40,781 nucleotides of DNA, taken from contig CAZIDO010000002.1 in NCBI GenBank assembly GCA_964538005.1, forward strand, positions 1 to 40,781. The letters are read 5' to 3'. A program made the position numbers and the translations under genes. This DNA comes from an uncultured Muribaculaceae bacterium (lineage in GTDB: Bacteria; Bacillota_I; Bacilli_A; RF39; UBA660). Each line of letters begins with the position of its first letter. The stretch's first letter is position 1. Under the pieces are notes generated by a model. That model saw only the letters and a list, made by a program, of their open reading frames with translations. It did no database searches and had not been told where the DNA came from. This document shows, piece by piece, positions 1 through 40,781 of the stretch.

Positions 1-57
1 GATTAAACAAAAAGCGATATATTCTTTTTGAATATACCACTTTGTCAACAATCTGGG

Positions 58-82
58 AGATACTAAATAGTATCTTTTTTTT
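58..82 (+). terminator. Rho-independent terminator of the gene upstream of the window
   Basis: Hairpin AGATACT-aaat-AGTATCT (58-75) followed by a T-run to 82. Confidence 0.6.
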
Positions 83-110
83 ATATAAATGTGCATTTTT
101 TTTAACTTTA

Positions 111-119
111 TGTTATAAT
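111..119 (+). promoter_or_regulatory. Extended -10 promoter element (TGtTATAAT) for the HipA-like cassette
   Basis: TGTTATAAT at 111-119, about 22 nt upstream of the GGAGGTG RBS and ATG 142. No good -35 box. Confidence 0.4.
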
Positions 120-141
120 ACATTAACAATGGAGGTGTGTT

Positions 142-498
142 ATGACAAATTTTGATATTTTATGGAGTAGATATGATGATAAATTTAAATGTCTTATTGG
201 CAATTTAAATTATGATGGTATTTGGCATTTCACTTATGATGAAGAGGGAGTTGATTTTGCTACTCAACTTGGATTTGTAGGTTTTCCAGAGTTTCCAGAA
301 ATAACTAAAACATATGAAAGTAATATGTTATTTTCTACTTTTGCGACACGTATTCATAACGCTTCAAACACTATAACTGAAAGTGAAAAAATAAATTTGC
401 TACATCATGGAAATGGGGTTTTAATTACCGATAATATTGAGATTGTTGAAGATCGCGTAAAGTCTGAAGGAAGGCAAAAGACATATGGAACGAATTGA
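142..498 (+). CDS. HipA N-terminal-domain-like protein (HipS-like stand-alone N-domain)
   Basis: 118 aa with a strong RBS (GGAGGTG). IGNLNYDGIWHFTYDEEGV ... FPEFPE ... LFSTFATRI ... LLHHGNGVLITDNIEI follows the pattern of the HipA N-terminal coupling domain. It overlaps the kinase ORF by 14 nt. Confidence 0.5.
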   Translation: MTNFDILWSRYDDKFKCLIGNLNYDGIWHFTYDEEGVDFATQLGFVGFPEFPEITKTYESNMLFSTFATRIHNASNTITESEKINLLHHGNGVLITDNIEIVEDRVKSEGRQKTYGTN

Positions 499-1315
499 CG
501 TAACAGATTTAACAAAAACTGGTGAAGAGCCTCGTGGCTTCAGTGAAAAATATTGGATAAATGACGGCATAGATAAACTTGTAAAATATAACAGTTCAGT
601 TTGTGTAGATTCGGATGTAATGGAAAGTTTGTCCACTACTATATTTAATGCTTTGCATATTGATGTCGTTAATGTAGCTTTAGGATATAATTCTACTTGT
701 GTTGACGAACAACATTGTTGTATAGTAGATAGTTTTTTAACAGACAAGGCCGACATAAGTATAAATTTATTAAATTATAAATGGCCTAAAGTGAACACAA
801 ACGACCAACAAAAAAATATAAGCAGTTGTTTTTATAAGATGTTTAGCATCTTTGGTAATTTGATGGGAATGAATTCAGAAAGTTTGGAATTAATGAAAAG
901 CCAATATATAAGGATGATATTGGGAGATTGTATCATTGATAATGAAGACAGAAGGCTTAAAAATCTTGAGGCAATTTATAATGAAAAAGCTTTTAGTTAT
1001 AGACTTGCTCCAGCTTTTGACAATGCTTTAGCTTTTAATGCTTTTAATATTGGTGGGGCAGAGGGATATTGTTTTATTGGTAACCAAGAATTTTTAGCAG
1101 AAGATATAATAACCTATATTTTAGGGCACTATTATCCAATAGTAGAAGATATCACTCAAAATCTTGATTATTTAGCGGAACATCAAATGGGTGACATCTT
1201 AAATGAATATGGTGATGTAATACCTCTTGAAAAATCCTTATTTATTTATAAATATATAGAGGGCACGAATGAGTTTATAAAGGCTTCAACTCCAGACTTA
1301 GCAATTAAAAGATAA
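485..1315 (+). CDS. HipA-like Ser/Thr kinase, C-terminal (catalytic) domain only
   Basis: 276 aa. Catalytic-loop-like DNEDRRLKN and Mg-binding-like LAPAFDNALAF match the HipA_C signatures (xDxHxKN ... LAPxYD). It lacks its own N-terminal domain. Confidence 0.65.
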   Translation: MERIDVTDLTKTGEEPRGFSEKYWINDGIDKLVKYNSSVCVDSDVMESLSTTIFNALHIDVVNVALGYNSTCVDEQHCCIVDSFLTDKADISINLLNYKWPKVNTNDQQKNISSCFYKMFSIFGNLMGMNSESLELMKSQYIRMILGDCIIDNEDRRLKNLEAIYNEKAFSYRLAPAFDNALAFNAFNIGGAEGYCFIGNQEFLAEDIITYILGHYYPIVEDITQNLDYLAEHQMGDILNEYGDVIPLEKSLFIYKYIEGTNEFIKASTPDLAIKR

Positions 1316-1330
1316 TTAATTATCTTTTTT
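1310..1330 (+). terminator. Rho-independent terminator after the HipA-like cassette
   Basis: Perfect palindrome AGATAATTAATTATCT (1310-1325, includes the stop codon) followed by a T-run to 1330. Confidence 0.6.
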
Positions 1331-1402
1331 ATATAAATATGCGTTTATTAACGGGCTTGCACAGACTTTGAATTTTAGTCTATATTTTCTGAAGGCAGGG
1401 GT

Positions 1403-1498
1403 ATGATGGTAAGTAGTTATTATGAAGAATTGAAAGAGAGAAAAAGTAATGGAAAAAAATTAGATATAACTGATTTAACTAAAGAAGAATGGAAATAA
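1403..1498 (+). CDS. Possible small ORF (31 aa, MMVSSYYEELKERKSNGKKLDITDLTKEEWK)
   Basis: ATG with a weak G-rich RBS. Followed immediately by hairpin GGTAC-aacaa-GTACC plus a T-run (1499-1520). No recognisable family. Confidence 0.25.
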   Translation: MMVSSYYEELKERKSNGKKLDITDLTKEEWK

Positions 1499-1570
1499 TG
1501 GTACAACAAGTACCTTTTTGTATTATTACAATCAAATAAAAATAGACTTATATAGAGGGGAGGAATATAG

Positions 1571-1846
1571 ATGATACCAGATGTTCCTCCTAAAATATTT
1601 ACTTTAAGCGCGGTGACAATTGGCTATTTATTATTAGATGATACAACGGCTGAAGAACAAAATGCTTTAGGCAACTGGTTAATGCTAGTCGCTCAAGTAA
1701 TTTGTACTAATGGATTTTATAAACAATTACAAAATGCGAGAACAGGCAATAAGCAAAGTTATGATACCGTAGCAATGCTACAAAAAATGGTTAATGCGAT
1801 GAATAGGGAAATAGAAGAATTAAAACGCCAAAATAAAAAGGATTAA
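1571..1846 (+). CDS. Hypothetical small protein (91 aa)
   Basis: Strong RBS (GAGGGGAGG) 8 nt upstream. Hydrophobic N-half and a charged coiled C-tail. No family recognised. Confidence 0.5.
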   Translation: MIPDVPPKIFTLSAVTIGYLLLDDTTAEEQNALGNWLMLVAQVICTNGFYKQLQNARTGNKQSYDTVAMLQKMVNAMNREIEELKRQNKKD

Positions 1847-2187
1847 AATCCTTTTGTTTTCACATATTCTTTAGCTTTTCTTATATCTTCTTTTTCGGTT
1901 GACCAAATTAAACGTGATTTTGCTAAAGCGTCATCGTCAGCTAGGGTTGGATCAGAATCAAATTGCAATCCTAGTCCATCTAAAACATCGGCAATCAATT
2001 GAGTATATTTGTAATCTGTTGGAATGCTATTTAATGTACTTGGATTAATAGCAGCATCTTGTGCAATTCTATAAACCTCTTCTTCAAATGTTGGCTCAAT
2101 CTCTTCGGCCTCAACCTCTGGCCAATCACAATTAACTGCGATTTCTGAATTTACTATTACTTTAGTCATTTCGTCTCCCCCAATCAT
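1843..2187 (-). CDS. Hypothetical acidic protein (about 108-114 aa)
   Basis: The ORF converges on the previous gene. The likely true start is the internal ATG at 2169, preceded by GGGGGAG. Very acidic sequence with no family recognised. Confidence 0.5.
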   Translation of the reverse strand: MIGGDEMTKVIVNSEIAVNCDWPEVEAEEIEPTFEEEVYRIAQDAAINPSTLNSIPTDYKYTQLIADVLDGLGLQFDSDPTLADDDALAKSRLIWSTEKEDIRKAKEYVKTKGF

Positions 2188-2303
2188 GATAATCTACACC
2201 TACATCATATAATTAAATATCGTAATTGTCAATAAATAATTTGTCGTATTTTGTATTTATGGTTTACAAAGAGAGAACCCTGATATATAATAAATAGGTA
2301 GAA

Positions 2304-3068
2304 ATGAGTGGTATGATGAAGGCATTAATAACAGGCGCGAGTTCAGGATTAGGGGCTGACATGGCCAGAGTATTAAGTAATGAAGGTTATGAATTAATTT
2401 TAGTAGCTAGAAGAAAAGATAAATTAGAAACCTTAAAAGAAGAATTGAATACTAAAGTAGAAATTATTACCATGGATGTTTCAAGTACTTTTAACTGCAT
2501 GAAACTATATAATAAAGTAAAAAAACAAAATATTGATATATTAATAAATAATGCCGGTTTTGGAATGTGTGGAAACTTTTCAAAAACTAATTTAGATAAA
2601 GAATTAGATATGATTGATTTAAACATAAAGACTGTTCATACTTTAACGAAATTATTCTTAGAAGATTTTAAGAAAAAAGACCAAGGGTATATCCTTAATG
2701 TCGCATCATCAGCCGCCTTTATGCCGGGGCCTTTGATGGCAGCATACTACGGGACTAAAAGCTATGTTTTAAAGCTGTCAGAGGCTATTTATGAAGAATT
2801 AAAGCGTGATAACAGTAACATTTCAATTAGTGTGTTATGTCCAGGTCCAGTTGAAACAGAATTTAATAAAGTAGCAGGAGTTAGTTTCAGTATTAAGCCA
2901 GAAACTAGTGAAGAAGTAGCTAAATATGCAATTAAACAAATGTTTAAAGAAAAATTAATAATAGTTCCAAGTTTTAAAATGAAACTAGCAGTTTTTATGA
3001 CTAGATTTGTACCAACAAAATTATTATTAAAAATGGTTTATAAAATTCAAAAGAGTAAAAACGCATAA
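2304..3068 (+). CDS. SDR-family short-chain dehydrogenase/reductase
   Basis: TGASSGLG cofactor motif, NNAG, and a catalytic YxxxK (YYGTKSY). Confidence 0.9.
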   Translation: MSGMMKALITGASSGLGADMARVLSNEGYELILVARRKDKLETLKEELNTKVEIITMDVSSTFNCMKLYNKVKKQNIDILINNAGFGMCGNFSKTNLDKELDMIDLNIKTVHTLTKLFLEDFKKKDQGYILNVASSAAFMPGPLMAAYYGTKSYVLKLSEAIYEELKRDNSNISISVLCPGPVETEFNKVAGVSFSIKPETSEEVAKYAIKQMFKEKLIIVPSFKMKLAVFMTRFVPTKLLLKMVYKIQKSKNA

Positions 3069-3107
3069 AAGTATTATGTGTTTTTTATTGGTAATTGGGG
3101 CTTTGGG

Positions 3108-3136
3108 TTGTAAATGAAAGGTATTTATATTATAAT
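3108..3136 (+). promoter_or_regulatory. Sigma-A-type promoter for the ecf-truA operon
   Basis: TTGTAA (3108-3113), 17-nt spacer, TATAAT (3131-3136). It lies just after a hairpin and T-run that terminate the SDR gene (about 3061-3090). Confidence 0.55.
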
Positions 3137-3142
3137 AAATAA

Positions 3143-3964
3143 GTGGTGATGGAAATGAAAAGCATAATTCAAATCGAAAACTTAACTTTTAAATATCACG
3201 ATATAGTAGTATTTGAAAATTTAAATTTAGAAATAAAAAAAGCTAGTTTTACAACCATCTTAGGTGCTAACGGATCAGGAAAAAGTACCTTGATAAAACT
3301 AATTTTAGGATTGATAAAAGGTACTAACTTTGTGAGTATTGATGACTTACCAGTTAATAAAGAAAACTTAAGAAAAATAAGAAAAAAAATAGGAGTAGTA
3401 TTTCAAAATCCTAGTTCAGGTTTTGTTGCTGAAACTGTGGCTGATGAAATAGCGTTTTCTTTAGAAAATTTAAGATTAGAACCTAAAAAAATAGAAGAGA
3501 AAGTAAACAATTTAGCTAATAAACTAGGCCTAGAAGCTATCTTAGAATATGAACCTCATCACTTAGATGTTCAAGCTAAGCAGTTGGTTGCTTTAGCGTC
3601 GGCCCTTATAATTGAGCCAGAAATCTTAATTATTGATGACGGATTAAACAATTTAGATAATGATAAAAAAAATGAAGTGTTAGAATTTTTAAAAGAGTTA
3701 AATAAAACAAGAGGAATGACAATTATTAATATAACCGATGATGTTGAAGATTGTTTATTCGGAACTGATATAATTATTTTAAAAGACAAGAAAGTCGCAT
3801 TATCAGATAAAACAGAAATAGTTTTAGAAAACGAAGAAATATTCAATGAATCGAAATTAGAATTACCGTTTATAATTGCTTTATCAAATAAATTGAAATT
3901 TTATAATTTAATCGATAAAACTTATTATGATTCAGAAAAGTTGGTGGATGATTTATGGAAATAA
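3143..3964 (+). CDS. ecfA1: Energy-coupling-factor transporter ATPase EcfA1 (with degenerate catalytic motifs)
   Basis: Walker A GANGSGKST. Its position as the first of two ABC ATPases before ecfT-truA is the conserved Firmicute order. The true start is probably ATG 3149 or 3155. Signature, Walker B Glu and H-loop are substituted (see findings). Confidence 0.88.
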   Translation: MVMEMKSIIQIENLTFKYHDIVVFENLNLEIKKASFTTILGANGSGKSTLIKLILGLIKGTNFVSIDDLPVNKENLRKIRKKIGVVFQNPSSGFVAETVADEIAFSLENLRLEPKKIEEKVNNLANKLGLEAILEYEPHHLDVQAKQLVALASALIIEPEILIIDDGLNNLDNDKKNEVLEFLKELNKTRGMTIINITDDVEDCLFGTDIIILKDKKVALSDKTEIVLENEEIFNESKLELPFIIALSNKLKFYNLIDKTYYDSEKLVDDLWK

Positions 3965-4797
3965 AATTTGATAATGTCAGTTATATTGAAAATAATAAAA
4001 CGGGTTTGAAAAGGAAAATATTAAACGATTTAACTTTTACAATTAAAGATAATACCGTAGCAGGATTTATTGGTCCCGCCGGAAGCGGTAAAACAACTAT
4101 TTTAGAATTAATCAATGCTTTGCTTTTTCCAAGTAGTGGAGTAATAACTATTGGTGAAAATGAAACAGGTAAAAAAGAAAACTTAAATGAAATAAGATTT
4201 AATGTTGGTTTAGTTTATCAAGATCCAGAACGACAATTTTTCTGTGAAACGGTTAAAGAAGAATTAGCATTTGCCTTACAAAACTTTAACTTTCAAGTAG
4301 AGAACAAAGAAAAAAGAATTAGTGATTCTTTAAAAATGGTAGGTTTAGATGACACTTATTTAAATCGCTCACCATTTGAATTAAGCAAAGGAGAACAAAG
4401 AAAAGTTGCTTTAGCGGTGGTTTTGGCCTTCAATCCGGAAGTAATTATTTTAGATGAACCAATGATGGATTTAGATAGTGCTAGTAAAAAACATTTATTA
4501 AAATTAATTAAAATGATGAAATTAAGATATAATAAAACCATTATTTTAGTAACTAATGATACAGATTTATTGCATGCTGTAGCTGATAATATCTACGTAA
4601 TCAATGATGGTAGAATAGTTTTAGAAGGTAGTAAATATGAAGTTTTTGGCGATTATGAAAGATTAAATAATTTTAAAATCAAATGTCCAAAAATAATGGA
4701 ATTTTCTCATTTAGTTAAGAATAAGAAAAATATTGATATCGGTTATAGGGACGATATTAATGATTTAATGAAAGATATATACCGCTATGTTAAATAA
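3955..4797 (+). CDS. ecfA2: Energy-coupling-factor transporter ATPase EcfA2
   Basis: Walker A GPAGSGKTT, signature-like LSKGEQ, Walker B IILDEP. Overlaps ecfA1 and ecfT. Confidence 0.9.
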   Translation: MEIKFDNVSYIENNKTGLKRKILNDLTFTIKDNTVAGFIGPAGSGKTTILELINALLFPSSGVITIGENETGKKENLNEIRFNVGLVYQDPERQFFCETVKEELAFALQNFNFQVENKEKRISDSLKMVGLDDTYLNRSPFELSKGEQRKVALAVVLAFNPEVIILDEPMMDLDSASKKHLLKLIKMMKLRYNKTIILVTNDTDLLHAVADNIYVINDGRIVLEGSKYEVFGDYERLNNFKIKCPKIMEFSHLVKNKKNIDIGYRDDINDLMKDIYRYVK

Positions 4798-5539
4798 AAT
4801 ATACATTGGCAACTATTATCCAGAAAAATCAAATGTTCATGATATGAATCCCTTATCAAAAATAATATGCGCATTTCTATTCATTTTAATGACCTTATTT
4901 TCTGGTGATTTAGAAATATCTGGCATTTTAACTTTACTAGTTATGATAATGATTATGAATACGGATATTCCATTAGTAGTTTATTATCGTATTTTAAAAA
5001 ACTTAAAATATATTTTATTAACATTATTTATTGCATTTTTATTAGCGACATTTTCATTTTGGAGTGCGATAACTGTTTTATTAAATGCTAGCTTAATTAT
5101 TGCTTATGTATCTATTTTAACTTTAACAACATCGCCAACTGAAATAATTTATGGTATTGAAAGGTTATTAATACCTTTAAAATACTTTGATGTTAATATA
5201 AGTAAAATTGCTTTAAATATTGGATTAGGTTTGAGATTTATTCCAACAGTAATTGATCAAGGTGAAAATATCTTAAAATCCGAAGCTAGTAGAGGAATTG
5301 ATAAAAATAATAGTTTTAAAGAATGGTTTATCGCCGTAAAAGGAATGATAGTTCCTGCTGTTACTTTATCAGTAAGGCGATTTAATAATTTAAAAATAAT
5401 CATGTCATTAAGACTATTTGGAATAAACAAAACAAGAACAAATTACAGAATAAATAAATGGCATTTATTTGATACTTATCTATTAGTTATTCATTTAGCG
5501 ATTATGATAATTATCATTATGAGAGGAGTATTATCATGA
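4787..5539 (+). CDS. ecfT: Energy-coupling-factor transporter transmembrane subunit EcfT
   Basis: Polytopic membrane protein in the conserved ecfA1-ecfA2-ecfT position. Contains the EcfT/CbiQ-like ...SEASRGID... coupling-helix region. Confidence 0.88.
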   Translation: MLNKIYIGNYYPEKSNVHDMNPLSKIICAFLFILMTLFSGDLEISGILTLLVMIMIMNTDIPLVVYYRILKNLKYILLTLFIAFLLATFSFWSAITVLLNASLIIAYVSILTLTTSPTEIIYGIERLLIPLKYFDVNISKIALNIGLGLRFIPTVIDQGENILKSEASRGIDKNNSFKEWFIAVKGMIVPAVTLSVRRFNNLKIIMSLRLFGINKTRTNYRINKWHLFDTYLLVIHLAIMIIIIMRGVLS

Positions 5540-6279
5540 GATATTTTATGACTTTTTCATACGACGGTTCAAAATATAAGGGTTATCAAAAACAACCTAA
5601 AGCAAAGACCGTTCAAGGTGAAATAGAAAAAGCCTTAAAAACAATCAACGGAGGTAAGAAAGTCGATATACAAGGGTCGGGTAGAACTGACACTGGTGTT
5701 CATGCGTATAATCAAAAAGCTCATTTTGATTTAGAGATGAAACATATAACTCCAGAAAAATTAAGAGATGGTTTAAATAGTTTATTACCAAAAGATATCT
5801 ATATTAAAGATATTGAAATTGTGGCAGATGACTTTCATGCTAGATATAATGTTAAAGCTAAAGAATATATTTATATTATTAATATGGGAGAATATAATCC
5901 AATAGAAAAAGATTATATTTATCAATATAATAAAAAATTAGATGTAGTTGAGATGGAAAGAGCTTTAAAATATTTAGAAGGCACCCATAGTTTTAAATCA
6001 TTTACTAAAACTGATGATGAAAAAGAAGATTATACAAGAACTATTGTCCAAACAAATTTAATTAGAGATATGAAAAATGTTAACAAAATAACTTTATCAT
6101 TCTTAGGAACGGGTTTTTTAAGATATATGGTTAGAAACATGATCGGAACTTTAATTGAGATTGGTGAAGGCAAAAGAAAAAGTGAAGATATTATTGAAAT
6201 TTTAAGACAAGAGGATCGAAGAAAAGCTGGTAAAACTGCCGCACCAGAAGGATTATATTTGAAAGATGTCTTATATTAA
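5536..6279 (+). CDS. truA: tRNA pseudouridine(38-40) synthase TruA
   Basis: GSGRTDTGVHA catalytic Asp motif and FLRYMVRNMIGTL. ATGA start/stop overlap with ecfT. Confidence 0.93.
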   Translation: MRYFMTFSYDGSKYKGYQKQPKAKTVQGEIEKALKTINGGKKVDIQGSGRTDTGVHAYNQKAHFDLEMKHITPEKLRDGLNSLLPKDIYIKDIEIVADDFHARYNVKAKEYIYIINMGEYNPIEKDYIYQYNKKLDVVEMERALKYLEGTHSFKSFTKTDDEKEDYTRTIVQTNLIRDMKNVNKITLSFLGTGFLRYMVRNMIGTLIEIGEGKRKSEDIIEILRQEDRRKAGKTAAPEGLYLKDVLY

Positions 6280-6320
6280 TAAAATAAGTATACAAAAACT
6301 ATAAAAAGCATATAATTTTA

Positions 6321-6349
6321 TTGACTTTTATAGTTTTTTTTAATATAAT
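6321..6349 (+). promoter_or_regulatory. Sigma-A-type promoter for rplM-rpsI
   Basis: TTGACT (6321-6326), 17-nt spacer, TATAAT (6344-6349). Confidence 0.7.
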
Positions 6350-6355
6350 GGTAAC

Positions 6356-6428
6356 TGGTACATTTATTTATCCCACATCAGTAAGTTCTGGGAAAACTTG
6401 CTAATGTAAAGGAGAAAGGACAAAATTT
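6356..6428 (+). ncRNA. Possible ribosomal-protein L13 leader (5' UTR of rplM)
   Basis: About 70-nt leader between the promoter and the rplM RBS, with a TCCCA...TGGGA hairpin (6371-6393). L13 leaders are known upstream of rplM in low-GC Gram-positives. Covariation was not assessed. Confidence 0.3.
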
Positions 6429-6860
6429 ATGAAAACATACATGCAAAGAAAAGAAGACGTAGTTAGAAACTGGTATGTAATCGATGCTGAAGGTGAAACT
6501 TTAGGTCGTCTAGCTACAAAAGTGGCAACTGTTTTAAAAGGAAAACATAAGCCAACATATACTCCACATATTGATGGTGGAGACTATGTAATCGTAGTTA
6601 ATGCTAGTAAAATTAATTTAACTGGTAACAAGTTAAATGATAAAATCTATTATAACCATAGTAGATATACTGGCGGACTAAGAGAAAGAACTGCTAAAGA
6701 AATGAGAGAAAACTATCCTGTTGAAATGATCGAAAGAGCTGTTAAAGGAATGCTTCCTAAAAATAGATTAGGAAGACAAATGTATAAAAAATTATTTGTA
6801 TATGCAGAAGGGGAACATCAACATAGTGCTCAACAACCACAAGCACTTAAGATGGACTAG
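6429..6860 (+). CDS. rplM: 50S ribosomal protein L13
   Basis: Unmistakable L13 sequence ([33 protein letters not shown]...). Confidence 0.97.
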
Positions 6861-6870
6861 GAGGATTTAG

Positions 6871-7287
6871 ATGGCTGAAAAAAGAATATTTATTGGAACC
6901 GGTAGAAGAAAAGCTTCAGTAGCTAGAGTTACTTTAGTTCCAGGCAAAGGAAACATAACAATCAATGGTAGAGATGTAAGAGATTACATGCCATATGAAA
7001 CAAACGTTATGGACTTAATGCAACCTTTAGTTGCAACAAATAATGAAAATACATTTGATATCACTGTTAATGTTAATGGTGGTGGATTTACAGGACAAAC
7101 AGGAGCTATTCGTTTAGGTATTACAAGAGCTTTACTTGAATACGACAAAGCAAATGAAAGCAATGAAGATAGTTATAGAAAAACATTAAAAAGAGCAGGG
7201 TTTGTTACAAGAGACCCAAGAGCTAAGGAAAGAAAGAAACCTGGACTTAAAGGCGCTCGTCGTGCTCCACAATTCTCAAAACGTTAA
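6871..7287 (+). CDS. rpsI: 30S ribosomal protein S9
   Basis: Unmistakable S9 sequence ending ...[14 protein letters not shown]. Confidence 0.97.
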
Positions 7288-7308
7288 TTACGAATCAAAA
7301 AAGTTATG

Positions 7309-7342
7309 CCTTATGAACTTATTGTTTATAAGGTTTTTCTTT
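7309..7342 (+). terminator. Rho-independent terminator of rplM-rpsI
   Basis: Stem CCTTATGAA / TTTATAAGG (7309-7317 and 7325-7333) with a 7-nt loop, then TTTTTCTTT. Confidence 0.7.
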
Positions 7343-7450
7343 GACCGAAATAAAGCCAACAATTATATGCGTAATTCTCCTAAACCTGTGGGAAAAACCC
7401 AAAAATGTGTAAAAGTTGCTGTAAAGCCCCATTTTTATTCAAAAAAACTA

Positions 7451-7479
7451 TTGAAGAAATAAAATAAACTACATATAAT
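7451..7479 (+). promoter_or_regulatory. Orphan sigma-A-type promoter
   Basis: TTGAAG (7451-7456), 17-nt spacer, TATAAT (7474-7479). No protein-coding gene follows on this strand. Confidence 0.55.
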
Positions 7480-7485
7480 GTTTAA

Positions 7486-7616
7486 TATAAAGGAGGAATG
7501 CCGAAACAAAAAGTTCATTCGGGGCTGAGCTTCATATACTAGTGTCAATTCATGGAACACGAACATTAGAACATATAATTTCGGGATTCGAAAGGCTTAT
7601 TGCCTTTCCTTTTTTA
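7486..7616 (+). ncRNA. Candidate small RNA or orphan leader (about 130 nt) between a promoter and an intrinsic terminator
   Basis: Bounded by the promoter at 7451-7479 and by terminator GAAAGGC-ttatt-GCCTTTC (7590-7608) plus a T-run (7610-7616). Contains AAGGAGG and CCGAA/TTCGG hairpins. The only ORFs are 5 and 10 codons long. No Rfam family recognised by eye. Confidence 0.3.
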
Positions 7617-7638
7617 TTATTGAAAGAAAAAAAGCCCT

Positions 7639-8487
7639 CTAATTGTGGACTTTCGTATTAATTCTTCCTAAACTATCGTATGCTCTTTTTAGAATGTGTT
7701 CAGTTTGGTCACAATAGATATGGTAATTATCATCATAGACTTCATAGTCTACGCCAAGTTCTTGGTAATAATTAGGATCAGTTACTACTGCTCCATCTGA
7801 TGGTCGGCCTGTGGCTTTAGTAATAGTTTCTGCAGATTTAACAATAGCGAATTCTAAGAAGGCATCGACAGGATTTCTACTAATAACATGATTAACGGCA
7901 CCTGCTTGTATAAAAATTTTGTTTGGAACAATTAAATTTTTTACATAGCCGCTATCTTTAAATGTCTGTCCCATATCGCGAACAAAGCCATATGATTGGT
8001 CCATATATATTTTAGAAACAAGATATACAATTCTATTTAAAATAGATTTATTTTTGATATTTTCTAATTCATCGATATCCGCCAAAAGAGAAAATGGCAT
8101 AGTTGGAGAAACAACGCTAACACGGTCAATAGAGCTTGAAGGTGTTGTGAGCATTGCTACATTTCCTCCTACACTGGCTCCTATCATATCCACATCGGTT
8201 AAACCTTGTGATTCTAGTAATTCAACTAACGAATCAGCAAAAAGTTTTGTAGTTATAGAACTTTTATCGTATGCTCTTAATTTCTTTTCCATATTATCTT
8301 TATAAGCATATTCTGCAATAAAAGGAAAATGTGTATTTTCATCATACCAAAATCCTTCATGTTGCTGAATAAGGTCGTTATCACAAGGTACATTATCTAG
8401 GACTTTTTTGGTATTAACTGTCCATTTCCCAGCGTGTCCGCGGATAAAAACTATTGGTTTTTTTCCCTTGTCTTTTGGGTCACTCAA
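7639..8487 (-). CDS. Alpha/beta-hydrolase (lipase/esterase-like)
   Basis: 282 aa. Contains PIVFIRGHAG (oxyanion region), nucleophile elbow GASVGG, PSDGAVV (Asp) and NYHIY (His). Confidence 0.7.
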   Translation of the reverse strand: MSDPKDKGKKPIVFIRGHAGKWTVNTKKVLDNVPCDNDLIQQHEGFWYDENTHFPFIAEYAYKDNMEKKLRAYDKSSITTKLFADSLVELLESQGLTDVDMIGASVGGNVAMLTTPSSSIDRVSVVSPTMPFSLLADIDELENIKNKSILNRIVYLVSKIYMDQSYGFVRDMGQTFKDSGYVKNLIVPNKIFIQAGAVNHVISRNPVDAFLEFAIVKSAETITKATGRPSDGAVVTDPNYYQELGVDYEVYDDNYHIYCDQTEHILKRAYDSLGRINTKVHN

Positions 8488-9161
8488 AAGGCGCAGTTAT
8501 GTGCTTTGACATGTTAAAGTATTTCAAGAATAGAACAAGTTTTTTGAAGACGAATCTTTATACAATGTCAACCCCTTTTAAAGGAACTTTAATGGCATCA
8601 CCTAAATTCTTATTTGAAAGTTTAGACGATAAAATAGTAAGACGTATAAAAAATCAATTTTTAACCGATAGAACAGTCGATATACTAAGAATCGTTTATA
8701 ATTTTATTGTTAGTAATTCTCATATGGATTATGATATTGCGCTGCCTGGCGGAATTCCAGAAGAATATATTTCATTATACGACCCAAACTTGCTACAAAA
8801 TATATTTTCCGATTCAAACATTAAATCTGCCCATCAATTAGCATCTTATTATAATGTTTGTACTGGTATTGATGAAAAAACAATGCCGCTTGCTCTTAAA
8901 AAAGCAGATTTCCTAGGAATAGGACTGTGCATTTTAGATGAGTTATTGTATAATGAACCTTCCGATGGTTTAGTTACTGTATCGTCTCAAAGAAGCATAG
9001 AACAGCACTATGGGGAAAATTTAAACCAACTTTCTATTGTATCATCATATCATGATATTTTGAGCAACCCACGAGCAACCGAAGAATTGTTATTCGTCGT
9101 AAATGACACATTGGAACTACAAGAAGAAGTAAAAATCTTTCAAAAAAGCCGAAGGCATTAA
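8454..9161 (+). pseudogene. 5'-truncated paralogous alpha/beta-hydrolase (begins at the nucleophile elbow)
   Basis: The ORF starts with MVFFPCLLGHSKGAV, so GHSKG sits at residues 9-13. The roughly 95-residue N-terminal strand/oxyanion region present in the divergent paralog is missing. PSDGLVTV and SYHDIL are retained. No RBS. The first 34 nt are antisense to the start of the neighbouring gene. Confidence 0.5.
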
Positions 9162-9221
9162 TTGTCTTCTTTTTATTGTAATAATTGCTAAAATAAAGAT
9201 TTTTCTGTATAATCGATATAG

Positions 9222-10100
9222 GTGATTAGAATGCTAAAAATAAGTAATGAATGGCAAGAATATGAATGTATAGATGCCGGTAATGGAGAAAAATTAGAAA
9301 AATGGGGAAAGTTTATTTTAAGAAGGCCAGACCCTCAAGCAATGTGGGGAATAGACTTTGATAATGATTGGAATAAAATAGATGGTTTTTACCACCGTTC
9401 AGAAAAGGGTGGAGGTTACTGGGATTTTAAAACAAAGTTACCTGAGTACTGGACGGTTAATTACAAAGATTTAACCTTTAAAGTAAATCCGACTAATTTT
9501 AAACATACAGGATTATTTCCCGAGCAAGCTACAAATTGGGACTATATGATGGACAAAATAAAAAAATCAGGTAGGGAAGTTAAAGTACTTAACTTATTCG
9601 CGTATACTGGCGCAGCTACTATGGCATGCGCTAAAGCAGGGGCTGAAGTAGTTCAGGTAGATGCTTCAAAAGGAATGACTGAATGGGCAAAAGAAAACAT
9701 GAAATTATGTCATTTAGAGAATCAAACTATTAGATTTATTGTAGATGACTGTTTAAAGTTTGTCGAAAGAGAATATCGTAGAGGCAATAAGTATGATGCG
9801 ATAGTAATGGATCCTCCTAGTTATGGTAGAGGACCTAATAAAGAAGTATGGAAATTTGAAAAAAACATCGCGGTTTTATTAGAAGCATGTATTAAAATAC
9901 TAAGTGATAAACCATTATTTCTATTAATCAATTCTTATACAACCGGAGTATCCAATATAGTTTTAGGTAACATGTTAAAAACTTCACTAATAAACTTATA
10001 TGGTGGAAAAGTGGAAACCGGGGAAGTTGGGTTACAAGTGACTAAGAATAATTTAATTTTACCTTGTGGAATATATGGAAGATGGGAAAGTAATGATTAA
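9222..10100 (+). CDS. Class I SAM-dependent methyltransferase (RlmI/YwbD-like catalytic domain)
   Basis: Motif I VLNLFAYTGAAT and motif IV DAIVMDPPSYG. The likely start is ATG 9231. Confidence 0.85.
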   Translation: MIRMLKISNEWQEYECIDAGNGEKLEKWGKFILRRPDPQAMWGIDFDNDWNKIDGFYHRSEKGGGYWDFKTKLPEYWTVNYKDLTFKVNPTNFKHTGLFPEQATNWDYMMDKIKKSGREVKVLNLFAYTGAATMACAKAGAEVVQVDASKGMTEWAKENMKLCHLENQTIRFIVDDCLKFVEREYRRGNKYDAIVMDPPSYGRGPNKEVWKFEKNIAVLLEACIKILSDKPLFLLINSYTTGVSNIVLGNMLKTSLINLYGGKVETGEVGLQVTKNNLILPCGIYGRWESND

Positions 10101-10746
10101 TATTATTTACGAAGATAACCATTTGTTAATAATTGATAAACCAATTAATATTCCAGTTCAAGCAGATGATAGCAATGATGAAGACTTACTTTCAATATTA
10201 AAAAAACATTTAAAAGAAAAATACAATAAACCAGGTAATGTTTATTTAGGACTAGTTCATCGTTTGGATCGACCAGTTGGCGGAATTATGGTTTTTGCAA
10301 AAACCAGTAAAGCGGCTTCAAGATTAAGTGATCAAATAAGAAAAAACAAAATGATTAAAACTTATATAGCTGTAGTCCAAAATAAAATTGAACCGAGCGG
10401 GACTTTTATTGATAACTTAGAAAAAGACCGTAAAACCAATATAACTAGGGTATCAGAGGCCGGTAAGAAAGCTGAATTAAGCTATGAGCTGGAAGATTAT
10501 AAAGACAACTTATCGCTAGTTAATATTAATTTAAAAACTGGGAGATCACATCAAATAAGAGTGCAATTTTCTTCAAGAGGATATCCATTATATGGCGATC
10601 AAAAATATAATAGTAATACCACAAAAGACCAAATAGCCTTATTTGCTAAAAAAATAGAATTTGTACATCCCACAACTAATGAGAAAATATCTTTTGAATT
10701 ACCAATACCGAATCGATATCCATTTAGTATTTTTAAAGAGAATTAA
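10066..10746 (+). CDS. RluA-family pseudouridine synthase
   Basis: HRLDRPVGG catalytic motif and GRSHQIRVQ. The likely start is ATG 10093, overlapping the upstream stop. Confidence 0.9.
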   Translation: MEYMEDGKVMINIIYEDNHLLIIDKPINIPVQADDSNDEDLLSILKKHLKEKYNKPGNVYLGLVHRLDRPVGGIMVFAKTSKAASRLSDQIRKNKMIKTYIAVVQNKIEPSGTFIDNLEKDRKTNITRVSEAGKKAELSYELEDYKDNLSLVNINLKTGRSHQIRVQFSSRGYPLYGDQKYNSNTTKDQIALFAKKIEFVHPTTNEKISFELPIPNRYPFSIFKEN

Positions 10747-10783
10747 TTTTCTCTTTTTTCATGAAAAAAAGTACCTTAAGTAC

Positions 10784-12280
10784 TTAATCATTCATAAATA
10801 AATTACTTGAATAGAAAGTTGGCTCACATGTAAGATTAATATTTAAATTTTTAAGTGTGTTTAAATCACCGTTATATACCATAAATGAGGCATGGGCTTC
10901 ACAATTTTGAAGTTCTTTTAATTTTTGAAGAGCCTTTTCAATAATTGGATTAGTTACTGAACAAATACTTAAAGCAATTAAAACCTCTTCTAAATTTAAA
11001 GATTTTCTTTCTTTACTATTGGATTTTAATTTTAAAATAGGTTCTAATACATTAGGCGCTAATAAATATACTTCATCAGGAATATTAGTTAATTCTTTAA
11101 TAACATTAAGGATTAAAGTACTAGCAGGACTTAATAAATCAGTCCTTTTACCAGTAATAATTTTTCCATTAGGTAATTCTAAAGCAATAACTGGTAATTG
11201 CTCAGCTTCACTTTTAATGTTGGCGGCATCAATGACTGGTCTTTTTTCATGTGGGTCAATTTCTAATTCATTCATTAATATTTTAATTCGTTTATAAGTT
11301 TCCTCGTCGCCGATACCAGTTTTGGCATCACATAAAGCTTTATAATAACGTCTAATAATCTCCTGTTTACTAGCTTCGCAAACGACATCATCATCATCAA
11401 TACAGAAACCAACCATATTAACACCCATGTCTGTAGGAGAACAATAAATTTCTTTACCAGTAATTTTATATAAAATGGATTTTAAAACCGGGAAAACTTC
11501 TAAATCACGATTATAGTTTATCGCCGTAACATTATATTTTTCCAAATGGAATGAGTCAATCATATTGACGTCTTTTAAATCAGCTGTGGCAGCCTCATAA
11601 GCCATATTAATTGGATGCTTCAGAGGTAAGTTCCAAACTGGGAATGTTTCAAATTTAGCATATCCAGCTTGTATTCCATTTTTATAGTCATGATATAACT
11701 GTGATAGACAAGTGGCTAATTTACCACTAGCTGGACCTGGTGCAGTAACAACTACTAAAGGTTTGGTAGTTTCTATATGTGCATTAGCACCGTAACCCTC
11801 GTCACTAACAATAATATCAACGTCAGTTGGATAACCTAAAGTTGGAGTATGGGTATAAGTTTTAATATTTCTTTTTTCTAATTGAGTTTTAAATTTTTCG
11901 GCACTACTCTCTCCATTATATAAAGTAATAACAACACTGTTAACGTTAAGTCCTAAAGTAGTAAATTCGTCAATCAGCCTTAATACTTCCATGTCATAAG
12001 TAATTCCGTAATCAGCTCTTATCTTTCTTCTTTCAATGTCTTTAGCATTAATACAGATAATGATTTCCGTAATATCTTTTAATTCTGATAACATTTTTAT
12101 TTTAGAATTTGGAGCGAATCCAGGTAAGACACGACTAGCATGATAGTCATCAAAAAGTTTACCGCCAAACTCTAAATAAAGTTTATCAAATTCCTCTATT
12201 TTCTCTTTAATTTTTTCACTTTGAATTTGTACATATTTTTCATTGTTAAAACCGTATTTCATTGTCCCCACCTCTACCAT
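10784..12280 (-). CDS. DUF1846 / UPF0371 family protein
   Basis: The N-terminus KYGFNNEKYVQIQSEKI...LYLEFGGKLFDDYHASRVLPGF is characteristic of UPF0371. The likely start is ATG 12262, after AGAGGTGGGG. Confidence 0.85.
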   Translation of the reverse strand: MVEVGTMKYGFNNEKYVQIQSEKIKEKIEEFDKLYLEFGGKLFDDYHASRVLPGFAPNSKIKMLSELKDITEIIICINAKDIERRKIRADYGITYDMEVLRLIDEFTTLGLNVNSVVITLYNGESSAEKFKTQLEKRNIKTYTHTPTLGYPTDVDIIVSDEGYGANAHIETTKPLVVVTAPGPASGKLATCLSQLYHDYKNGIQAGYAKFETFPVWNLPLKHPINMAYEAATADLKDVNMIDSFHLEKYNVTAINYNRDLEVFPVLKSILYKITGKEIYCSPTDMGVNMVGFCIDDDDVVCEASKQEIIRRYYKALCDAKTGIGDEETYKRIKILMNELEIDPHEKRPVIDAANIKSEAEQLPVIALELPNGKIITGKRTDLLSPASTLILNVIKELTNIPDEVYLLAPNVLEPILKLKSNSKERKSLNLEEVLIALSICSVTNPIIEKALQKLKELQNCEAHASFMVYNGDLNTLKNLNINLTCEPTFYSSNLFMND

Positions 12281-12434
12281 TTAAATCATATCACAGATTA
12301 TTTTTTTTGTTAATCGTTTTTTAAAAACTTGTCACTTTCTGACGGAAAAAGTTTTAGAATGGGGTAAAATGTCAAAAACAAATGCAAAAAAAGACAAAAA
12401 GTGGTAAAAAATAACATATGGCGTGCCAAGCTAC

Positions 12435-12463
12435 TTGACATTACCTAGTAGTAGTATTATACT
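12435..12463 (+). promoter_or_regulatory. Sigma-A-type promoter
   Basis: TTGACA (12435-12440), 17-nt spacer, TATACT (12458-12463), upstream of the PIG-L gene. Confidence 0.6.
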
Positions 12464-12484
12464 TATTTTACGAGGAGAAATAAT

Positions 12485-13168
12485 ATGAAAAAGACATTAT
12501 ATGTTATTGGTACTTTGTTATTAGCGGTTTTAGTAGTTTTTATTTTTACTAATTCTAGCAATAAGATTCCAGTTAAACAACAATTAAAAAAATTAGAGTT
12601 AAAAAATGTTAATAAATTAATGATAGTTGCTCATCCGGATGATGAAACCATTTGGGGTGGGGCGAATTTAATAAAGGATAACTATCTAGTAGTTTGTATA
12701 ACGTGTGGAACCAATAAGGTCCGTGTCGAGGAAATTAAAAATGCTCTGGACTATAGTAATGATAAATTACTGATGTTAGATTATCCAGATAAAGTCATGG
12801 GCAAACGCAGTAACTGGAAAAGTGAAAGAAAGCAAATAAGAAAAGATCTGCGAACAGTTTTAGAATATAAAGATTGGGATCTTGTTATTACCCATAATCC
12901 CGATGGTGAGTATGGCCATCAACATCATAAAATCACTAGTAGTATGGTAACTGAATTATACGGTAAAAGAGATAATTTATATTATTTTGGTAAATACTAT
13001 ACTAAGAAGGAAATAGATAAACTAAAACCAGAAGTAACTTTAAATAAAACTTTATTAAAAAGAAAAACCAAAGATATGCTTCCAATATATCGTAGTCAAG
13101 ATTTTATTAATGATAAATTTGGACAAATGTATCCATATGAAAACTGGATTGTAAGTACGGAATGGTAG
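12485..13168 (+). CDS. PIG-L/LmbE-family deacetylase with an N-terminal membrane anchor
   Basis: MIVAHPDDETIWGG motif and HNPDGEYGHQHH metal-binding region. Confidence 0.85.
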   Translation: MKKTLYVIGTLLLAVLVVFIFTNSSNKIPVKQQLKKLELKNVNKLMIVAHPDDETIWGGANLIKDNYLVVCITCGTNKVRVEEIKNALDYSNDKLLMLDYPDKVMGKRSNWKSERKQIRKDLRTVLEYKDWDLVITHNPDGEYGHQHHKITSSMVTELYGKRDNLYYFGKYYTKKEIDKLKPEVTLNKTLLKRKTKDMLPIYRSQDFINDKFGQMYPYENWIVSTEW

Positions 13169-13200
13169 TGTATAGTAAGTATAAAATATTACTTAAATAG

Positions 13201-13229
13201 TTGACAAAAACATTCAAAAAAGCTACAAT
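13201..13229 (+). promoter_or_regulatory. Sigma-A-type promoter
   Basis: TTGACA (13201-13206), 17-nt spacer, TACAAT (13224-13229), upstream of the YfhO-like gene. Confidence 0.6.
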
Positions 13230-13272
13230 TTAATTGTACTATCACAGATGATACAAATCAGGAGTCGGAATT

Positions 13273-15822
13273 ATGATTAAAAATAGGGAACATAAAAGTA
13301 AATTTACAAAAAAAGACTATCTAAATGTTAGTCTTTTAGTTGTCCTTTATTTAGTTGTAGTTTCCCTCGTTACACATGGAACGTTTGTGTATGGCTCAAC
13401 GGTTGATTGGAATGTTCAACATTGGGCAATTCCAGAATACTTTAGAAATTTATTTTATCAGACTGGTGATATAATTCCCAATTTTGCACCTAACTTGGGT
13501 GGCGGACAAAATATCTTTTATTTCGCATATTATGGATTTTTAAGTCCAATAATTTTAACATCTTATTTACTTCCAAATATTCAAATGTATGATTTTATTT
13601 CATATAGTAGTATATTTATGGGTATTTTAAGTACAGTCCTATTTTATAAATGGTTAAAAAATCATAATTTTAAAACAAGCGTTTGTTTGGCTGCAAGTGT
13701 ATTATTTTTGTGTGCTGGCCCATTAATTTTTCAGAGTCATCGTCACATTATGTTTATGAATTATATGCCTTTTGTTATTATGGCTTTAATGGGTGTTGAT
13801 AGTTATTTTAAAACTGAAAAAAGACCATTATTAATTATTAGTGTTTTCTTAATCATTATGACCAGTTATTTTTACAGTGTTGGTGCGATAGCAGGTATTG
13901 CAATTTATGGTATTTATGTTTATTTAAATAAGTACCCTAAAGAAGGTATTAAACATTTCTTTAAAGAGGCTTTCAAATTTGCTTTACCAATTGTCGTTGC
14001 AATTTTAATGTCCTGTGTGTTATTATTGCCTGTTTTACACGCTTTACTAAGCGGACGTATCCATGGTGATGTTCCCGTTAATATTATGGATTTAATTTCC
14101 CCGCATTTTGGTTTAGAGTATATTTTATATAGCCCTTATTCTGTGGGACTAACAGCCATTGTAGTTATTGCCTTATTTTGTAATCTTATTTTTCCAAAAC
14201 GTGATAATAGATTTTTAAATATTGCTTTAATAGCAATTATTACGATGAATATATTTGTTTATTTCTTAAATGGAACTTTATATTTAGATGGAAAAGCCTT
14301 AATTCCGTTATTACCTTTATATGTTTTAGCGATAGCTTTATTTTTAAAAAGAGTTTTAGAAAATAAAATCGCGTTATATAACATCTTATCCATGTCGGCA
14401 ATATTAATGATTTTAGTAATAATTTTTGCTAGAAAAGATCAAGCTTTACTTTTTATAATTGATGCTGTATTGATGCTACTACTTATTTATTACTACTATC
14501 AACATAAAAGAGAAAAAAAATTACTTATTCCAATAATGGCTTTGGCGTTCACAATTTGTGTCTGTGTCAATTTTGGTGATATATTAGTTTTAAAAATAGA
14601 ACATCAAAAAGAAAATGACCAAATAATTACTGATTTAATCAAAGAAGTTAAAGAAAAAGATGATGGATATTATCGTATTTATACTGATTTTAAAGGTGAC
14701 CAAGCAGTCAATAGAGTTTTGGCTAATGAAAATACAATAACTTTATATTCATCAACTTATAACAAAGAATATAATAAATTTTTCTTCCATACTTTTAATA
14801 ACAATATTAAATATCGTAATTCTGTAATAACTCATGAAAATAAAAACAGTATGTTTGAAACATACATGGGAGTTAAATATTTTATTACTAATAAAAGTGT
14901 TCCTTTAGGTTATGAAAAAGTAAAAACCAAGGGGGAATATACTTTATATAAAAATAATAGTGCGATGCCAATTGGATATGCCAGTAATAATATTTTAAGT
15001 GATAAACAATATAAGGCTTTAAAATATCCATACAAATTAGAAGCATTAATGAATAATATTATAGTGAATAACGCACCTAAGAAAGCTTTAAATTCTAAAA
15101 TGGAAAAGTTCAAACCAAACATTGTTGAAAAAAAGTATACTAATTTAGATATTAAAAATAAAGGCCATCGTAAGTTTATTAAAACCAAAAATGAAGAGCC
15201 AGGTTTTATCCATGTCGAATTAGATAAACCAATTAAAGATGAAATGTTATTAGTTAGAATTCATGTAACTAATCCACAATCTTGTAACAAGGGTGATACT
15301 TCAATAACTATTAATGGAGTTAAAAATAAATTAACTTGTCGCGAGTGGAAATACTATAATCATAATCAAACATTTGATTACACTTTATCAAGACCAAATG
15401 GAGTTAAAACTTTTGATATTAAATTTTCAAAGGGGACATATACTATTAATGATGTTCAAATTTTTACTTTCGATTATGATAATATTACTAATTTGAAAAA
15501 TAATGTCGATGAATTTAGAATTGATAAAGAAAAAACTAAAGGCGATATGATAAAAGGTAATATCGATGTTAAAAAAGATGGATTCTTCATGTTAACAATT
15601 CCATATGACGACGGTTTTAAACTAAAGGTGGATGGTAAAGAGCAAAAATATCAAGAAGTTAGTGGAGCATTTATCGGCTTTCCAATTGTTGAAGGTTTTC
15701 ACGAAATAGAAATCACTTATGAATCACCTAATTTTAAAAAAGGGTTGATTTTAACAATAATCGGAACAAGCATATTTATTATTATTCTAATTTATGATAA
15801 TATTAGAAGAAGAAAACAGTAG
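13273..15822 (+). CDS. YfhO-family polytopic membrane protein (putative glycosyl-transfer/flippase-type)
   Basis: 849 aa with many TM helices, a large extracytoplasmic C-domain and a final TM helix. NLGGGQNIFYFAYYGFLSPI is typical of YfhO proteins. Confidence 0.8.
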   Translation: MIKNREHKSKFTKKDYLNVSLLVVLYLVVVSLVTHGTFVYGSTVDWNVQHWAIPEYFRNLFYQTGDIIPNFAPNLGGGQNIFYFAYYGFLSPIILTSYLLPNIQMYDFISYSSIFMGILSTVLFYKWLKNHNFKTSVCLAASVLFLCAGPLIFQSHRHIMFMNYMPFVIMALMGVDSYFKTEKRPLLIISVFLIIMTSYFYSVGAIAGIAIYGIYVYLNKYPKEGIKHFFKEAFKFALPIVVAILMSCVLLLPVLHALLSGRIHGDVPVNIMDLISPHFGLEYILYSPYSVGLTAIVVIALFCNLIFPKRDNRFLNIALIAIITMNIFVYFLNGTLYLDGKALIPLLPLYVLAIALFLKRVLENKIALYNILSMSAILMILVIIFARKDQALLFIIDAVLMLLLIYYYYQHKREKKLLIPIMALAFTICVCVNFGDILVLKIEHQKENDQIITDLIKEVKEKDDGYYRIYTDFKGDQAVNRVLANENTITLYSSTYNKEYNKFFFHTFNNNIKYRNSVITHENKNSMFETYMGVKYFITNKSVPLGYEKVKTKGEYTLYKNNSAMPIGYASNNILSDKQYKALKYPYKLEALMNNIIVNNAPKKALNSKMEKFKPNIVEKKYTNLDIKNKGHRKFIKTKNEEPGFIHVELDKPIKDEMLLVRIHVTNPQSCNKGDTSITINGVKNKLTCREWKYYNHNQTFDYTLSRPNGVKTFDIKFSKGTYTINDVQIFTFDYDNITNLKNNVDEFRIDKEKTKGDMIKGNIDVKKDGFFMLTIPYDDGFKLKVDGKEQKYQEVSGAFIGFPIVEGFHEIEITYESPNFKKGLILTIIGTSIFIIILIYDNIRRRKQ

Positions 15823-15853
15823 AGCACCTTAACGGTGTTCTTATATTTAAGAG

Positions 15854-16666
15854 GTGAAAAAAATGATTAAACATGACTTTATTTTAAAAGAAATGACACC
15901 AAATATTTTACATATTGAAGATTATAAAGGTGTTCACGTTACCTTAATAAAAGGTGACAAGGGAGCTATTTTATGGGATACTGGTTATGGCCTTTATGAT
16001 TTAAAAGCTTTAATAGAACAATTAATTTCTGTTCCGGTTAAAGTATTAGTAAGTCATGGGCACCCCGATCATATTCTAGGCAGCTATCAATTTGATAAAA
16101 TATATTTAAATCATAATGACTGGAAAATCTCTAATAACTTTAAGTGTCGTTATTCTAAAAGGAATGTAGCCCAAAATTTAACTGAAAAAGGTCTACTAAG
16201 TAATAAAGATAATCAAAAATATCTTAAGTCAAAATTACCACCATTTGAAGATTTAAATGAAGGCGATGTTTTTGATTTAGGTGGCTTACACGTAATAGCT
16301 GTTAATTTACCAAGTCATACGCCAGGGGCAATGGGATTATTAATTGAAGAAGAAAAGATCCTCTTAACTGGCGACGTTATTTGTAATGATTTTTGGATGT
16401 TTTTGCCCGAAGCTTTACCTGTTTCAAAAACAATTGAAACAATGAAGAAAACTTTGGAATTACCTTTTGATTTTTATTTGCCTTCGCATAAAGCTGAATT
16501 ATATCCAAAAGAAAATGTCAAAAACATTATAGAACATTTAGAATCATTGAGTCTAAGAACTTCAGTTAAAAGAAAAATGTATGGCATTTATAATGTCTAT
16601 GAAAGTCACTATGAAACTCCTTATGGAGACTCAGTTGTGGTATATGATAAAAAGAAACTTAAATAA
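15854..16666 (+). CDS. MBL-fold metallo-hydrolase
   Basis: HxHxDH motif (SHGHPDH). The likely start is ATG 15863, after GAGGTG. Confidence 0.85.
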   Translation: MKKMIKHDFILKEMTPNILHIEDYKGVHVTLIKGDKGAILWDTGYGLYDLKALIEQLISVPVKVLVSHGHPDHILGSYQFDKIYLNHNDWKISNNFKCRYSKRNVAQNLTEKGLLSNKDNQKYLKSKLPPFEDLNEGDVFDLGGLHVIAVNLPSHTPGAMGLLIEEEKILLTGDVICNDFWMFLPEALPVSKTIETMKKTLELPFDFYLPSHKAELYPKENVKNIIEHLESLSLRTSVKRKMYGIYNVYESHYETPYGDSVVVYDKKKLK

Positions 16667-16769
16667 ATTATTGACTAATTTTAAAAAAATTAGTTTTTTT
16701 TATGAAACAAGAAGGAAATAGAAAACTTATGTTGTATATTACCATTGAAGGGGCTTAGAAAGGAGAAAC

Positions 16770-17663
16770 ATGTTTAAAAAAATTATACTTCTATGTTTAG
16801 GTGTATTTATTTTTATTAGTGGAAATACTTTAGTAAAAGCTGATAACATTACTTATAAAAAATTAGACGGAATTTATTTCAACTTAAAAGTTAACGACAA
16901 AGTAGAATCAAATTATGTAACTATGTTTTATTTAGATGACCGTTTAGCGTATTGTATTGAGCCAGGTAAAGATATTACTACAAGTAATTATGATGCTTTT
17001 ACTGATTGGTCTAAAGTTAATATAGGTTCTGAAAAAAGTAATTATCTTGAAAAAATCGGATACTATGGTTATGAATATCCTGGGCATCAAACGGATAAAT
17101 ATTATATTGCAACACAAGAGTTGATTTGGCAAGCTTTTAATAATGTAGAAATTTATTTTACGACTGAAAAAAATGGTAATGGGAATATTATTGATATAAG
17201 TAAAGAAAAAGAACAAATACTTAAATTAGTAAAAGGTCATGATACTTATCCTTCTTTTTCAAATACTAAAATCACTGGTAAAGTAGGAAGAAATTTGATG
17301 GTTGAGGATACTAATAAAGTATTAAGTGATTACGATATAAGTACAAGTAAAAATCATAAAATAAAGATTAAAGATAACACTCTATCAATTGATTTTAATA
17401 ATGAATTGGTTAATGAAGAGGTAATAAATTTAACTAAAAAAAATTATGATAATAAAACCTTATTAGTATACCTTAAAGAGGGTTCGCAGCAATTAGCAAG
17501 CTTACGTTTATCGAGTACTAATAAAACAAATTTTACTTTGGCCAATGAACTAGAAGAGGTTCCAGAAGTTATTAAAGTACCAGTTACCGGAATTGATAAT
17601 AGTCAAGTAAAGCATTTTAATGTATTTTGCTTTGGAGTAAATAATGGCAAAAAGTTTAATTAA
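16770..17663 (+). CDS. Secreted thioester-domain (TQXA/TED) surface protein with a variant sorting signal
   Basis: Signal peptide MFKKIILLCLGVFIFISGNTLVKA. Cys motif AYCIEPG (Cys codon 16953-16955) and TQxxIW motif ATQELIW (Gln codon 17115-17117), as in Cys-Gln thioester adhesins. C-terminal VPVTG (17577-17591) is followed by a short hydrophobic stretch and a KK tail. Confidence 0.65.
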   Translation: MFKKIILLCLGVFIFISGNTLVKADNITYKKLDGIYFNLKVNDKVESNYVTMFYLDDRLAYCIEPGKDITTSNYDAFTDWSKVNIGSEKSNYLEKIGYYGYEYPGHQTDKYYIATQELIWQAFNNVEIYFTTEKNGNGNIIDISKEKEQILKLVKGHDTYPSFSNTKITGKVGRNLMVEDTNKVLSDYDISTSKNHKIKIKDNTLSIDFNNELVNEEVINLTKKNYDNKTLLVYLKEGSQQLASLRLSSTNKTNFTLANELEEVPEVIKVPVTGIDNSQVKHFNVFCFGVNNGKKFN

Positions 17664-18120
17664 AGCTATAGGAATTTTAGTAATGACGGCAAATATTAAT
17701 TTGAATACAGTAACTATTGAAGAATTATATTATCAAAACCCCATTATCGAAATTCCTAAAATAAATTTAAATAAAACCTTATATCCTGAAGATAAAACAA
17801 AAAATAATGTTAATAAAAACATCGAAATAATTAGTGGCTCTAAACTACCAAATACAACTAATGGTAACTTAATATTAGCTGCTCATAGTGGTAATACTAA
17901 AAATGCTTATTTTAATAATCTGGATAAGCTTAAATATAATGATACAATATATGCGTATTATCGTAATAAAAAATATAAATATGTAATTAGTGACATTTAT
18001 GATGTACCAAAAACTGGGTATATAAATATCAAAAGAAAATTAGATAGAACAACTATCACTTTAATAACGTGTAAAAAAAATACAAGCTTACAAACAGTAT
18101 ATATTGGATATTTGCAATAG
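17644..18120 (+). CDS. Small sortase-family transpeptidase
   Basis: 158 aa. Contains LILAAHSG (His) and TLITC (Cys). Overlaps the substrate gene by 20 nt. No Arg occurs after the catalytic Cys (see findings). Confidence 0.75.
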   Translation: MAKSLIKAIGILVMTANINLNTVTIEELYYQNPIIEIPKINLNKTLYPEDKTKNNVNKNIEIISGSKLPNTTNGNLILAAHSGNTKNAYFNNLDKLKYNDTIYAYYRNKKYKYVISDIYDVPKTGYINIKRKLDRTTITLITCKKNTSLQTVYIGYLQ

Positions 18121-18215
18121 TACTTAATTTTAAACAATAGTTAAAAAAATCTAGACAAAAACTAGATTTTTTCATGTCCACTATTGAAAATACATATACT
18201 TCATTAGGTGATTAG

Positions 18216-18881
18216 ATGTTTAATTATAAATTGGGTATTATTTTAGTTTTTGTAGCGGCATTATTAACTTTCAATTTTGTTAGTGCTAAAAATAAAGATT
18301 TACCATTACTGTCAAAAGTAATTTATTTAGATCCGGGGCATGGTGGGATTGACTGTGGAGCTTTTTATAAAGATGTTAAAGAATCGGATTTAAATTTAGA
18401 GCTTAGCAACAGTATAATGAAAGCTTTAAAAGCAGATGGAGCTACTGTATATTTAACCAGATATGACGACTATGATTTATCAGTTAATAATGCATATAAT
18501 CGAAAAAGAAGTGATTTATCAAGAAGAGCAAATATCATTAATAAATCAGGATGCGATATGTTTATTTCTGTTCATTTAAATGCTGATGCGACTGAAACCT
18601 GGACTGGTGCGCAAGTATACTATGATAATATAAACTCAGAAAACGTTAAAATAGCAGATATTATGCAAGAAGAATTAAAACGTTATTTAAAAACCACTAG
18701 AGAATATAAAGAAAATAATACAAAGTATATGCAACATCGTATCAATCGACCGGGAGTTTTGTTAGAAGCTGGTTTCATGTCGAACGCTAATGAAAGATAT
18801 TTGCTACAGCAAACATCGTATCAAGATAAAATAGCAGAGGTCGTTAGGAAATCCATTGTAAAATATTATAAGAGTTTATAG
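18216..18881 (+). CDS. cwlD: N-acetylmuramoyl-L-alanine amidase, CwlD-like (Amidase_3)
   Basis: IYLDPGHGGIDCGA, SVHLNA and LEAGFMSN motifs, an N-terminal anchor, and a location downstream of rplM-rpsI as in Bacillus. Confidence 0.75.
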   Translation: MFNYKLGIILVFVAALLTFNFVSAKNKDLPLLSKVIYLDPGHGGIDCGAFYKDVKESDLNLELSNSIMKALKADGATVYLTRYDDYDLSVNNAYNRKRSDLSRRANIINKSGCDMFISVHLNADATETWTGAQVYYDNINSENVKIADIMQEELKRYLKTTREYKENNTKYMQHRINRPGVLLEAGFMSNANERYLLQQTSYQDKIAEVVRKSIVKYYKSL

Positions 18882-18916
18882 TTTTCAAATATCTATCACA
18901 AAAGCATGATAAAATA

Positions 18917-18925
18917 TGCTATAAT
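18917..18925 (+). promoter_or_regulatory. Extended -10 element (TGcTATAAT) upstream of the Abi gene
   Basis: TGCTATAAT at 18917-18925, followed by RBS AGGTGA and ATG 18944. Confidence 0.4.
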
Positions 18926-18934
18926 TAATAATAG

Positions 18935-19876
18935 GTGAAAAGTATGACTAATAAAATATTTAGAACAATTGATGAACAAATCGATATATTAAAATCAAAA
19001 GGCTTAGTAATAACTGATGATGATAGAGCTAGAGACATTCTATTTAGAGAAAACTATTTCTTTATCAGTGGATATCGTCATATGTTTATGGCTGATAATA
19101 AACCAAATCGTTTTTTGCCAGGCACGAATTTTGAAGAATTATATGCGACGTTTACCTTTGATCGTAAACTCAGAAATACGTTTTTTAAAAATATTTTAAT
19201 AGTAGAGAACAACATTAAATCTATTATTAGTTATCAATTATCAAAGAAATATGGATTTAGGGATAAAGATTATCTAAATCCTAAAAACTTTACTCAAGAC
19301 AAGCTCGCTGATCGCCAAGTTAGAGATATTTTAAATAAGGTCCATAGACAGATTAGAGTCAATGGGCGTCAGCATACGGCGACAATGCATTATATCGACA
19401 ATTATGGATATATTCCAATGTGGATTTTAGTAAAAGTTTTATCTTTCGGAATTATGGGCGAATTTTATGGCATATTAAAAACAGATGATAAACAAGCTAT
19501 CGCCAATTTTTATCATCTCGATGGTGAATTGTTAGAAATATATTTAACAATTATCTCTAATTTCAGAAACGTATGTGCTCATGAAGATATTTTATATGAC
19601 CATCATACACAAAGATTATTACCTGATACTAAATATCATGAACTTCTAAATATTCCTACCATTGATGATGTGTATAAATATGGTAAGAATGATTTATATT
19701 GTTTAATTATAATGTTAAAACAATTGCTACGTAAAGAAGAATTTGAAGATATGATGAATGAAATAAAATGGGAAGTTGACACTTTGGATGAAGCTGTTGA
19801 TACAGTTTCCCTTAATAGTATTTTAAATAAAATTGGATTCCCAGATAATTGGTATGAAATAAAAAATCTAAATTAG
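18935..19876 (+). CDS. Abi_2 (AbiD/AbiF-like) abortive-infection protein
   Basis: The N-terminus ...TIDEQIDILKSKGLVITDDDRARDILFRENYFFISGYRHMF and the later NFRNVCAHEDILYD are typical of the Abi_2 family. The likely start is ATG 18944. Confidence 0.8.
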   Translation: MKSMTNKIFRTIDEQIDILKSKGLVITDDDRARDILFRENYFFISGYRHMFMADNKPNRFLPGTNFEELYATFTFDRKLRNTFFKNILIVENNIKSIISYQLSKKYGFRDKDYLNPKNFTQDKLADRQVRDILNKVHRQIRVNGRQHTATMHYIDNYGYIPMWILVKVLSFGIMGEFYGILKTDDKQAIANFYHLDGELLEIYLTIISNFRNVCAHEDILYDHHTQRLLPDTKYHELLNIPTIDDVYKYGKNDLYCLIIMLKQLLRKEEFEDMMNEIKWEVDTLDEAVDTVSLNSILNKIGFPDNWYEIKNLN

Positions 19877-19885
19877 GAGGAAATA

Positions 19886-20959
19886 ATGCGCGAAAGAATA
19901 ATTGGAATTGTAGTTGTATTAATAGTTGTAATGGTTGGGGTTCTCGGGACTTTATATTTGACTAACCTAAATAAAGAAACAGTTGATACAGGAACTCATA
20001 AAAATATTACAATCAAAGAATCAGACACAATTAACCCAGCAATCGAAAAAGTATATGATTCAGTAGTTGCAGTTGAAGCTTTTAACAGTAATCGTCAAAC
20101 AAGTTCTGGTTCAGGGTTTGTCTATAAAAAAGATAATAAATATGGGTATATTATGACTAATAATCATGTTGTTGAAGGTGCAACGACTTTAAAAGTTGTT
20201 GATATGAATGGTAATGAAATTGATGCTACTTTATTAGGCCGCGATAGTTATACAGATATTGCGATATTAAAAATAGATGTGGATAAAGTATTGTCCGTGG
20301 CGTCAATTGGTGATAATTTAGAATCTAAATTAGGAGATTCAGTCTTTACGGTTGGAACTCCGATTGATAGTGAGTATATTGGAACAGTTACCAAAGGTAT
20401 ATTATCTGGCGTAAATCGTACCATTACAGTAAGTAGTGAAACAAGTGGAAAATACATGATGGAAGTTTTACAAACTGATGCTTCAATTAATCCTGGTAAT
20501 AGTGGTGGTCCATTAGTAAATATTAATGGGGAAGTTATTGGAGTTACTTCAATGAAACTAGTAACTGATTCCATTGAAGGTATGGGGTTTGCTATTCCTG
20601 TAGAAATAGCTATGGCCCATGTCGGCAAACTAGAAAAAGGTGAAACTATTGAAAGACCATATATTGGAATTTCACTATATGATTTATCAAATGCTTATAA
20701 TTCAGATGTTAAAAAAGATAATTTAGATTATGGTGTAATTGTTGCCAATACAGCGGATAATTCACCAGCGGCTGAATCAGGCTTAAAAACTAATGATATT
20801 ATTTTGACCGTTGATGGAACGAAAGTTAAAAATAGCGCTCATTTTAAATACATGTTATATAAACATGATATTGGTGATAATGTTAAATTAAAAGTTAAAC
20901 GTGATGGTAAAGAAATTGAAATATCATTAAAATTAGATAAAAATTTAGGGGAAAGTTAA
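19886..20959 (+). CDS. htrA: HtrA/DegP-family serine protease (trypsin-like domain + PDZ)
   Basis: N-terminal TM anchor; catalytic His/Asp regions (TNNHVV, DIAILK); GNSGGPL catalytic Ser motif; C-terminal PDZ-like domain. Confidence 0.9.
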   Translation: MRERIIGIVVVLIVVMVGVLGTLYLTNLNKETVDTGTHKNITIKESDTINPAIEKVYDSVVAVEAFNSNRQTSSGSGFVYKKDNKYGYIMTNNHVVEGATTLKVVDMNGNEIDATLLGRDSYTDIAILKIDVDKVLSVASIGDNLESKLGDSVFTVGTPIDSEYIGTVTKGILSGVNRTITVSSETSGKYMMEVLQTDASINPGNSGGPLVNINGEVIGVTSMKLVTDSIEGMGFAIPVEIAMAHVGKLEKGETIERPYIGISLYDLSNAYNSDVKKDNLDYGVIVANTADNSPAAESGLKTNDIILTVDGTKVKNSAHFKYMLYKHDIGDNVKLKVKRDGKEIEISLKLDKNLGES

Positions 20960-21009
20960 TTTCCCTTTTATTGAAATAATTTTTAATATAGTTTATAATT
21001 AAAAATAGA

Positions 21010-21837
21010 TTGGAGCTGAAAAAAATGTGGGATAGAAAACAAGTCAAACAAGATGGAAAAAAGCAATTTAAAAAGAACTATTGGCCGTTTGTTATAATTT
21101 GTTTTTTGCTAGCATTTTTAGGATGCGAATATAGCTCATCTACAGCTGTTATCCATAGTAATAACAATAGCGCTGCAATAACTAACAATGTTATTTATTC
21201 GACAGAACATTTAACTAATATGAATGTTTTAGGTGCCGAAGATAATTTAATATCTACTGCTACTGAAATGGTTACTAATATTAATGCTTATATATTTAAG
21301 CTGATAGGATCAGTGATGGAATTTTTTAATAATGATTACACAGCGGCTTTTTTATTAGGTTTAGTTTGTATGGTTCAATTTTGTTATGTGCTATTTATAT
21401 GTAATCCATTTGTTGTCGGAAGTCGTAAGTTTTTTATCGAAAACAGAAATAATGAAAATGCTAAAATAAGTAATGTATTATATCCAGTTAAGTGTGGTAA
21501 TTTTTTGAATATAGTTAAAATAATGTTTATGCAATTAGTATATTTAACTTTATGGATCTTAACAATTATTGGAGTTTTTATAAAAATGTATGAATATCGT
21601 TTAATTCCATATATTTTAGCTGAAACCCCCGAATTAAGTTCTAAAGAAGTATTTGCCAAATCAAGAAATATGATGAGAGGAAATAAATGGAAAGTATTTG
21701 TTTTTGATTTTTCGTTTATTGGTTGGTATCTATTAACTGCTTTAACTTTTGGATTAGCTGGTATTTTCTATAGTAATCCATATAAATCAGCATCAATGAC
21801 GGAAATATATTTTACACTAAAAGAAAACATAAGCTAA
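21010..21837 (+). CDS. DUF975-family membrane protein
   Basis: MRGNKWKVFVFDFSFIGWYLL... is a typical DUF975 C-terminal region. The likely start is ATG 21025. Confidence 0.7.
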   Translation: MELKKMWDRKQVKQDGKKQFKKNYWPFVIICFLLAFLGCEYSSSTAVIHSNNNSAAITNNVIYSTEHLTNMNVLGAEDNLISTATEMVTNINAYIFKLIGSVMEFFNNDYTAAFLLGLVCMVQFCYVLFICNPFVVGSRKFFIENRNNENAKISNVLYPVKCGNFLNIVKIMFMQLVYLTLWILTIIGVFIKMYEYRLIPYILAETPELSSKEVFAKSRNMMRGNKWKVFVFDFSFIGWYLLTALTFGLAGIFYSNPYKSASMTEIYFTLKENIS

Positions 21838-21839
21838 AC

Positions 21840-22394
21840 TTATGTTTTTGTTTGATTATACGTAATACCTTCACCCATATTAGGATGGTAGTGGCTATAT
21901 ATGGCATCTCCAGTAAATAATATAATTAGAAAAATACAGATGGTTATTTGAGCTTTTTTAGAAACAAGGTTAAATCCTTTACTAAAGAATGGTTCAGCAA
22001 CATACAAGACGATGCAACCGGCAATTCCAAAAACAACCGCTCCTTCTAAACATATTCGGCCATTGATATTAATTAAATAATTGCTGTAGTCCCACCAGCG
22101 TAGCCCTGTGGTGAGTTCTAAGATATAACTAGCAAGGTATTTCATGGTGGTACAAATTAATAAGGATAGGATAAAAACCAAAACAGGTTTCTTTTTTGAT
22201 TTTTTTAAGAAAAATAAAATTAAAATGCCACCACTACCAAATATCGGTAGCCAAGGTCCGTGCATACTTCCAGTATTAATTAGATTGCCCGTTTGAACAA
22301 GTTTTAATCCAACTTCCCATATATAACCGATAATTGAAAAAATGAAAAATAGAAATATATAGCTTAAAATACTATTGATAATATCTTTTTTCAA
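21840..22394 (-). CDS. Membrane protein of the 'putative ABC-transporter type IV' (CmpB-like) family
   Basis: IGYIWEVGLKLVQTGNLINTGSMHGPWLPIFGSGG matches that family's N-terminal signature. Predicted 5-6 TM helices. Confidence 0.6.
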   Translation of the reverse strand: MKKDIINSILSYIFLFFIFSIIGYIWEVGLKLVQTGNLINTGSMHGPWLPIFGSGGILILFFLKKSKKKPVLVFILSLLICTTMKYLASYILELTTGLRWWDYSNYLININGRICLEGAVVFGIAGCIVLYVAEPFFSKGFNLVSKKAQITICIFLIILFTGDAIYSHYHPNMGEGITYNQTKT

Positions 22395-22555
22395 GCTATC
22401 ACTTCCTTACTATCATTTTAACAGAAAATATGACAAATTTCTACATTAAATAAGTAATAAATTTATCTGCGTGAATTTTCTTTTGGAAGTCCGTTTTAAA
22501 TAAATAACGTACTTAAGTCTGTTTATAGTATAATATTTTTATTATGTAAATTATT

Positions 22556-22582
22556 TTAAACAAAAAACAATATTATATTGTT
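22556..22582 (-). terminator. Rho-independent terminator of the SleB/CwlJ-like gene
   Basis: On the minus strand, stem AAACAATAT/ATATTGTTT is followed by TTTTGTTT. Confidence 0.55.
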
Positions 22583-23008
22583 TTAATGTATTTCTGGGCA
22601 TTCACCAGGTGCTGGCTGATAAAAGCAATGGCCTTTATATCTTCCGGTATTGTCTTGATCCCACCAAGTTGCCTTACATGCCTGACCTGTTGTTGGAGCA
22701 TAAAACCACAACGCATTTGTTGCTGGATGAAAGTATTCTCCTTTAATCACGCGGTCAGCTAGTCTTTTTTCTAAAGTCGTAGGATTACTAAAAAATAACG
22801 GACTATCTTTTCCAGAAAAACCTCCTGGGGTTTGATAAATCACTTCAGGAATTGTTCTTGTGTTTTTGAAAGTCAAACAGTTAGCAATGCCTCTGTTAAC
22901 GACAACGTTACCAACCATCAGCATTCCGAGGTCACCTTCCCCAATAGCTTCTGCTCGCATTAGACGAGCTAACATATCACGGTCTTTATCTGTCGATTGT
23001 ATAATCAT
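22583..23008 (-). CDS. SleB/CwlJ-family cell-wall (spore cortex-lytic) hydrolase
   Basis: MLARLMRAEAIGEGDLGMLMVGNVVVNR ... QTPGGFSG ... is the Hydrolase_2 (SleB/CwlJ) signature. No signal peptide, so CwlJ-like. Confidence 0.85.
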   Translation of the reverse strand: MIIQSTDKDRDMLARLMRAEAIGEGDLGMLMVGNVVVNRGIANCLTFKNTRTIPEVIYQTPGGFSGKDSPLFFSNPTTLEKRLADRVIKGEYFHPATNALWFYAPTTGQACKATWWDQDNTGRYKGHCFYQPAPGECPEIH

Positions 23009-23047
23009 ATAATCACCTAATATAATATATGAAATATATCAAAGTTA

Positions 23048-23076
23048 TTGAATAAATTATTAGTATATGTTATAAT
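23048..23076 (+). promoter_or_regulatory. Sigma-A-type promoter for tRNA-Trp
   Basis: TTGAAT (23048-23053), 17-nt spacer, TATAAT (23071-23076). Confidence 0.6.
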
Positions 23077-23092
23077 TAATTTAACCCAAAAT

Positions 23093-23168
23093 AGGGGCAT
23101 AGTTCAGCTGGTAGAACGTTGGTCTCCAAAACCAAATGTCGTGGGTTCAAATCCTGCTGCCCCTGCCA
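23093..23168 (+). tRNA. trnW: tRNA-Trp (anticodon CCA)
   Basis: 76 nt. Acceptor stem AGGGGCA/TGCCCCT; anticodon stem TTGGT/ACCAA with loop CTCCAAA; T-loop TTCAAAT; encoded 3' CCA. Confidence 0.93.
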
Positions 23169-23257
23169 TAAGAATGTAATCGAACTAAGAGGTTCGTTTG
23201 AGATAAACTTGGTACGATATAGTGTCAAGTTTTTATTTAATGGAGGAGGGAATTAAT

Positions 23258-23356
23258 ATGATTAAAGTTAGTGTAATTATACCAGTCTATAACGCTGAAA
23301 GATTTCTGCAAGAATGTTTGGAGTCTATCTCTGTTCAAACCTTAAAAGAAATTTAA
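23258..23356 (+). pseudogene. N-terminal fragment of a family-2 glycosyltransferase (32 codons)
   Basis: Strong RBS GGAGGAGGG. MIKVSVIIPVYNAERFLQECLESISVQTLKEI is the canonical GT2 N-terminus, but it stops after 32 aa. Confidence 0.6.
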
Positions 23357-23400
23357 ATAATAATTATATAAAAACCCAATTTTTATAAAGGAGGACAAAA

Positions 23401-23871
23401 ATGGAAATAAAAAAATTTAGTGAAATAGACAGTGAGATATTGAATCGTATTATCAATAAACATTTTACGCATTGGTCACACTTTTCAAGTTCAATGGATT
23501 TAAAAGATACACAAGAAAAATTTAGAAATTTATATGCCATTAATGATAATATCCCATTTGGAATTGCATTACTTGAGGATAATAACTTGATAGGCTTTTG
23601 TGTATTAAAAATGGAGTGTTTAAAGAAATATTCTCAGTTTTTCCCATGGATTTCTGATGTAATGATTTTTGATGAATTTCGTGGAAAAGGTTATGGAAAA
23701 ATAATGATAGATGAAGCTCTAAAAATATTAGCCGTTTTAGGGTATGAGCAAGCGTATTTATGGACTGATCAAGCACCCGAATTTTATCAAAAAATAGGTT
23801 TTACTTATTTACAACAGGTAGAAAAAAACGAAGGCGGATTTGGGCAATTATTTTGTAAAAAAACAAAATAA
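23401..23871 (+). CDS. GNAT-family N-acetyltransferase
   Basis: Acetyl-CoA-binding motif FRGKGYGKIMIDEAL. RBS AAGGAGG. Confidence 0.85.
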   Translation: MEIKKFSEIDSEILNRIINKHFTHWSHFSSSMDLKDTQEKFRNLYAINDNIPFGIALLEDNNLIGFCVLKMECLKKYSQFFPWISDVMIFDEFRGKGYGKIMIDEALKILAVLGYEQAYLWTDQAPEFYQKIGFTYLQQVEKNEGGFGQLFCKKTK

Positions 23872-23906
23872 AAAAATTATATTTTTACATATAATAATTT
23901 AGATAG

Positions 23907-24221
23907 GTGATGGGAATGAACGTTGATAAAAAAGATTTAATTTTGTATAATTCATATGGTGGTGCAAGAGATAATGGATATAGGGTAGTATATTTTTATA
24001 AAGATTATTATAAGGTTGGAGCATATGCAAGTGAAATTGAAAATTTTATGTATGATTTCGTTGAAGATTCACCAATAGAAGATACTAATGATGTTCCTAA
24101 ATTTATTTCAGTTGATGATATCCTTGAAAGGAAATTAAATACACTTCCAGATATATTTGGGGTAGCTATTTATAATATAAATGGGGATTTAGTTTCGAAG
24201 AAAGAAAAAAATCTATATTAA
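23907..24221 (+). CDS. Hypothetical protein (about 101-104 aa)
   Basis: ORF with RBS AGGTGA. The likely start is ATG 23916. Followed by a hairpin and T-run (about 24228-24262). No family recognised. Confidence 0.45.
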   Translation: MMGMNVDKKDLILYNSYGGARDNGYRVVYFYKDYYKVGAYASEIENFMYDFVEDSPIEDTNDVPKFISVDDILERKLNTLPDIFGVAIYNINGDLVSKKEKNLY

Positions 24222-24267
24222 AATAAACTGGGTATATTTATATCCGGTTTTTATTACAAATCATCAT

Positions 24268-24683
24268 AGAAAAATTTGAAAAAACTGGCGTTAAAGGGAA
24301 GCAGTTATTGGTGATGGTGTATATTCAGAAAAAGATAATTTGGAATATTGTAATAATACGGATATAAAAAATGTAAGTATTGTCCTTTTAAAGGGCGATT
24401 ATAAAGAAAATAGTAAAACGAAAACATATAGTGTGAAAATTAAAGATGAAGTTCATATTCAACATATGGATTATATGAAAATAGAAAAATTTGAAAACCT
24501 ATATCATGAAAGATATAAAATTTAAGCGAAGAATGCCGAACTTAAAAACAACTATAATTATGGGAATGCGGATTCCTGTGGAAAACTAGGCATTACAATA
24601 CGAGGGGCAACTACGCTCTTTTTAACCAATATAAAAAGAATAATTAAATTAAGCGAAGAAAAGAACAAGAATATAGGCTGAAG
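24268..24683 (+). mobile_element. Degraded C-terminal remnant of an IS1182-like (DDE) transposase gene
   Basis: Translations ..AVIGDGVYSEKDNLEYC.., ..KTKTYSVKIKDEVHIQHMDYMKIEKFENLYHERYKI*AKNAELKNNYNYGNA..GITIRGATTLFLTNIKRIIKL match the conserved C-terminus of IS1182-type transposases. The remnant carries a frameshift near 24300, an internal deletion and an in-frame TAA. The N-terminal two thirds are absent. Confidence 0.6.
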
Positions 24684-24769
24684 TGTAGCTTATAGCTCTT
24701 TATTTTGTTCACTTTTTCAGCAGTCTCTCAAAAAGGTCCCTATTTTTTTAAACATGATGCCATAATAAA

Positions 24770-24797
24770 AACACGACAATTGTAAAGCGTGTTTTTT
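24770..24797 (+). terminator. Rho-independent terminator-like hairpin
   Basis: Stem AACACG/CGTGTT around a 12-nt loop, then a T-run (24792-24797). The loop contains ACAATTGT. Confidence 0.45.
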
Positions 24798-24897
24798 GCG
24801 CTGGTTCGGGTACATAACAAAGCAATGAAACCCAATTAACGCATCAAATGCCAATTTGAAACTAAAAAATTTATTTTTATTCTCTTAAAACTAACCA

Positions 24898-25239
24898 TCA
24901 GTTGTTAAAAATAAAATTCAATAAACAAAAATTAGAATTAGAGCAATTTATTTCGTTACATTTCCTTTTTTTATTTTTACATACACAAATAGTATAATTT
25001 AATGACTTCGGAATTCTTAATGAGTAATTACCACATAAGTTAGTTATTGTGCTGGCAATCTTTAATCCACATTGATATATAGTTACCTTAGCGCATGACA
25101 GTCCAACAATACATTCTTTTTCTTTTGAGTAATACATACAAGTACCACATAAAATCAATTCATCTTCTAAAATCAAGTCTAAATTTATCTCATTATTATT
25201 TACAAATATTTTTTTAGACGTTGTAAAAGTCGAATTCAT
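24898..25239 (-). CDS. Small Cys-rich protein (113 aa, 11 Cys) with a CarboxypepD_reg-like beta-sandwich pattern
   Basis: Its start lies 1 nt after the upstream stop (TAAaATG), which suggests coupling. The pattern ...AKVTIYQCGLKIASTITNLCGNYSLRIPKSLNYTICV resembles the domain repeated in the upstream gene. No signal peptide. Confidence 0.55.
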   Translation of the reverse strand: MNSTFTTSKKIFVNNNEINLDLILEDELILCGTCMYYSKEKECIVGLSCAKVTIYQCGLKIASTITNLCGNYSLRIPKSLNYTICVCKNKKRKCNEINCSNSNFCLLNFIFNN

Positions 25240-25240
25240 T

Positions 25241-26101
25241 TTAAATAATCTCTGATTTTTTAGATTTCACGATATATGTACCATTAGTAACACTACCAAA
25301 CATGTATCTTCCATTAGTGTTTGTATAGGTGTTTGCCGTAAGAATCTCATTAATACCATTTATTCTGTATAAGCCCACAAAGGCATTTGGTACTACTATT
25401 CCTGAAATTGTTTTGACTTGTCCTGAAACCGTTGAACCAATATTCCCGACACTGCTTTTTAGTGACATATCCCCATTAAATTTTTGTTTATCAGATAACT
25501 CAACATTAGATACCTCTTCCGAATTATATCCATCTTTCTCATAGGAAAGTGTATACGTCCCATTATCAATATTTTCAATTATGAACTCGCCATCTTTAAT
25601 GCTTGTAGTTGTTGCTTTTAAATTACCGTTTTCATTAGTCCCTTGGTATAAAAGTATTTCAGCGCCTACTAAATATGCCCCTGTATTAAAATCTTTTATT
25701 TTCCCGTAAATTACATTTTTAGACATTTTAGCATTAGGCGTTATTACTAAGTTCATTGTTACTGGAATAATTGTCGAAATCGGTAAAGTAAGCCCTACTG
25801 ATAAGATATAACCATCTTTAACCGCAGATATTAGATATACACCAAGTGGTAAACTTCCAATTGTATAACTTCCATCGCCATTTGTCACCGTATGATTATA
25901 CGGAGTACCATCGCTTTTAAAAACTTTAACCGTTGCGCCACTAACAACATTTCCTGTTAGGAAAGTAGTATCATATACTTTTCCTTTGACACTTCCTGTG
26001 GTAATTGTTGTAGCATTACTTAGATTTAAATTAATATCCTGTTCACTATTTTTTAATTCAAATGATTCTGACGCTGATAATTCCAATTTATCACTATTCA
26101 T
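25241..26101 (-). CDS. Protein with three tandem CarboxypepD_reg-like (prealbumin-fold) domains, no signal peptide
   Basis: The pattern repeats three times: GKVYD..VSGATVKVFKSDGTPYNHTVTNGDGSYTIGSLPLGVYLISAVKDGY; GKIKD..LVGAEILLYQ...TTTSIKDGEFIIENIDNGTYTLSYEKDGY; GQVKT..VPNAFVGLYR...TYTNTNGRYMFGSVTNGTYIVKS. RBS GAGGAGGG. Confidence 0.75.
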   Translation of the reverse strand: MNSDKLELSASESFELKNSEQDINLNLSNATTITTGSVKGKVYDTTFLTGNVVSGATVKVFKSDGTPYNHTVTNGDGSYTIGSLPLGVYLISAVKDGYILSVGLTLPISTIIPVTMNLVITPNAKMSKNVIYGKIKDFNTGAYLVGAEILLYQGTNENGNLKATTTSIKDGEFIIENIDNGTYTLSYEKDGYNSEEVSNVELSDKQKFNGDMSLKSSVGNIGSTVSGQVKTISGIVVPNAFVGLYRINGINEILTANTYTNTNGRYMFGSVTNGTYIVKSKKSEII

Positions 26102-26260
26102 TTGTATCCCTCCTCGTATTATATAATATGGTTCTTTTTATTTATTGATAAGGTCATCTTAATTATAATTTTCTAATGCTTACTGTAGGATAATTAATTT
26201 CAAAATAATAATCACTAAACCAAATTATTCAAAAATTCACAAGAGTGGTTTTATGTAATA

Positions 26261-26288
26261 ACCACATTTACATACTCCTCATATTATA
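26261..26288 (+). promoter_or_regulatory. Sigma-K-like (late mother-cell) promoter candidate
   Basis: AC (26261-26262), 17-nt spacer, CATAttaTA (26280-26288). This matches the B. subtilis-type AC-N16-17-CATAnnnTA pattern, 33 nt upstream of ATG 26322. The match is low-information in AT-rich DNA. Confidence 0.35.
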
Positions 26289-26294
26289 TTTTAG

Positions 26295-27308
26295 ATGAAA
26301 CAGTTGAAAGGAAGGATAGTAATGTATATAAAATCAAGTCTTAATTTAAATACTAAAGGAATTTATAATAACATGACGGTACGAAACAATGAATATCATT
26401 TACTTGATGATACTAGTAAGATATATAAATACGATGAAAAATTTAACTTTGTAGATACAGAAAAACTAGATAGAAACTTTAAGTTGTTGACTTATAATGA
26501 AAATGATTACATTTATTTAATGTCTTTAGAAAACAGTTCTAAAAATCTAAAAAAAGTTAATTTTAATTATGAAGAATATGCTGATTTAATAATAAAAAAC
26601 ACACTTTTAAAAATACACAATCTAAAAGACATTTATTATGATAAGTACCATAGCCGATATTTAATCGCTGATAAAAGGCATGTTTTTTCCATTGATAAAG
26701 AAGGAAACTTTTTAAAAAATGAAGTTCTTAATGATGAATTCTATGATTTAAAAATTGACATCGATTGTTGCCAAAAAGAAGAAATAATAAATCCAAAAGA
26801 TTTTAGTTTCACGGCTGTTGGCACAGATGGAAAATATAAATATGTCGCCTATACAAAAAACAAATCAGCATTTATTGCTAAAATATCAGAAAATGGTTCT
26901 AAAATAGATGATGTGTATGTGGGCGATAATATTGTAGTTAATTCCATCGTCTTTAATAATAAAAAAATGTTAGCCTTAGCTAATGATAAAAAAAATGATA
27001 TTATCTACGAAATTGAATACGATTTATCGAAAATAATAAATCCTAAACTCGAAGAAATTATTAATAAACTTATTGAACTATTAAATAATGTGTCTATAAA
27101 TGAAGTAGGGGTATCAACAATCATCAATACCGAAATGGAAAAAGTAAAAAAAATCATGGAAACAACAAAGGATCCAAACATTATATTAGAAGCCAACAAT
27201 TCTGCCACAAAAATGATTACAGAGGCTGTTGGTTTAGAAGATGCGCAGTACAATAATTTATTAATAATATTAGAAACCATAAAAGAATTAGAGTCATATT
27301 TAAATTAG
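26295..27308 (+). CDS. Hypothetical protein: beta-rich N-domain plus the C-terminal helical module shared with the giant and the 81-aa protein
   Basis: The likely start is ATG 26322, after GAAAGGAAGGA. The N-terminal roughly 240 aa show propeller-like strand repeats. The C-terminal 87 aa (27045-27305) align with 33841-34086 and with the giant's C-terminus. No signal peptide. Confidence 0.7.
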   Translation: MKQLKGRIVMYIKSSLNLNTKGIYNNMTVRNNEYHLLDDTSKIYKYDEKFNFVDTEKLDRNFKLLTYNENDYIYLMSLENSSKNLKKVNFNYEEYADLIIKNTLLKIHNLKDIYYDKYHSRYLIADKRHVFSIDKEGNFLKNEVLNDEFYDLKIDIDCCQKEEIINPKDFSFTAVGTDGKYKYVAYTKNKSAFIAKISENGSKIDDVYVGDNIVVNSIVFNNKKMLALANDKKNDIIYEIEYDLSKIINPKLEEIINKLIELLNNVSINEVGVSTIINTEMEKVKKIMETTKDPNIILEANNSATKMITEAVGLEDAQYNNLLIILETIKELESYLN

Positions 27309-27333
27309 TGATTATTAATTTTTATACCAAACT

Positions 27334-27359
27334 AAAAAAGGAAAATTTTCCTTTTTTTT
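27334..27359. terminator. Palindromic A/T-flanked hairpin (bidirectional terminator-like)
   Basis: AAAAAAGGAAAATTTTCCTTTTTT lies between the convergent genes 26295-27308 and 27436-33675. Confidence 0.5.
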
Positions 27360-27394
27360 AGTGCATATAACTAAGGCCCATTTTTACCATAACT

Positions 27395-27426
27395 AAAAAG
27401 CAAATAAGATTTTTAAACTTATTTGC
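27395..27426 (-). terminator. Rho-independent terminator of the giant gene
   Basis: On the minus strand, stem GCAAATAAG/CTTATTTGC with a 9-nt loop is followed by TTTTT. Confidence 0.65.
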
Positions 27427-27435
27427 TAATTACAA

Positions 27436-30400
27436 TTATTCATTAGTATATATTTTTTTTAAAATCAAACTTAGTTTATTCCTTGAAATAGTTTCAAATA
27501 GACTAAGCGTTATTATCATTTTTGTTATAGAGTCATTAATCCTAATAATCATGCTAGGATCTTTACTTTTCGCTAAAATAGTTTTAAGTTTATTAATTTC
27601 TGAAATAATAATATTATAAACAGAAAATTCTTCCGTTGCAATTACCATTAAGAATCTTATTAATTCAGGCGTTATAGTGTCTACAATTGATGTATATACC
27701 GCTTTAGACGTAGCTGTCTGATAATGTGTTTGCTCGTTTAAATCTTGGTATTGATACGCTACAAACGATTCATTTTTAATATTTAAACCAGTTCTAACCG
27801 CTTTAACATCAAAACCAATTGCCATAATCATTCCACTACTGATATTAGGAAGAACTAAATCCTCAATATTTCCTTGTACCGAAATATTATCAATCGTTAT
27901 TGAATTAGTTATAATTTCATAACGTTCATCAATTATATCCGTTAATTTAAGATTAGTAAAACTAATTGGTGCATCATTAAATAAATAAATATCGAAATGA
28001 TTAATATCATTTAAAACAAGAACTTTTTTAGAAAAATCTTTATGAATTTCCAAAAGTGGTACCAGAAAAGGTGTTACTGAAGTGACTAGTGGATAACTTT
28101 TTAAACTTTCCGTTATTTCCCTTCCTTGCTCATCTAAATATGTATAATTAATATGAGCATATTCAATAATATTATCAGCTACTGTCCTTCCCTTTAAATC
28201 AAACGTTAAAATGACATAATCATCCTGCAATAAAGGTCCAATATAAATTCCTTCGGTTAAATCTCCTTCAATTTTTTTCCCATCCCGTTTTAATGTTCCT
28301 GGAACAAAACTATATTCCGTTGGAATTGGACTATTAATGCTTACATCGTAAGTTACCTTAAAACCTTTATTTATTCCAATAATTCTTGCTTGAAGCGTTT
28401 CACCAACCATTACTTCATTGCGGTTAGCGTCTAATATAAGATCCATCTTAGGAATAATACTATCTACAATATCCGTAGTAGTTTCCGCCCACACTTCCTT
28501 TTGAATAAATACATTATTTAAATCAGTATAGTGATACTCTAATTTTACTTTATTAAGTGCCGCATTTTTCACACTTTTAGCCTTAACTTGATAAGTCAAA
28601 ATATGTGATTCATTAATCTTTAACTTTTCAAATTCAATACCATATAAAATATTTAAATCACTTGGAACATTATCAATTATTAAACTGTTTGCAACAAGTT
28701 CAAAAGCATCATCAAGAAAATCGGTAATTGTAATCGCTTCCGCATCCACGCTTCCAATATTAGTCATTTTAATTGTAAAATCAAGTGTTTCCTTAAGCCC
28801 TGCCATCTTATCAGCTGATTTTTCTAAGGAAATAAGAGCAATATCTTTTTCTAAAATATTAGTCGTAGTTGAATTACTCATTACGCCCCTGTAATTAATG
28901 TCGCCTAAACTATCAGTATAACTATAAGACACATTAGCAAAATTAATAATATTAGCTCCACTTATAGTCGCCATAGCATCAAATTTTACCGTCTTCTCTT
29001 CGCCTGGATTAATAGTTCCAACCGAAATAGAAGCTACCACTTCATTTTGTGATATCATTCCGTTATTATCAATAATTTGAATTGTATTTGGAATTATAGT
29101 ATAGTTATCAATCAAATAATTATCTAATTTTATATCATTTAAAACAACATTCCCATCATTTCTAAAATTAAAACTAAAAGCATTAATTTCCTCTAAATAT
29201 AAATTAGTTTTACTTACTTTTTGATCAACATTTATAATAACCGAATCTTTATCCTTAACCGTTAAATAAACAGGATTACTCATAGATTGTTTTTTAATAA
29301 TTTGATCTAAATTGTTTTGGTATGAATAAGCAACAGAAGCTTCATTTTTAATATTATCACCACTAGCTAACGGAATAGCTATAAATTCAATTACCAATTC
29401 CTCTTTCGGTAACAATTTATTAATGTTAATTCCTCTAATTAAATCACTAGCAATAACACTGTCGCCAATTTTAATTGACCCTGTTTTTAAAATAAATTCA
29501 ATTGGAAGATAATCCTTAACCGAAATATTAACAGCCTCTTTATTGCCATTATTTCTAATCGTTAAATAAAACATAACTTCATTAGTTACCGAAACGATTG
29601 TTGGATGGGCTTCTTTAATAATAACCACATCAGCTACCGTCTCTTCATAAACATTAGTAATTGAAGCATTACTTTGTGCGGTCATTTTAACTAATTTGCT
29701 ATTTTCATTAGTATACTCATAAGTTGCATCAACAATGTTTTTAATTGTTGTCCCTACCTTTTTAGCAAACGTTGAAAAAACAATATCAACTTTAGAATTA
29801 GGATTTATAGATACAATAGAAATATTGTTTGGTGAATAACTAGATTTTACCCCATCAATAGTTAAAGTATCATCTATGTACTCATACTCACCCGGTAAAA
29901 TATCAGTTAAAATAATATTTTGGGCATTTGTATTTCCTACGTTAGTAACCGTTAGGACAACATCATCCGTATCATTAAGTAGCCTATTTAAAGTCTCTAT
30001 TTTTGTTATCGTGAGTATTGCCTTTAACCCTTCTGTAATATTAGTATAATCCTTGTTACTGTAATTAGTATGAGTAATTTTATTAGCCAAAACATCAGTG
30101 TATGAAAAACTTACTTGAGCTTCATTTAAAACATTTGATTTATACGCTAAAGCTCTTACCTTAAAACGCAATGTTTTAGTTTGATGAGCTAAGATTTTTT
30201 CTAATTTTATCCCCTTAGTAATATTTTGAGCATTTGCCAAGCCATCAATAGTTAATGAATTTTCAATAAATGCATATTCATTCGGCAAACGATCTAAAAT
30301 TACTATTTCTTTTGCGTCAACATCCGTATCATTTAAAAGCTCAATTACAAAAGTATTCTCTTCATTAAGCTTAACCGTTTCCAATAAGTGTGATAACGTT

Positions 30401-33400
30401 ATAGAAACATTGGCAACTTTCTTTTCAATAATTGAAGTTAAGATAGGAATGCTGGAAATTGTTTCAGAAATTATTTCACCATTATTAGGGTCGTATTCAT
30501 AATTTGTTATAGCTGTATTTTTAATATTTGTTCCTATCGTTTGGCCAAGAGTATCAAATGATATTCGTTTTTTCTGATTAGGTAAAATAGTATCTAAATT
30601 AATTCCACCTTCTATTTGATTAGATGAAGCAACCCCATCTATTACTAAACTATTACTTATAATTGTGTAATGTGGATCTAAAATATCAATAACGACAACA
30701 TTATTAGCCGCAATATTACCGATATTTTGAACTTCCAAGGTAAAAGTATTTTTTTCATTAAGAAAAATAGTATCGTATAAAGCTGTTTTTTTAGTAATCA
30801 GCGTTGCTTCTTTTTTTTCATTTATACTAGTATATATATAATTACTAACACTAGATGCGACAATTTTTATATTATCTTTATTAAAATATTCGTAGCTTGA
30901 ACTAGCCTGATTAGAAATATCATTACCTAAGGCTCCAGCAATCGCCATAAATTTAATGGTTTTAGTTTGATTAGCTGCCATCGGACCAATATCTAAACCA
31001 ACTTCTATATCACCTGAAACATTTACCCCATCAACTGTTATTGAATTGTCTTTTAATGTATATTTACTATTTAAAACATCGGTTATCTTTACAACATCAG
31101 CTGACTTATTACCAATATTGGTAACCTTTAAAATAAACTCGGCATCTTCGCCTAAAAATACCTCGGGATTAGTGCAGTCTTTATCTATTTTAATAATAGC
31201 CTCTTCCATTTGTCCTATTTCATTTTTCCATCTATTACTACTACTTGTTTGTGTAATCATCGAGCCACTTTCATTTTCATAACTATAAGTTGCATAAGCC
31301 GTATTATATACATCTGTTCCAGCTTTTACTGCATTTGCCGAAAATTCAACCAAAGATTCCTGATTAGCTAAAATATTATCGATAGATATTCCTGTTTTAA
31401 TGTTTCCCGTCACTGATTTACCATTAACCATAATCGTATTAGGTAATATCTCGTAATTATCTGGAAGATCATCCCTAAAACTTATGTTGTTAGTGCTTAC
31501 GTTCCCTGTATTTCTTACATCAATACTAAAATGAACAATATCATTAAGTGCATAAATTGCTTTACTAGTATGTTTTTCTAGTGTTAAATTAGCCATCTTA
31601 ATTTTACTTATGTGAAAAGTTACGACATTACTGTTAGCCTGATTAGTAACCTTAACCCCAGCTAAGTTCGTATAATCATACTGCGCAAAAGCCGTATTTT
31701 TAATATTTCGTAATTCTCTTTTTCCTAAAACGGTATATCCAATAGTTACGGAATCTAATGGGTTTAAATCCTTTATAGTGATTCCGGAAACAATATTATC
31801 GCTTGTCTTAACATTATCAATGACTACACTTCCAAGAACAAATTCTAGTCCATTGGGTATAATGTTAAATACTTTAATATTTTGTAACTTGATAGTCCCA
31901 GTATTTACAAGTAATAAAGCAACCGTCGTCATATCGTTTTCATATAAATTGACTCTTCCTGCTGACTGATCAATCGTCAAACTTTGTAAAAAAGCTTTCG
32001 TAATGTCAATAGAAACATCATTACTTGAAATAGTCGTCTCCATTGAAGTACTATTTAAGGAATATTGTACCTTAGCTGATGCTTTAGTTATTATCCCTGT
32101 TTTTGTGGTTTTAGGTAATGCGGAAAACGAAATTGTTTTTTCCTCTTCAATTCCTAAATTATTTATCGCTAAACCAGTCGTTATATCATCACTGACTGCC
32201 GTGCCATTTACTTTAATTGAACCCGGTTTAAAAGTTAACTCGTTATTTAAATCATCAGTAATAACAATATTAGATAGTTCAACAGTTCCCGTATTCTTAA
32301 GAATAATTGTAAAAAGAACCTCTTCATTCAAATAATAAGATAATTTATTACTATTTTTAGTTAAGCTAGCGCCAAAAGCTGGTTCTCCAAGAACATGCAC
32401 AAAGACCTCATTAGTTTGCGCATCAAGTATCTTAGCTTTGCCATCTCGTTCATAGTGCCCTGCTAAAATAGCGCTATTAGGAATCCTTGTGGCAATAGTT
32501 TTCGCCCTAACTTGGTATTCTATTTTATAAGTTTGATTAGCTGTTAAATCACCAAGCTCGGTGACCTCCATAAAATTACCGGTCGTTACGCCATTTATTT
32601 TTGTGCTGCCATCGATATATTCAAAAAATGGATCCAAATTATCTCTAACGCTTACGTGATTTAAAGTCATATTACCAATGTTTTTAAGATTTACGGTAAA
32701 ATTTAAAATATCATTTACTTTGCAAGTGGTTTTATCCACGCTCTTTGTATATAAAACAGCCACATCTTCTCTAGAAATAACATCTACTAAAACGATATTA
32801 CTTGTTTTTCTAATTGTCTGCGTACCTCCATCAGGGTCAGTATAGTTTGCACTAATCATTACGGAGTTTGGTATTTTACTTTTCATAACACTGCCTATAA
32901 CTCTAAAGGTTACAATCGATTCGTTGCTTCCAGCAATCCCTCCAACCATTACATTAGATAAATCGTTTTCGCTACTTGTGGTACCATTTATAGAAATACT
33001 ACCTTGAACCAATGTTAAACCAGAATCAAGCTGATCGTTTAATATAACATTATTTAATGTGACAAAAGCTGTATTTTTAATTGAAACTGTATATTCTAAT
33101 TCTTCGTTTTCAAAAGCTACTGTTTTATTACAAGTTTTAATAACTTCAAAATCACCCGTTGTTTTATCAATTATATTAAATATAAGTTTAGTGCTTTTTT
33201 TAAGTAAAGTTTCTTTTTCACCCGTTGCATTTATAAAGCTTGCTGAACCATCAACAAGATTTGCTGCATAGCCAGTGGAAGTAGCGGTTACATTAAATGT
33301 CACAACTTTCGTACCTCCGATATTGACGTTTCCAATCACAATTGGATTATTGAGATTATCATTGTTTTTTACACCATCTATTACTAATGAATTATCGACA

Positions 33401-33675
33401 AAAGTAAAATGATTGTCTAATACATTAGTTAATTGTAAATCAGAAAGGTTTGTGTTTCCTGTATTTTGAACTGTAATTGTAAATTTAAGAATATCATCTT
33501 TAAAACAATTAACTTTGCTTGATATCATATCAATCGTATAATTACCAAGCGGGGCGTCCACTATTTTCAATGTTGATATTTCACTATCCATATTGGCAAT
33601 AGATGTTAAAACTTCGTCCATTTGATTTACTTCCTGAGAATTTTTCTCTAAGGAAGAATTAAAATCAGATTTCAT
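27436..33675 (-). CDS. Giant (2079 aa) protein of about 15 tandem DUF11-type ('conserved repeat domain') modules with a C-terminal helical module; no signal peptide, TM or LPXTG
   Basis: Uninterrupted 6.2-kb ORF with RBS AAGGATGG. The recurring roughly 130-aa unit has hallmarks such as ..L.FTI.V.NTGN....N..I.D.L......V..S..IDGV.......GI.I..I...Q......F.A.A...G..I.N.A...Y.Y... The N-terminus is hydrophilic (MKSDFNSSLEKNSQEVNQMDEV...). Confidence 0.9.
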   Translation of the reverse strand: MKSDFNSSLEKNSQEVNQMDEVLTSIANMDSEISTLKIVDAPLGNYTIDMISSKVNCFKDDILKFTITVQNTGNTNLSDLQLTNVLDNHFTFVDNSLVIDGVKNNDNLNNPIVIGNVNIGGTKVVTFNVTATSTGYAANLVDGSASFINATGEKETLLKKSTKLIFNIIDKTTGDFEVIKTCNKTVAFENEELEYTVSIKNTAFVTLNNVILNDQLDSGLTLVQGSISINGTTSSENDLSNVMVGGIAGSNESIVTFRVIGSVMKSKIPNSVMISANYTDPDGGTQTIRKTSNIVLVDVISREDVAVLYTKSVDKTTCKVNDILNFTVNLKNIGNMTLNHVSVRDNLDPFFEYIDGSTKINGVTTGNFMEVTELGDLTANQTYKIEYQVRAKTIATRIPNSAILAGHYERDGKAKILDAQTNEVFVHVLGEPAFGASLTKNSNKLSYYLNEEVLFTIILKNTGTVELSNIVITDDLNNELTFKPGSIKVNGTAVSDDITTGLAINNLGIEEEKTISFSALPKTTKTGIITKASAKVQYSLNSTSMETTISSNDVSIDITKAFLQSLTIDQSAGRVNLYENDMTTVALLLVNTGTIKLQNIKVFNIIPNGLEFVLGSVVIDNVKTSDNIVSGITIKDLNPLDSVTIGYTVLGKRELRNIKNTAFAQYDYTNLAGVKVTNQANSNVVTFHISKIKMANLTLEKHTSKAIYALNDIVHFSIDVRNTGNVSTNNISFRDDLPDNYEILPNTIMVNGKSVTGNIKTGISIDNILANQESLVEFSANAVKAGTDVYNTAYATYSYENESGSMITQTSSSNRWKNEIGQMEEAIIKIDKDCTNPEVFLGEDAEFILKVTNIGNKSADVVKITDVLNSKYTLKDNSITVDGVNVSGDIEVGLDIGPMAANQTKTIKFMAIAGALGNDISNQASSSYEYFNKDNIKIVASSVSNYIYTSINEKKEATLITKKTALYDTIFLNEKNTFTLEVQNIGNIAANNVVVIDILDPHYTIISNSLVIDGVASSNQIEGGINLDTILPNQKKRISFDTLGQTIGTNIKNTAITNYEYDPNNGEIISETISSIPILTSIIEKKVANVSITLSHLLETVKLNEENTFVIELLNDTDVDAKEIVILDRLPNEYAFIENSLTIDGLANAQNITKGIKLEKILAHQTKTLRFKVRALAYKSNVLNEAQVSFSYTDVLANKITHTNYSNKDYTNITEGLKAILTITKIETLNRLLNDTDDVVLTVTNVGNTNAQNIILTDILPGEYEYIDDTLTIDGVKSSYSPNNISIVSINPNSKVDIVFSTFAKKVGTTIKNIVDATYEYTNENSKLVKMTAQSNASITNVYEETVADVVIIKEAHPTIVSVTNEVMFYLTIRNNGNKEAVNISVKDYLPIEFILKTGSIKIGDSVIASDLIRGININKLLPKEELVIEFIAIPLASGDNIKNEASVAYSYQNNLDQIIKKQSMSNPVYLTVKDKDSVIINVDQKVSKTNLYLEEINAFSFNFRNDGNVVLNDIKLDNYLIDNYTIIPNTIQIIDNNGMISQNEVVASISVGTINPGEEKTVKFDAMATISGANIINFANVSYSYTDSLGDINYRGVMSNSTTTNILEKDIALISLEKSADKMAGLKETLDFTIKMTNIGSVDAEAITITDFLDDAFELVANSLIIDNVPSDLNILYGIEFEKLKINESHILTYQVKAKSVKNAALNKVKLEYHYTDLNNVFIQKEVWAETTTDIVDSIIPKMDLILDANRNEVMVGETLQARIIGINKGFKVTYDVSINSPIPTEYSFVPGTLKRDGKKIEGDLTEGIYIGPLLQDDYVILTFDLKGRTVADNIIEYAHINYTYLDEQGREITESLKSYPLVTSVTPFLVPLLEIHKDFSKKVLVLNDINHFDIYLFNDAPISFTNLKLTDIIDERYEIITNSITIDNISVQGNIEDLVLPNISSGMIMAIGFDVKAVRTGLNIKNESFVAYQYQDLNEQTHYQTATSKAVYTSIVDTITPELIRFLMVIATEEFSVYNIIISEINKLKTILAKSKDPSMIIRINDSITKMIITLSLFETISRNKLSLILKKIYTNE
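27691..33540 (-). repeat. About 15 tandem, highly diverged protein-level DUF11 domain repeats (each roughly 125-135 aa)
   Basis: I counted 15 occurrences of the (V/I)xNxGN ... IDG(V/L) ... NxAxxxY core by reading the translation. The repeats are not conserved at the nucleotide level. Confidence 0.7.
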
Positions 33676-33840
33676 ATAAATATACCATCCTTTATTATAT
33701 ATTTTTTAAGCATATAAATATCTCATCCCCTTTCATGATAACTTATGCACCTTTAAAAATATAATTAAGTTACATCGTCTAAAAATAAAATAACAAAGCA
33801 AAAAAAACATATTTAAAAAAATTAAATATGAATTTCCATC

Positions 33841-34086
33841 TTAATTTAAATAAGGCTTTATCAGTTCCAATTTTTGATTCAATAAAGTCTCTAGGTTATT
33901 AACTTCTTTAATTAAATTATTAACCGATTGATTAACGAGTAATATCTCTTCCGGTGTTCCGCCAAGATCAATCACTTTTTGGATTTTTAAAGCTTCCTGA
34001 TCTAATAAACTTGATATTGCCTCTTGTTCATCAGCAATCGAGGAAGCAATGTTATCAATCGCCTCACTAAAAGTTGTGTCTTTCAT
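33841..34086 (-). CDS. 81-aa all-helical protein consisting solely of the shared module
   Basis: RBS AAGGAGGAAAT. The sequence IDNIASSIADEQEAISSLLDQEALKIQKVIDLGGTPEEILLVNQSVNNLIKEVNNLETLLNQKL aligns with the C-termini of the 337-aa and 2079-aa proteins. Confidence 0.65.
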   Translation of the reverse strand: MKDTTFSEAIDNIASSIADEQEAISSLLDQEALKIQKVIDLGGTPEEILLVNQSVNNLIKEVNNLETLLNQKLELIKPYLN

Positions 34087-34156
34087 ATTTCCTCCTTTTT
34101 TAAGATATATATTGATTTTCTATTTATATCTGCCTTGTCTTTTTATCAATAATTAA

Positions 34157-34321
34157 GACAATTGTTTTTCAATTATATTGTATGAATAGTTTTAAAATAG
34201 AACAATATAAATCGCCTAAATAAAAATTTAACAATCAATTTTATCCAGGGCTTATTTAAATATATATTAGAAGAAAAGAAATTTTTAAATGCGTATTTAG
34301 TAAAATAGAACAATTGTTTTT
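34157..34321. repeat. Repeated boxes in the divergent intergenic region (TAAAATAGAACAAT x2; ACAATTGTTTTT x2 with the palindromic core ACAATTGT)
   Basis: TAAAATAGAACAAT occurs at 34193-34206 and 34301-34314. ACAATTGT occurs at 34158-34165 and 34310-34317, each followed by TTTT. Confidence 0.35.
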
Positions 34322-34364
34322 TCCTAAAAAACATATAATGTAATGAAATAATTGGAGGGATTTT

Positions 34365-34724
34365 ATGAAGAAAATTAAAATTAAATGTTTGTTATGTGAC
34401 AGCTTAGATATCTATAAATACCATATATATATGTATGATTGCGATGGTAGATTAGTCGAAGATACTGAAACAAAACAAGGCTGTGCTCTTCTAAATGTTG
34501 AGAGGTTAGGATTATACAAAATCATTATAATCCCTAAAGGATGTTTACTTCCGTGTAGGATAGTTAAATGTATTTATATAAATAATGATATTACTAATTT
34601 TCTATTTACTTTTAATAAATTTGTTTGTAAAAGACATTCAATTATTGTAAGGTTAACGGATAAACATTATAAAGGTTTGTCTGTTGCGAAAGGAGAAATG
34701 CATTTATGGAAAATAAAATTGTAA
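34365..34724 (+). CDS. Small Cys-rich protein (119 aa, 8 Cys), beta-sandwich-like
   Basis: RBS TGGAGGGA. Contains IYMYDCDGRLVEDTETKQGCALLNVERLGLYKIIIIPKGC. The C-terminal motif RLTDKHYKGLSVAKGEMHLW is shared with the next ORF's C-terminus. No signal peptide. Confidence 0.55.
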   Translation: MKKIKIKCLLCDSLDIYKYHIYMYDCDGRLVEDTETKQGCALLNVERLGLYKIIIIPKGCLLPCRIVKCIYINNDITNFLFTFNKFVCKRHSIIVRLTDKHYKGLSVAKGEMHLWKIKL

Positions 34725-35257
34725 TTCACATTACCAACGGAGGAGGAAGCACTCAAATTGTTAATGGAAATTATAACATTACCTCATCTACTTTAGGATA
34801 TGATGACACAACAATCGACCCTGCCGCAGTAGAAATAACTGATGCAACCGAAGGCTACGATTTTATGGTTGGTGCTACAGGCGTTCTAACGTTACATGTT
34901 TCTGACGATGGAACAGATGCCGGAGTTCCAATAGTCGGCGCAAAATTTGCCAGATGTGATGCTGAAGGAAAAATCTATGGAGACGAAGTTATATCTGATG
35001 ACTCGGGTAATGCAGTATTTAATCATGTTCCCTTTTCTGCCGAAGAGAATGCCCCAGTGGTTTACTACAAACAAACCGCCTCAGATGGACAGCACACTTT
35101 TGCTGCAGAATTAAAAAATACTACTTTAGCTGAAGAAGCGGTATTAGTTGAATTACAAAATGAAGAAGCGGTACTTAAGAATTTTAAATTAACCGATTTA
35201 AACTATAGCGGCTTACCAATTGCCGATGGTCAAATACATGCAACAGTAGCAGAATAA
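34706..35257 (+). CDS. Ala/Gly/Asp-rich prealbumin/SpaA-like beta-sandwich protein (183 aa), no signal peptide
   Basis: RBS AAAGGAGA. Contains LTLHVSDDGTDAGVPIVGAKFARCDAEGKIYGDEVISDDSGNAVFNHVPF...YYKQTASDGQHTF. Ends in KLTDLNYSGLPIADGQIHA. Visibly more G+C-rich than its neighbours. Confidence 0.7.
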   Translation: MENKIVIHITNGGGSTQIVNGNYNITSSTLGYDDTTIDPAAVEITDATEGYDFMVGATGVLTLHVSDDGTDAGVPIVGAKFARCDAEGKIYGDEVISDDSGNAVFNHVPFSAEENAPVVYYKQTASDGQHTFAAELKNTTLAEEAVLVELQNEEAVLKNFKLTDLNYSGLPIADGQIHATVAE

Positions 35258-35265
35258 TATGCTAG

Positions 35266-35300
35266 ATATTAGATTTGTAAAATAATCTAATATTTTTTTG
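35266..35300 (+). terminator. Rho-independent terminator ending the locus
   Basis: 10-bp stem ATATTAGATT/AATCTAATAT (35266-35275 and 35284-35293) followed by a T-run. Confidence 0.75.
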
Positions 35301-35344
35301 TAAAAGGACAAGAAGTCCTGGCACGATACTTAGCATGCTAAAAC

Positions 35345-35373
35345 TTGTTTGATTAAGGGATGTATGTTATAAT
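35345..35373 (+). promoter_or_regulatory. Sigma-A-type promoter with TG-extended -10
   Basis: TTGTTT (35345-35350), 17-nt spacer ending in TGt, TATAAT (35368-35373). Confidence 0.5.
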
Positions 35374-35397
35374 TTATTTACTAAATGAGAGGAACAT

Positions 35398-35673
35398 ATG
35401 AACTGTGATACGAGATTAAACCAAGAACCTTTTGATATGATTAAAAGTGACGTTAAAAATATAGAATATAGATTAAACGATGAAAAAAGACAATAAATTA
35501 AGATTGGAGATACTATTACGTTTTATCGTAGCCCAGAAGAAATTGGAACTATAAAGGTAATTATTAAAGAACTTAAACATTATGAAAATCCACAAGCAGT
35601 AGTAGATGATACACTTCATCATAAGATAGAACTCAGGAACCTTCTTGGAATTATAACAACGTTTTACATTTAA
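35398..35673 (+). pseudogene. ASCH-domain protein gene interrupted by an in-frame TAA
   Basis: MNCDTRLNQEPFDMIKSDVKNIEYRLNDEKRQ-TAA(35494-35496)-IKIGDTITFYRSPEEIGTIKV... The sequence reads through in the same frame. The RLNDEKR..I..GD.I.F pattern is typical of ASCH proteins. Confidence 0.5.
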
Positions 35674-35836
35674 CTGAAGGATTTAACCGGTTTGAAGAAG
35701 TCTTCCAAGTTATTTTTAAATGTTTTAATTGGTTTATGTTTTATTGTTTTCGGTATCATTTTAGTAATTATCGTAGCTATTCAATGTTTGCTAAAAAACG
35801 ATATAATGTAATAGTACAAAAAATAAAGGAGTTTTT

Positions 35837-37045
35837 ATGAATCAAAGTTGGAAAAAAAAGATGGGACTTTTCTTAAGCAGTCAGGCTATCTCATTATTTG
35901 GGTCATCAATTGTACAATATGCTATCATTTGGTATATTACGTTACAAACACAGTCGGGGATAATGATGACCGTCGCTACTGTATGTGCGTTTATTCCCCA
36001 AGTTTTAATTTCATTATTTGCTGGCGTTTGGGCCGACAAATATAACAAAAAGTTTTTGATTATTTTAGCTGATGCCTCAATTGCTTTATCAACATTAATA
36101 ATTGCAATTATGTTCTTCTTTGGCATCAATGATATATGGTTGTTATTTGCAGTATTATGTATTAGATCATTAGGCAGTGGTATTCAAACTCCAACCGTTA
36201 CATCATTTATTCCAGAAGTAGTACCAGAAAACAAATTAATGCGTGTCAATGGAATCAATACAACAATTCAATCAATTATGTTAATAGTATCACCGGCTAT
36301 TAGTGGAGCATTACTTGCCAATGTTGATTTACAATATATTTTGTTAGTCGATGTTGTAACGGCTATTATTGGTATTATAATTTTCTCATTAGTTAAGGTT
36401 CATTATCCAAAAAGAGAAAAAGAAAAAGTTAATTATTTTAGTTCAATTAAAGAAGGTTTATTTTATACTAAAAACCATAAATTGATTTCTAGGTTATTAG
36501 GCTATTTAGTATTAGCGAATATTTTAATCGCGCCAATGTCTATTCTGACCCCGTTATTAGTTACGAGAACGTTTGGAGCGGAAGCGTGGTATTTAACTTT
36601 CAATGAAATGGTTTTCTTTGTTGGAAACATTATTGGAGGTATTTTAATTGCTACTTGGGGTGGATTTAAAAATAAGGTAAGTACTATTGGTTTAGGCTGT
36701 GTGGTCTGTGGTATATTTGCTATTTGTTTAGGTTTACCAATTAACTTTGTTGTCTATTTAATTTTCATGGGAATTATTGGAATGACAATGCCATTTGTCA
36801 ATACTCCATTTATGACTATTTTCCAGGAAAAGGTTGATAAGGATAAACAAGGAAGAATATTCTCGCTAGTTTCAATTTTAGGTGGGGCAGTTATGCCACT
36901 TTCAATGGTTTTCTATGGTCCTTTAGCAGATCATGTAAAAATTGAATATATTTTAATTGTAACTGGGATTTTATTTGTCATCGGTTCAATTGCAATGGTT
37001 AAAGATCATGTTATTAAAAAGAACTTAGAATCAACTCAAGAATAA
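35837..37045 (+). CDS. MFS transporter (macrolide-efflux/EntS-like subfamily)
   Basis: 402 aa with about 12 TM helices. N-terminal FLSSQAISLFGSSIVQYAIIWYITLQT and GVWADKYNKK are typical of this MFS subgroup. Confidence 0.88.
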   Translation: MNQSWKKKMGLFLSSQAISLFGSSIVQYAIIWYITLQTQSGIMMTVATVCAFIPQVLISLFAGVWADKYNKKFLIILADASIALSTLIIAIMFFFGINDIWLLFAVLCIRSLGSGIQTPTVTSFIPEVVPENKLMRVNGINTTIQSIMLIVSPAISGALLANVDLQYILLVDVVTAIIGIIIFSLVKVHYPKREKEKVNYFSSIKEGLFYTKNHKLISRLLGYLVLANILIAPMSILTPLLVTRTFGAEAWYLTFNEMVFFVGNIIGGILIATWGGFKNKVSTIGLGCVVCGIFAICLGLPINFVVYLIFMGIIGMTMPFVNTPFMTIFQEKVDKDKQGRIFSLVSILGGAVMPLSMVFYGPLADHVKIEYILIVTGILFVIGSIAMVKDHVIKKNLESTQE

Positions 37046-37096
37046 GCTTTAGTATACTATCTAAAACTTTGTTATAATAAATTTAGGAGGGATACT

Positions 37097-37517
37097 TTGA
37101 TTGGAATACCGGAATCCAGAACTCTTGCTTCAGATTTACGTCAAACCATTTTAGGAAAGGCCGTAACTGACGTTTTAGGTAATTATAATGAATATAAGTT
37201 TACTTTTTATTATGCTGATAAAAATAAATATAAAGACAATTCTCGCACAAAAAGGTAACAAATATCATAGATAGAAATTATTATAATGAAATTGAGATTG
37301 AAAACTACATTTTAGTAATGGAACAAACAATTTTAGGGATTGGTAATGGTGTTGTTCAAGGTATAATGTTCAATGCCGAACTCTATCATAAAAGAAAAAT
37401 AAATTACGTTAAATGCCGAAGAAATTAGAAACTTATAAAAATCCCTGTCCTATATGTCACGGGAGTTAAAAAAGAACAATATCTTGGGGGAGTATTTATT
37501 ATTGTCCTACTTGCTAA
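37097..37517 (+). pseudogene. Heavily degraded Fpg/Nei-family DNA glycosylase gene
   Basis: RBS AGGAGGG plus a TTG start. Recognisable pieces lie in three frames: IGIPESRTLASDLRQTILGKAVTDV (N-terminus), LGIGNGVVQGIMFNAELYHKRKI (H2TH) and CPICHG ... GSIYYCPTC* (zinc finger). Most of the gene is deleted. Confidence 0.6.
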
Positions 37518-37558
37518 AAGTAAACCGCATATAATAATATAATTATGGAAGTGATAAA

Positions 37559-38602
37559 ATGAAAACATTAGTAGATTATTTAGATTACTATAATAATATA
37601 TCATTTAAAGATGTCCCGTTTAACGATATGGATAACATTGTTTTTTCGACACTCGTATATCTACCATTAGAAAACATTTTAATTGATAACGATACCCTTT
37701 ATGATATTAGTAAAAAGGTAACATATATAAAAGGTGTAAATAAAAATTCTATGCCTTATAAAGCTTTAAAACTCCTTGACCAAATAGTTAGCGGTCAAAG
37801 GTATAAAGAAATTTCATTATATAATTTAGTTTCTATTGTTGATAATCAAACGCAATTTTGTGCGGTAACTATTAGATTTGATAAAAATAAATGCTATGTA
37901 GCTTTTAGAGGAACCGATAATTCAATAATTGGTTGGAAAGAAAATTTCGATTTATCTTATATGTATCCTGTTCCCGCTCAAATGGAAGCGACTAATTATT
38001 TAAAAAGAACTATCAAGTGGAATGATAAAAAAATTTATGTTGGTGGTCATTCTAAAGGTGGTAATTTAGCTATGGCTAGCGTTATGGAAACAGATAATTC
38101 TATTTATAAAAAAATTGTTACAATTTATAATAATGATGGTCCTGGTTTTCTAACTAAAGAATTTAACTCTGATAAATTTAAAAAAATGAGTTTGAAACTT
38201 AAAATGTTTTTACCAGAAGAAAGCATTGTAGGAATTTTATTAAATAATGGGGACTATCAAGTAGTGAAATCAAAAGAACGTGGTGTTTATCAGCATGATT
38301 TAACTACCTGGGAATGTTTTGGGGGATTTTTAACTAAAGGACGATTATCAAATTATAGTAAAAAAACCCAAGATCAAATATTATTATGGTTGGATAAAAC
38401 TGATAATCAAAATAAAAGAAAGTTAGTAGAAACCTTCTTTAAAATAATTAGTGATACAGGAATAACGGAATTCAAACAATTGAAACAATTAAAGTTATCA
38501 CAGGTTTCATCAATGGTTAAAGATGCTCAAAACATTGATGAAGCATCGAAACAATTATTATTAAATACCTTAATGAATTTAATAGGAATCGAAAATAAAT
38601 AA
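37559..38602 (+). CDS. DUF2974 (Mbeg1-like) alpha/beta-hydrolase-fold protein
   Basis: VAFRGTDNSIIGWKENF and GGHSKGGNLA are typical of the family. Confidence 0.8.
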   Translation: MKTLVDYLDYYNNISFKDVPFNDMDNIVFSTLVYLPLENILIDNDTLYDISKKVTYIKGVNKNSMPYKALKLLDQIVSGQRYKEISLYNLVSIVDNQTQFCAVTIRFDKNKCYVAFRGTDNSIIGWKENFDLSYMYPVPAQMEATNYLKRTIKWNDKKIYVGGHSKGGNLAMASVMETDNSIYKKIVTIYNNDGPGFLTKEFNSDKFKKMSLKLKMFLPEESIVGILLNNGDYQVVKSKERGVYQHDLTTWECFGGFLTKGRLSNYSKKTQDQILLWLDKTDNQNKRKLVETFFKIISDTGITEFKQLKQLKLSQVSSMVKDAQNIDEASKQLLLNTLMNLIGIENK

Positions 38603-38650
38603 TATGATTTTTATAAAAACATGCTATAATTTAAAAAAGGGAGTGAGAAA

Positions 38651-39175
38651 ATGGAGACAACAAGTCTTATTGTAACGATACTAATTGCCTTAGCAGGGAG
38701 TCTATTTGGATTCAGATTAAACAAGATATTAATTACTTTAATGGGCTTTGCATTTGGTTTTTCATTAGGAGGATTCATTGCTACTCAAATTGTTGATTTT
38801 AGTATTGCACCATTAGTACTTTCTTTAATAGTCGGGTTCATAGTTGCCGTTATAAGTTTTAAGCTTTATGTAGCAGGGGTGTTCATCCTTTGTGGATTTT
38901 CAACGTTTATAGCCTGCTATACTTTCATTGATGTTGAAATAGTCCGCGAGGTAGTAGCTATAGTAGCGGGTATTCTTGTTGGTATTATAGGGGCTAAATT
39001 TACAAAACCAATTATGATTTTATCTACGAGTTTTAGTGGAGGATTTTTATTAGTTGATAGTATTTTACAACTATTAAACTTTGATAATATGGTAGCTGCG
39101 GTTATCTTTGGTGTAATTGCAACAGTATTAGCAGCAAGTTTCCAATTTAAAAACAATAAAGAAGTAATAGAATAA
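38651..39175 (+). CDS. Small polytopic membrane protein (DUF4203/TM7S3-like)
   Basis: 174 aa with 5-6 Gly/Phe-rich TM helices (GFRLNKILITLMGFAFGFSLGGF). Confidence 0.55.
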   Translation: METTSLIVTILIALAGSLFGFRLNKILITLMGFAFGFSLGGFIATQIVDFSIAPLVLSLIVGFIVAVISFKLYVAGVFILCGFSTFIACYTFIDVEIVREVVAIVAGILVGIIGAKFTKPIMILSTSFSGGFLLVDSILQLLNFDNMVAAVIFGVIATVLAASFQFKNNKEVIE

Positions 39176-39187
39176 TAAATTAGTTAA

Positions 39188-39412
39188 ATGAAAATAATTA
39201 GTTTTAAAAAAGTAGAATTAGAAAAATCCAAAATTAAAGCGGTTGCATATATCGAAATTGAAAACCATATAACGGTGGAGGCTCGAATAATTGAAGGCGA
39301 AGACGGTTTATTTGTAGCTTGTAAATATAGTGAATCTTTAGATGATCAAGTTCGGTATAACTATAGTCAAGAGATATCTAGAGTGTTACTTGAAAATTAT
39401 AATCAAGAATAA
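39188..39412 (+). CDS. Small protein with possible SpoVG-like fold
   Basis: KIKAVAYIEIENHITVEARIIEGEDGLFVA resembles the SpoVG core (..MKAIASITLD..FVVHDIRVI.G..GLFVA). The similarity is weak and it is followed by a terminator (about 39411-39436). Confidence 0.35.
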   Translation: MKIISFKKVELEKSKIKAVAYIEIENHITVEARIIEGEDGLFVACKYSESLDDQVRYNYSQEISRVLLENYNQE

Positions 39413-39833
39413 AGTGTAAAACTTTATTTTTTTTTGTGTGCCGTGCATGGCATATAACTAAGTGGTGAAAGTACGAGTAAATAGAACGAAGAATTTTTAT
39501 ATAGTATATATGGAATAATTGAAGAAATACCAGTAGGTAAAGAGGAAACTAATCAAACAAAGCTAGAAATTGATAAAGCTAAACAACTATGCCAAATATG
39601 TCATGTAACTTACAATCATCTAGTTAACAATAGCAATATATATGAAGAAGCTATGCAATTATATAAACAGATAAAAGAAGAATATAATCTTAGTTTGGTA
39701 GATTCCATATTAGTTTTGAAAGATGTTGTATACCAATGTTATTTGAAAGAAAAAGGTTAACCATTAGGCTTTTTACCTTTTTTATTTCTTTATTAAAATA
39801 TTTTTGCTATAATGATAATATGGGAGGGATAAT

Positions 39834-40724
39834 ATGAATGCAGTAAAAACATTATTTTCTTGGGTTTTGGCAACGATTTTAGGTGTAAGTTTATTTATTT
39901 TATTTATGCTTGGTAATATTAGTTCTTTTTTTACTACCGGAAATATGCAAAAGGCCGCTGCGAATATCGATGTATCCCATGAGATTCAGAAGATAAAAAA
40001 CAGTACCGCTACTACTAGTCATAAGGCTGAAATAGCTGATATTATCAATAGTGCATATACTGAAGCCGAAAACCATGGAATTCCAAGTAATTTGGTTGAT
40101 GAAATATTTAATTCTCAAGAAGTTAAAGAATTTTTAGGTAAATCATTAGGCGGAACAACCGATTATTTAATCAATGGCAACAAAGAAACAAAAGTAACTA
40201 GCGAAGAATTTAATAAATTAATTGATGACAATATGGATGATTGGATAAAACAAAGTGGGACAACCATCAGCGATAGCAAAAAAGAGGTTCTAGTAGTGAG
40301 ACTTAAAAATGCAAGTGCGGGTGTTATCGATAATTTACCTAACAGTACTAATATCAGTAATACAGTAAATAATAATACTTTAAAAGACGTTCAATTTTTG
40401 TTTAGTAGTCAAGTTAAAGTAGCTTTAGTTATTACTAGTGTAATTTCTTTACTAATAATTTTCTTCTTAAAACGCAAACATAATAAATGGTTATTATATA
40501 GTGGAATTCCAACAATTATAGCTGGATTAATAACTTTAGGAGTAAGTTTCATAATTGTAGATTTATTTACAACGGCGTTATCAAAATACAATTTAACATT
40601 CATGGTTAGTGCTTTTAGTGATACCTTAGGTAATCATATTTTCATTACTGGAATTGTTGCGATTGTAATATCAGTAATTATGCTGATTATTTATAAATTA
40701 ACACAAAAGAAAACTGCTAATTAG
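39834..40724 (+). CDS. Hypothetical membrane protein (N-terminal TM, extracytoplasmic domain, 3 C-terminal TM helices)
   Basis: RBS GGGAGGGA; hydropathy pattern only; no family recognised. Confidence 0.55.
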   Translation: MNAVKTLFSWVLATILGVSLFILFMLGNISSFFTTGNMQKAAANIDVSHEIQKIKNSTATTSHKAEIADIINSAYTEAENHGIPSNLVDEIFNSQEVKEFLGKSLGGTTDYLINGNKETKVTSEEFNKLIDDNMDDWIKQSGTTISDSKKEVLVVRLKNASAGVIDNLPNSTNISNTVNNNTLKDVQFLFSSQVKVALVITSVISLLIIFFLKRKHNKWLLYSGIPTIIAGLITLGVSFIIVDLFTTALSKYNLTFMVSAFSDTLGNHIFITGIVAIVISVIMLIIYKLTQKKTAN

Positions 40725-40781
40725 CAGTCTCAGACTGTTGACAAAGGTCAATGGTCTTTTTTTGAAAAATGTGATATACTA

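Follow-up and report, generated by a model that had tools for sequence, protein, structure and literature searches.

Introduction

Among described systems, the one closest to the locus analysed here is A-ENA, or 'sporesilk', from Bacillus thuringiensis sv. israelensis (Bti; Q8KNV8, PDB 9ihh, PF26595; Sleutel, Sogues & Remaut, Nat Commun 2026), a mother-cell product that polymerises into self-assembling, self-crosslinking fibres associated with the spore (PMC13111695). The experimental record of Bti A-ENA covers cryo-EM, the isopeptide bonds, a reporter for its SigK promoter and the association with spores; in the solved fibre, the type 2 isopeptide bond links donor K42 to acceptor N64 with E39 as the catalytic residue (PMC13111695). 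A-ENA fusions have equally been noted, including the 'A-BclA' ruffles and an SdrD_B/OmcB (PF01345) passenger class (PMC13111695). Among other appendages, F-Anchor-3 of the Clostridium aceticum F-ENA combines DUF4183 with up to 4 DUF11 domains and a CsxA-like domain (PMC12357932), and the C. taeniosporum appendage proteins CRD1, CRD2 and P29 contain DUF11 (PMC5749712).

In the window, the whole stretch of 40,781 nucleotides analysed here, which derives from a low-GC gut 'Bacilli bacterium' known only from metagenome assemblies, the genes g5, g4 and g3 probably encode an A-ENA-type (alpha-helical) endospore appendage system. Judged from its sequence, the locus is a new example of the A-ENA 'sporesilk' system in an uncultured gut bacterium, with some architectural features that are undescribed. 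The initial annotation had proposed a new, undescribed type of spore-surface fibre; the spore-fibre inference was essentially right, but the fibre type had already been described, the A-ENA family having been published in March 2026 with Pfam entry PF26595, and the predicted cross-links do not involve cysteine.

Organisation of the locus

All seven open reading frames of the initial annotation, with two divergent junctions and one convergent junction, are present:

24898-25239, minus strand: g1, 113 aa with 11 Cys
25241-26101, minus strand: g2, 286 aa with 3 CarboxypepD_reg domains
26102-26294 and 34087-34364: divergent junctions, from ORF coordinates
26322-27308, plus strand: g3, 328 aa, open frame from 26295; beta-propeller and C-terminal A_ENA module
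27309-27435: convergent junction g3/g4, from ORF coordinates
27334-27357 and 27400-27426: two terminator-like hairpins in the g3/g4 junction
27436-33675, minus strand: g4, 2079 aa; N-terminus of ~50 aa, 15 CLIPPER (DUF11) domains and C-terminal A_ENA module
33841-34086, minus strand: g5, 81 aa; single-domain A_ENA without Cys
34365-34724, plus strand: g6, 119 aa with 8 Cys
34706-35257, plus strand: g7, 183 aa, CnaB-like, overlapping g6

The core system, as read from these sequences, consists of the three genes g5, g4 and g3, all of which carry the A_ENA module. Of the 'seven-gene locus', what stands is the module common to g3, g4 and g5, whereas g6-g7 are an independently conserved pair and g1 and g2 were seen in none of the related loci compared.

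The common helical module

A helical module common to three products, as initially annotated, is real: the C-termini of g3 and g4 match by blastp (E=6e-10; g5 is weaker in pairwise comparison), the modules of all three proteins align with 12 invariant columns, and one module HMM run against the six-frame ORFs of the window matches exactly these three modules and no others. A profile built from them matches PDB 9ihh, entitled 'Ex vivo spore-silk A-ENA fibers', with E=2.7e-5 over chain residues 16-86, the next-best PDB matches being ~1000-fold weaker, and alignment of g5 with Bti A-ENA by hhalign gives 91.8% probability (E=7e-7). Equally, precomputed Pfam annotation assigns PF26595 A_ENA to g5 orthologues and to the fusion proteins, in a family with 1215 representatives at E<=1e-3 that show A-ENA-like architectures. 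Pfam and NCBIfam scans returned no match for g5, in Pfam because the set scanned was without PF26595, and Bti A-ENA itself was likewise unmatched; assignment of the window modules to A_ENA was made without direct use of the Pfam gathering threshold for PF26595. We assign the common module to A_ENA, the alpha-helical hairpin subunit of alpha endospore appendages, and the A-ENA homology thereby makes it the predicted polymerising fibre subunit itself and not merely the common anchoring module of the earlier reading.

The residues of the isopeptide bonds (numbered as in Bti A-ENA) are conserved to different extents. The type 2 residues E39/K42/N64 are invariant in all three modules, as is E78, and g5 and g4 also retain the type 3 residues (K84, E29/Q, E28). 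In g5's own numbering the triad is E31/K34/N52 and the type 3 set K72/Q21/E20, and the g4 module keeps equivalents of E28, E29, E39, K42, N64, E78 and K84. Of the 5 isopeptide types, g5 has complete residue sets for only 2; the protein lacks the N-terminal latch, the donors of types 4 and 5 and the type 1 catalyst, and its fibre may therefore deviate from the solved one in geometry and in the density of cross-links. Cys-rich cross-linkers like CotY/ExsY/CdeC, as previously suggested, do not fit these features, since A-ENA fibres use autocatalytic intermolecular isopeptide bonds, g5 contains no Cys and members of the g6 family differ in where their cysteines lie.

Subunit and fusion proteins

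The presumed major fibre subunit, a predicted helical hairpin, is g5, the gene with the strongest ribosome-binding site (Shine-Dalgarno AAGGAGG). The parts of g4 and g3 are as follows:

27727-33525, minus strand: CLIPPER/DUF11 array of g4, residues 51-1983
27439-27675, minus strand: A_ENA module of g4, residues 2001-2079, HMM domain E=6.7e-24
26322-27017, plus strand: beta-propeller of g3, from AlphaFold and Foldseek
27024-27305, plus strand: A_ENA module of g3, module HMM E=2e-23

The description of g4 as a DUF11 giant is upheld by profile searches (DUF11 E=1e-101; TIGR01451 5e-104), with 15 repeats of a period of ~130 aa according to a repeat HMM built on g4. [quoted passage not shown] The start of g3 is most likely the ATG at 26322 (328 aa), in agreement with public gene calls. 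Its AlphaFold model (pLDDT 88.7) shows ~22 strands and a hairpin (H241-281/H285-327), and Foldseek matches NHL, WD40 and glutaminyl-cyclase propellers, so that the N-terminal domain, previously taken for a beta-sandwich, is a predicted beta-propeller. The propeller-A_ENA architecture recurs in 30 of the best 148 family representatives; the main text of PMC13111695 does not mention beta-propellers among its passengers.

Related loci show the same division into subunit and fusion proteins. L001, L012 and L094 carry a subunit and CLIPPER-A_ENA pair with variable repeat number, the g4 orthologues ranging from 3-4 to >20 repeats and all ending in A_ENA, while L096 and L098 combine a canonical subunit with propeller-A_ENA; L096 has in addition a pAdhesive_15-A_ENA fusion. 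On plasmid p347 of B. mycoides, four DUF11 proteins end in A_ENA.

Export signals, promoters and spore genes

That none of the seven products has a signal peptide, TM segment or LPXTG motif is confirmed. The maximum Kyte-Doolittle 10-mer within the first 40 residues is <=1.62 in the seven proteins versus 1.9-4.0 in five membrane or exported controls from the window (2.5-4.0 for sortase, TED, CwlD-like and HtrA), and the scan of the seven found neither a 19-mer >1.8 nor a lipobox or C-terminal sorting signal. The following promoter-like elements were identified:

26260-26288, plus strand: SigK-type promoter match AACCACATTTACATACTCCTCATATTATA (AAC-N17-CATATTATA), 33 nt upstream of the g3 start
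34176-34184, minus strand: CATACAATA, mother-cell-type -10 element, 89 nt upstream of g5, no matching -35
33739-33747, minus strand: CATAAGTTA, -10-like element, 63 nt upstream of g4, leader conserved in L001
26122-26130: CATATTATA, -10-like element near g2

The SigK-like match noted earlier upstream of one gene is thus real and belongs to g3, the only locus gene with a full -35/-10 match; the regular expression, which gives six matches on both strands of the whole window, also finds the SigK site of Bti a-ena, which is published and was validated with a reporter. With -10-like CATA elements also upstream of g2 and g6, CATAnnnTA precedes 4 of the 5 transcription units in the locus at a distance of <=100 nt, compared with 3 among 32 other genes (p=0.0025, Fisher test). 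In AT-rich DNA, the ordinary sigma-A -10 overlaps with elements of the CATATAAT type.

The cwlD and SleB/CwlJ hydrolase genes reported initially are both present, a SleB/CwlJ-type Hydrolase_2 gene at 22583-23008 and a cwlD-like gene at 18216-18881, the product of the latter, however, staying below the curated equivalog cutoff (best NCBIfam match TIGR02883, 194.8 bits against 221.6). Collagen-like GXY runs do not occur in the window, in line with the reported lack of BclA. The lineage of the organism, among uncultured Bacilli of orders like RF39, RFN20 and ML615J-28, is predicted to comprise both sporulating species and species that do not sporulate (PMC10868615).

Proposed assembly and role

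The earlier view that signal-less 'surface' proteins with a common module form a secretion-independent, self-assembling spore-surface structure is borne out by the homology to A-ENA. Late in sporulation, the mother cell would produce g3, g4 and g5 without signal peptides, and g5 would stack into cross-alpha protofilaments. Stacking would align Lys with Asn/Gln side chains, which would then join autocatalytically to give a covalent polymer, to be freed together with the spore upon mother-cell lysis. Co-polymerising via their C-terminal A_ENA hairpins, g4 and g3 would be covalently fixed in the fibre or at its end, g4 displaying a 15-CLIPPER stalk, about half of it self-stapled by intramolecular isopeptide bonds, and g3 a beta-propeller as the likely binding head. 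The topology of g4 would be that of a fibrillar adhesin with the sortase anchor replaced by a self-polymerising fibre subunit, and the likely role is clumping and spore-spore or spore-substrate/host adhesion.

Alternative explanations

All seven genes might, as initially proposed, form one functional unit, with g6-g7 and g1-g2 as Cys-rich and beta-sandwich parts of a basal, coat-like or cross-linking kind that serve assembly or anchoring of the A-ENA fibre, a reading to which we give a minor chance. In the window, L012 and L094, the A_ENA subunit and the CLIPPER giant have g6-g7 as immediate neighbours, in three different gene orders; export signals are absent from all seven proteins, CATA elements precede g2 and g6, the g7 fold is pilin-like (AlphaFold pLDDT 94; Foldseek matches to CnaB/SpaA-type pilin domains), g6 and g7 share a 26-aa C-terminal motif (hhalign 96.6%), g1 resembles the g6 family weakly (hhalign 65%), and 13-14 of 80 g6-g7 loci have collagen-like (BclA-like) genes close to the pair. 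However, g6-g7 are widely conserved in uncultured gut Bacilli, the pair being kept without A_ENA genes in at least 60 of 80 loci from GTDB species representatives, and homologues of A_ENA, the CLIPPER giant, g3, g1 or g2 were found within 10 kb in 0 of these 80; conversely, the A-ENA clusters of L001, L096 and L098 are without g6-g7, and the Cys positions vary within the g6 family. As the window, L012 and L094 are each other's closest relatives, shared ancestry could account for the adjacency, and because it is confined to these three, a link of g6-g7 to the A-ENA system is possible but unproven; the pair may represent a conserved spore-surface component beside which the fibre genes sit. The three CarboxypepD_reg domains annotated in g2 are recovered by Pfam (E=4e-31), but since neither g1 nor g2 has a homologue in any related locus compared (few searches covered them), their membership is unsupported.

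A vegetative, non-spore matrix or adhesin fibre, with A_ENA polymerising outside or on cells after lysis or by an unknown export route, would agree with a sporulation capacity predicted only at the level of a mixed lineage (PMC10868615), with the single full SigK-type match and with CLIPPER stalks being typical of vegetative fibrillar adhesins (PMC12617251); yet every characterised A-ENA is spore-associated and mother-cell expressed, the family occurs in Bacillales, Clostridia and the endospore-former Pasteuria (PMC13111695), spore-cortex genes are close by, and the genome's TED adhesin uses Sec and sortase, whereas the locus proteins are signal-less, which makes this fibre improbable. That a short (~80 aa), helical module unmatched in the Pfam and NCBIfam scans is a generic coiled-coil, a WXG100/T7SS-like hairpin or an intracellular scaffold, resembling A-ENA by coincidental low-complexity matching, is highly improbable given the equally unmatched Bti A-ENA, the position-by-position conservation of functional isopeptide residues, the far weaker other PDB matches, the large family of A-ENA-like architectures and a window without WXG100 or EssC genes. 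Prophage or mobile-element cargo with a tail-fibre-like giant, an origin named in the initial annotation as contrary to its reading, might be suggested by tRNA-Trp at 23093-23168 with an Abi_2 gene near, an IS91 transposase adjoining the g5 orthologue in L003 and genomic contexts that differ among relatives; it is rejected as extremely improbable, as 0 of 7 proteins match a PHROG family, g7 and g2 have no IMG/VR relatives, housekeeping genes of the chromosome flank the locus (ecfA-ecfT-truA-rplM-rpsI, htrA, MFS transporter) and the base composition is uniform.

Comparison with known systems

As a candidate A-ENA-type appendage system, the locus shares with Bti A-ENA the helical-hairpin domain without signal peptide, the type 2 triad and type 3 residues, a small single-domain subunit accompanied by fusion proteins that carry this domain too, and a promoter element of the SigK type. 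Unlike Bti A-ENA, g5 with its 81 aa is without the 13-residue N-terminal latch and has only 2 of 5 isopeptide types complete; the locus, from a MAG of gut Bacilli, is chromosomal where that of Bti is on a toxin plasmid, and it has no adjacent amidase and no Cry/Cyt genes; and the passengers of g4 and g3 (15-repeat CLIPPER stalk, beta-propeller) are N-terminal to the module, whereas the Bti collagen/C1q passenger is C-terminal. A passenger tethered to the fibre via A_ENA is common to the A-ENA fusions ('A-BclA', B. mycoides p347), and in p347 DUF11/CLIPPER passengers are equally N-terminal to A_ENA, although with 1-2 DUF11 domains and Cys-rich tails compared with 15 repeats and no Cys tail in g4.

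F-Anchor-3 and CRD1/CRD2/P29 resemble the window proteins as signal-less spore-appendage proteins of anaerobic Firmicutes with DUF11/CLIPPER as variable-length spacers, but their polymerising or docking module is the DUF4183 beta-barrel or CsxA in place of the A_ENA alpha-hairpin, and the Pfam scan detected no DUF4183, DUF3992 or CsxA domains in the window proteins. With sortase-anchored adhesins and pili (CnaA/CnaB/CLIPPER; BcpA, SpaA and the A. silvestris CLIPPER adhesin, PDB 9IFR), the locus shares a tandem isopeptide-stapled Ig-like stalk and, as predicted, covalent polymerisation or anchoring via Lys-based amide bonds; in contrast to these, the window proteins have neither signal peptide nor LPXTG nor sortase dependence, and the A_ENA hairpin would anchor and polymerise autocatalytically.

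Locus organization and export signals

The seven open reading frames under study, g1 to g7, were all found exactly where they had been annotated when checked against the coordinates, and the orientations of the reading frames confirm two divergent junctions and one convergent junction:

24898-25239, minus strand: g1
25241-26101, minus strand: g2, three CarboxypepD_reg domains
26295-27308, plus strand: g3, predicted propeller with C-terminal helical module
27334-27357: terminator-like hairpin in the convergent junction g3/g4
27400-27426: second terminator-like hairpin in the same junction
27436-33675, minus strand: g4, giant protein with repeats and C-terminal helical module
33841-34086, minus strand: g5, small protein consisting of the helical module
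34365-34724, plus strand: g6, Cys-rich family
34706-35257, plus strand: g7, overlapping g6

Translation of g3 probably starts at 26322, resulting in a protein of 328 aa. The domain content proposed by the initial annotation was borne out by Pfam and NCBIfam for the DUF11 array and the CarboxypepD_reg domains (in g2, E=4e-31), while the N-terminal beta-sandwich postulated for g3 has to be replaced by a predicted beta-propeller.

With a crude hydropathy test, calibrated on five membrane or exported proteins encoded in the same window, an N-terminal hydrophobic region, TM-like segment, lipobox or C-terminal sorting signal was not detected in any of the products of g1 to g7, and hydrophobic regions were present in all five controls, most strongly in the sortase, the thioester-domain (TED) protein, the CwlD-like amidase and HtrA. 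The signal-less nature of all seven products, as previously proposed, thus holds, and neither a signal peptide nor an LPXTG-type sorting signal as in sortase-dependent pilins and adhesins is found in the seven proteins. A classical sortase-dependent adhesin pair is located elsewhere in the window (16770-18120), where the gene for the TED protein (16770-17663), with signal peptide, VPVTG motif and a subsequent hydrophobic and charged tail, overlaps a class C sortase gene; the organism consequently exports other surface proteins by a conventional route.

The neighbourhood in the window is chromosomal, including ecfA-ecfA-ecfT-truA-rplM-rpsI, htrA and genes for a YfhO-family protein and an MFS transporter. 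Equally, an abortive-infection-like Abi_2 gene (18935-19876) is located between the cwlD-like amidase gene and htrA, and a tRNA-Trp gene (23093-23168) lies 1.7 kb off the locus. A prophage origin, which had been named as an observation that would speak against a spore structure, is effectively excluded by negative searches against PHROGs with all seven proteins and against IMG/VR with g2 and g7.

A common A_ENA module in g3, g4 and g5

Alpha-helical endospore appendages (A-ENA) have been described for Bacillus thuringiensis israelensis (Bti), where they form two-start cross-alpha fibres of 8 nm on the spores and the parasporal bodies (Sleutel, Sogues & Remaut, Nat Commun 2026, PMC13111695). 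The subunit described there is a helical hairpin of 101 aa, contributes to ten intermolecular isopeptide bonds that form autocatalytically and fall into five types (IPB1 to IPB5), and is produced exclusively in sporulating cells, under a SigK promoter. An N-terminal latch (residues 2-14) docks along the Bti fibre and forms IPB1; residues 1-8 of A-ENA1 are unresolved (PMC13111695), such that the latch may be dispensable for the family.

The helical module previously noticed in three products of the locus is real, as demonstrated by blastp (C-termini of g3 and g4, E=6e-10) and by a three-way alignment of g3, g4 and g5 with 12 invariant columns, and is confined to these proteins within the window. 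A profile built from the three modules matches chain A of the solved Bti fibre (9ihh_A) with E=2.7e-5, aligning profile positions 8-74 with chain residues 16-86, with the PDB matches ranking next being around 1000-fold weaker, and hhalign of the module against Bti A-ENA reports a probability of 91.8%. Furthermore, the g5 orthologues P0013, P0018 and P0019 and fusion proteins of relatives carry a precomputed annotation for the A-ENA hairpin domain A_ENA (PF26595; E<=1e-5 class). Scans with Pfam and NCBIfam gave nothing for g3, g5 and g6; in the case of g5 this is explained by the absence of PF26595 from the Pfam copy scanned, in which Bti A-ENA itself is equally unmatched.

The AlphaFold model of g3 ends with a helical hairpin (H241-281/H285-327, local pLDDT around 85-90), within the range of approximately 70-90 residues of the family, and g5 and the g4 C-terminus align to this hairpin with gaps at the loop only. 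Judged from sequence, the module of g3 to g5 is an A_ENA domain, with its hairpin fold predicted from the g3 model and the alignment. A generic coiled coil or a T7SS/WXG-like hairpin is effectively excluded by the strength of the 9ihh match and the conserved isopeptide residues. In Pfam and NCBIfam, none of the products of g1 to g7 matched other appendage and surface-layer families, namely DUF3992 (S-/L-ENA), DUF4183 (F-ENA) and CsxA/ExsY/CotY, at E<=0.1, and Cys-rich lattice proteins of the CsxA/ExsY type were rejected for the locus.

Isopeptide residues and the g5 subunit

The gene g5, preceded by a strong Shine-Dalgarno sequence, encodes a single-domain subunit of 81 aa without Cys. In a residue table in which the window modules are aligned with Bti A-ENA, A-ENA1, orthologues and B. 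mycoides fusion proteins, the IPB2 triad (catalyst E39, donor K42 and acceptor N64 in Bti numbering) is invariant in g3, g4 and g5 and kept in 9/10 aligned relatives, the exception being an Ile at N64 in one B. mycoides protein. The IPB3 set (K84, E29/Q and E28) is kept in g4 and g5, and E78 in all three modules. The residue sets for IPB1, IPB4 and IPB5 are incomplete: the window proteins have no equivalents of the donors K76 and K77 or of the catalyst E41, and no N-terminal latch. The columns invariant in the 10-sequence alignment are exactly E31, K34, N52, S54, E66 and L73 (g5 numbering). Lys donors, Asn/Gln/Glu acceptors and Glu catalysts are thus in place, with formation of the bonds themselves being predicted. 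Relative to Bti A-ENA, the g5 protein starts around 11 residues further downstream and does not possess the MPxIP motif of the latch. As g3 is devoid of equivalents of the donor K84 and the catalyst E28, it may be fixed by fewer bonds, which, speculatively, might bias the protein toward a terminal position in the fibre.

The passenger domains of g4 and g3

The DUF11 family (PF01345) has been renamed CLIPPER upon determination of a crystal structure (PDB 9IFR) with an Asp-catalysed Lys-Asn isopeptide bond (PMC12617251). The g4 protein matches this family with E=1e-101 in Pfam (14 stretches) and with 5e-104 for TIGR01451, and an HMM built from g4 itself delineates 15 repeats of around 130 aa each, resulting in the order short N-terminus, 15 CLIPPER domains and C-terminal A_ENA module. 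Based on the positions K715/D748/N806 of 9IFR, the full K/D/N triad is found in seven of the 15 repeats and the Asn in 13, with a spacing of K-34-D-56-N versus 33 and 58 in 9IFR. Upstream of g4, a 13-codon open reading frame (MKGDEIFICLKNI; 33695-33736, minus strand) is located between a -10-like element and the start of g4, and the leader sequence of g4 is also conserved upstream of the orthologue in the related locus L001.

For g3, the AlphaFold model (pLDDT 88.7) predicts a beta-propeller of around 22 strands succeeded by the A_ENA hairpin, with Foldseek matches of the N-terminal domain to NHL, WD40 and glutaminyl-cyclase propellers. PDB sequence searches with g3, and likewise with g7, gave no match.

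Distribution and fusion architectures of A_ENA proteins

A word-indexed search with the module profile and g3 recovers near-identical orthologues only, with three close g5 orthologues obtained by the module profile, so that exhaustive HMMER was required to see the family, which comprises 1215 proteins at E<=1e-3 among 1.84 billion representatives. Scans of genome contigs with the g5 orthologues and two scans of metagenome contigs with g5 and the g4 C-terminus as queries gave no match, and the broad 10-sequence A_ENA alignment is too divergent for pattern scanning. Among the best 148 of the 1215 proteins, 73 are single-domain, while the module is C-terminal to a passenger in 53 and N-terminal to one in 13. 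A g3-like propeller is found in 28 of these 53 C-terminal fusions and CLIPPER repeats in 7, making propeller fusions the most frequent fusion class in this best-scoring set.

The relatives' loci display diverse combinations of these architectures. Downstream of the g5 orthologue in L001 is the gene for a protein of 468 aa, with 3-4 CLIPPER domains and A_ENA and 52% identity to the g4 C-terminus, indicating that CLIPPER repeat number varies between relatives. The B. mycoides plasmid p347 (NZ_CP036148.1, 2967-10775) encodes a tandem series of four DUF11 proteins (678, 554, 241 and 217 aa), all of which end in an A_ENA module and a Cys-rich tail, and thereafter a RICIN-domain protein, in what looks like a multi-passenger A-ENA cluster. 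Two low-GC MAGs encode canonical, latch-bearing subunits (MSMPIIVP...), in L096 (7570-10158) a 91-aa subunit with a propeller-A_ENA and a pAdhesive_15-A_ENA fusion, and in L098 (8001-9970) a propeller-A_ENA fusion and two small A_ENA proteins. In L003 (355-1533), an IS91-family transposase gene is located directly upstream of a g5 orthologue, which suggests that the pair of subunit and giant moves between genomic contexts.

Extent of the unit

The common module and the recurrence as a group (g3, g4 and g5 all in L012, g4 and g5 in L094) indicate that g3, g4 and g5 belong together. That all seven genes constitute a single functional unit, as the initial annotation had proposed, was weighed against the behaviour of the overlapping pair g6-g7. 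The g7 family consists of proteins of around 180 aa (371 relatives, hits in 171 GTDB species), with all hosts being uncultured gut MAGs labelled as Bacilli, Tenericutes, Mollicutes, Erysipelotrichaceae or 'Clostridium sp. CAG'; the AlphaFold model of g7 itself is confident (pLDDT 94) and all-beta, and matches CnaB-type pilin domains. The g6 family is Cys-rich and 110-120 aa in length. Both families, without signal peptide, share a 26-residue C-terminal motif (xLTDxxYxGLPIxxGxxxLW, hhalign 96.6%), and the pair extends across uncultured gut Bacilli, with at least 171 species represented, the g6 homologue being found directly upstream of the g7 homologue in at least 60 of 80 loci from GTDB species representatives (L014-L093). 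Homologues of A_ENA proteins, the CLIPPER giant, g3, g1 or g2 were not found within 10 kb of g6-g7 in these 80 loci, yet the pair adjoins subunit and giant in the window, L012 and L094, which harbour the closest g7 relatives (all 67% identical), in three different gene orders. The pair is therefore treated as independently conserved, with a possible link to A-ENA, and the unit by common module is restricted to g3 to g5. Of the 80 loci, 13-14 have collagen-like genes beside g6-g7; a collagen-like BclA is absent from the window, as had been reported. In L094, a DGR-like cassette (MutS_I, bAvd and the reverse transcriptase RVT_1; 1346-3186) lies upstream of g6-g7 at a distance of around 6 kb, and a gene for a Big_2 protein is close by.

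Homologues of g1 and g2 were not found in any related locus. Hints at a membership of g1 and g2 are confined to a weak similarity of g1 to the g6 family (hhalign 65%) and a -10-like element upstream of g2, and a paralogy of g2 and g7 was rejected (hhalign probability 2%).

Possible link to sporulation

A regular expression for SigK promoters (AC-N16/17-CATAnnnTA), which recovers the published Bti a-ena site, matches 33 nt upstream of g3, in agreement with the sigma-K-like promoter noted before, and equally upstream of the g5 orthologue in L012. A CATAnnnTA -10 element is present within 100 nt upstream of 4/5 transcription units of the locus versus 3/32 other window genes (Fisher p=0.0025), one of the latter being the SleB/CwlJ-like gene; as such elements overlap ordinary -10 boxes in DNA of 28% GC, this enrichment is only suggestive of mother-cell promoters. 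A scan for sigma-70 and terminator consensus sequences was uninformative in this 28% GC DNA (83 hits versus 74 expected). The cwlD-like amidase and the SleB/CwlJ-type hydrolase previously taken as signs of sporulation are both encoded in the window. The cluster of TruA at 90% identity points to an uncultured 'Bacilli bacterium' as the organism, and among related uncultured orders both sporulating and non-sporulating species have been predicted (PMC10868615). A vegetative matrix fibre was considered as a less probable rival to the spore appendage, given that the characterised A-ENA are spore-associated and expressed in the mother cell.

Proposed mechanism and implications

On the reading as a spore appendage, the g3 to g5 proteins would be produced in the mother cell without export, with g5 stacking into cross-alpha protofilaments in which bonds between K34 and N52 (catalyst E31) and between K72 and Q21 (catalyst E20) would form by proximity to give a covalent fibre. 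The g4 and g3 proteins would insert through their hairpins, g4 presenting its 15 Ig-like domains as a stalk and g3 its propeller as a head, and lysis of the mother cell would free spores wrapped in or bearing fibres, leading to clumping or adhesion. The biology of the spore fibre initially proposed is largely retained; its novelty, its cross-linking chemistry and the extent of the unit are not: A-ENA has been in print since March 2026 and has a curated Pfam entry, its fibres are cross-linked by isopeptide bonds, and g5 does not contain Cys.

A wider reading, which we regard as rather unlikely, is that uncultured reduced-genome gut Bacilli (RF39, RFN20 or ML615J-28-like) form spores with a distinct latch-less, minimally cross-linked A-ENA fibre with propeller heads and 15-domain CLIPPER bristles, mounted on the g6-g7 pair, which is conserved throughout the lineage and would be a hitherto unrecognised base on the spore surface for interchangeable fibres of the A-ENA or the collagen-like kind. 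If that reading were true, the beta-propeller-A_ENA fusion would be a widespread, undescribed class of spore adhesins. The spore appendage would place A-ENA fibres in uncultured, host-associated gut Bacilli with sporulation only predicted, and the locus would serve as a marker with the testable prediction of appendage-bearing spores, relevant to host-to-host transmission. Equally, the A_ENA hairpin is a putative general, sortase-free covalent anchor for adhesin-like passengers, and a minimal 81-aa two-bond subunit of the g5 type might find use in engineered self-ligating protein materials.

Comparison with known systems

By the predicted features of its proteins, the locus is an example of A-ENA in a new host group, with three variant features: a latch-less two-bond subunit, a giant with 15 CLIPPER domains and the recurring fusion of beta-propellers to the module. 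Compared to Bti A-ENA, g5 is latch-less with complete residue sets for two bond types only, while a Bti-like latch is present in the subunits of L096 and L098. A variable number of CLIPPER domains has likewise been reported for the DUF11 spacers of F-Anchor-3 (PMC12357932). In its main text, the A-ENA paper names collagen/C1q, SdrD_B/OmcB(PF01345) and 4Fe-4S as passengers, with a beta-propeller not among them; its full list comprises five passenger classes (PMC13111695). Propeller fusions and CLIPPER stalks of at least 15 domains would thus extend a picture centred on the collagen/C1q ruffles of the B. cereus group.

Follow-up and report, generated by a model that had tools for sequence, protein, structure and literature searches.

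Organization of the Locus

The 40,781-nucleotide stretch analysed here (the window), from contig CAZIDO010000002.1 of an uncultured bacterium, contains a gene for a small protein, P81, and, on one side of it, genes for a giant protein and for the fusion protein P337; the features of this locus are as follows.

24898–25239, minus strand: P113, Cys-rich, adjoining P286
25241–26101, minus strand: P286, three CarboxypepD_reg / SdrD_B-like domains (Pfam CarboxypepD_reg, E 4e-31, 3 stretches)
26322–27017, plus strand: P337 N-terminal domain, predicted beta-propeller (AF2, Foldseek)
27042–27305, plus strand: P337 C-terminal A-ENA-like tail, putative adaptor subtype (AF2, HMMs)
27439–27684, minus strand: giant C-terminal A-ENA-like tail, putative adaptor subtype, residues 1998–2079 (stand-alone-type HMM)
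27703–33567, minus strand: giant stalk, 15 tandem CLIPPER Ig-like domains, residues 37–1991 (Pfam, TIGR01451, self-jackhmmer)
33568–33675, minus strand: giant N-terminal 36 residues, non-A-ENA (shuffle test, HMM, homologue)
33841–34086, minus strand: P81, 81-aa stand-alone A-ENA protein without N-terminal lock, putative major subunit of a fibre (PF26595, 9ihh, AF2)
34365–34724 and 34706–35257, plus strand: P119 and P183, overlapping gene pair, conserved cassette neighbours

The true start of P337 is likely the ATG at 26322, which is preceded by the Shine-Dalgarno-like GAAAGGAAGG and gives a 328-aa product, rather than position 26295.

A Helical Module Shared by Three Proteins

A preliminary description of this DNA had reported one helical module in three proteins of the locus, as the whole of P81 (33841–34086, minus strand) and as the C-terminal tails of P337 (27045–27305, plus strand) and of the giant (27439–27678, minus strand). 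These coordinates are all correct, and the similarity of the three segments is significant in profile and shuffle tests, though plain BLASTP does not reach significance between P81 and either tail (E 0.052 and 0.83). The tails align with 36% identity over 78 aa (BLASTP E 8e-8), compared with 24–27% between P81 and the tails. In Smith-Waterman tests against 2000 composition-preserving shuffles, the two tails scored 115 (shuffle mean 34.6 ± 6.2; 0/2000 reached the score), P81 and the giant tail 76 (29.5 ± 5.4; 0/2000), and P81 and the P337 tail 69 (37.2 ± 6.7; 1/2000). An HMM built from the tails only recovered P81 with an E-value of 1.4e-6 from all 450 six-frame segments of the window, the next match being at 0.12, and no fourth copy was found among these segments by HMM. 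Conversely, an HMM of eight P81-type stand-alone proteins, with no tails included, matched the giant tail (E 1.3e-8) and the P337 tail (E 1.5e-5); the latter was also matched by an HMM of P81 and the Bacillus thuringiensis sv. israelensis (Bti) proteins (E 6.2e-6). An hhalign comparison of the P81 family with the tails gave an E-value of 5.7e-6 over 63 columns, in the register proposed in the preliminary description. The module had been left there without a named family; the family is PF26595, A_ENA.

A-ENA is the building block of the "sporesilk" spore fibres (Sleutel et al., Nat Commun, March 2026; PDB 9ihh; PMC13111695), an ~80-aa alpha-helical hairpin, copies of which build up a two-start cross-alpha fibre by stacking, with autocatalytic intermolecular isopeptide bonds between neighbours. 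By profile and alignment evidence, the module common to P81, the giant tail and the P337 tail is an A-ENA domain (Pfam PF26595). Pfam has precomputed A_ENA on a public protein identical to P81, the best PDB sequence match of P81 is the A-ENA fibre 9ihh (E 0.0088, residues 3–78 to chain residues 11–90), and 9ihh is likewise the best PDB match of the tails-only profile (E 0.025), in the same register. Although PF26595 is not on record for the window's own giant and P337 tails, Pfam A_ENA matches occur in relatives of both fusions at 42–52% identity (loci L007, L006 and L095). These include a 468-aa protein of L007, to which the C-terminal ~457 aa of the giant, tail included, are 52% identical (E 6e-143), as well as a split homologue of P337 in L006 and another homologue in L095. 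Pfam A_ENA matches are also found in the more distant P337-family members P0137 and P0153; distant members of this family carry the canonical "SHILNAEGEKIQK" sequence, and a BLASTP comparison of P81 with the canonical A-ENA domain at the C-terminus of one P337-family protein gave an E-value of 7e-9.

A helical hairpin is predicted for both P81 (helices 3–41 and 45–80, pLDDT 82) and the P337 tail (helices 241–281 and 285–327) by AF2. The preliminary description had proposed a docking or oligomerisation module, forming a coiled-coil bundle, that tethers different cargo to one scaffold; its core idea fits the family, the evidence being that of the A-ENA paper, but the coiled-coil bundle does not. 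Instead of a simple coiled-coil bundle, A-ENA is a polymer of stacked cross-alpha hairpins, which isopeptide bonds between the molecules lock covalently.

Conservation of Putative Isopeptide-Forming Residues

The positions that match E39/K42/N64 of the Bti protein are E/K/N in all three modules of the window: E31 (33994–33996), K34 (33985–33987) and N52 (33931–33933) in P81, E2026/K2029/N2047 in the giant tail and E280/K283/N301 (337-aa numbering) in the P337 tail. When only single-copy modules in the top 150 representatives are counted, the triad is near-invariant: E, K and N are present in 68/69, 69/69 and 69/69 stand-alone proteins, respectively, and in 57/57 C-terminal fusions at each of the three positions, while tandem-repeat A-ENA proteins depart slightly from the triad. 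The shared positions noted in the preliminary description (E..K ... N.S) are those of isopeptide bond 2, with Glu as the catalyst, Lys as the donor and Asn as the acceptor. The residues of bond 3 are retained in P81 (E20, Q21, K72) and the giant tail (E2015/E2016/K2067); the P337 tail has the acceptor, E270, and has lost the donor (N321) and the catalyst (N269). Since the tails share the donor, acceptor and catalyst triad with P81, a cross-reaction between them is chemically possible.

Against this chemistry, only two of the five Bti isopeptide bond types are possible for P81 and the giant tail, and P81 has no counterpart of the N-terminal lock by which the Bti fibre is stapled. Moreover, a Foldseek search with the P81 model placed 9ihh third (E 0.31), and designed helical hairpin oligomers fit the model equally well. 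Such features would suit a plain helical-hairpin module that joins the three proteins in small non-covalent bundles, with neither fibre nor isopeptide chemistry. We regard this explanation as very improbable, as the E-K-N triad and the E/Q29 and K84 positions are conserved far beyond the needs of a hydrophobic bundle, the module is homologous to a protein shown to self-polymerise in E. coli, and stand-alone 80-aa genes with strong ribosome-binding sites suit a major structural subunit, the putative role of P81.

Passenger Domains of the Two Fusions

By domain searches, the giant is composed of 15 CLIPPER (DUF11) domains of ~128 aa each followed by the A-ENA tail: Pfam DUF11 matched in 14 stretches (E 1e-101), TIGR01451 in 13, and self-jackhmmer resolved 15 repeats. 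The pattern K-34-D-56-N, found in most repeats, has the spacing of K715/D748/N806, which form an intramolecular isopeptide bond in the CLIPPER crystal structure 9IFR, and the stalk is probably stabilised by bonds of this kind. A tandem stalk with K/D/N at this spacing is shared with CLIPPER fibrillar adhesins (9IFR; PMC12617251), which typically combine an adhesive head with a signal peptide and a domain for sorting or anchoring (PMC12617251), whereas the giant has none of the three, neither a signal peptide nor a sorting motif being read from its sequence; the A-ENA tail would be its anchor. The giant N-terminus (about 33570–33620) had been thought to resemble the first helix of the module as well, but its Smith-Waterman score was reached by 270/2000 shuffles, the HMM E-value was 0.14, and the same stretch in a 72%-identical homologue (L094) is an inter-domain segment following an extra CLIPPER domain, and the resemblance is accordingly best read as chance.

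Residues 1–232 of P337 are predicted by AF2 to be all-beta, with ~20 strands in ~5 blades (pLDDT 84). Foldseek matched this domain to WD40 and NHL propellers, with the best target-normalised TM-scores, 0.60–0.66, for the glutaminyl cyclases 2iwa and 3nol; it has no Pfam family match. Of the 150 top representatives, ~41 share the propeller domain (jackhmmer gave 45 matches, 4 of them to members of the window protein's own cluster), and a C-terminal A-ENA module always follows it.

The Cassette in Related Loci

The cassette was found again in several metagenomic loci, with identities of 30–66%, and comprises a stand-alone subunit and a giant together with, where contigs reach, the propeller protein and two small neighbours. 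In L007, L095 and L099, a P81-type gene adjoins a CLIPPER giant whose C-terminus is of the tail type; in L094, L091 and L097 it adjoins CLIPPER giant fragments, the contig ending before the giants' C-termini. The proteins of these six loci are 26–84% identical to those of the window. A P337-type propeller gene is also present in L091 and L095. That the three genes stay linked in different species speaks for a shared function. The two small neighbours, P119 and P183, have homologues by the cassette in L006 (41% and 61%), L095 (42% and 66%) and L099 (64% and 67%); they have no signal peptides and only sub-threshold Pfam matches (Ig-like or prealbumin-like), and are candidate accessory components of the cassette. 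On the other side, P286 and P113 are adhesin-like without a signal peptide, have no A-ENA HMM match and were not found in the related loci, and their belonging to the system is uncertain.

The division into tail-type and stand-alone-type modules is also kept across species. As the tails are nearer to each other (36%, E 8e-8) than either is to P81, and free tail-type proteins exist elsewhere (P0029, P0047), the tails might assemble together and not with P81. There would then be one gene cluster with two assemblies, a P81 homopolymer and a structure in which the giant and P337 tails pair or polymerise only with one another, such as a bundle of giants capped by the propeller, or a base that gives anchorage in the surface of the spore. 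The propeller fusions of L006 and L010, which have no stand-alone gene within reach, agree with this arrangement, which we nevertheless consider unlikely: a free tail-type subunit is absent from the window, in six loci the giant constantly has a P81-type gene beside it, and the tails keep the donor, acceptor and catalyst of P81. In addition, A-ENA subunits stack about 1 nm apart along the protofilament and an Ig-like domain is several times wider, which would make a homopolymer of giant tails sterically implausible. On the same grounds, in a fibre built of P81, the giant must be sub-stoichiometric or terminal.

Spore Context

The window contains a CwlD-like gene (TIGR02883, E 1.5e-57, under the curated NCBIfam cutoff) as well as one that encodes a SleB-like domain. 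In relatives, the cassette lies 7–9 kb from spoVAC/AD/AEB (L099) or adjoins sspI (L097), and CATATAnTA elements resembling the putative SigK −10 of Bti a-ena are found upstream of the genes. No signal peptide was found on the cassette proteins, although Sec and sortase do serve the organism for a TED adhesin encoded in the same window, which has a signal peptide and a VPVTG motif, with a sortase gene adjacent. From this context we infer that the host sporulates.

The same fibre chemistry might instead serve a vegetative or lysis-released fibre of the cell surface or matrix, the ability to sporulate having perhaps been lost in this lineage. No clear SigK or SigE promoter precedes the window's P81, the SigK-like −10 element being degenerate, and the CwlD match is sub-cutoff. 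The host, uncultured and with a small genome, belongs to the Bacilli, and related uncultured orders have lost sporulation repeatedly. However, RF39, one of these orders, of which we take the host to be a member, is predicted to sporulate; with the lack of signal peptides and the spore genes and promoter-like elements described above, this leaves a non-spore fibre improbable.

Comparison with Known Systems

The closest known proteins are A-ENA and A-ENA1 of Bti (Q8KNV8, Q8KNV7), whose homologous ~80-aa hairpin shares with P81 and the tails the E39/K42/N64 triad and, with P81 and the giant tail, the K84-E/Q29 pair and the catalyst E28. In the A-ENA paper, the free A-ENA domain polymerises into a fibre, and expression is sporulation-specific with production in the mother cell (PMC13111695), which the lack of signal peptides in the window proteins parallels. 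P81 differs in its length (81 aa vs 101 aa), in lacking the N-terminal lock (MGMPxIP...) and hence bond 1, and in lacking the donors of bonds 4 and 5 (K77, K76). The cassette lies on the chromosome of a low-GC, uncultured bacterium of the Bacilli, whereas Bti A-ENA is on a toxin plasmid, and the window has neither Cry/Cyt toxin genes nor an adjacent amidase-SPOR gene.

In the published fusions, as that paper's text describes them, an N-terminal A-ENA domain precedes a collagen-like/C1q "ruffle", with rarer SdrD_B / PF01345 or 4Fe-4S passengers, and AF3 predicts that passenger-fused domains dock on the fibre by mimicking subunit contacts (PMC13111695). They resemble the window fusions in having adhesin-like passengers and in adjoining single-domain A-ENA genes, and CLIPPER/DUF11 (PF01345) is already among the passenger types. 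The module is C-terminal in both window fusions and N-terminal in the collagen-like/C1q class as presented in the paper's discussion; its methods mention an analysis of "homologs with C-terminal fusions" (PMC13111695). Of the window's passengers, a 15-domain CLIPPER stalk and a beta-propeller, the latter is outside the passenger list in that text, and the window tails form a distinct subtype without PF26595 on record. The S-ENA and L-ENA fibres (DUF3992) of the Bacillus cereus group, with L-BclA tip fibrillae, provide a working analogy only: a robust spore fibre with a small major subunit, in which a minor subunit docked like a subunit presents a binding domain (PMC13111695). They are unrelated to the cross-alpha, isopeptide-locked A-ENA in fold and sequence (PMC13111695), and were termed disulfide-linked pili in the title of an earlier paper from the same group. 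The A-ENA family and the passenger-fusion idea are already published; what the window adds to the text of the A-ENA paper is the C-terminal placement of the module, the propeller as a passenger, a subunit without the lock, and the host lineage.

A Model for Passenger Display

We consider it probable that P81 is the major fibre subunit and that the tails, as a subtype specialised for the adaptor role, dock passengers onto a spore fibre; fibre formation, heterotypic docking, crosslinking, spore localisation and passenger function are what we infer for this locus. In this model, P81, a short form that lacks the N-terminal lock, would be the major subunit of a cross-alpha fibre. It has no signal peptide, and its most likely site of synthesis would be the mother cell of a sporulating gut bacterium, an uncultured member of the Bacilli with a small genome. 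The A-ENA domains at the C-terminal ends of the giant and P337, diverged as an adaptor subtype, would cap or insert into the P81 fibre by mimicking the subunit-subunit contact, the giant being sub-stoichiometric or terminal, and would then be fixed covalently through the conserved Lys-Asn bond with Glu as catalyst (E31/K34/N52 in P81, with the corresponding triad in both tails). The resulting spore appendage would be chemically robust and would present a CLIPPER stalk of tens of nanometres and a beta-propeller, probably as adhesive or binding passengers. The C-terminal A-ENA tails thus most likely graft a giant stalk protein and a beta-propeller onto the spore fibre of an uncultured gut bacterium.

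A Helical Module Shared by Three Proteins

One helical module occurs in three proteins of the locus, as the whole of an 81-aa protein (P81) and as the C-terminal tails of a 2079-aa CLIPPER protein (the giant) and of a predicted beta-propeller fusion protein (P337). The coordinates of the preliminary description were all correct. The three genes lie as follows:

26295–27308, plus strand: P337, mechanical ORF of 337 aa
27436–33675, minus strand: the giant, 2079 aa
33841–34086, minus strand: P81, 81 aa

Public gene calls start P337 at the ATG at 26322, which yields 328 aa and, compared with 26295, is the only start preceded by an SD-like sequence (GAAAGGAAGG). The window is low in G+C (about 25–33%) and carries housekeeping genes (ecfA-ecfA'-ecfT-truA-rplM-rpsI, YfhO, an HtrA-like protease and others); because the locus is flanked by such genes (ecfA-ecfT-truA-rplM-rpsI, YfhO and HtrA), it is chromosomal, and an origin from a mobile element or phage was rejected. 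Scans of the locus for sigma-70 promoters and terminators gave background levels. Two further ORFs on the minus strand, one of 91 aa antisense to the P337 tail (27005–27280) and one of 53 aa upstream of P81 (34173–34334), are not called in public contigs and look like AT-rich chance ORFs.

The two tails are 36% identical over 78 aa (BLASTP, E = 8e-8), and plain BLASTP of P81 against either tail was not significant (E = 0.052 and 0.83). The three-way similarity, proposed earlier from alignment by eye, was nevertheless borne out by shuffling, HMM and hhalign tests, all of which were significant for P81 against the tails. In Smith-Waterman alignments compared with 2000 composition-preserving shuffles, P81 scored 76 against the giant tail (shuffles 29.5 ± 5.4), a value reached by none of the 2000, and 69 against the P337 tail (37.2 ± 6.7), reached by one. 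An HMM built from the tails only, scanned against the complete six-frame set of 450 segments from the window, recovered P81 at E = 1.4e-6 with the runner-up at E = 0.12, and detected no fourth copy of the module; conversely, an HMM from eight stand-alone P81-type proteins matched both tails, with E = 1.3e-8 for that of the giant and E = 1.5e-5 for that of P337, and hhalign joined the P81 family to the tails over 63 columns (E = 5.7e-6). A generic low-complexity or coiled-coil similarity was ruled out by reversed controls, in which the giant tail scored at background and the P337 tail well under its forward alignment, and also because the positions that the three sequences have in common are the catalytic and bond-forming ones described below. 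A resemblance of the giant's N-terminus to the first helix had also been suggested, and this did not hold: its score was reached by 270 of 2000 shuffles, its HMM E-value was 0.14, and the same residues in the 72%-identical homologue of a related metagenomic locus (L094) lie between domains, following an additional CLIPPER domain, which together rule out a fourth (half) copy there.

Identification of the Module as an A-ENA Domain

The definition of the A-ENA domain comes from Sleutel, Sogues and Remaut (Nat Commun 2026; PMC13111695). As described there, the 101-aa protein Q8KNV8 of Bacillus thuringiensis sv. israelensis (Bti) folds into an alpha-helical hairpin that carries a lock of 13 residues at its N-terminus, and it forms a fibre that is a two-start cross-alpha stack with a rise of 5.37 Å and a twist of 186.4°. 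Each subunit is joined to seven neighbours via five types of autocatalytic intermolecular isopeptide bond with Glu catalysts, namely G2-Q44, K42-N64, K84-E29, K77-E78 and K76-Q82 (PMC13111695).

The shared module is very probably an A-ENA domain. A public protein identical to P81 carries the precomputed Pfam annotation PF26595 (A_ENA), and no PF26595 match stands in the precomputed public annotation of the giant or P337. Scans against Pfam and NCBIfam gave no match for P81, P337 or the tails; the empty Pfam result for P81 is explained by the release scanned, which predates PF26595. Among 177,635 PDB sequences, the best match for P81 was the Bti fibre structure 9ihh (E = 0.0088, residues 3–78 to chain residues 11–90), and the tails-only profile independently ranked 9ihh first in the same register (E = 0.025), although both values are modest. 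P81 was predicted by AF2 as a two-helix hairpin (H3–41 and H45–80, pLDDT 82), as was the P337 tail (H241–281 and H285–327). In a Foldseek search, 9ihh ranked third for the P81 model (TMq 0.71, 31% identity), with a non-significant E-value of 0.31; hairpins are too generic for such a comparison, and A-ENA was not separable in it from designed hairpins.

Intermediate sequences connected the tails to the family. With a five-sequence module alignment as query, exhaustive HMMER searching of 1.84 billion representative proteins returned 958 matches at E <= 1e-3. Word-indexed searches of a large protein database returned no match for a tails-only alignment and only four proteins for a P337-family alignment; P81 alone, searched against GTDB species genomes, retrieved no related locus. 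The combination of the P337 N-terminal domain and a terminal module is common to about 41 of the top 150 representatives (45 jackhmmer matches to the N-domain, including four cluster members of the window protein itself). Distant members of the P337 family have a canonical A-ENA sequence (ESIALxExALSHILNAEGEKIQK...VNxSV...LE..LY.KL) close to the Bti protein; two of them, P0137 and P0153, carry precomputed PF26595, and P81 matches the P0153 tail directly (BLASTP, E = 7e-9). In locus L006 the P337 homologue is represented by two ORFs, the second of which is 50% identical to the P337 tail and annotated A_ENA, and the homologue in L095 (324 aa, 42% identical) has a weak A_ENA match. For the giant, the link is a 468-aa protein of L007 that has a Pfam A_ENA match beside its CLIPPER matches and shares 52% identity (E = 6e-143) with the C-terminal ~457 aa of the giant, tail included. 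Because these intermediates carry A_ENA, both tails are probably diverged A-ENA domains with no PF26595 match on record.

Two side observations concern the intermediates and the wider family. At L006:10001–10949 a 212-aa propeller ORF overlaps a 109-aa A_ENA ORF and a DDE transposase adjoins; a frameshift, a pseudogene or a true split gene would each account for this arrangement. Several family members (P0017 and P0021, also P0018, P0019 and P0123) contain two to four tandem A-ENA modules per chain, in which the positions equivalent to K77/E78 become K/N in later repeats; no mention of this architecture was found in the main text of the A-ENA paper (PMC13111695).

Residues of the Isopeptide Bonds

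The three modules were mapped onto Bti numbering at 13 positions.

Residues of the three modules at positions of the Bti A-ENA protein
Position	28	29	39	41	42	44	64	76	77	78	82	84	86
P81	E	Q	E	L	K	Q	N	N	L	E	N	K	E
P337 tail	N	E	E	E	K	K	N	G	L	E	Y	N	L
Giant tail	E	E	E	N	K	K	N	L	F	E	R	K	S

The set for isopeptide bond 2 (donor K42, acceptor N64, catalyst E39) is complete in all three modules, as K34/N52/E31 in P81, K283/N301/E280 in P337 and K2029/N2047/E2026 in the giant; the shared "E..K ... N.S" positions recognized by eye in the preliminary description are this triad. Across the top 150 representatives, E39, K42 and N64 are present in 68, 69 and 69 of 69 single-copy stand-alone proteins and each in all 57 C-terminal fusions, with a slight deviation in tandem-repeat proteins. 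Non-covalent bundling of the modules is a less likely reading.

The set for bond 3 (K84, E/Q29 and E28) is present in P81 (K72, Q21, E20) and in the giant tail (K2067, E2016, E2015), and the P337 tail retains only the acceptor E270, the donor being replaced by N321 and the catalyst by N269. For bonds 4 and 5 the Lys donors K76 and K77 are missing from all three modules, as in most of the family (K77 is Leu in 58 of 69 stand-alone members). P81 starts at about Bti residue 9–11 and thus lacks the MGMPxIP N-terminal lock (Bti residues 2–14), and the tails have a passenger domain in its place; of the bond-1 residues, the P337 tail alone has the catalyst E41 and P81 alone the acceptor Q44. Bond 1 is therefore not available, since the lock is missing and no module keeps both catalyst and acceptor. 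The lock and bonds 1, 4 and 5 vary across the family and mark the Bti type rather than the A-ENA family. What is conserved throughout the family is one Glu/Lys/Asn triad together with the K84-E/Q29 pair.

Passengers of the Tails

The giant opens with an N-terminal stretch of 36 aa, continues as 15 tandem CLIPPER/DUF11 repeats (residues 37–1991) and ends in the tail; Pfam PF01345 (DUF11) matched 14 stretches (E = 1e-101), and a self-search resolved 15 repeats. The repeats contain a near-invariant Asp and Asn and, in most, an upstream Lys, at spacings of 34 and 56, compared with 33 and 58 in the CLIPPER crystal structure 9IFR, in which K715 and N806 form an intramolecular isopeptide bond. They thus fit the Lys/Asp/Asn triad of such a bond, which is predicted here by spacing only, since phmmer found no match for the giant in the PDB. 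Homologues were located at L007:2945–4351, L094:618–1910, L095:1460–9877 and L099:4191–9830, in addition to 27436–33675 in the window, and range from 468 aa (L007) through 1879 (L099) and 2079 (window) to 2805 aa (L095), a variation that appears to arise from gain or loss of CLIPPER repeats with the tail kept. A first CLIPPER domain present in the L007 and L094 proteins is missing from the window giant.

The N-domain of P337 matched no Pfam family and is a predicted beta-propeller. Its AF2 model (about 20 strands, pLDDT 84, from an alignment of only four sequences), on which alone the blade number rests, gave 904 Foldseek matches at E <= 1e-3; all 50 of the 50 matches listed are propellers, and the best TMt among them is 0.60–0.66, to the glutaminyl cyclases 2iwa and 3nol.

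No signal peptide was detected on P81, the giant, P337, the neighbouring pairs' proteins P119 and P183, or P286. Typical CLIPPER adhesins carry a signal peptide and a sorting domain, whereas the giant has neither; within the window itself, a thioester-domain (TED) adhesin (16770–17663) differs from the cassette proteins in having a signal peptide, a VPVTG motif and an adjoining sortase gene. The TED adhesin and sortase genes together span 16770–18120 on the plus strand. In a published survey, srtA/B sortases are absent from two related uncultured orders, RFN20 and ML615J-28 (PMC10868615).

A Conserved Cassette

Gene content of related metagenomic loci (percentages are identities to the window proteins)
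Locus	Stand-alone	Giant	Propeller	P119/P183
L007	78%	468 aa, tail-type end	not in contig	not in contig
L094	84%	fragment, 72%	contig ends before	contig ends before
L091	50%	divergent, at least 996 aa	14 nt downstream, 37%	contig ends
L095/L096	44%	2805 aa, 31%, tail-type end	324 aa, 42%	42%/66%
L099/L100	44%	1879 aa, 32%, tail-type end	not within reach	64%/67%
L097	47%	fragment, at least 800 aa	none	contig ends
L006	none within reach	none	split gene	41%/61%

From this gene content, the stand-alone subunit and the giant are constant partners, and the propeller and the P119/P183 pair are frequent ones. In every species the tail-type modules favour the tails HMM and the stand-alone modules favour the stand-alone HMM, which argues that the two subtypes are old and maintained. 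P119/P183 (34365–35257, plus strand) is an overlapping gene pair with no family match, whose homologues (41–67% identity) adjoin the A-ENA/CLIPPER cassette in L006, L095 and L099; it is a candidate further component, with a role in, e.g., anchoring or assembly. Conservation of P183 exceeds that of the fibre genes. Directly beside P337 lies a minus-strand gene pair (24898–26101) encoding P286, an adhesin-like protein with three CarboxypepD_reg/SdrD_B-like domains and no A-ENA module, followed by the Cys-rich P113; this pair was not found in the related loci retrieved.

Host and Spore Context

A conserved protein of the window (DUF1846) is 80–84% identical to proteins of uncultured Bacilli MAGs, including "Firmicutes bacterium CAG:822" and "Candidatus Coprosoma sp.", some of which are labelled Tenericutes or Mycoplasmatota; complete chromosomes among these relatives measure 1.26–1.54 Mb. 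These MAGs probably belong to GTDB order RF39. RF39 and parts of the related uncultured orders RFN20 and ML615J-28 are predicted to be still sporulating with a reduced gene set (PMC10868615). The window encodes a CwlD-like amidase (18216–18881, plus strand; TIGR02883, E = 1.5e-57, 194.8 bits, with the cutoff at 221.6) and, in a protein of 141 aa, a cortex-lytic domain of SleB-like type (22583–23008, minus strand; E = 5e-10), which hint that the host, a small-genome member of Bacilli, may form spores. Between the CwlD-like amidase and the HtrA-like protease lies a gene for an Abi_2 (abortive-infection-like) protein (18935–19876, plus strand). In related loci, spoVAC-spoVAD-spoVAEB lie 7–9 kb from the cassette (L099) and sspI adjoins it (L097). 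These genes and the lack of signal peptides on the cassette proteins are indirect evidence for an association with spores.

A CATATAnTA element, identical to the −10 portion of the SigK site proposed for Bti a-ena, was found 5–8 nt before the ribosome-binding site of P81-type genes in four related loci. The regions, with that of the window added, are:

L007:2560–2592 (variant with TT for the final TA)
L091:3100–3130
L095:9970–10000
L099:9970–10000
34087–34125 in the window: degenerate version, CAATATATATC

A −35 "AC" at the right distance is present in L095 only, and a SigK/SigE promoter upstream of P81 in the window could not be established. A vegetative rather than a spore role is the less likely of the two, set beside the sporulation genes near the cassettes of L097 and L099.

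A Working Model

We favour, with some reserve, a model in which P81 would polymerize into a cross-alpha fibre, the giant and P337 would dock on it through their tail-type domains, acting as pseudo-subunits, and the docked tails would then be fixed via Lys-Asn isopeptide bonds, with a role on the spore. Subunits stack about 1 nm apart along the protofilament, so the giant could not fill every position and would be a minor or terminal component. The absence of a bond-3 donor from the P337 tail hints, speculatively, at a preferred polarity. The main rival, in which the tails assemble only with each other, draws on the tails being more alike than either is to P81 and on free tail-type proteins found elsewhere; it appears rather improbable beside docking of the tails on a P81 fibre. 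More tentatively, an uncultured clade of small-genome gut Bacilli may have split A-ENA into a lock-less fibre subunit and a C-terminal adaptor that grafts passengers covalently. The two subtypes would, on the same tentative footing, be co-evolving, with two very different passengers, a CLIPPER stalk of variable length (15–20 domains) and a beta-propeller.

The A-ENA family, its fibre and its chemistry are already published, as are A-ENA fusions that dock passengers, PF01345 being listed as a passenger type (PMC13111695). These fibres were reported only in 2026 and from a single insect pathogen, in which the self-crosslinking material gathers spores and toxin crystals into clusters, and in the published fusions the A-ENA domain is N-terminal and the passenger C-terminal (PMC13111695). 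The main text of that paper does not describe C-terminal placement, a beta-propeller passenger family, a lock-less stand-alone subtype paired with a distinct adaptor subtype, a conserved five-gene cassette, or A-ENA in an uncultured small-genome lineage (PMC13111695). Among the best 150 of the 958 representatives the module is C-terminal in 57 and N-terminal in 12, with a query profile that favours tails.

A-ENA chemistry probably also operates in an uncultured gut lineage whose genome, judged from related MAG chromosomes, measures about 1.3–1.5 Mb, and the domain, N-terminal in published descriptions, would also be a putative C-terminal anchor. The cassette of stand-alone subunit, CLIPPER giant, beta-propeller and two small proteins is conserved. 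The locus offers testable predictions on how passengers are mounted onto spore fibres, candidates for proteins with which so far ungrowable gut spore-formers bind hosts or surfaces, and natural parts for engineered, self-assembling and covalently locked display fibres. If the more tentative reading of two co-evolving subtypes is true, C-terminal A-ENA tails, found in 57 of the best 150 representatives, would form a natural plug-in system, widespread in nature, for display on spore surfaces, the near-invariant Glu/Lys/Asn triad would be the minimal chemistry of a natural intermolecular "tag/catcher", and the cassette would be evidence that its never-cultured host organisms make appendaged spores.

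Follow-up and report, generated by a model that had tools for sequence, protein, structure and literature searches.

A-ENA is an alpha-helical hairpin that builds the isopeptide-crosslinked 'sporesilk' endospore appendages of Bacillus thuringiensis (Nat Commun 2026, PMC13111695). It accumulates in the mother cell, and Bti A-ENA self-assembles from the A-ENA domain alone (PMC13111695). In a single sentence, Sleutel, Sogues and Remaut mentioned a class of 'A-ENA fusions', not known from experimental work, whose passengers include PF01345 and SdrD_B (Nat Commun 2026, PMC13111695). All of the characterised members of the ENA family are spore-associated (PMC13111695; PMC12357932). DUF11 domains, also referred to as CLIPPER domains, are found in the appendage proteins of C. 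taeniosporum (CRD1/2 and P29a/b) and in CrdA-C of B. cereus, some of which were experimentally shown to be associated with spores (PMC5749712).

Here, we analysed a window of 40,781 nucleotides, i.e., the whole stretch of DNA under study, which comes from an uncultured gut bacterium that has a small genome and is RF39-like rather than a Clostridium. A giant gene in this window ends in what appears to be an A-ENA module and adjoins an A-ENA subunit gene and, because of these two features, its product is most likely an appendage decoration and not an odd secreted adhesin. We consider it reasonably likely that this product is built into an alpha-helical endospore appendage as a minor subunit that carries a decoration.

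The giant gene and its CLIPPER array

The gene (27436–33675, minus strand; 6240 nt) starts with ATG and encodes a protein of 2079 aa (229 kDa), for which an identical protein record exists (P0001). The protein is composed of a 37-aa leader, 15 CLIPPER (DUF11) domains and an 83-aa helical tail. A previous sequence-only reading of this DNA had proposed about 15 DUF11 domains and had allowed that profile searches might not support the family. The latter was contradicted by Pfam DUF11 (PF01345; E=1.2e-101, 335 bits against a cut-off of 24.6, 14 stretches) and TIGR01451 (E=5e-104, 340 bits against a cut-off of 24, 13 repeats), and an iterative self-profile delineated exactly 15 abutting domains of 129–134 aa with linkers of 0 aa. 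According to Pfam, NCBIfam, the self-profile and the alignment, the contiguous array covers residues 38–1996 (27688–33564, minus strand). The amino acid identity between the 15 repeats was 14–36% (mean 24%), TRF detected no nucleotide-level array in the gene, and the short DNA similarities consisted of 20–53-nt motifs with an identity of 60–85%, several of which were spaced at multiples of ~393 nt. The repeats are old and diverged with no nucleotide-level repetition, as had been read from the letters. The profile of the 15 repeats matched the CLIPPER crystal structure 9ifr_A (E=1.2e-4; profile positions 6–108 against chain residues 3–106), whose Lys715 and Asn806 fell on conserved columns. A single-sequence AF2 model of domain 15, for which a CnaA-like Ig fold was the question, had a pLDDT <40. 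The CLIPPER triad comprises a Lys on the first strand, an Asn near the end and a catalytic Asp, and is not universal in the family. A search for such isopeptide-forming residues, which had also been suggested, showed that the intramolecular Lys/Asp/Asn triad was complete in nine of the 15 domains (2, 3, 6, 7, 8, 10, 11, 13 and 15), and both Lys and Asp were absent in four of the six triad-defective domains. The nine domains are probably self-stapled by intramolecular Lys-Asn isopeptides.

The leader (residues 1–37; 33565–33675, minus strand) is acidic and hydrophilic with seven acidic and three basic residues, and its hydropathy maximum (Kyte-Doolittle(15)) was 0.68 compared to 2.44 for a thioester-domain protein from the same window that has a real signal peptide. 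No significant match to the A-ENA profile was obtained in these 37 residues. No signal peptide was found in the 2079-aa protein based on leader composition, hydropathy and the upstream sequence, and there was no LPXTG-type motif near its C-terminus, so that the absence of both a secretion and a sorting signal, which had been noticed before, was corroborated. Because an in-frame stop lies 10 codons 5' of the ATG, a hidden signal peptide is impossible, which excludes the earlier reservation that the true start might lie upstream. CLIPPER arrays are mostly stalks of Sec-exported adhesins that are anchored by sortase or in the outer membrane (PMC12617251), and it could be argued on this basis that the giant protein is a fibrillar adhesin of the classical kind, either secreted or wall-anchored, with an error in the annotation of its start or sorting signal, or else that the gene is a decaying pseudogene or an assembly chimera. 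We regard this set of explanations as highly improbable. Besides the upstream stop, an RBS precedes the ATG (weaker than that of the neighbouring 81-aa gene), the N-terminus is not hydrophobic, the LPXTG-type motif is lacking and the sortase substrate of the same window looks wholly different; as a Sec/sortase adhesin, the protein is contradicted by its own sequence (upstream stop, no signal peptide, no sorting motif). Moreover, the 6240-nt ORF was present with 0 internal stops in four other assemblies (contigs L001–L004) from other samples, and it is therefore not an assembly artefact. These copies differed from the gene by 0–37 nt with at most 21 synonymous and 15 nonsynonymous codons; this synonymous excess argues against a pseudogene or a chimera and, judging by the substitutions, the gene is under purifying selection, which agrees with the previously proposed selective maintenance of the array. 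The earlier premise that DUF11 arrays are normally secreted or wall-anchored holds for most CLIPPER arrays, which are exported stalks (PMC12617251), but arrays that lack a signal peptide are not unusual in spore-formers, e.g., CrdA-C, F-Anchor-3 and a ~2692-aa family (about 2490–2700 aa; P0036, P0043, P0058) that is widespread in Clostridia and Bacillus.

The helical tail and the 81-aa subunit gene

The tail (residues 1997–2079, core 2009–2073; 27439–27687, minus strand) had been described as amphipathic and helical. The helical character was retained, but its identity had been missed: based on a Bacillus-only HMM, hmmalign, hhalign and AF2, the tail is, as far as such comparisons can tell, a diverged helical hairpin of the A-ENA endospore-appendage polymerisation domain. 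The A-ENA profile, which was built from Bacillus sequences only, was run on the 232 ORFs of the window and picked three of them, namely an 81-aa protein (E=1.8e-15), the C-terminus of a 328/337-aa protein (residues 248–317, E=1.5e-5) and the giant tail (E=7.4e-5), with the next-best ORF at E=0.38. When the tails alone were compared with the Bacillus-only A-ENA using hhalign, the match reached 93.6% (E=2e-7). Pfam A_ENA (PF26595) was absent from the precomputed annotation of the giant tail and of the 328-aa protein, and the tail of a 468-aa variant, which is 58% identical to the giant tail, carries this Pfam call. The moderate E-values, 1e-5 to 1e-4, along with the hhalign result, suggest that both C-termini belong to A-ENA. 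AF2 with an alignment predicted that the tail is a two-helix hairpin (pLDDT 85.5; helices at model residues 5–46 and 51–87), and the Foldseek results were not significant for so simple a fold (best E=0.87; 9ihh at rank 9, TM 0.66). According to hmmalign, residues E2015/E2016, E2026, K2029, N2047, E2061 and K2067 of the tail correspond to E28/E29, E39, K42, N64, E78 and K84 of Bti A-ENA. The IPB2 triad (K/N/E) was invariant in every A-ENA module examined and the IPB3 set (K/E/E) was retained in the giant tail, i.e., two of the five isopeptide residue sets of Bti A-ENA were kept, and IPB1, IPB4 and IPB5 were lost. The N-terminal lock was absent from all three modules, and the passenger stands in its place in the fusions. 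Because of the missing lock and the reduced isopeptide sets, the assembly geometry may differ.

The giant gene lies directly downstream of the 81-aa gene (33841–34086, minus strand), a single-domain A-ENA gene whose product is presumed to be the major fibre subunit. This gene has a strong RBS (AAGGAGG), and its protein is annotated with Pfam PF26595 A_ENA in the precomputed annotation; its top PDB match was 9ihh_A, 'Ex vivo spore-silk A-ENA fibers' (E=0.0088; residues 3–78 against 11–90, nearly full length). Immediately after its stop codon, strand folding revealed a perfect 9-bp A/U hairpin that is followed by a U8 run (33800–33830, minus strand), and the 91-nt region with the hairpin folded at -14.4 kcal/mol (z=-2.66). 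This element may act as a weak terminator between the subunit gene and the giant gene. A motif scan additionally detected CATAAGTTA, a sigmaK-type -10-like box that is weak alone, 64 nt 5' of the start of the giant gene (33739–33747, minus strand), and no matching -35 was found in the scan.

Neighbouring genes and the sporulation context

A convergent gene (26322–27308, plus strand) encodes a 328-aa protein, or 337 aa from an upstream ATG; the gene callers preferred the 328-aa start, at which an RBS is present. The protein has an N-terminal domain of ~240 aa and a C-terminal A-ENA-like hairpin, which matched the giant tail in BLASTP (E=1e-10), and by these comparisons it is a second A-ENA fusion. 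A full match to the sigmaK consensus (AC-N17-CATAnnnTA) was found 34 nt 5' of the 328-aa start (26261–26288, plus strand), which is suggestive rather than conclusive. On both strands of the whole window, only six such matches were found. The single full match that serves here as promoter evidence is not in front of the giant gene, and CATAnnnTA boxes lie 5' of the other cluster genes; in DNA with 29% GC, however, a promoter motif scan is weak evidence. The 81-aa, 328-aa and 2079-aa proteins have no secretion signal.

A two-gene unit (24898–26101, minus strand) encodes a 286-aa protein with three CarboxypepD_reg / prealbumin-like domains (Pfam), together with a protein of 113 aa that contains 11 Cys. 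Hydropathy indicated no signal peptides in these proteins, the Bacillus-only HMM found no A-ENA module in them, and the unit was kept beside the cassette in L001–L004. Both proteins are possibly further spore-surface components, their membership being uncertain. The locus is flanked by small Cys-rich proteins of a kind typical of the coat or exosporium, and they would suit a spore-surface rod whose helical tail docks into a basal layer of the coat or exosporium, like a BclA-like nap or F-Anchor-3, with the 81-aa protein serving as an adaptor. The DUF11 spacers of F-Anchor-3, for which insertion into the CsxA exosporium lattice was proposed (PMC12357932), and the presence of DUF11 in the C. taeniosporum appendage proteins point the same way, and the 81-aa protein is only presumed to form fibres since the modules lack the N-terminal lock and three of the five isopeptide sets. 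Nevertheless, we judge such a rod to be unlikely: the 81-aa protein is homologous to A-ENA over its full length and kept the axial crosslinking residues, CsxA-like, DUF4183 and ExsY/CotY-type domains were not found in the cluster, and the self-assembly of the Bti A-ENA domain alone (PMC13111695) also speaks against it.

The window also encodes a CwlD-like amidase, which aligned over the whole length of the model (E=1.5e-57) but narrowly missed the curated cut-off, and a SleB/CwlJ-family hydrolase. The thioester-domain protein with a signal peptide carries a VPVTG motif and lies adjacent to a sortase. To our knowledge, no member of RF39 has been grown in culture, nor has sporulation been demonstrated in any of them. 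RF39 was predicted to include sporulating species (PMC10868615) and is a mix of these and of predicted non-sporulating ones, which leaves room for a function that is independent of sporulation, in which the A-ENA cassette of a possibly non-sporulating lineage would form an extracellular covalent fibre matrix of vegetative or lysing cells for biofilm formation or host attachment. The cassette sits in differing genomic contexts and has an adjacent IS91 transposase in one contig; it is therefore mobile and its opportunistic use is conceivable, and the promoter evidence for a mother-cell sigma factor is weak. However, the CwlD-like and SleB/CwlJ-like genes point to a sporulating host, the characterised ENA members are all spore-associated (PMC13111695; PMC12357932) and export signals are absent from all of the cluster proteins. 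Both such a matrix or adhesin and the release that it would require, by lysis or by an unrecognised export route, therefore seem quite doubtful to us.

Proposed assembly and comparison with known systems

If the giant protein is a decorated appendage subunit, as we prefer, the 2079-aa, 81-aa and 328-aa proteins would all be produced in the cytoplasm of the mother cell during sporulation, and the 81-aa protein would stack into cross-alpha fibres like those of B. thuringiensis. The giant tail would occupy a subunit position within or at the end of such a fibre, where it would be locked by the proximity-induced intermolecular isopeptides K2029-N2047 (catalyst E2026) and K2067-E2016 (catalyst E2015), which would be the equivalents of IPB2 and IPB3, both of them axial bonds of the i→i-1 type. 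The 15 CLIPPER domains would project from the fibre as a stiff rod of roughly 60–75 nm, an estimate that assumes 4–5 nm per domain, and this rod could be a spacer or an adhesive 'bristle' that leads to spore clumping or gut attachment. Because the RBS of the 81-aa gene is strong, the A/U terminator is weak and the RBS of the giant gene is weaker, we propose that the giant subunit is substoichiometric, and because the appendages would be made in the mother cell and freed at its lysis, neither a signal peptide nor a sorting signal would be needed. Of the fibre role that was envisaged in the sequence-only reading, a spore-linked rod or fibre is plausible, but a free-standing fibre is not likely, and the protein is probably a decoration or minor subunit that is covalently built into the 81-aa fibre. 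On the whole, the observation on which that reading was based was confirmed and its interpretation was partly supported.

By sequence, CLIPPER-array proteins that end in an A-ENA module are widespread. The module was present in 1888 representative clusters, and seven of the eight longest carriers that were examined were DUF11 arrays that bear it at their C-terminal end. P0120, P0135, P0211 and others share the order of an N-terminal passenger and a C-terminal A-ENA, and a B. mycoides plasmid (p479) encodes four DUF11 proteins in succession that all end in A-ENA hairpins. Size variants, which the earlier reading had advised looking for, do exist, as a three-domain, 468-aa version of the cassette was found elsewhere.

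Compared to the fibrillar adhesins with CLIPPER stalks (Costa et al., Protein Sci 2025; PDB 9IFR), the giant protein shares the domain family, the Lys/Asp/Asn isopeptide logic and the tandem stalk, whereas their signal peptide, adhesive head and sorting domain are all lacking. The C. taeniosporum appendage proteins, CrdA-C and the ~2490–2700-aa family are likewise DUF11 repeat proteins of spore-formers without a signal peptide, but their identity to the giant protein is ~25% and confined to the repeats, and the members of the ~2490–2700-aa family share a conserved N-terminal domain of ~350 aa and lack a helical tail. F-Anchor-3 of F-ENA (DUF4183 + 0–4 DUF11 + CsxA-like) is also a spore-appendage accessory with a variable DUF11 spacer and no signal peptide (PMC12357932), although its module is DUF4183 / CsxA-like with 0–4 DUF11 domains instead of A-ENA with 15. 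The A-ENA 'ruffle' / A-BclA (A-ENA + collagen-like + C1q) follows the same concept, with A-ENA as the module through which a long fibrous passenger is attached to the fibre or inserted into it; in A-BclA, an N-terminal A-ENA is followed by a trimeric collagen stalk and a C1q head, while here A-ENA is C-terminal and the rod is monomeric, Ig-like and without a recognisable head domain. With Bti A-ENA / A-ENA1 (PDB 9ihh), both the 81-aa protein and the giant tail have in common the alpha1-loop-alpha2 hairpin, the IPB2 residues and, in part, those of IPB3, at an identity of about 20–25%; neither of them has the N-terminal lock (Bti residues 2–14), the K76/K77 donors (IPB4, IPB5) or the IPB1 catalyst, and the toxin genes and pBtoxis-like plasmid context of Bti are absent. 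The closest likeness is to the A-ENA fusions with SdrD_B / OmcB (PF01345 = DUF11), which also join an A-ENA hairpin to a passenger of Ig-like repeats, cluster with single-domain A-ENA genes, lack a signal peptide and conserve crosslinking residues of the K42/N64/E39 type. In contrast to these, the host is RF39-like and not Bacillus or Clostridium, the tail is diverged enough for Pfam A_ENA to miss it, and the Cys-rich C-terminal extension of the B. mycoides fusions is absent. With 15 CLIPPER domains in 2079 aa, against at most 1335 aa and 3–7 Pfam DUF11 stretches (in one case with seven SdrD_B stretches) in the longest others that were examined, the protein is unusually large for an 'A-ENA fusion', a class that has barely been described.

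The repeat rod and its gene

The 2079-aa protein, in which CLIPPER (DUF11) domains stand between a leader and a helical tail, is encoded by a 6240-nt gene on the minus strand (27436-33675; ATG start, 229 kDa). Pfam DUF11 recognised its repeats in 14 stretches (E=1.2e-101, with the related DUF7507 and DUF7619 models also matching) and NCBIfam TIGR01451 recognised 13 (E=5e-104), while an iterative self-profile resolved precisely 15 domains (residues 38-1996) that abut one another and measure 129-134 aa each, flanked by a leader of 37 aa and a tail of 83 aa. The self-profile gives the count of 15 that had been proposed in a sequence-only reading of this DNA. That reading had also considered the repeats to be too diverged for repetition at the nucleotide level, which aligns well with their pairwise amino-acid identity (14-36%, mean 24%) and with the result of Tandem Repeats Finder, which detected no array in the gene. 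The residual DNA matches inside the gene were short (20-53 nt, 60-85% identity), and several of them were spaced at multiples of ~393 nt.

In a search with the 15-repeat profile, the CLIPPER crystal structure 9IFR (PMC12617251) was matched at E=1.2e-4, and its Lys715 and Asn806 align with columns that the repeats conserve; a profile was needed for this, as phmmer with a single CLIPPER domain gave no CLIPPER match in the PDB. A check for isopeptide-forming residues, which had been proposed earlier, revealed a complete Lys/Asp/Asn triad in nine of the 15 domains. Lys and Asp were jointly missing from four of the six triad-defective domains, as would be expected of a triad that works as one functional unit.

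The ends of the protein correspond to their earlier description as a hydrophilic, acidic N-terminus without a signal peptide and a C-terminus without a sorting signal: the leader contains seven acidic and three basic residues and no hydrophobic stretch, and no LPXTG-type motif was found near the C-terminus. An in-frame stop 10 codons 5' of the ATG and the ribosome-binding site AAGGATGG 5' of the same ATG speak against a hidden upstream start with a signal peptide. Furthermore, other ENA and Logan samples yielded four additional contigs with this ORF, in which it has no internal stops. The five-contig comparison showed 0-37 nucleotide differences, with at most 21 synonymous versus 15 nonsynonymous codons and a dN/dS that was roughly estimated at ~0.2. 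Mis-annotation of the gene is essentially excluded, since the sequence itself speaks against it. The description in the sequence-only reading was therefore right in every checkable respect (ORF, 15 domains, ends, no DNA array).

The helical tail as an A-ENA module

A-ENA is an endospore appendage of alpha-helical type from B. thuringiensis sv. israelensis (Bti). According to PMC13111695, its fibre is a two-start cross-alpha assembly of stacked helical hairpins, in which each subunit is held in place by as many as ten isopeptide bonds to other subunits; it is produced in the mother cell, whose lysis releases it. Bti A-ENA self-assembles in E. coli. One helical module was common to the tail of the 2079-aa protein, the C-terminus of a convergent ORF and an entire 81-aa protein. 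The 81-aa ORF (33841-34086, minus) lies immediately upstream of the 2079-aa gene and carries the precomputed Pfam annotation PF26595 'A_ENA'; the best PDB match of its product was the A-ENA structure 9ihh_A (E=0.0088, nearly full length). The convergent ORF (26322-27308, plus) encodes 328 aa, or 337 aa from an upstream ATG at 26295, and ends in an A-ENA-like hairpin; BLASTP of the tail against the 337-aa form gave E=1e-10. Its N-terminal ~240 aa had no Pfam or NCBIfam match, and the protein is a second, different A-ENA fusion as predicted from its C-terminal hairpin.

An independent A-ENA HMM was built from Bacillus only (Bti A-ENA, A-ENA1, B. tropicus paralogues and four B. mycoides DUF11 proteins) and run on every stop-to-stop ORF of 40 aa or more that the window contains (232 in total). 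The top three were the suspected modules (81-aa protein, 1.8e-15; 328/337-aa protein, 1.5e-5; tail, 7.4e-5), and the fourth-ranked ORF had E=0.38. Similarly, hhalign of a tails-only profile with one made from Bacillus A-ENA (single-domain and N-terminal modules) covered both helices (probability 93.6%, E=2e-7, 71 columns). Pfam's A_ENA model did not match the tail of the 2079-aa protein; it does match the tail of a shorter homologue, which is 58% identical to it. A profile was needed here too, as phmmer with the tail alone found no A-ENA match in the PDB. AF2 with a small alignment predicted a two-helix hairpin (pLDDT 85.5). A Foldseek search with this model returned nothing significant (9ihh ranked 9th, TM 0.66), which we attribute to the non-specificity of the method for so simple a fold as a helical hairpin. 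The single-sequence AF2 model of domain 15 and the tail was too poor for use (pLDDT 40). The idea that the leader is half of an A-ENA helix was rejected, and the leader was left without an assignment because there was no significant A-ENA profile match.

The modules were aligned to Bti A-ENA in order to map its five isopeptide residue sets (IPB1-IPB5). The IPB2 set (donor K42, acceptor N64, catalyst E39) was invariant across all of the aligned modules, its equivalents in the 2079-aa protein being K2029, N2047 and E2026. The IPB3 set (K84, E29, E28) was retained in the tail (K2067, E2016, E2015) and, almost completely, in the 81-aa protein (K/Q/E). In the published fibre (PMC13111695), both sets make axial i->i-1 bonds inside one protofilament. 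The IPB4 and IPB5 donors, the IPB1 catalyst and the N-terminal lock of Bti A-ENA were all absent from the aligned modules.

Size variants, neighbouring genes and proposed assembly

No close relative of the complete 2079-aa protein turned up in a genome scan, and its next-best matches were 24-26% identical over the repeats only, with no close orthologue. The word-indexed homologue searches returned only three proteins for the 81-aa query and two for the C-terminal 473-aa query. Loci L006-L013 nevertheless contain a gene for an 82-aa A_ENA protein, which shares 78% identity with the 81-aa one, and directly after it a gene for a 468-aa protein annotated CLIPPER + A_ENA and colinear with domains 13-15 and the tail (52% identity). 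The DNA identity of the two cassettes, i.e., the small gene with its downstream fusion gene, was 73-80%, intergenic region included, and the flanking genes were unrelated. In L006, the context is rpsB-tsf … signal peptidase, and in L008 (355-1533) an IS91-family transposase directly adjoins the cassette. Unrelated contexts together with this transposase suggest that the cassette is horizontally mobile. Size variants, for which a search had been proposed earlier, thus exist: judging by their annotated domains, the homologous cassettes differ in CLIPPER number, three in the 468-aa version versus 15 in the 2079-aa version.

An exhaustive profile search placed the A-ENA module in 1888 representative clusters, many of them singles of 76-140 aa and many of them long proteins that carry it at their very C-terminal end. 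Among the best 150 of these clusters, the longest protein had 1335 aa, and of the eight longest, seven were DUF11 arrays (3-7 Pfam stretches) and one was an SdrD_B array. By this comparison of lengths, the 2079-aa protein is exceptionally long for the CLIPPER/A-ENA fusion class, which already exists but is unstudied. B. mycoides plasmid p479 (NZ_CP036025.1, 6201-14009) encodes four consecutive DUF11 proteins (678/554/241/217 aa), each with an A-ENA-like hairpin and then a Cys-rich C-terminus (…CC, …CDFCS, …CSGCK, …CCGCK); a gene for a RICIN-domain protein comes after them. Two other DUF11 proteins (P0120, 1177 aa; P0135, 718 aa) likewise end in an A-ENA hairpin. Widespread DUF11 giants (P0036, P0043, P0049, P0058 and others) are of near-constant length, ~2690-2700 aa in Clostridia and ~2490 aa in the B. 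cereus group; they have no signal peptide and have a common conserved ~350-aa N-terminal domain. Their N-terminal motif …TTTNGA.TFTGNTLG… also opens the 678- and 554-aa A-ENA-hairpin proteins of B. mycoides, which hints that these ~2490-2700-aa giants may also be spore-surface proteins.

In all of the long contigs, the cassette adjoins a two-gene unit (24898-26101, minus) without signal peptides, whose 286-aa product has three CarboxypepD_reg/prealbumin-like domains and whose 113-aa product has 11 cysteines; both may be further spore-surface components. Divergent from the 81-aa gene are overlapping 119-aa (8 Cys) and 183-aa ORFs (34365-35257, plus) without family matches, the 183-aa product being Gly/Asp/Ala-rich in contrast to its AT-rich surroundings. 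The single terminator-like site in the scanned 24500-35900 (35075-35093) lies inside the 183-aa ORF on the opposite strand. A scan for sigma70 promoters and terminators was uninformative in this 29%-GC DNA (81 sites seen versus 73 expected). The sigmaE and sigmaK motifs were scanned by script. Only six full sigmaK-consensus matches (AC-N17-CATAnnnTA) occur in the window and only one of them near the cluster, at 26261-26288, which puts it 34 nt before the 328-aa gene. The 81-aa, 2079-aa and 286-aa genes have CATAnnnTA boxes in front of them. These sites are only suggestive of sporulation control.

For a spore fibre, the 81-aa protein would be the major subunit, as its gene has a strong AAGGAGG ribosome-binding site. 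This site, the perfect 9-bp A/U hairpin with a U8 run after the stop codon of the 81-aa gene, and the weaker ribosome-binding site of the 2079-aa gene would together result in a low ratio of giant to small subunits, making the giant comparatively rare. Its tail would insert into or cap the fibre, fixed there by IPB2- and IPB3-type bonds, and the 15 CLIPPER domains would project as a rod of an estimated ~60-75 nm, with the rise of such a domain assumed to be 4-5 nm. In the 328-aa protein the fibre would have another decorated subunit, and the function could be spore-spore or spore-host adhesion. Less probable alternatives are that the rod is anchored in a coat or exosporium layer and that the fibre is used outside sporulation.

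Host lineage and comparison with known systems

A Clostridium host, which was considered because of the 29% GC and the first matches, was rejected by a scan of housekeeping genes. The housekeeping product of 10784-12280 (minus) shared 77-84% identity with proteins from uncultured gut 'Bacilli'/'Tenericutes' MAGs, Firmicutes bacterium CAG:822 and Candidatus Coprosoma, and the closest genomes (loci L017-L096) were uncultured RF39 / CAG-822 gut MAGs with complete chromosomes of 1.26-1.54 Mb. Coprosoma is the GTDB genus CAG-822 of the family CAG-822, order RF39 (PMC8035907), for which sporulating and non-sporulating species have both been predicted from genomes (PMC10868615). A CwlD-like amidase (18216-18881, plus) matched its model over the full length (E=1.5e-57; 195 bits, below the NCBIfam cut-off of 221.55) and lies ~11 kb downstream of an ecfA-ecfA'-ecfT-truA-rplM-rpsI run, which presumably precedes cwlD in B. 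subtilis as well. A 141-aa SleB/CwlJ-family hydrolase (22583-23008, minus) is preceded by two CATAnnnTA boxes. By family, both are predicted spore-cortex genes in an RF39-like genome. An Abi_2 abortive-infection-like gene (18935-19876, plus) is located between the amidase and an HtrA-type protease, and the match of a 74-aa SpoVG-like ORF (39188-39412, plus) to the SpoVG model is limited to the N-terminal half of that model.

Taken together, we tentatively propose, as possible rather than probable, that RF39 gut bacteria, relatives of the wall-less Mycoplasmatales with ~1.3-1.5-Mb genomes, form endospores with a covalently crosslinked A-ENA fibre that is studded with 229-kDa, ~60-75-nm CLIPPER rods. 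Intramolecular (CLIPPER) and intermolecular (A-ENA) isopeptide chemistry would be combined in one polypeptide, and the number of rod domains (three versus 15) would be tunable and horizontally mobile, affecting spore clumping or host attachment and hence transmission. If true, it would give the RF39 lineage its first spore-appendage system and would be the largest A-ENA decoration among those examined. The A-ENA system would then extend to abundant, uncultured, reduced-genome gut bacteria in which sporulation is a genomic prediction. The 6.2-kb gene takes up ~0.4% of a 1.5-Mb genome for a predicted spore-fibre decoration, which argues for the importance of spores, and of their adhesion or clumping, to how this lineage is transmitted. 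Self-stapled Ig rods and a self-crosslinking polymerisation domain in one natural polypeptide would also be an attractive scaffold for protein materials. The interpretation in the sequence-only reading, a long rod-like array, was partly supported and was substantially sharpened by the A-ENA tail: a huge 'surface' repeat protein without an export signal becomes, more specifically, a predicted decorated subunit of a recently discovered kind of appendage.

The same stretch encodes a 297-aa thioester-domain (TED) protein with an overlapping gene for a 158-aa sortase (16770-18120, plus), which by their motifs are a classical covalent-adhesin/sortase pair in a reduced genome. This TED protein has a signal peptide, a VPVTG sorting motif and an adjoining sortase, whereas the proteins of the A-ENA cluster are all without a signal peptide. 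'A-ENA fusions' with SdrD_B/OmcB (PF01345) passengers appear in one sentence of the A-ENA paper (PMC13111695), in agreement with the long proteins with a C-terminal module in our profile search; a CLIPPER array with a C-terminal A-ENA is a widespread yet unstudied architecture. By its predicted architecture, the 2079-aa protein is an extreme new example of this known, experimentally untouched kind of A-ENA fusion, and what makes it interesting is mainly the lineage of its host and the pairing of two isopeptide chemistries within a single polypeptide.
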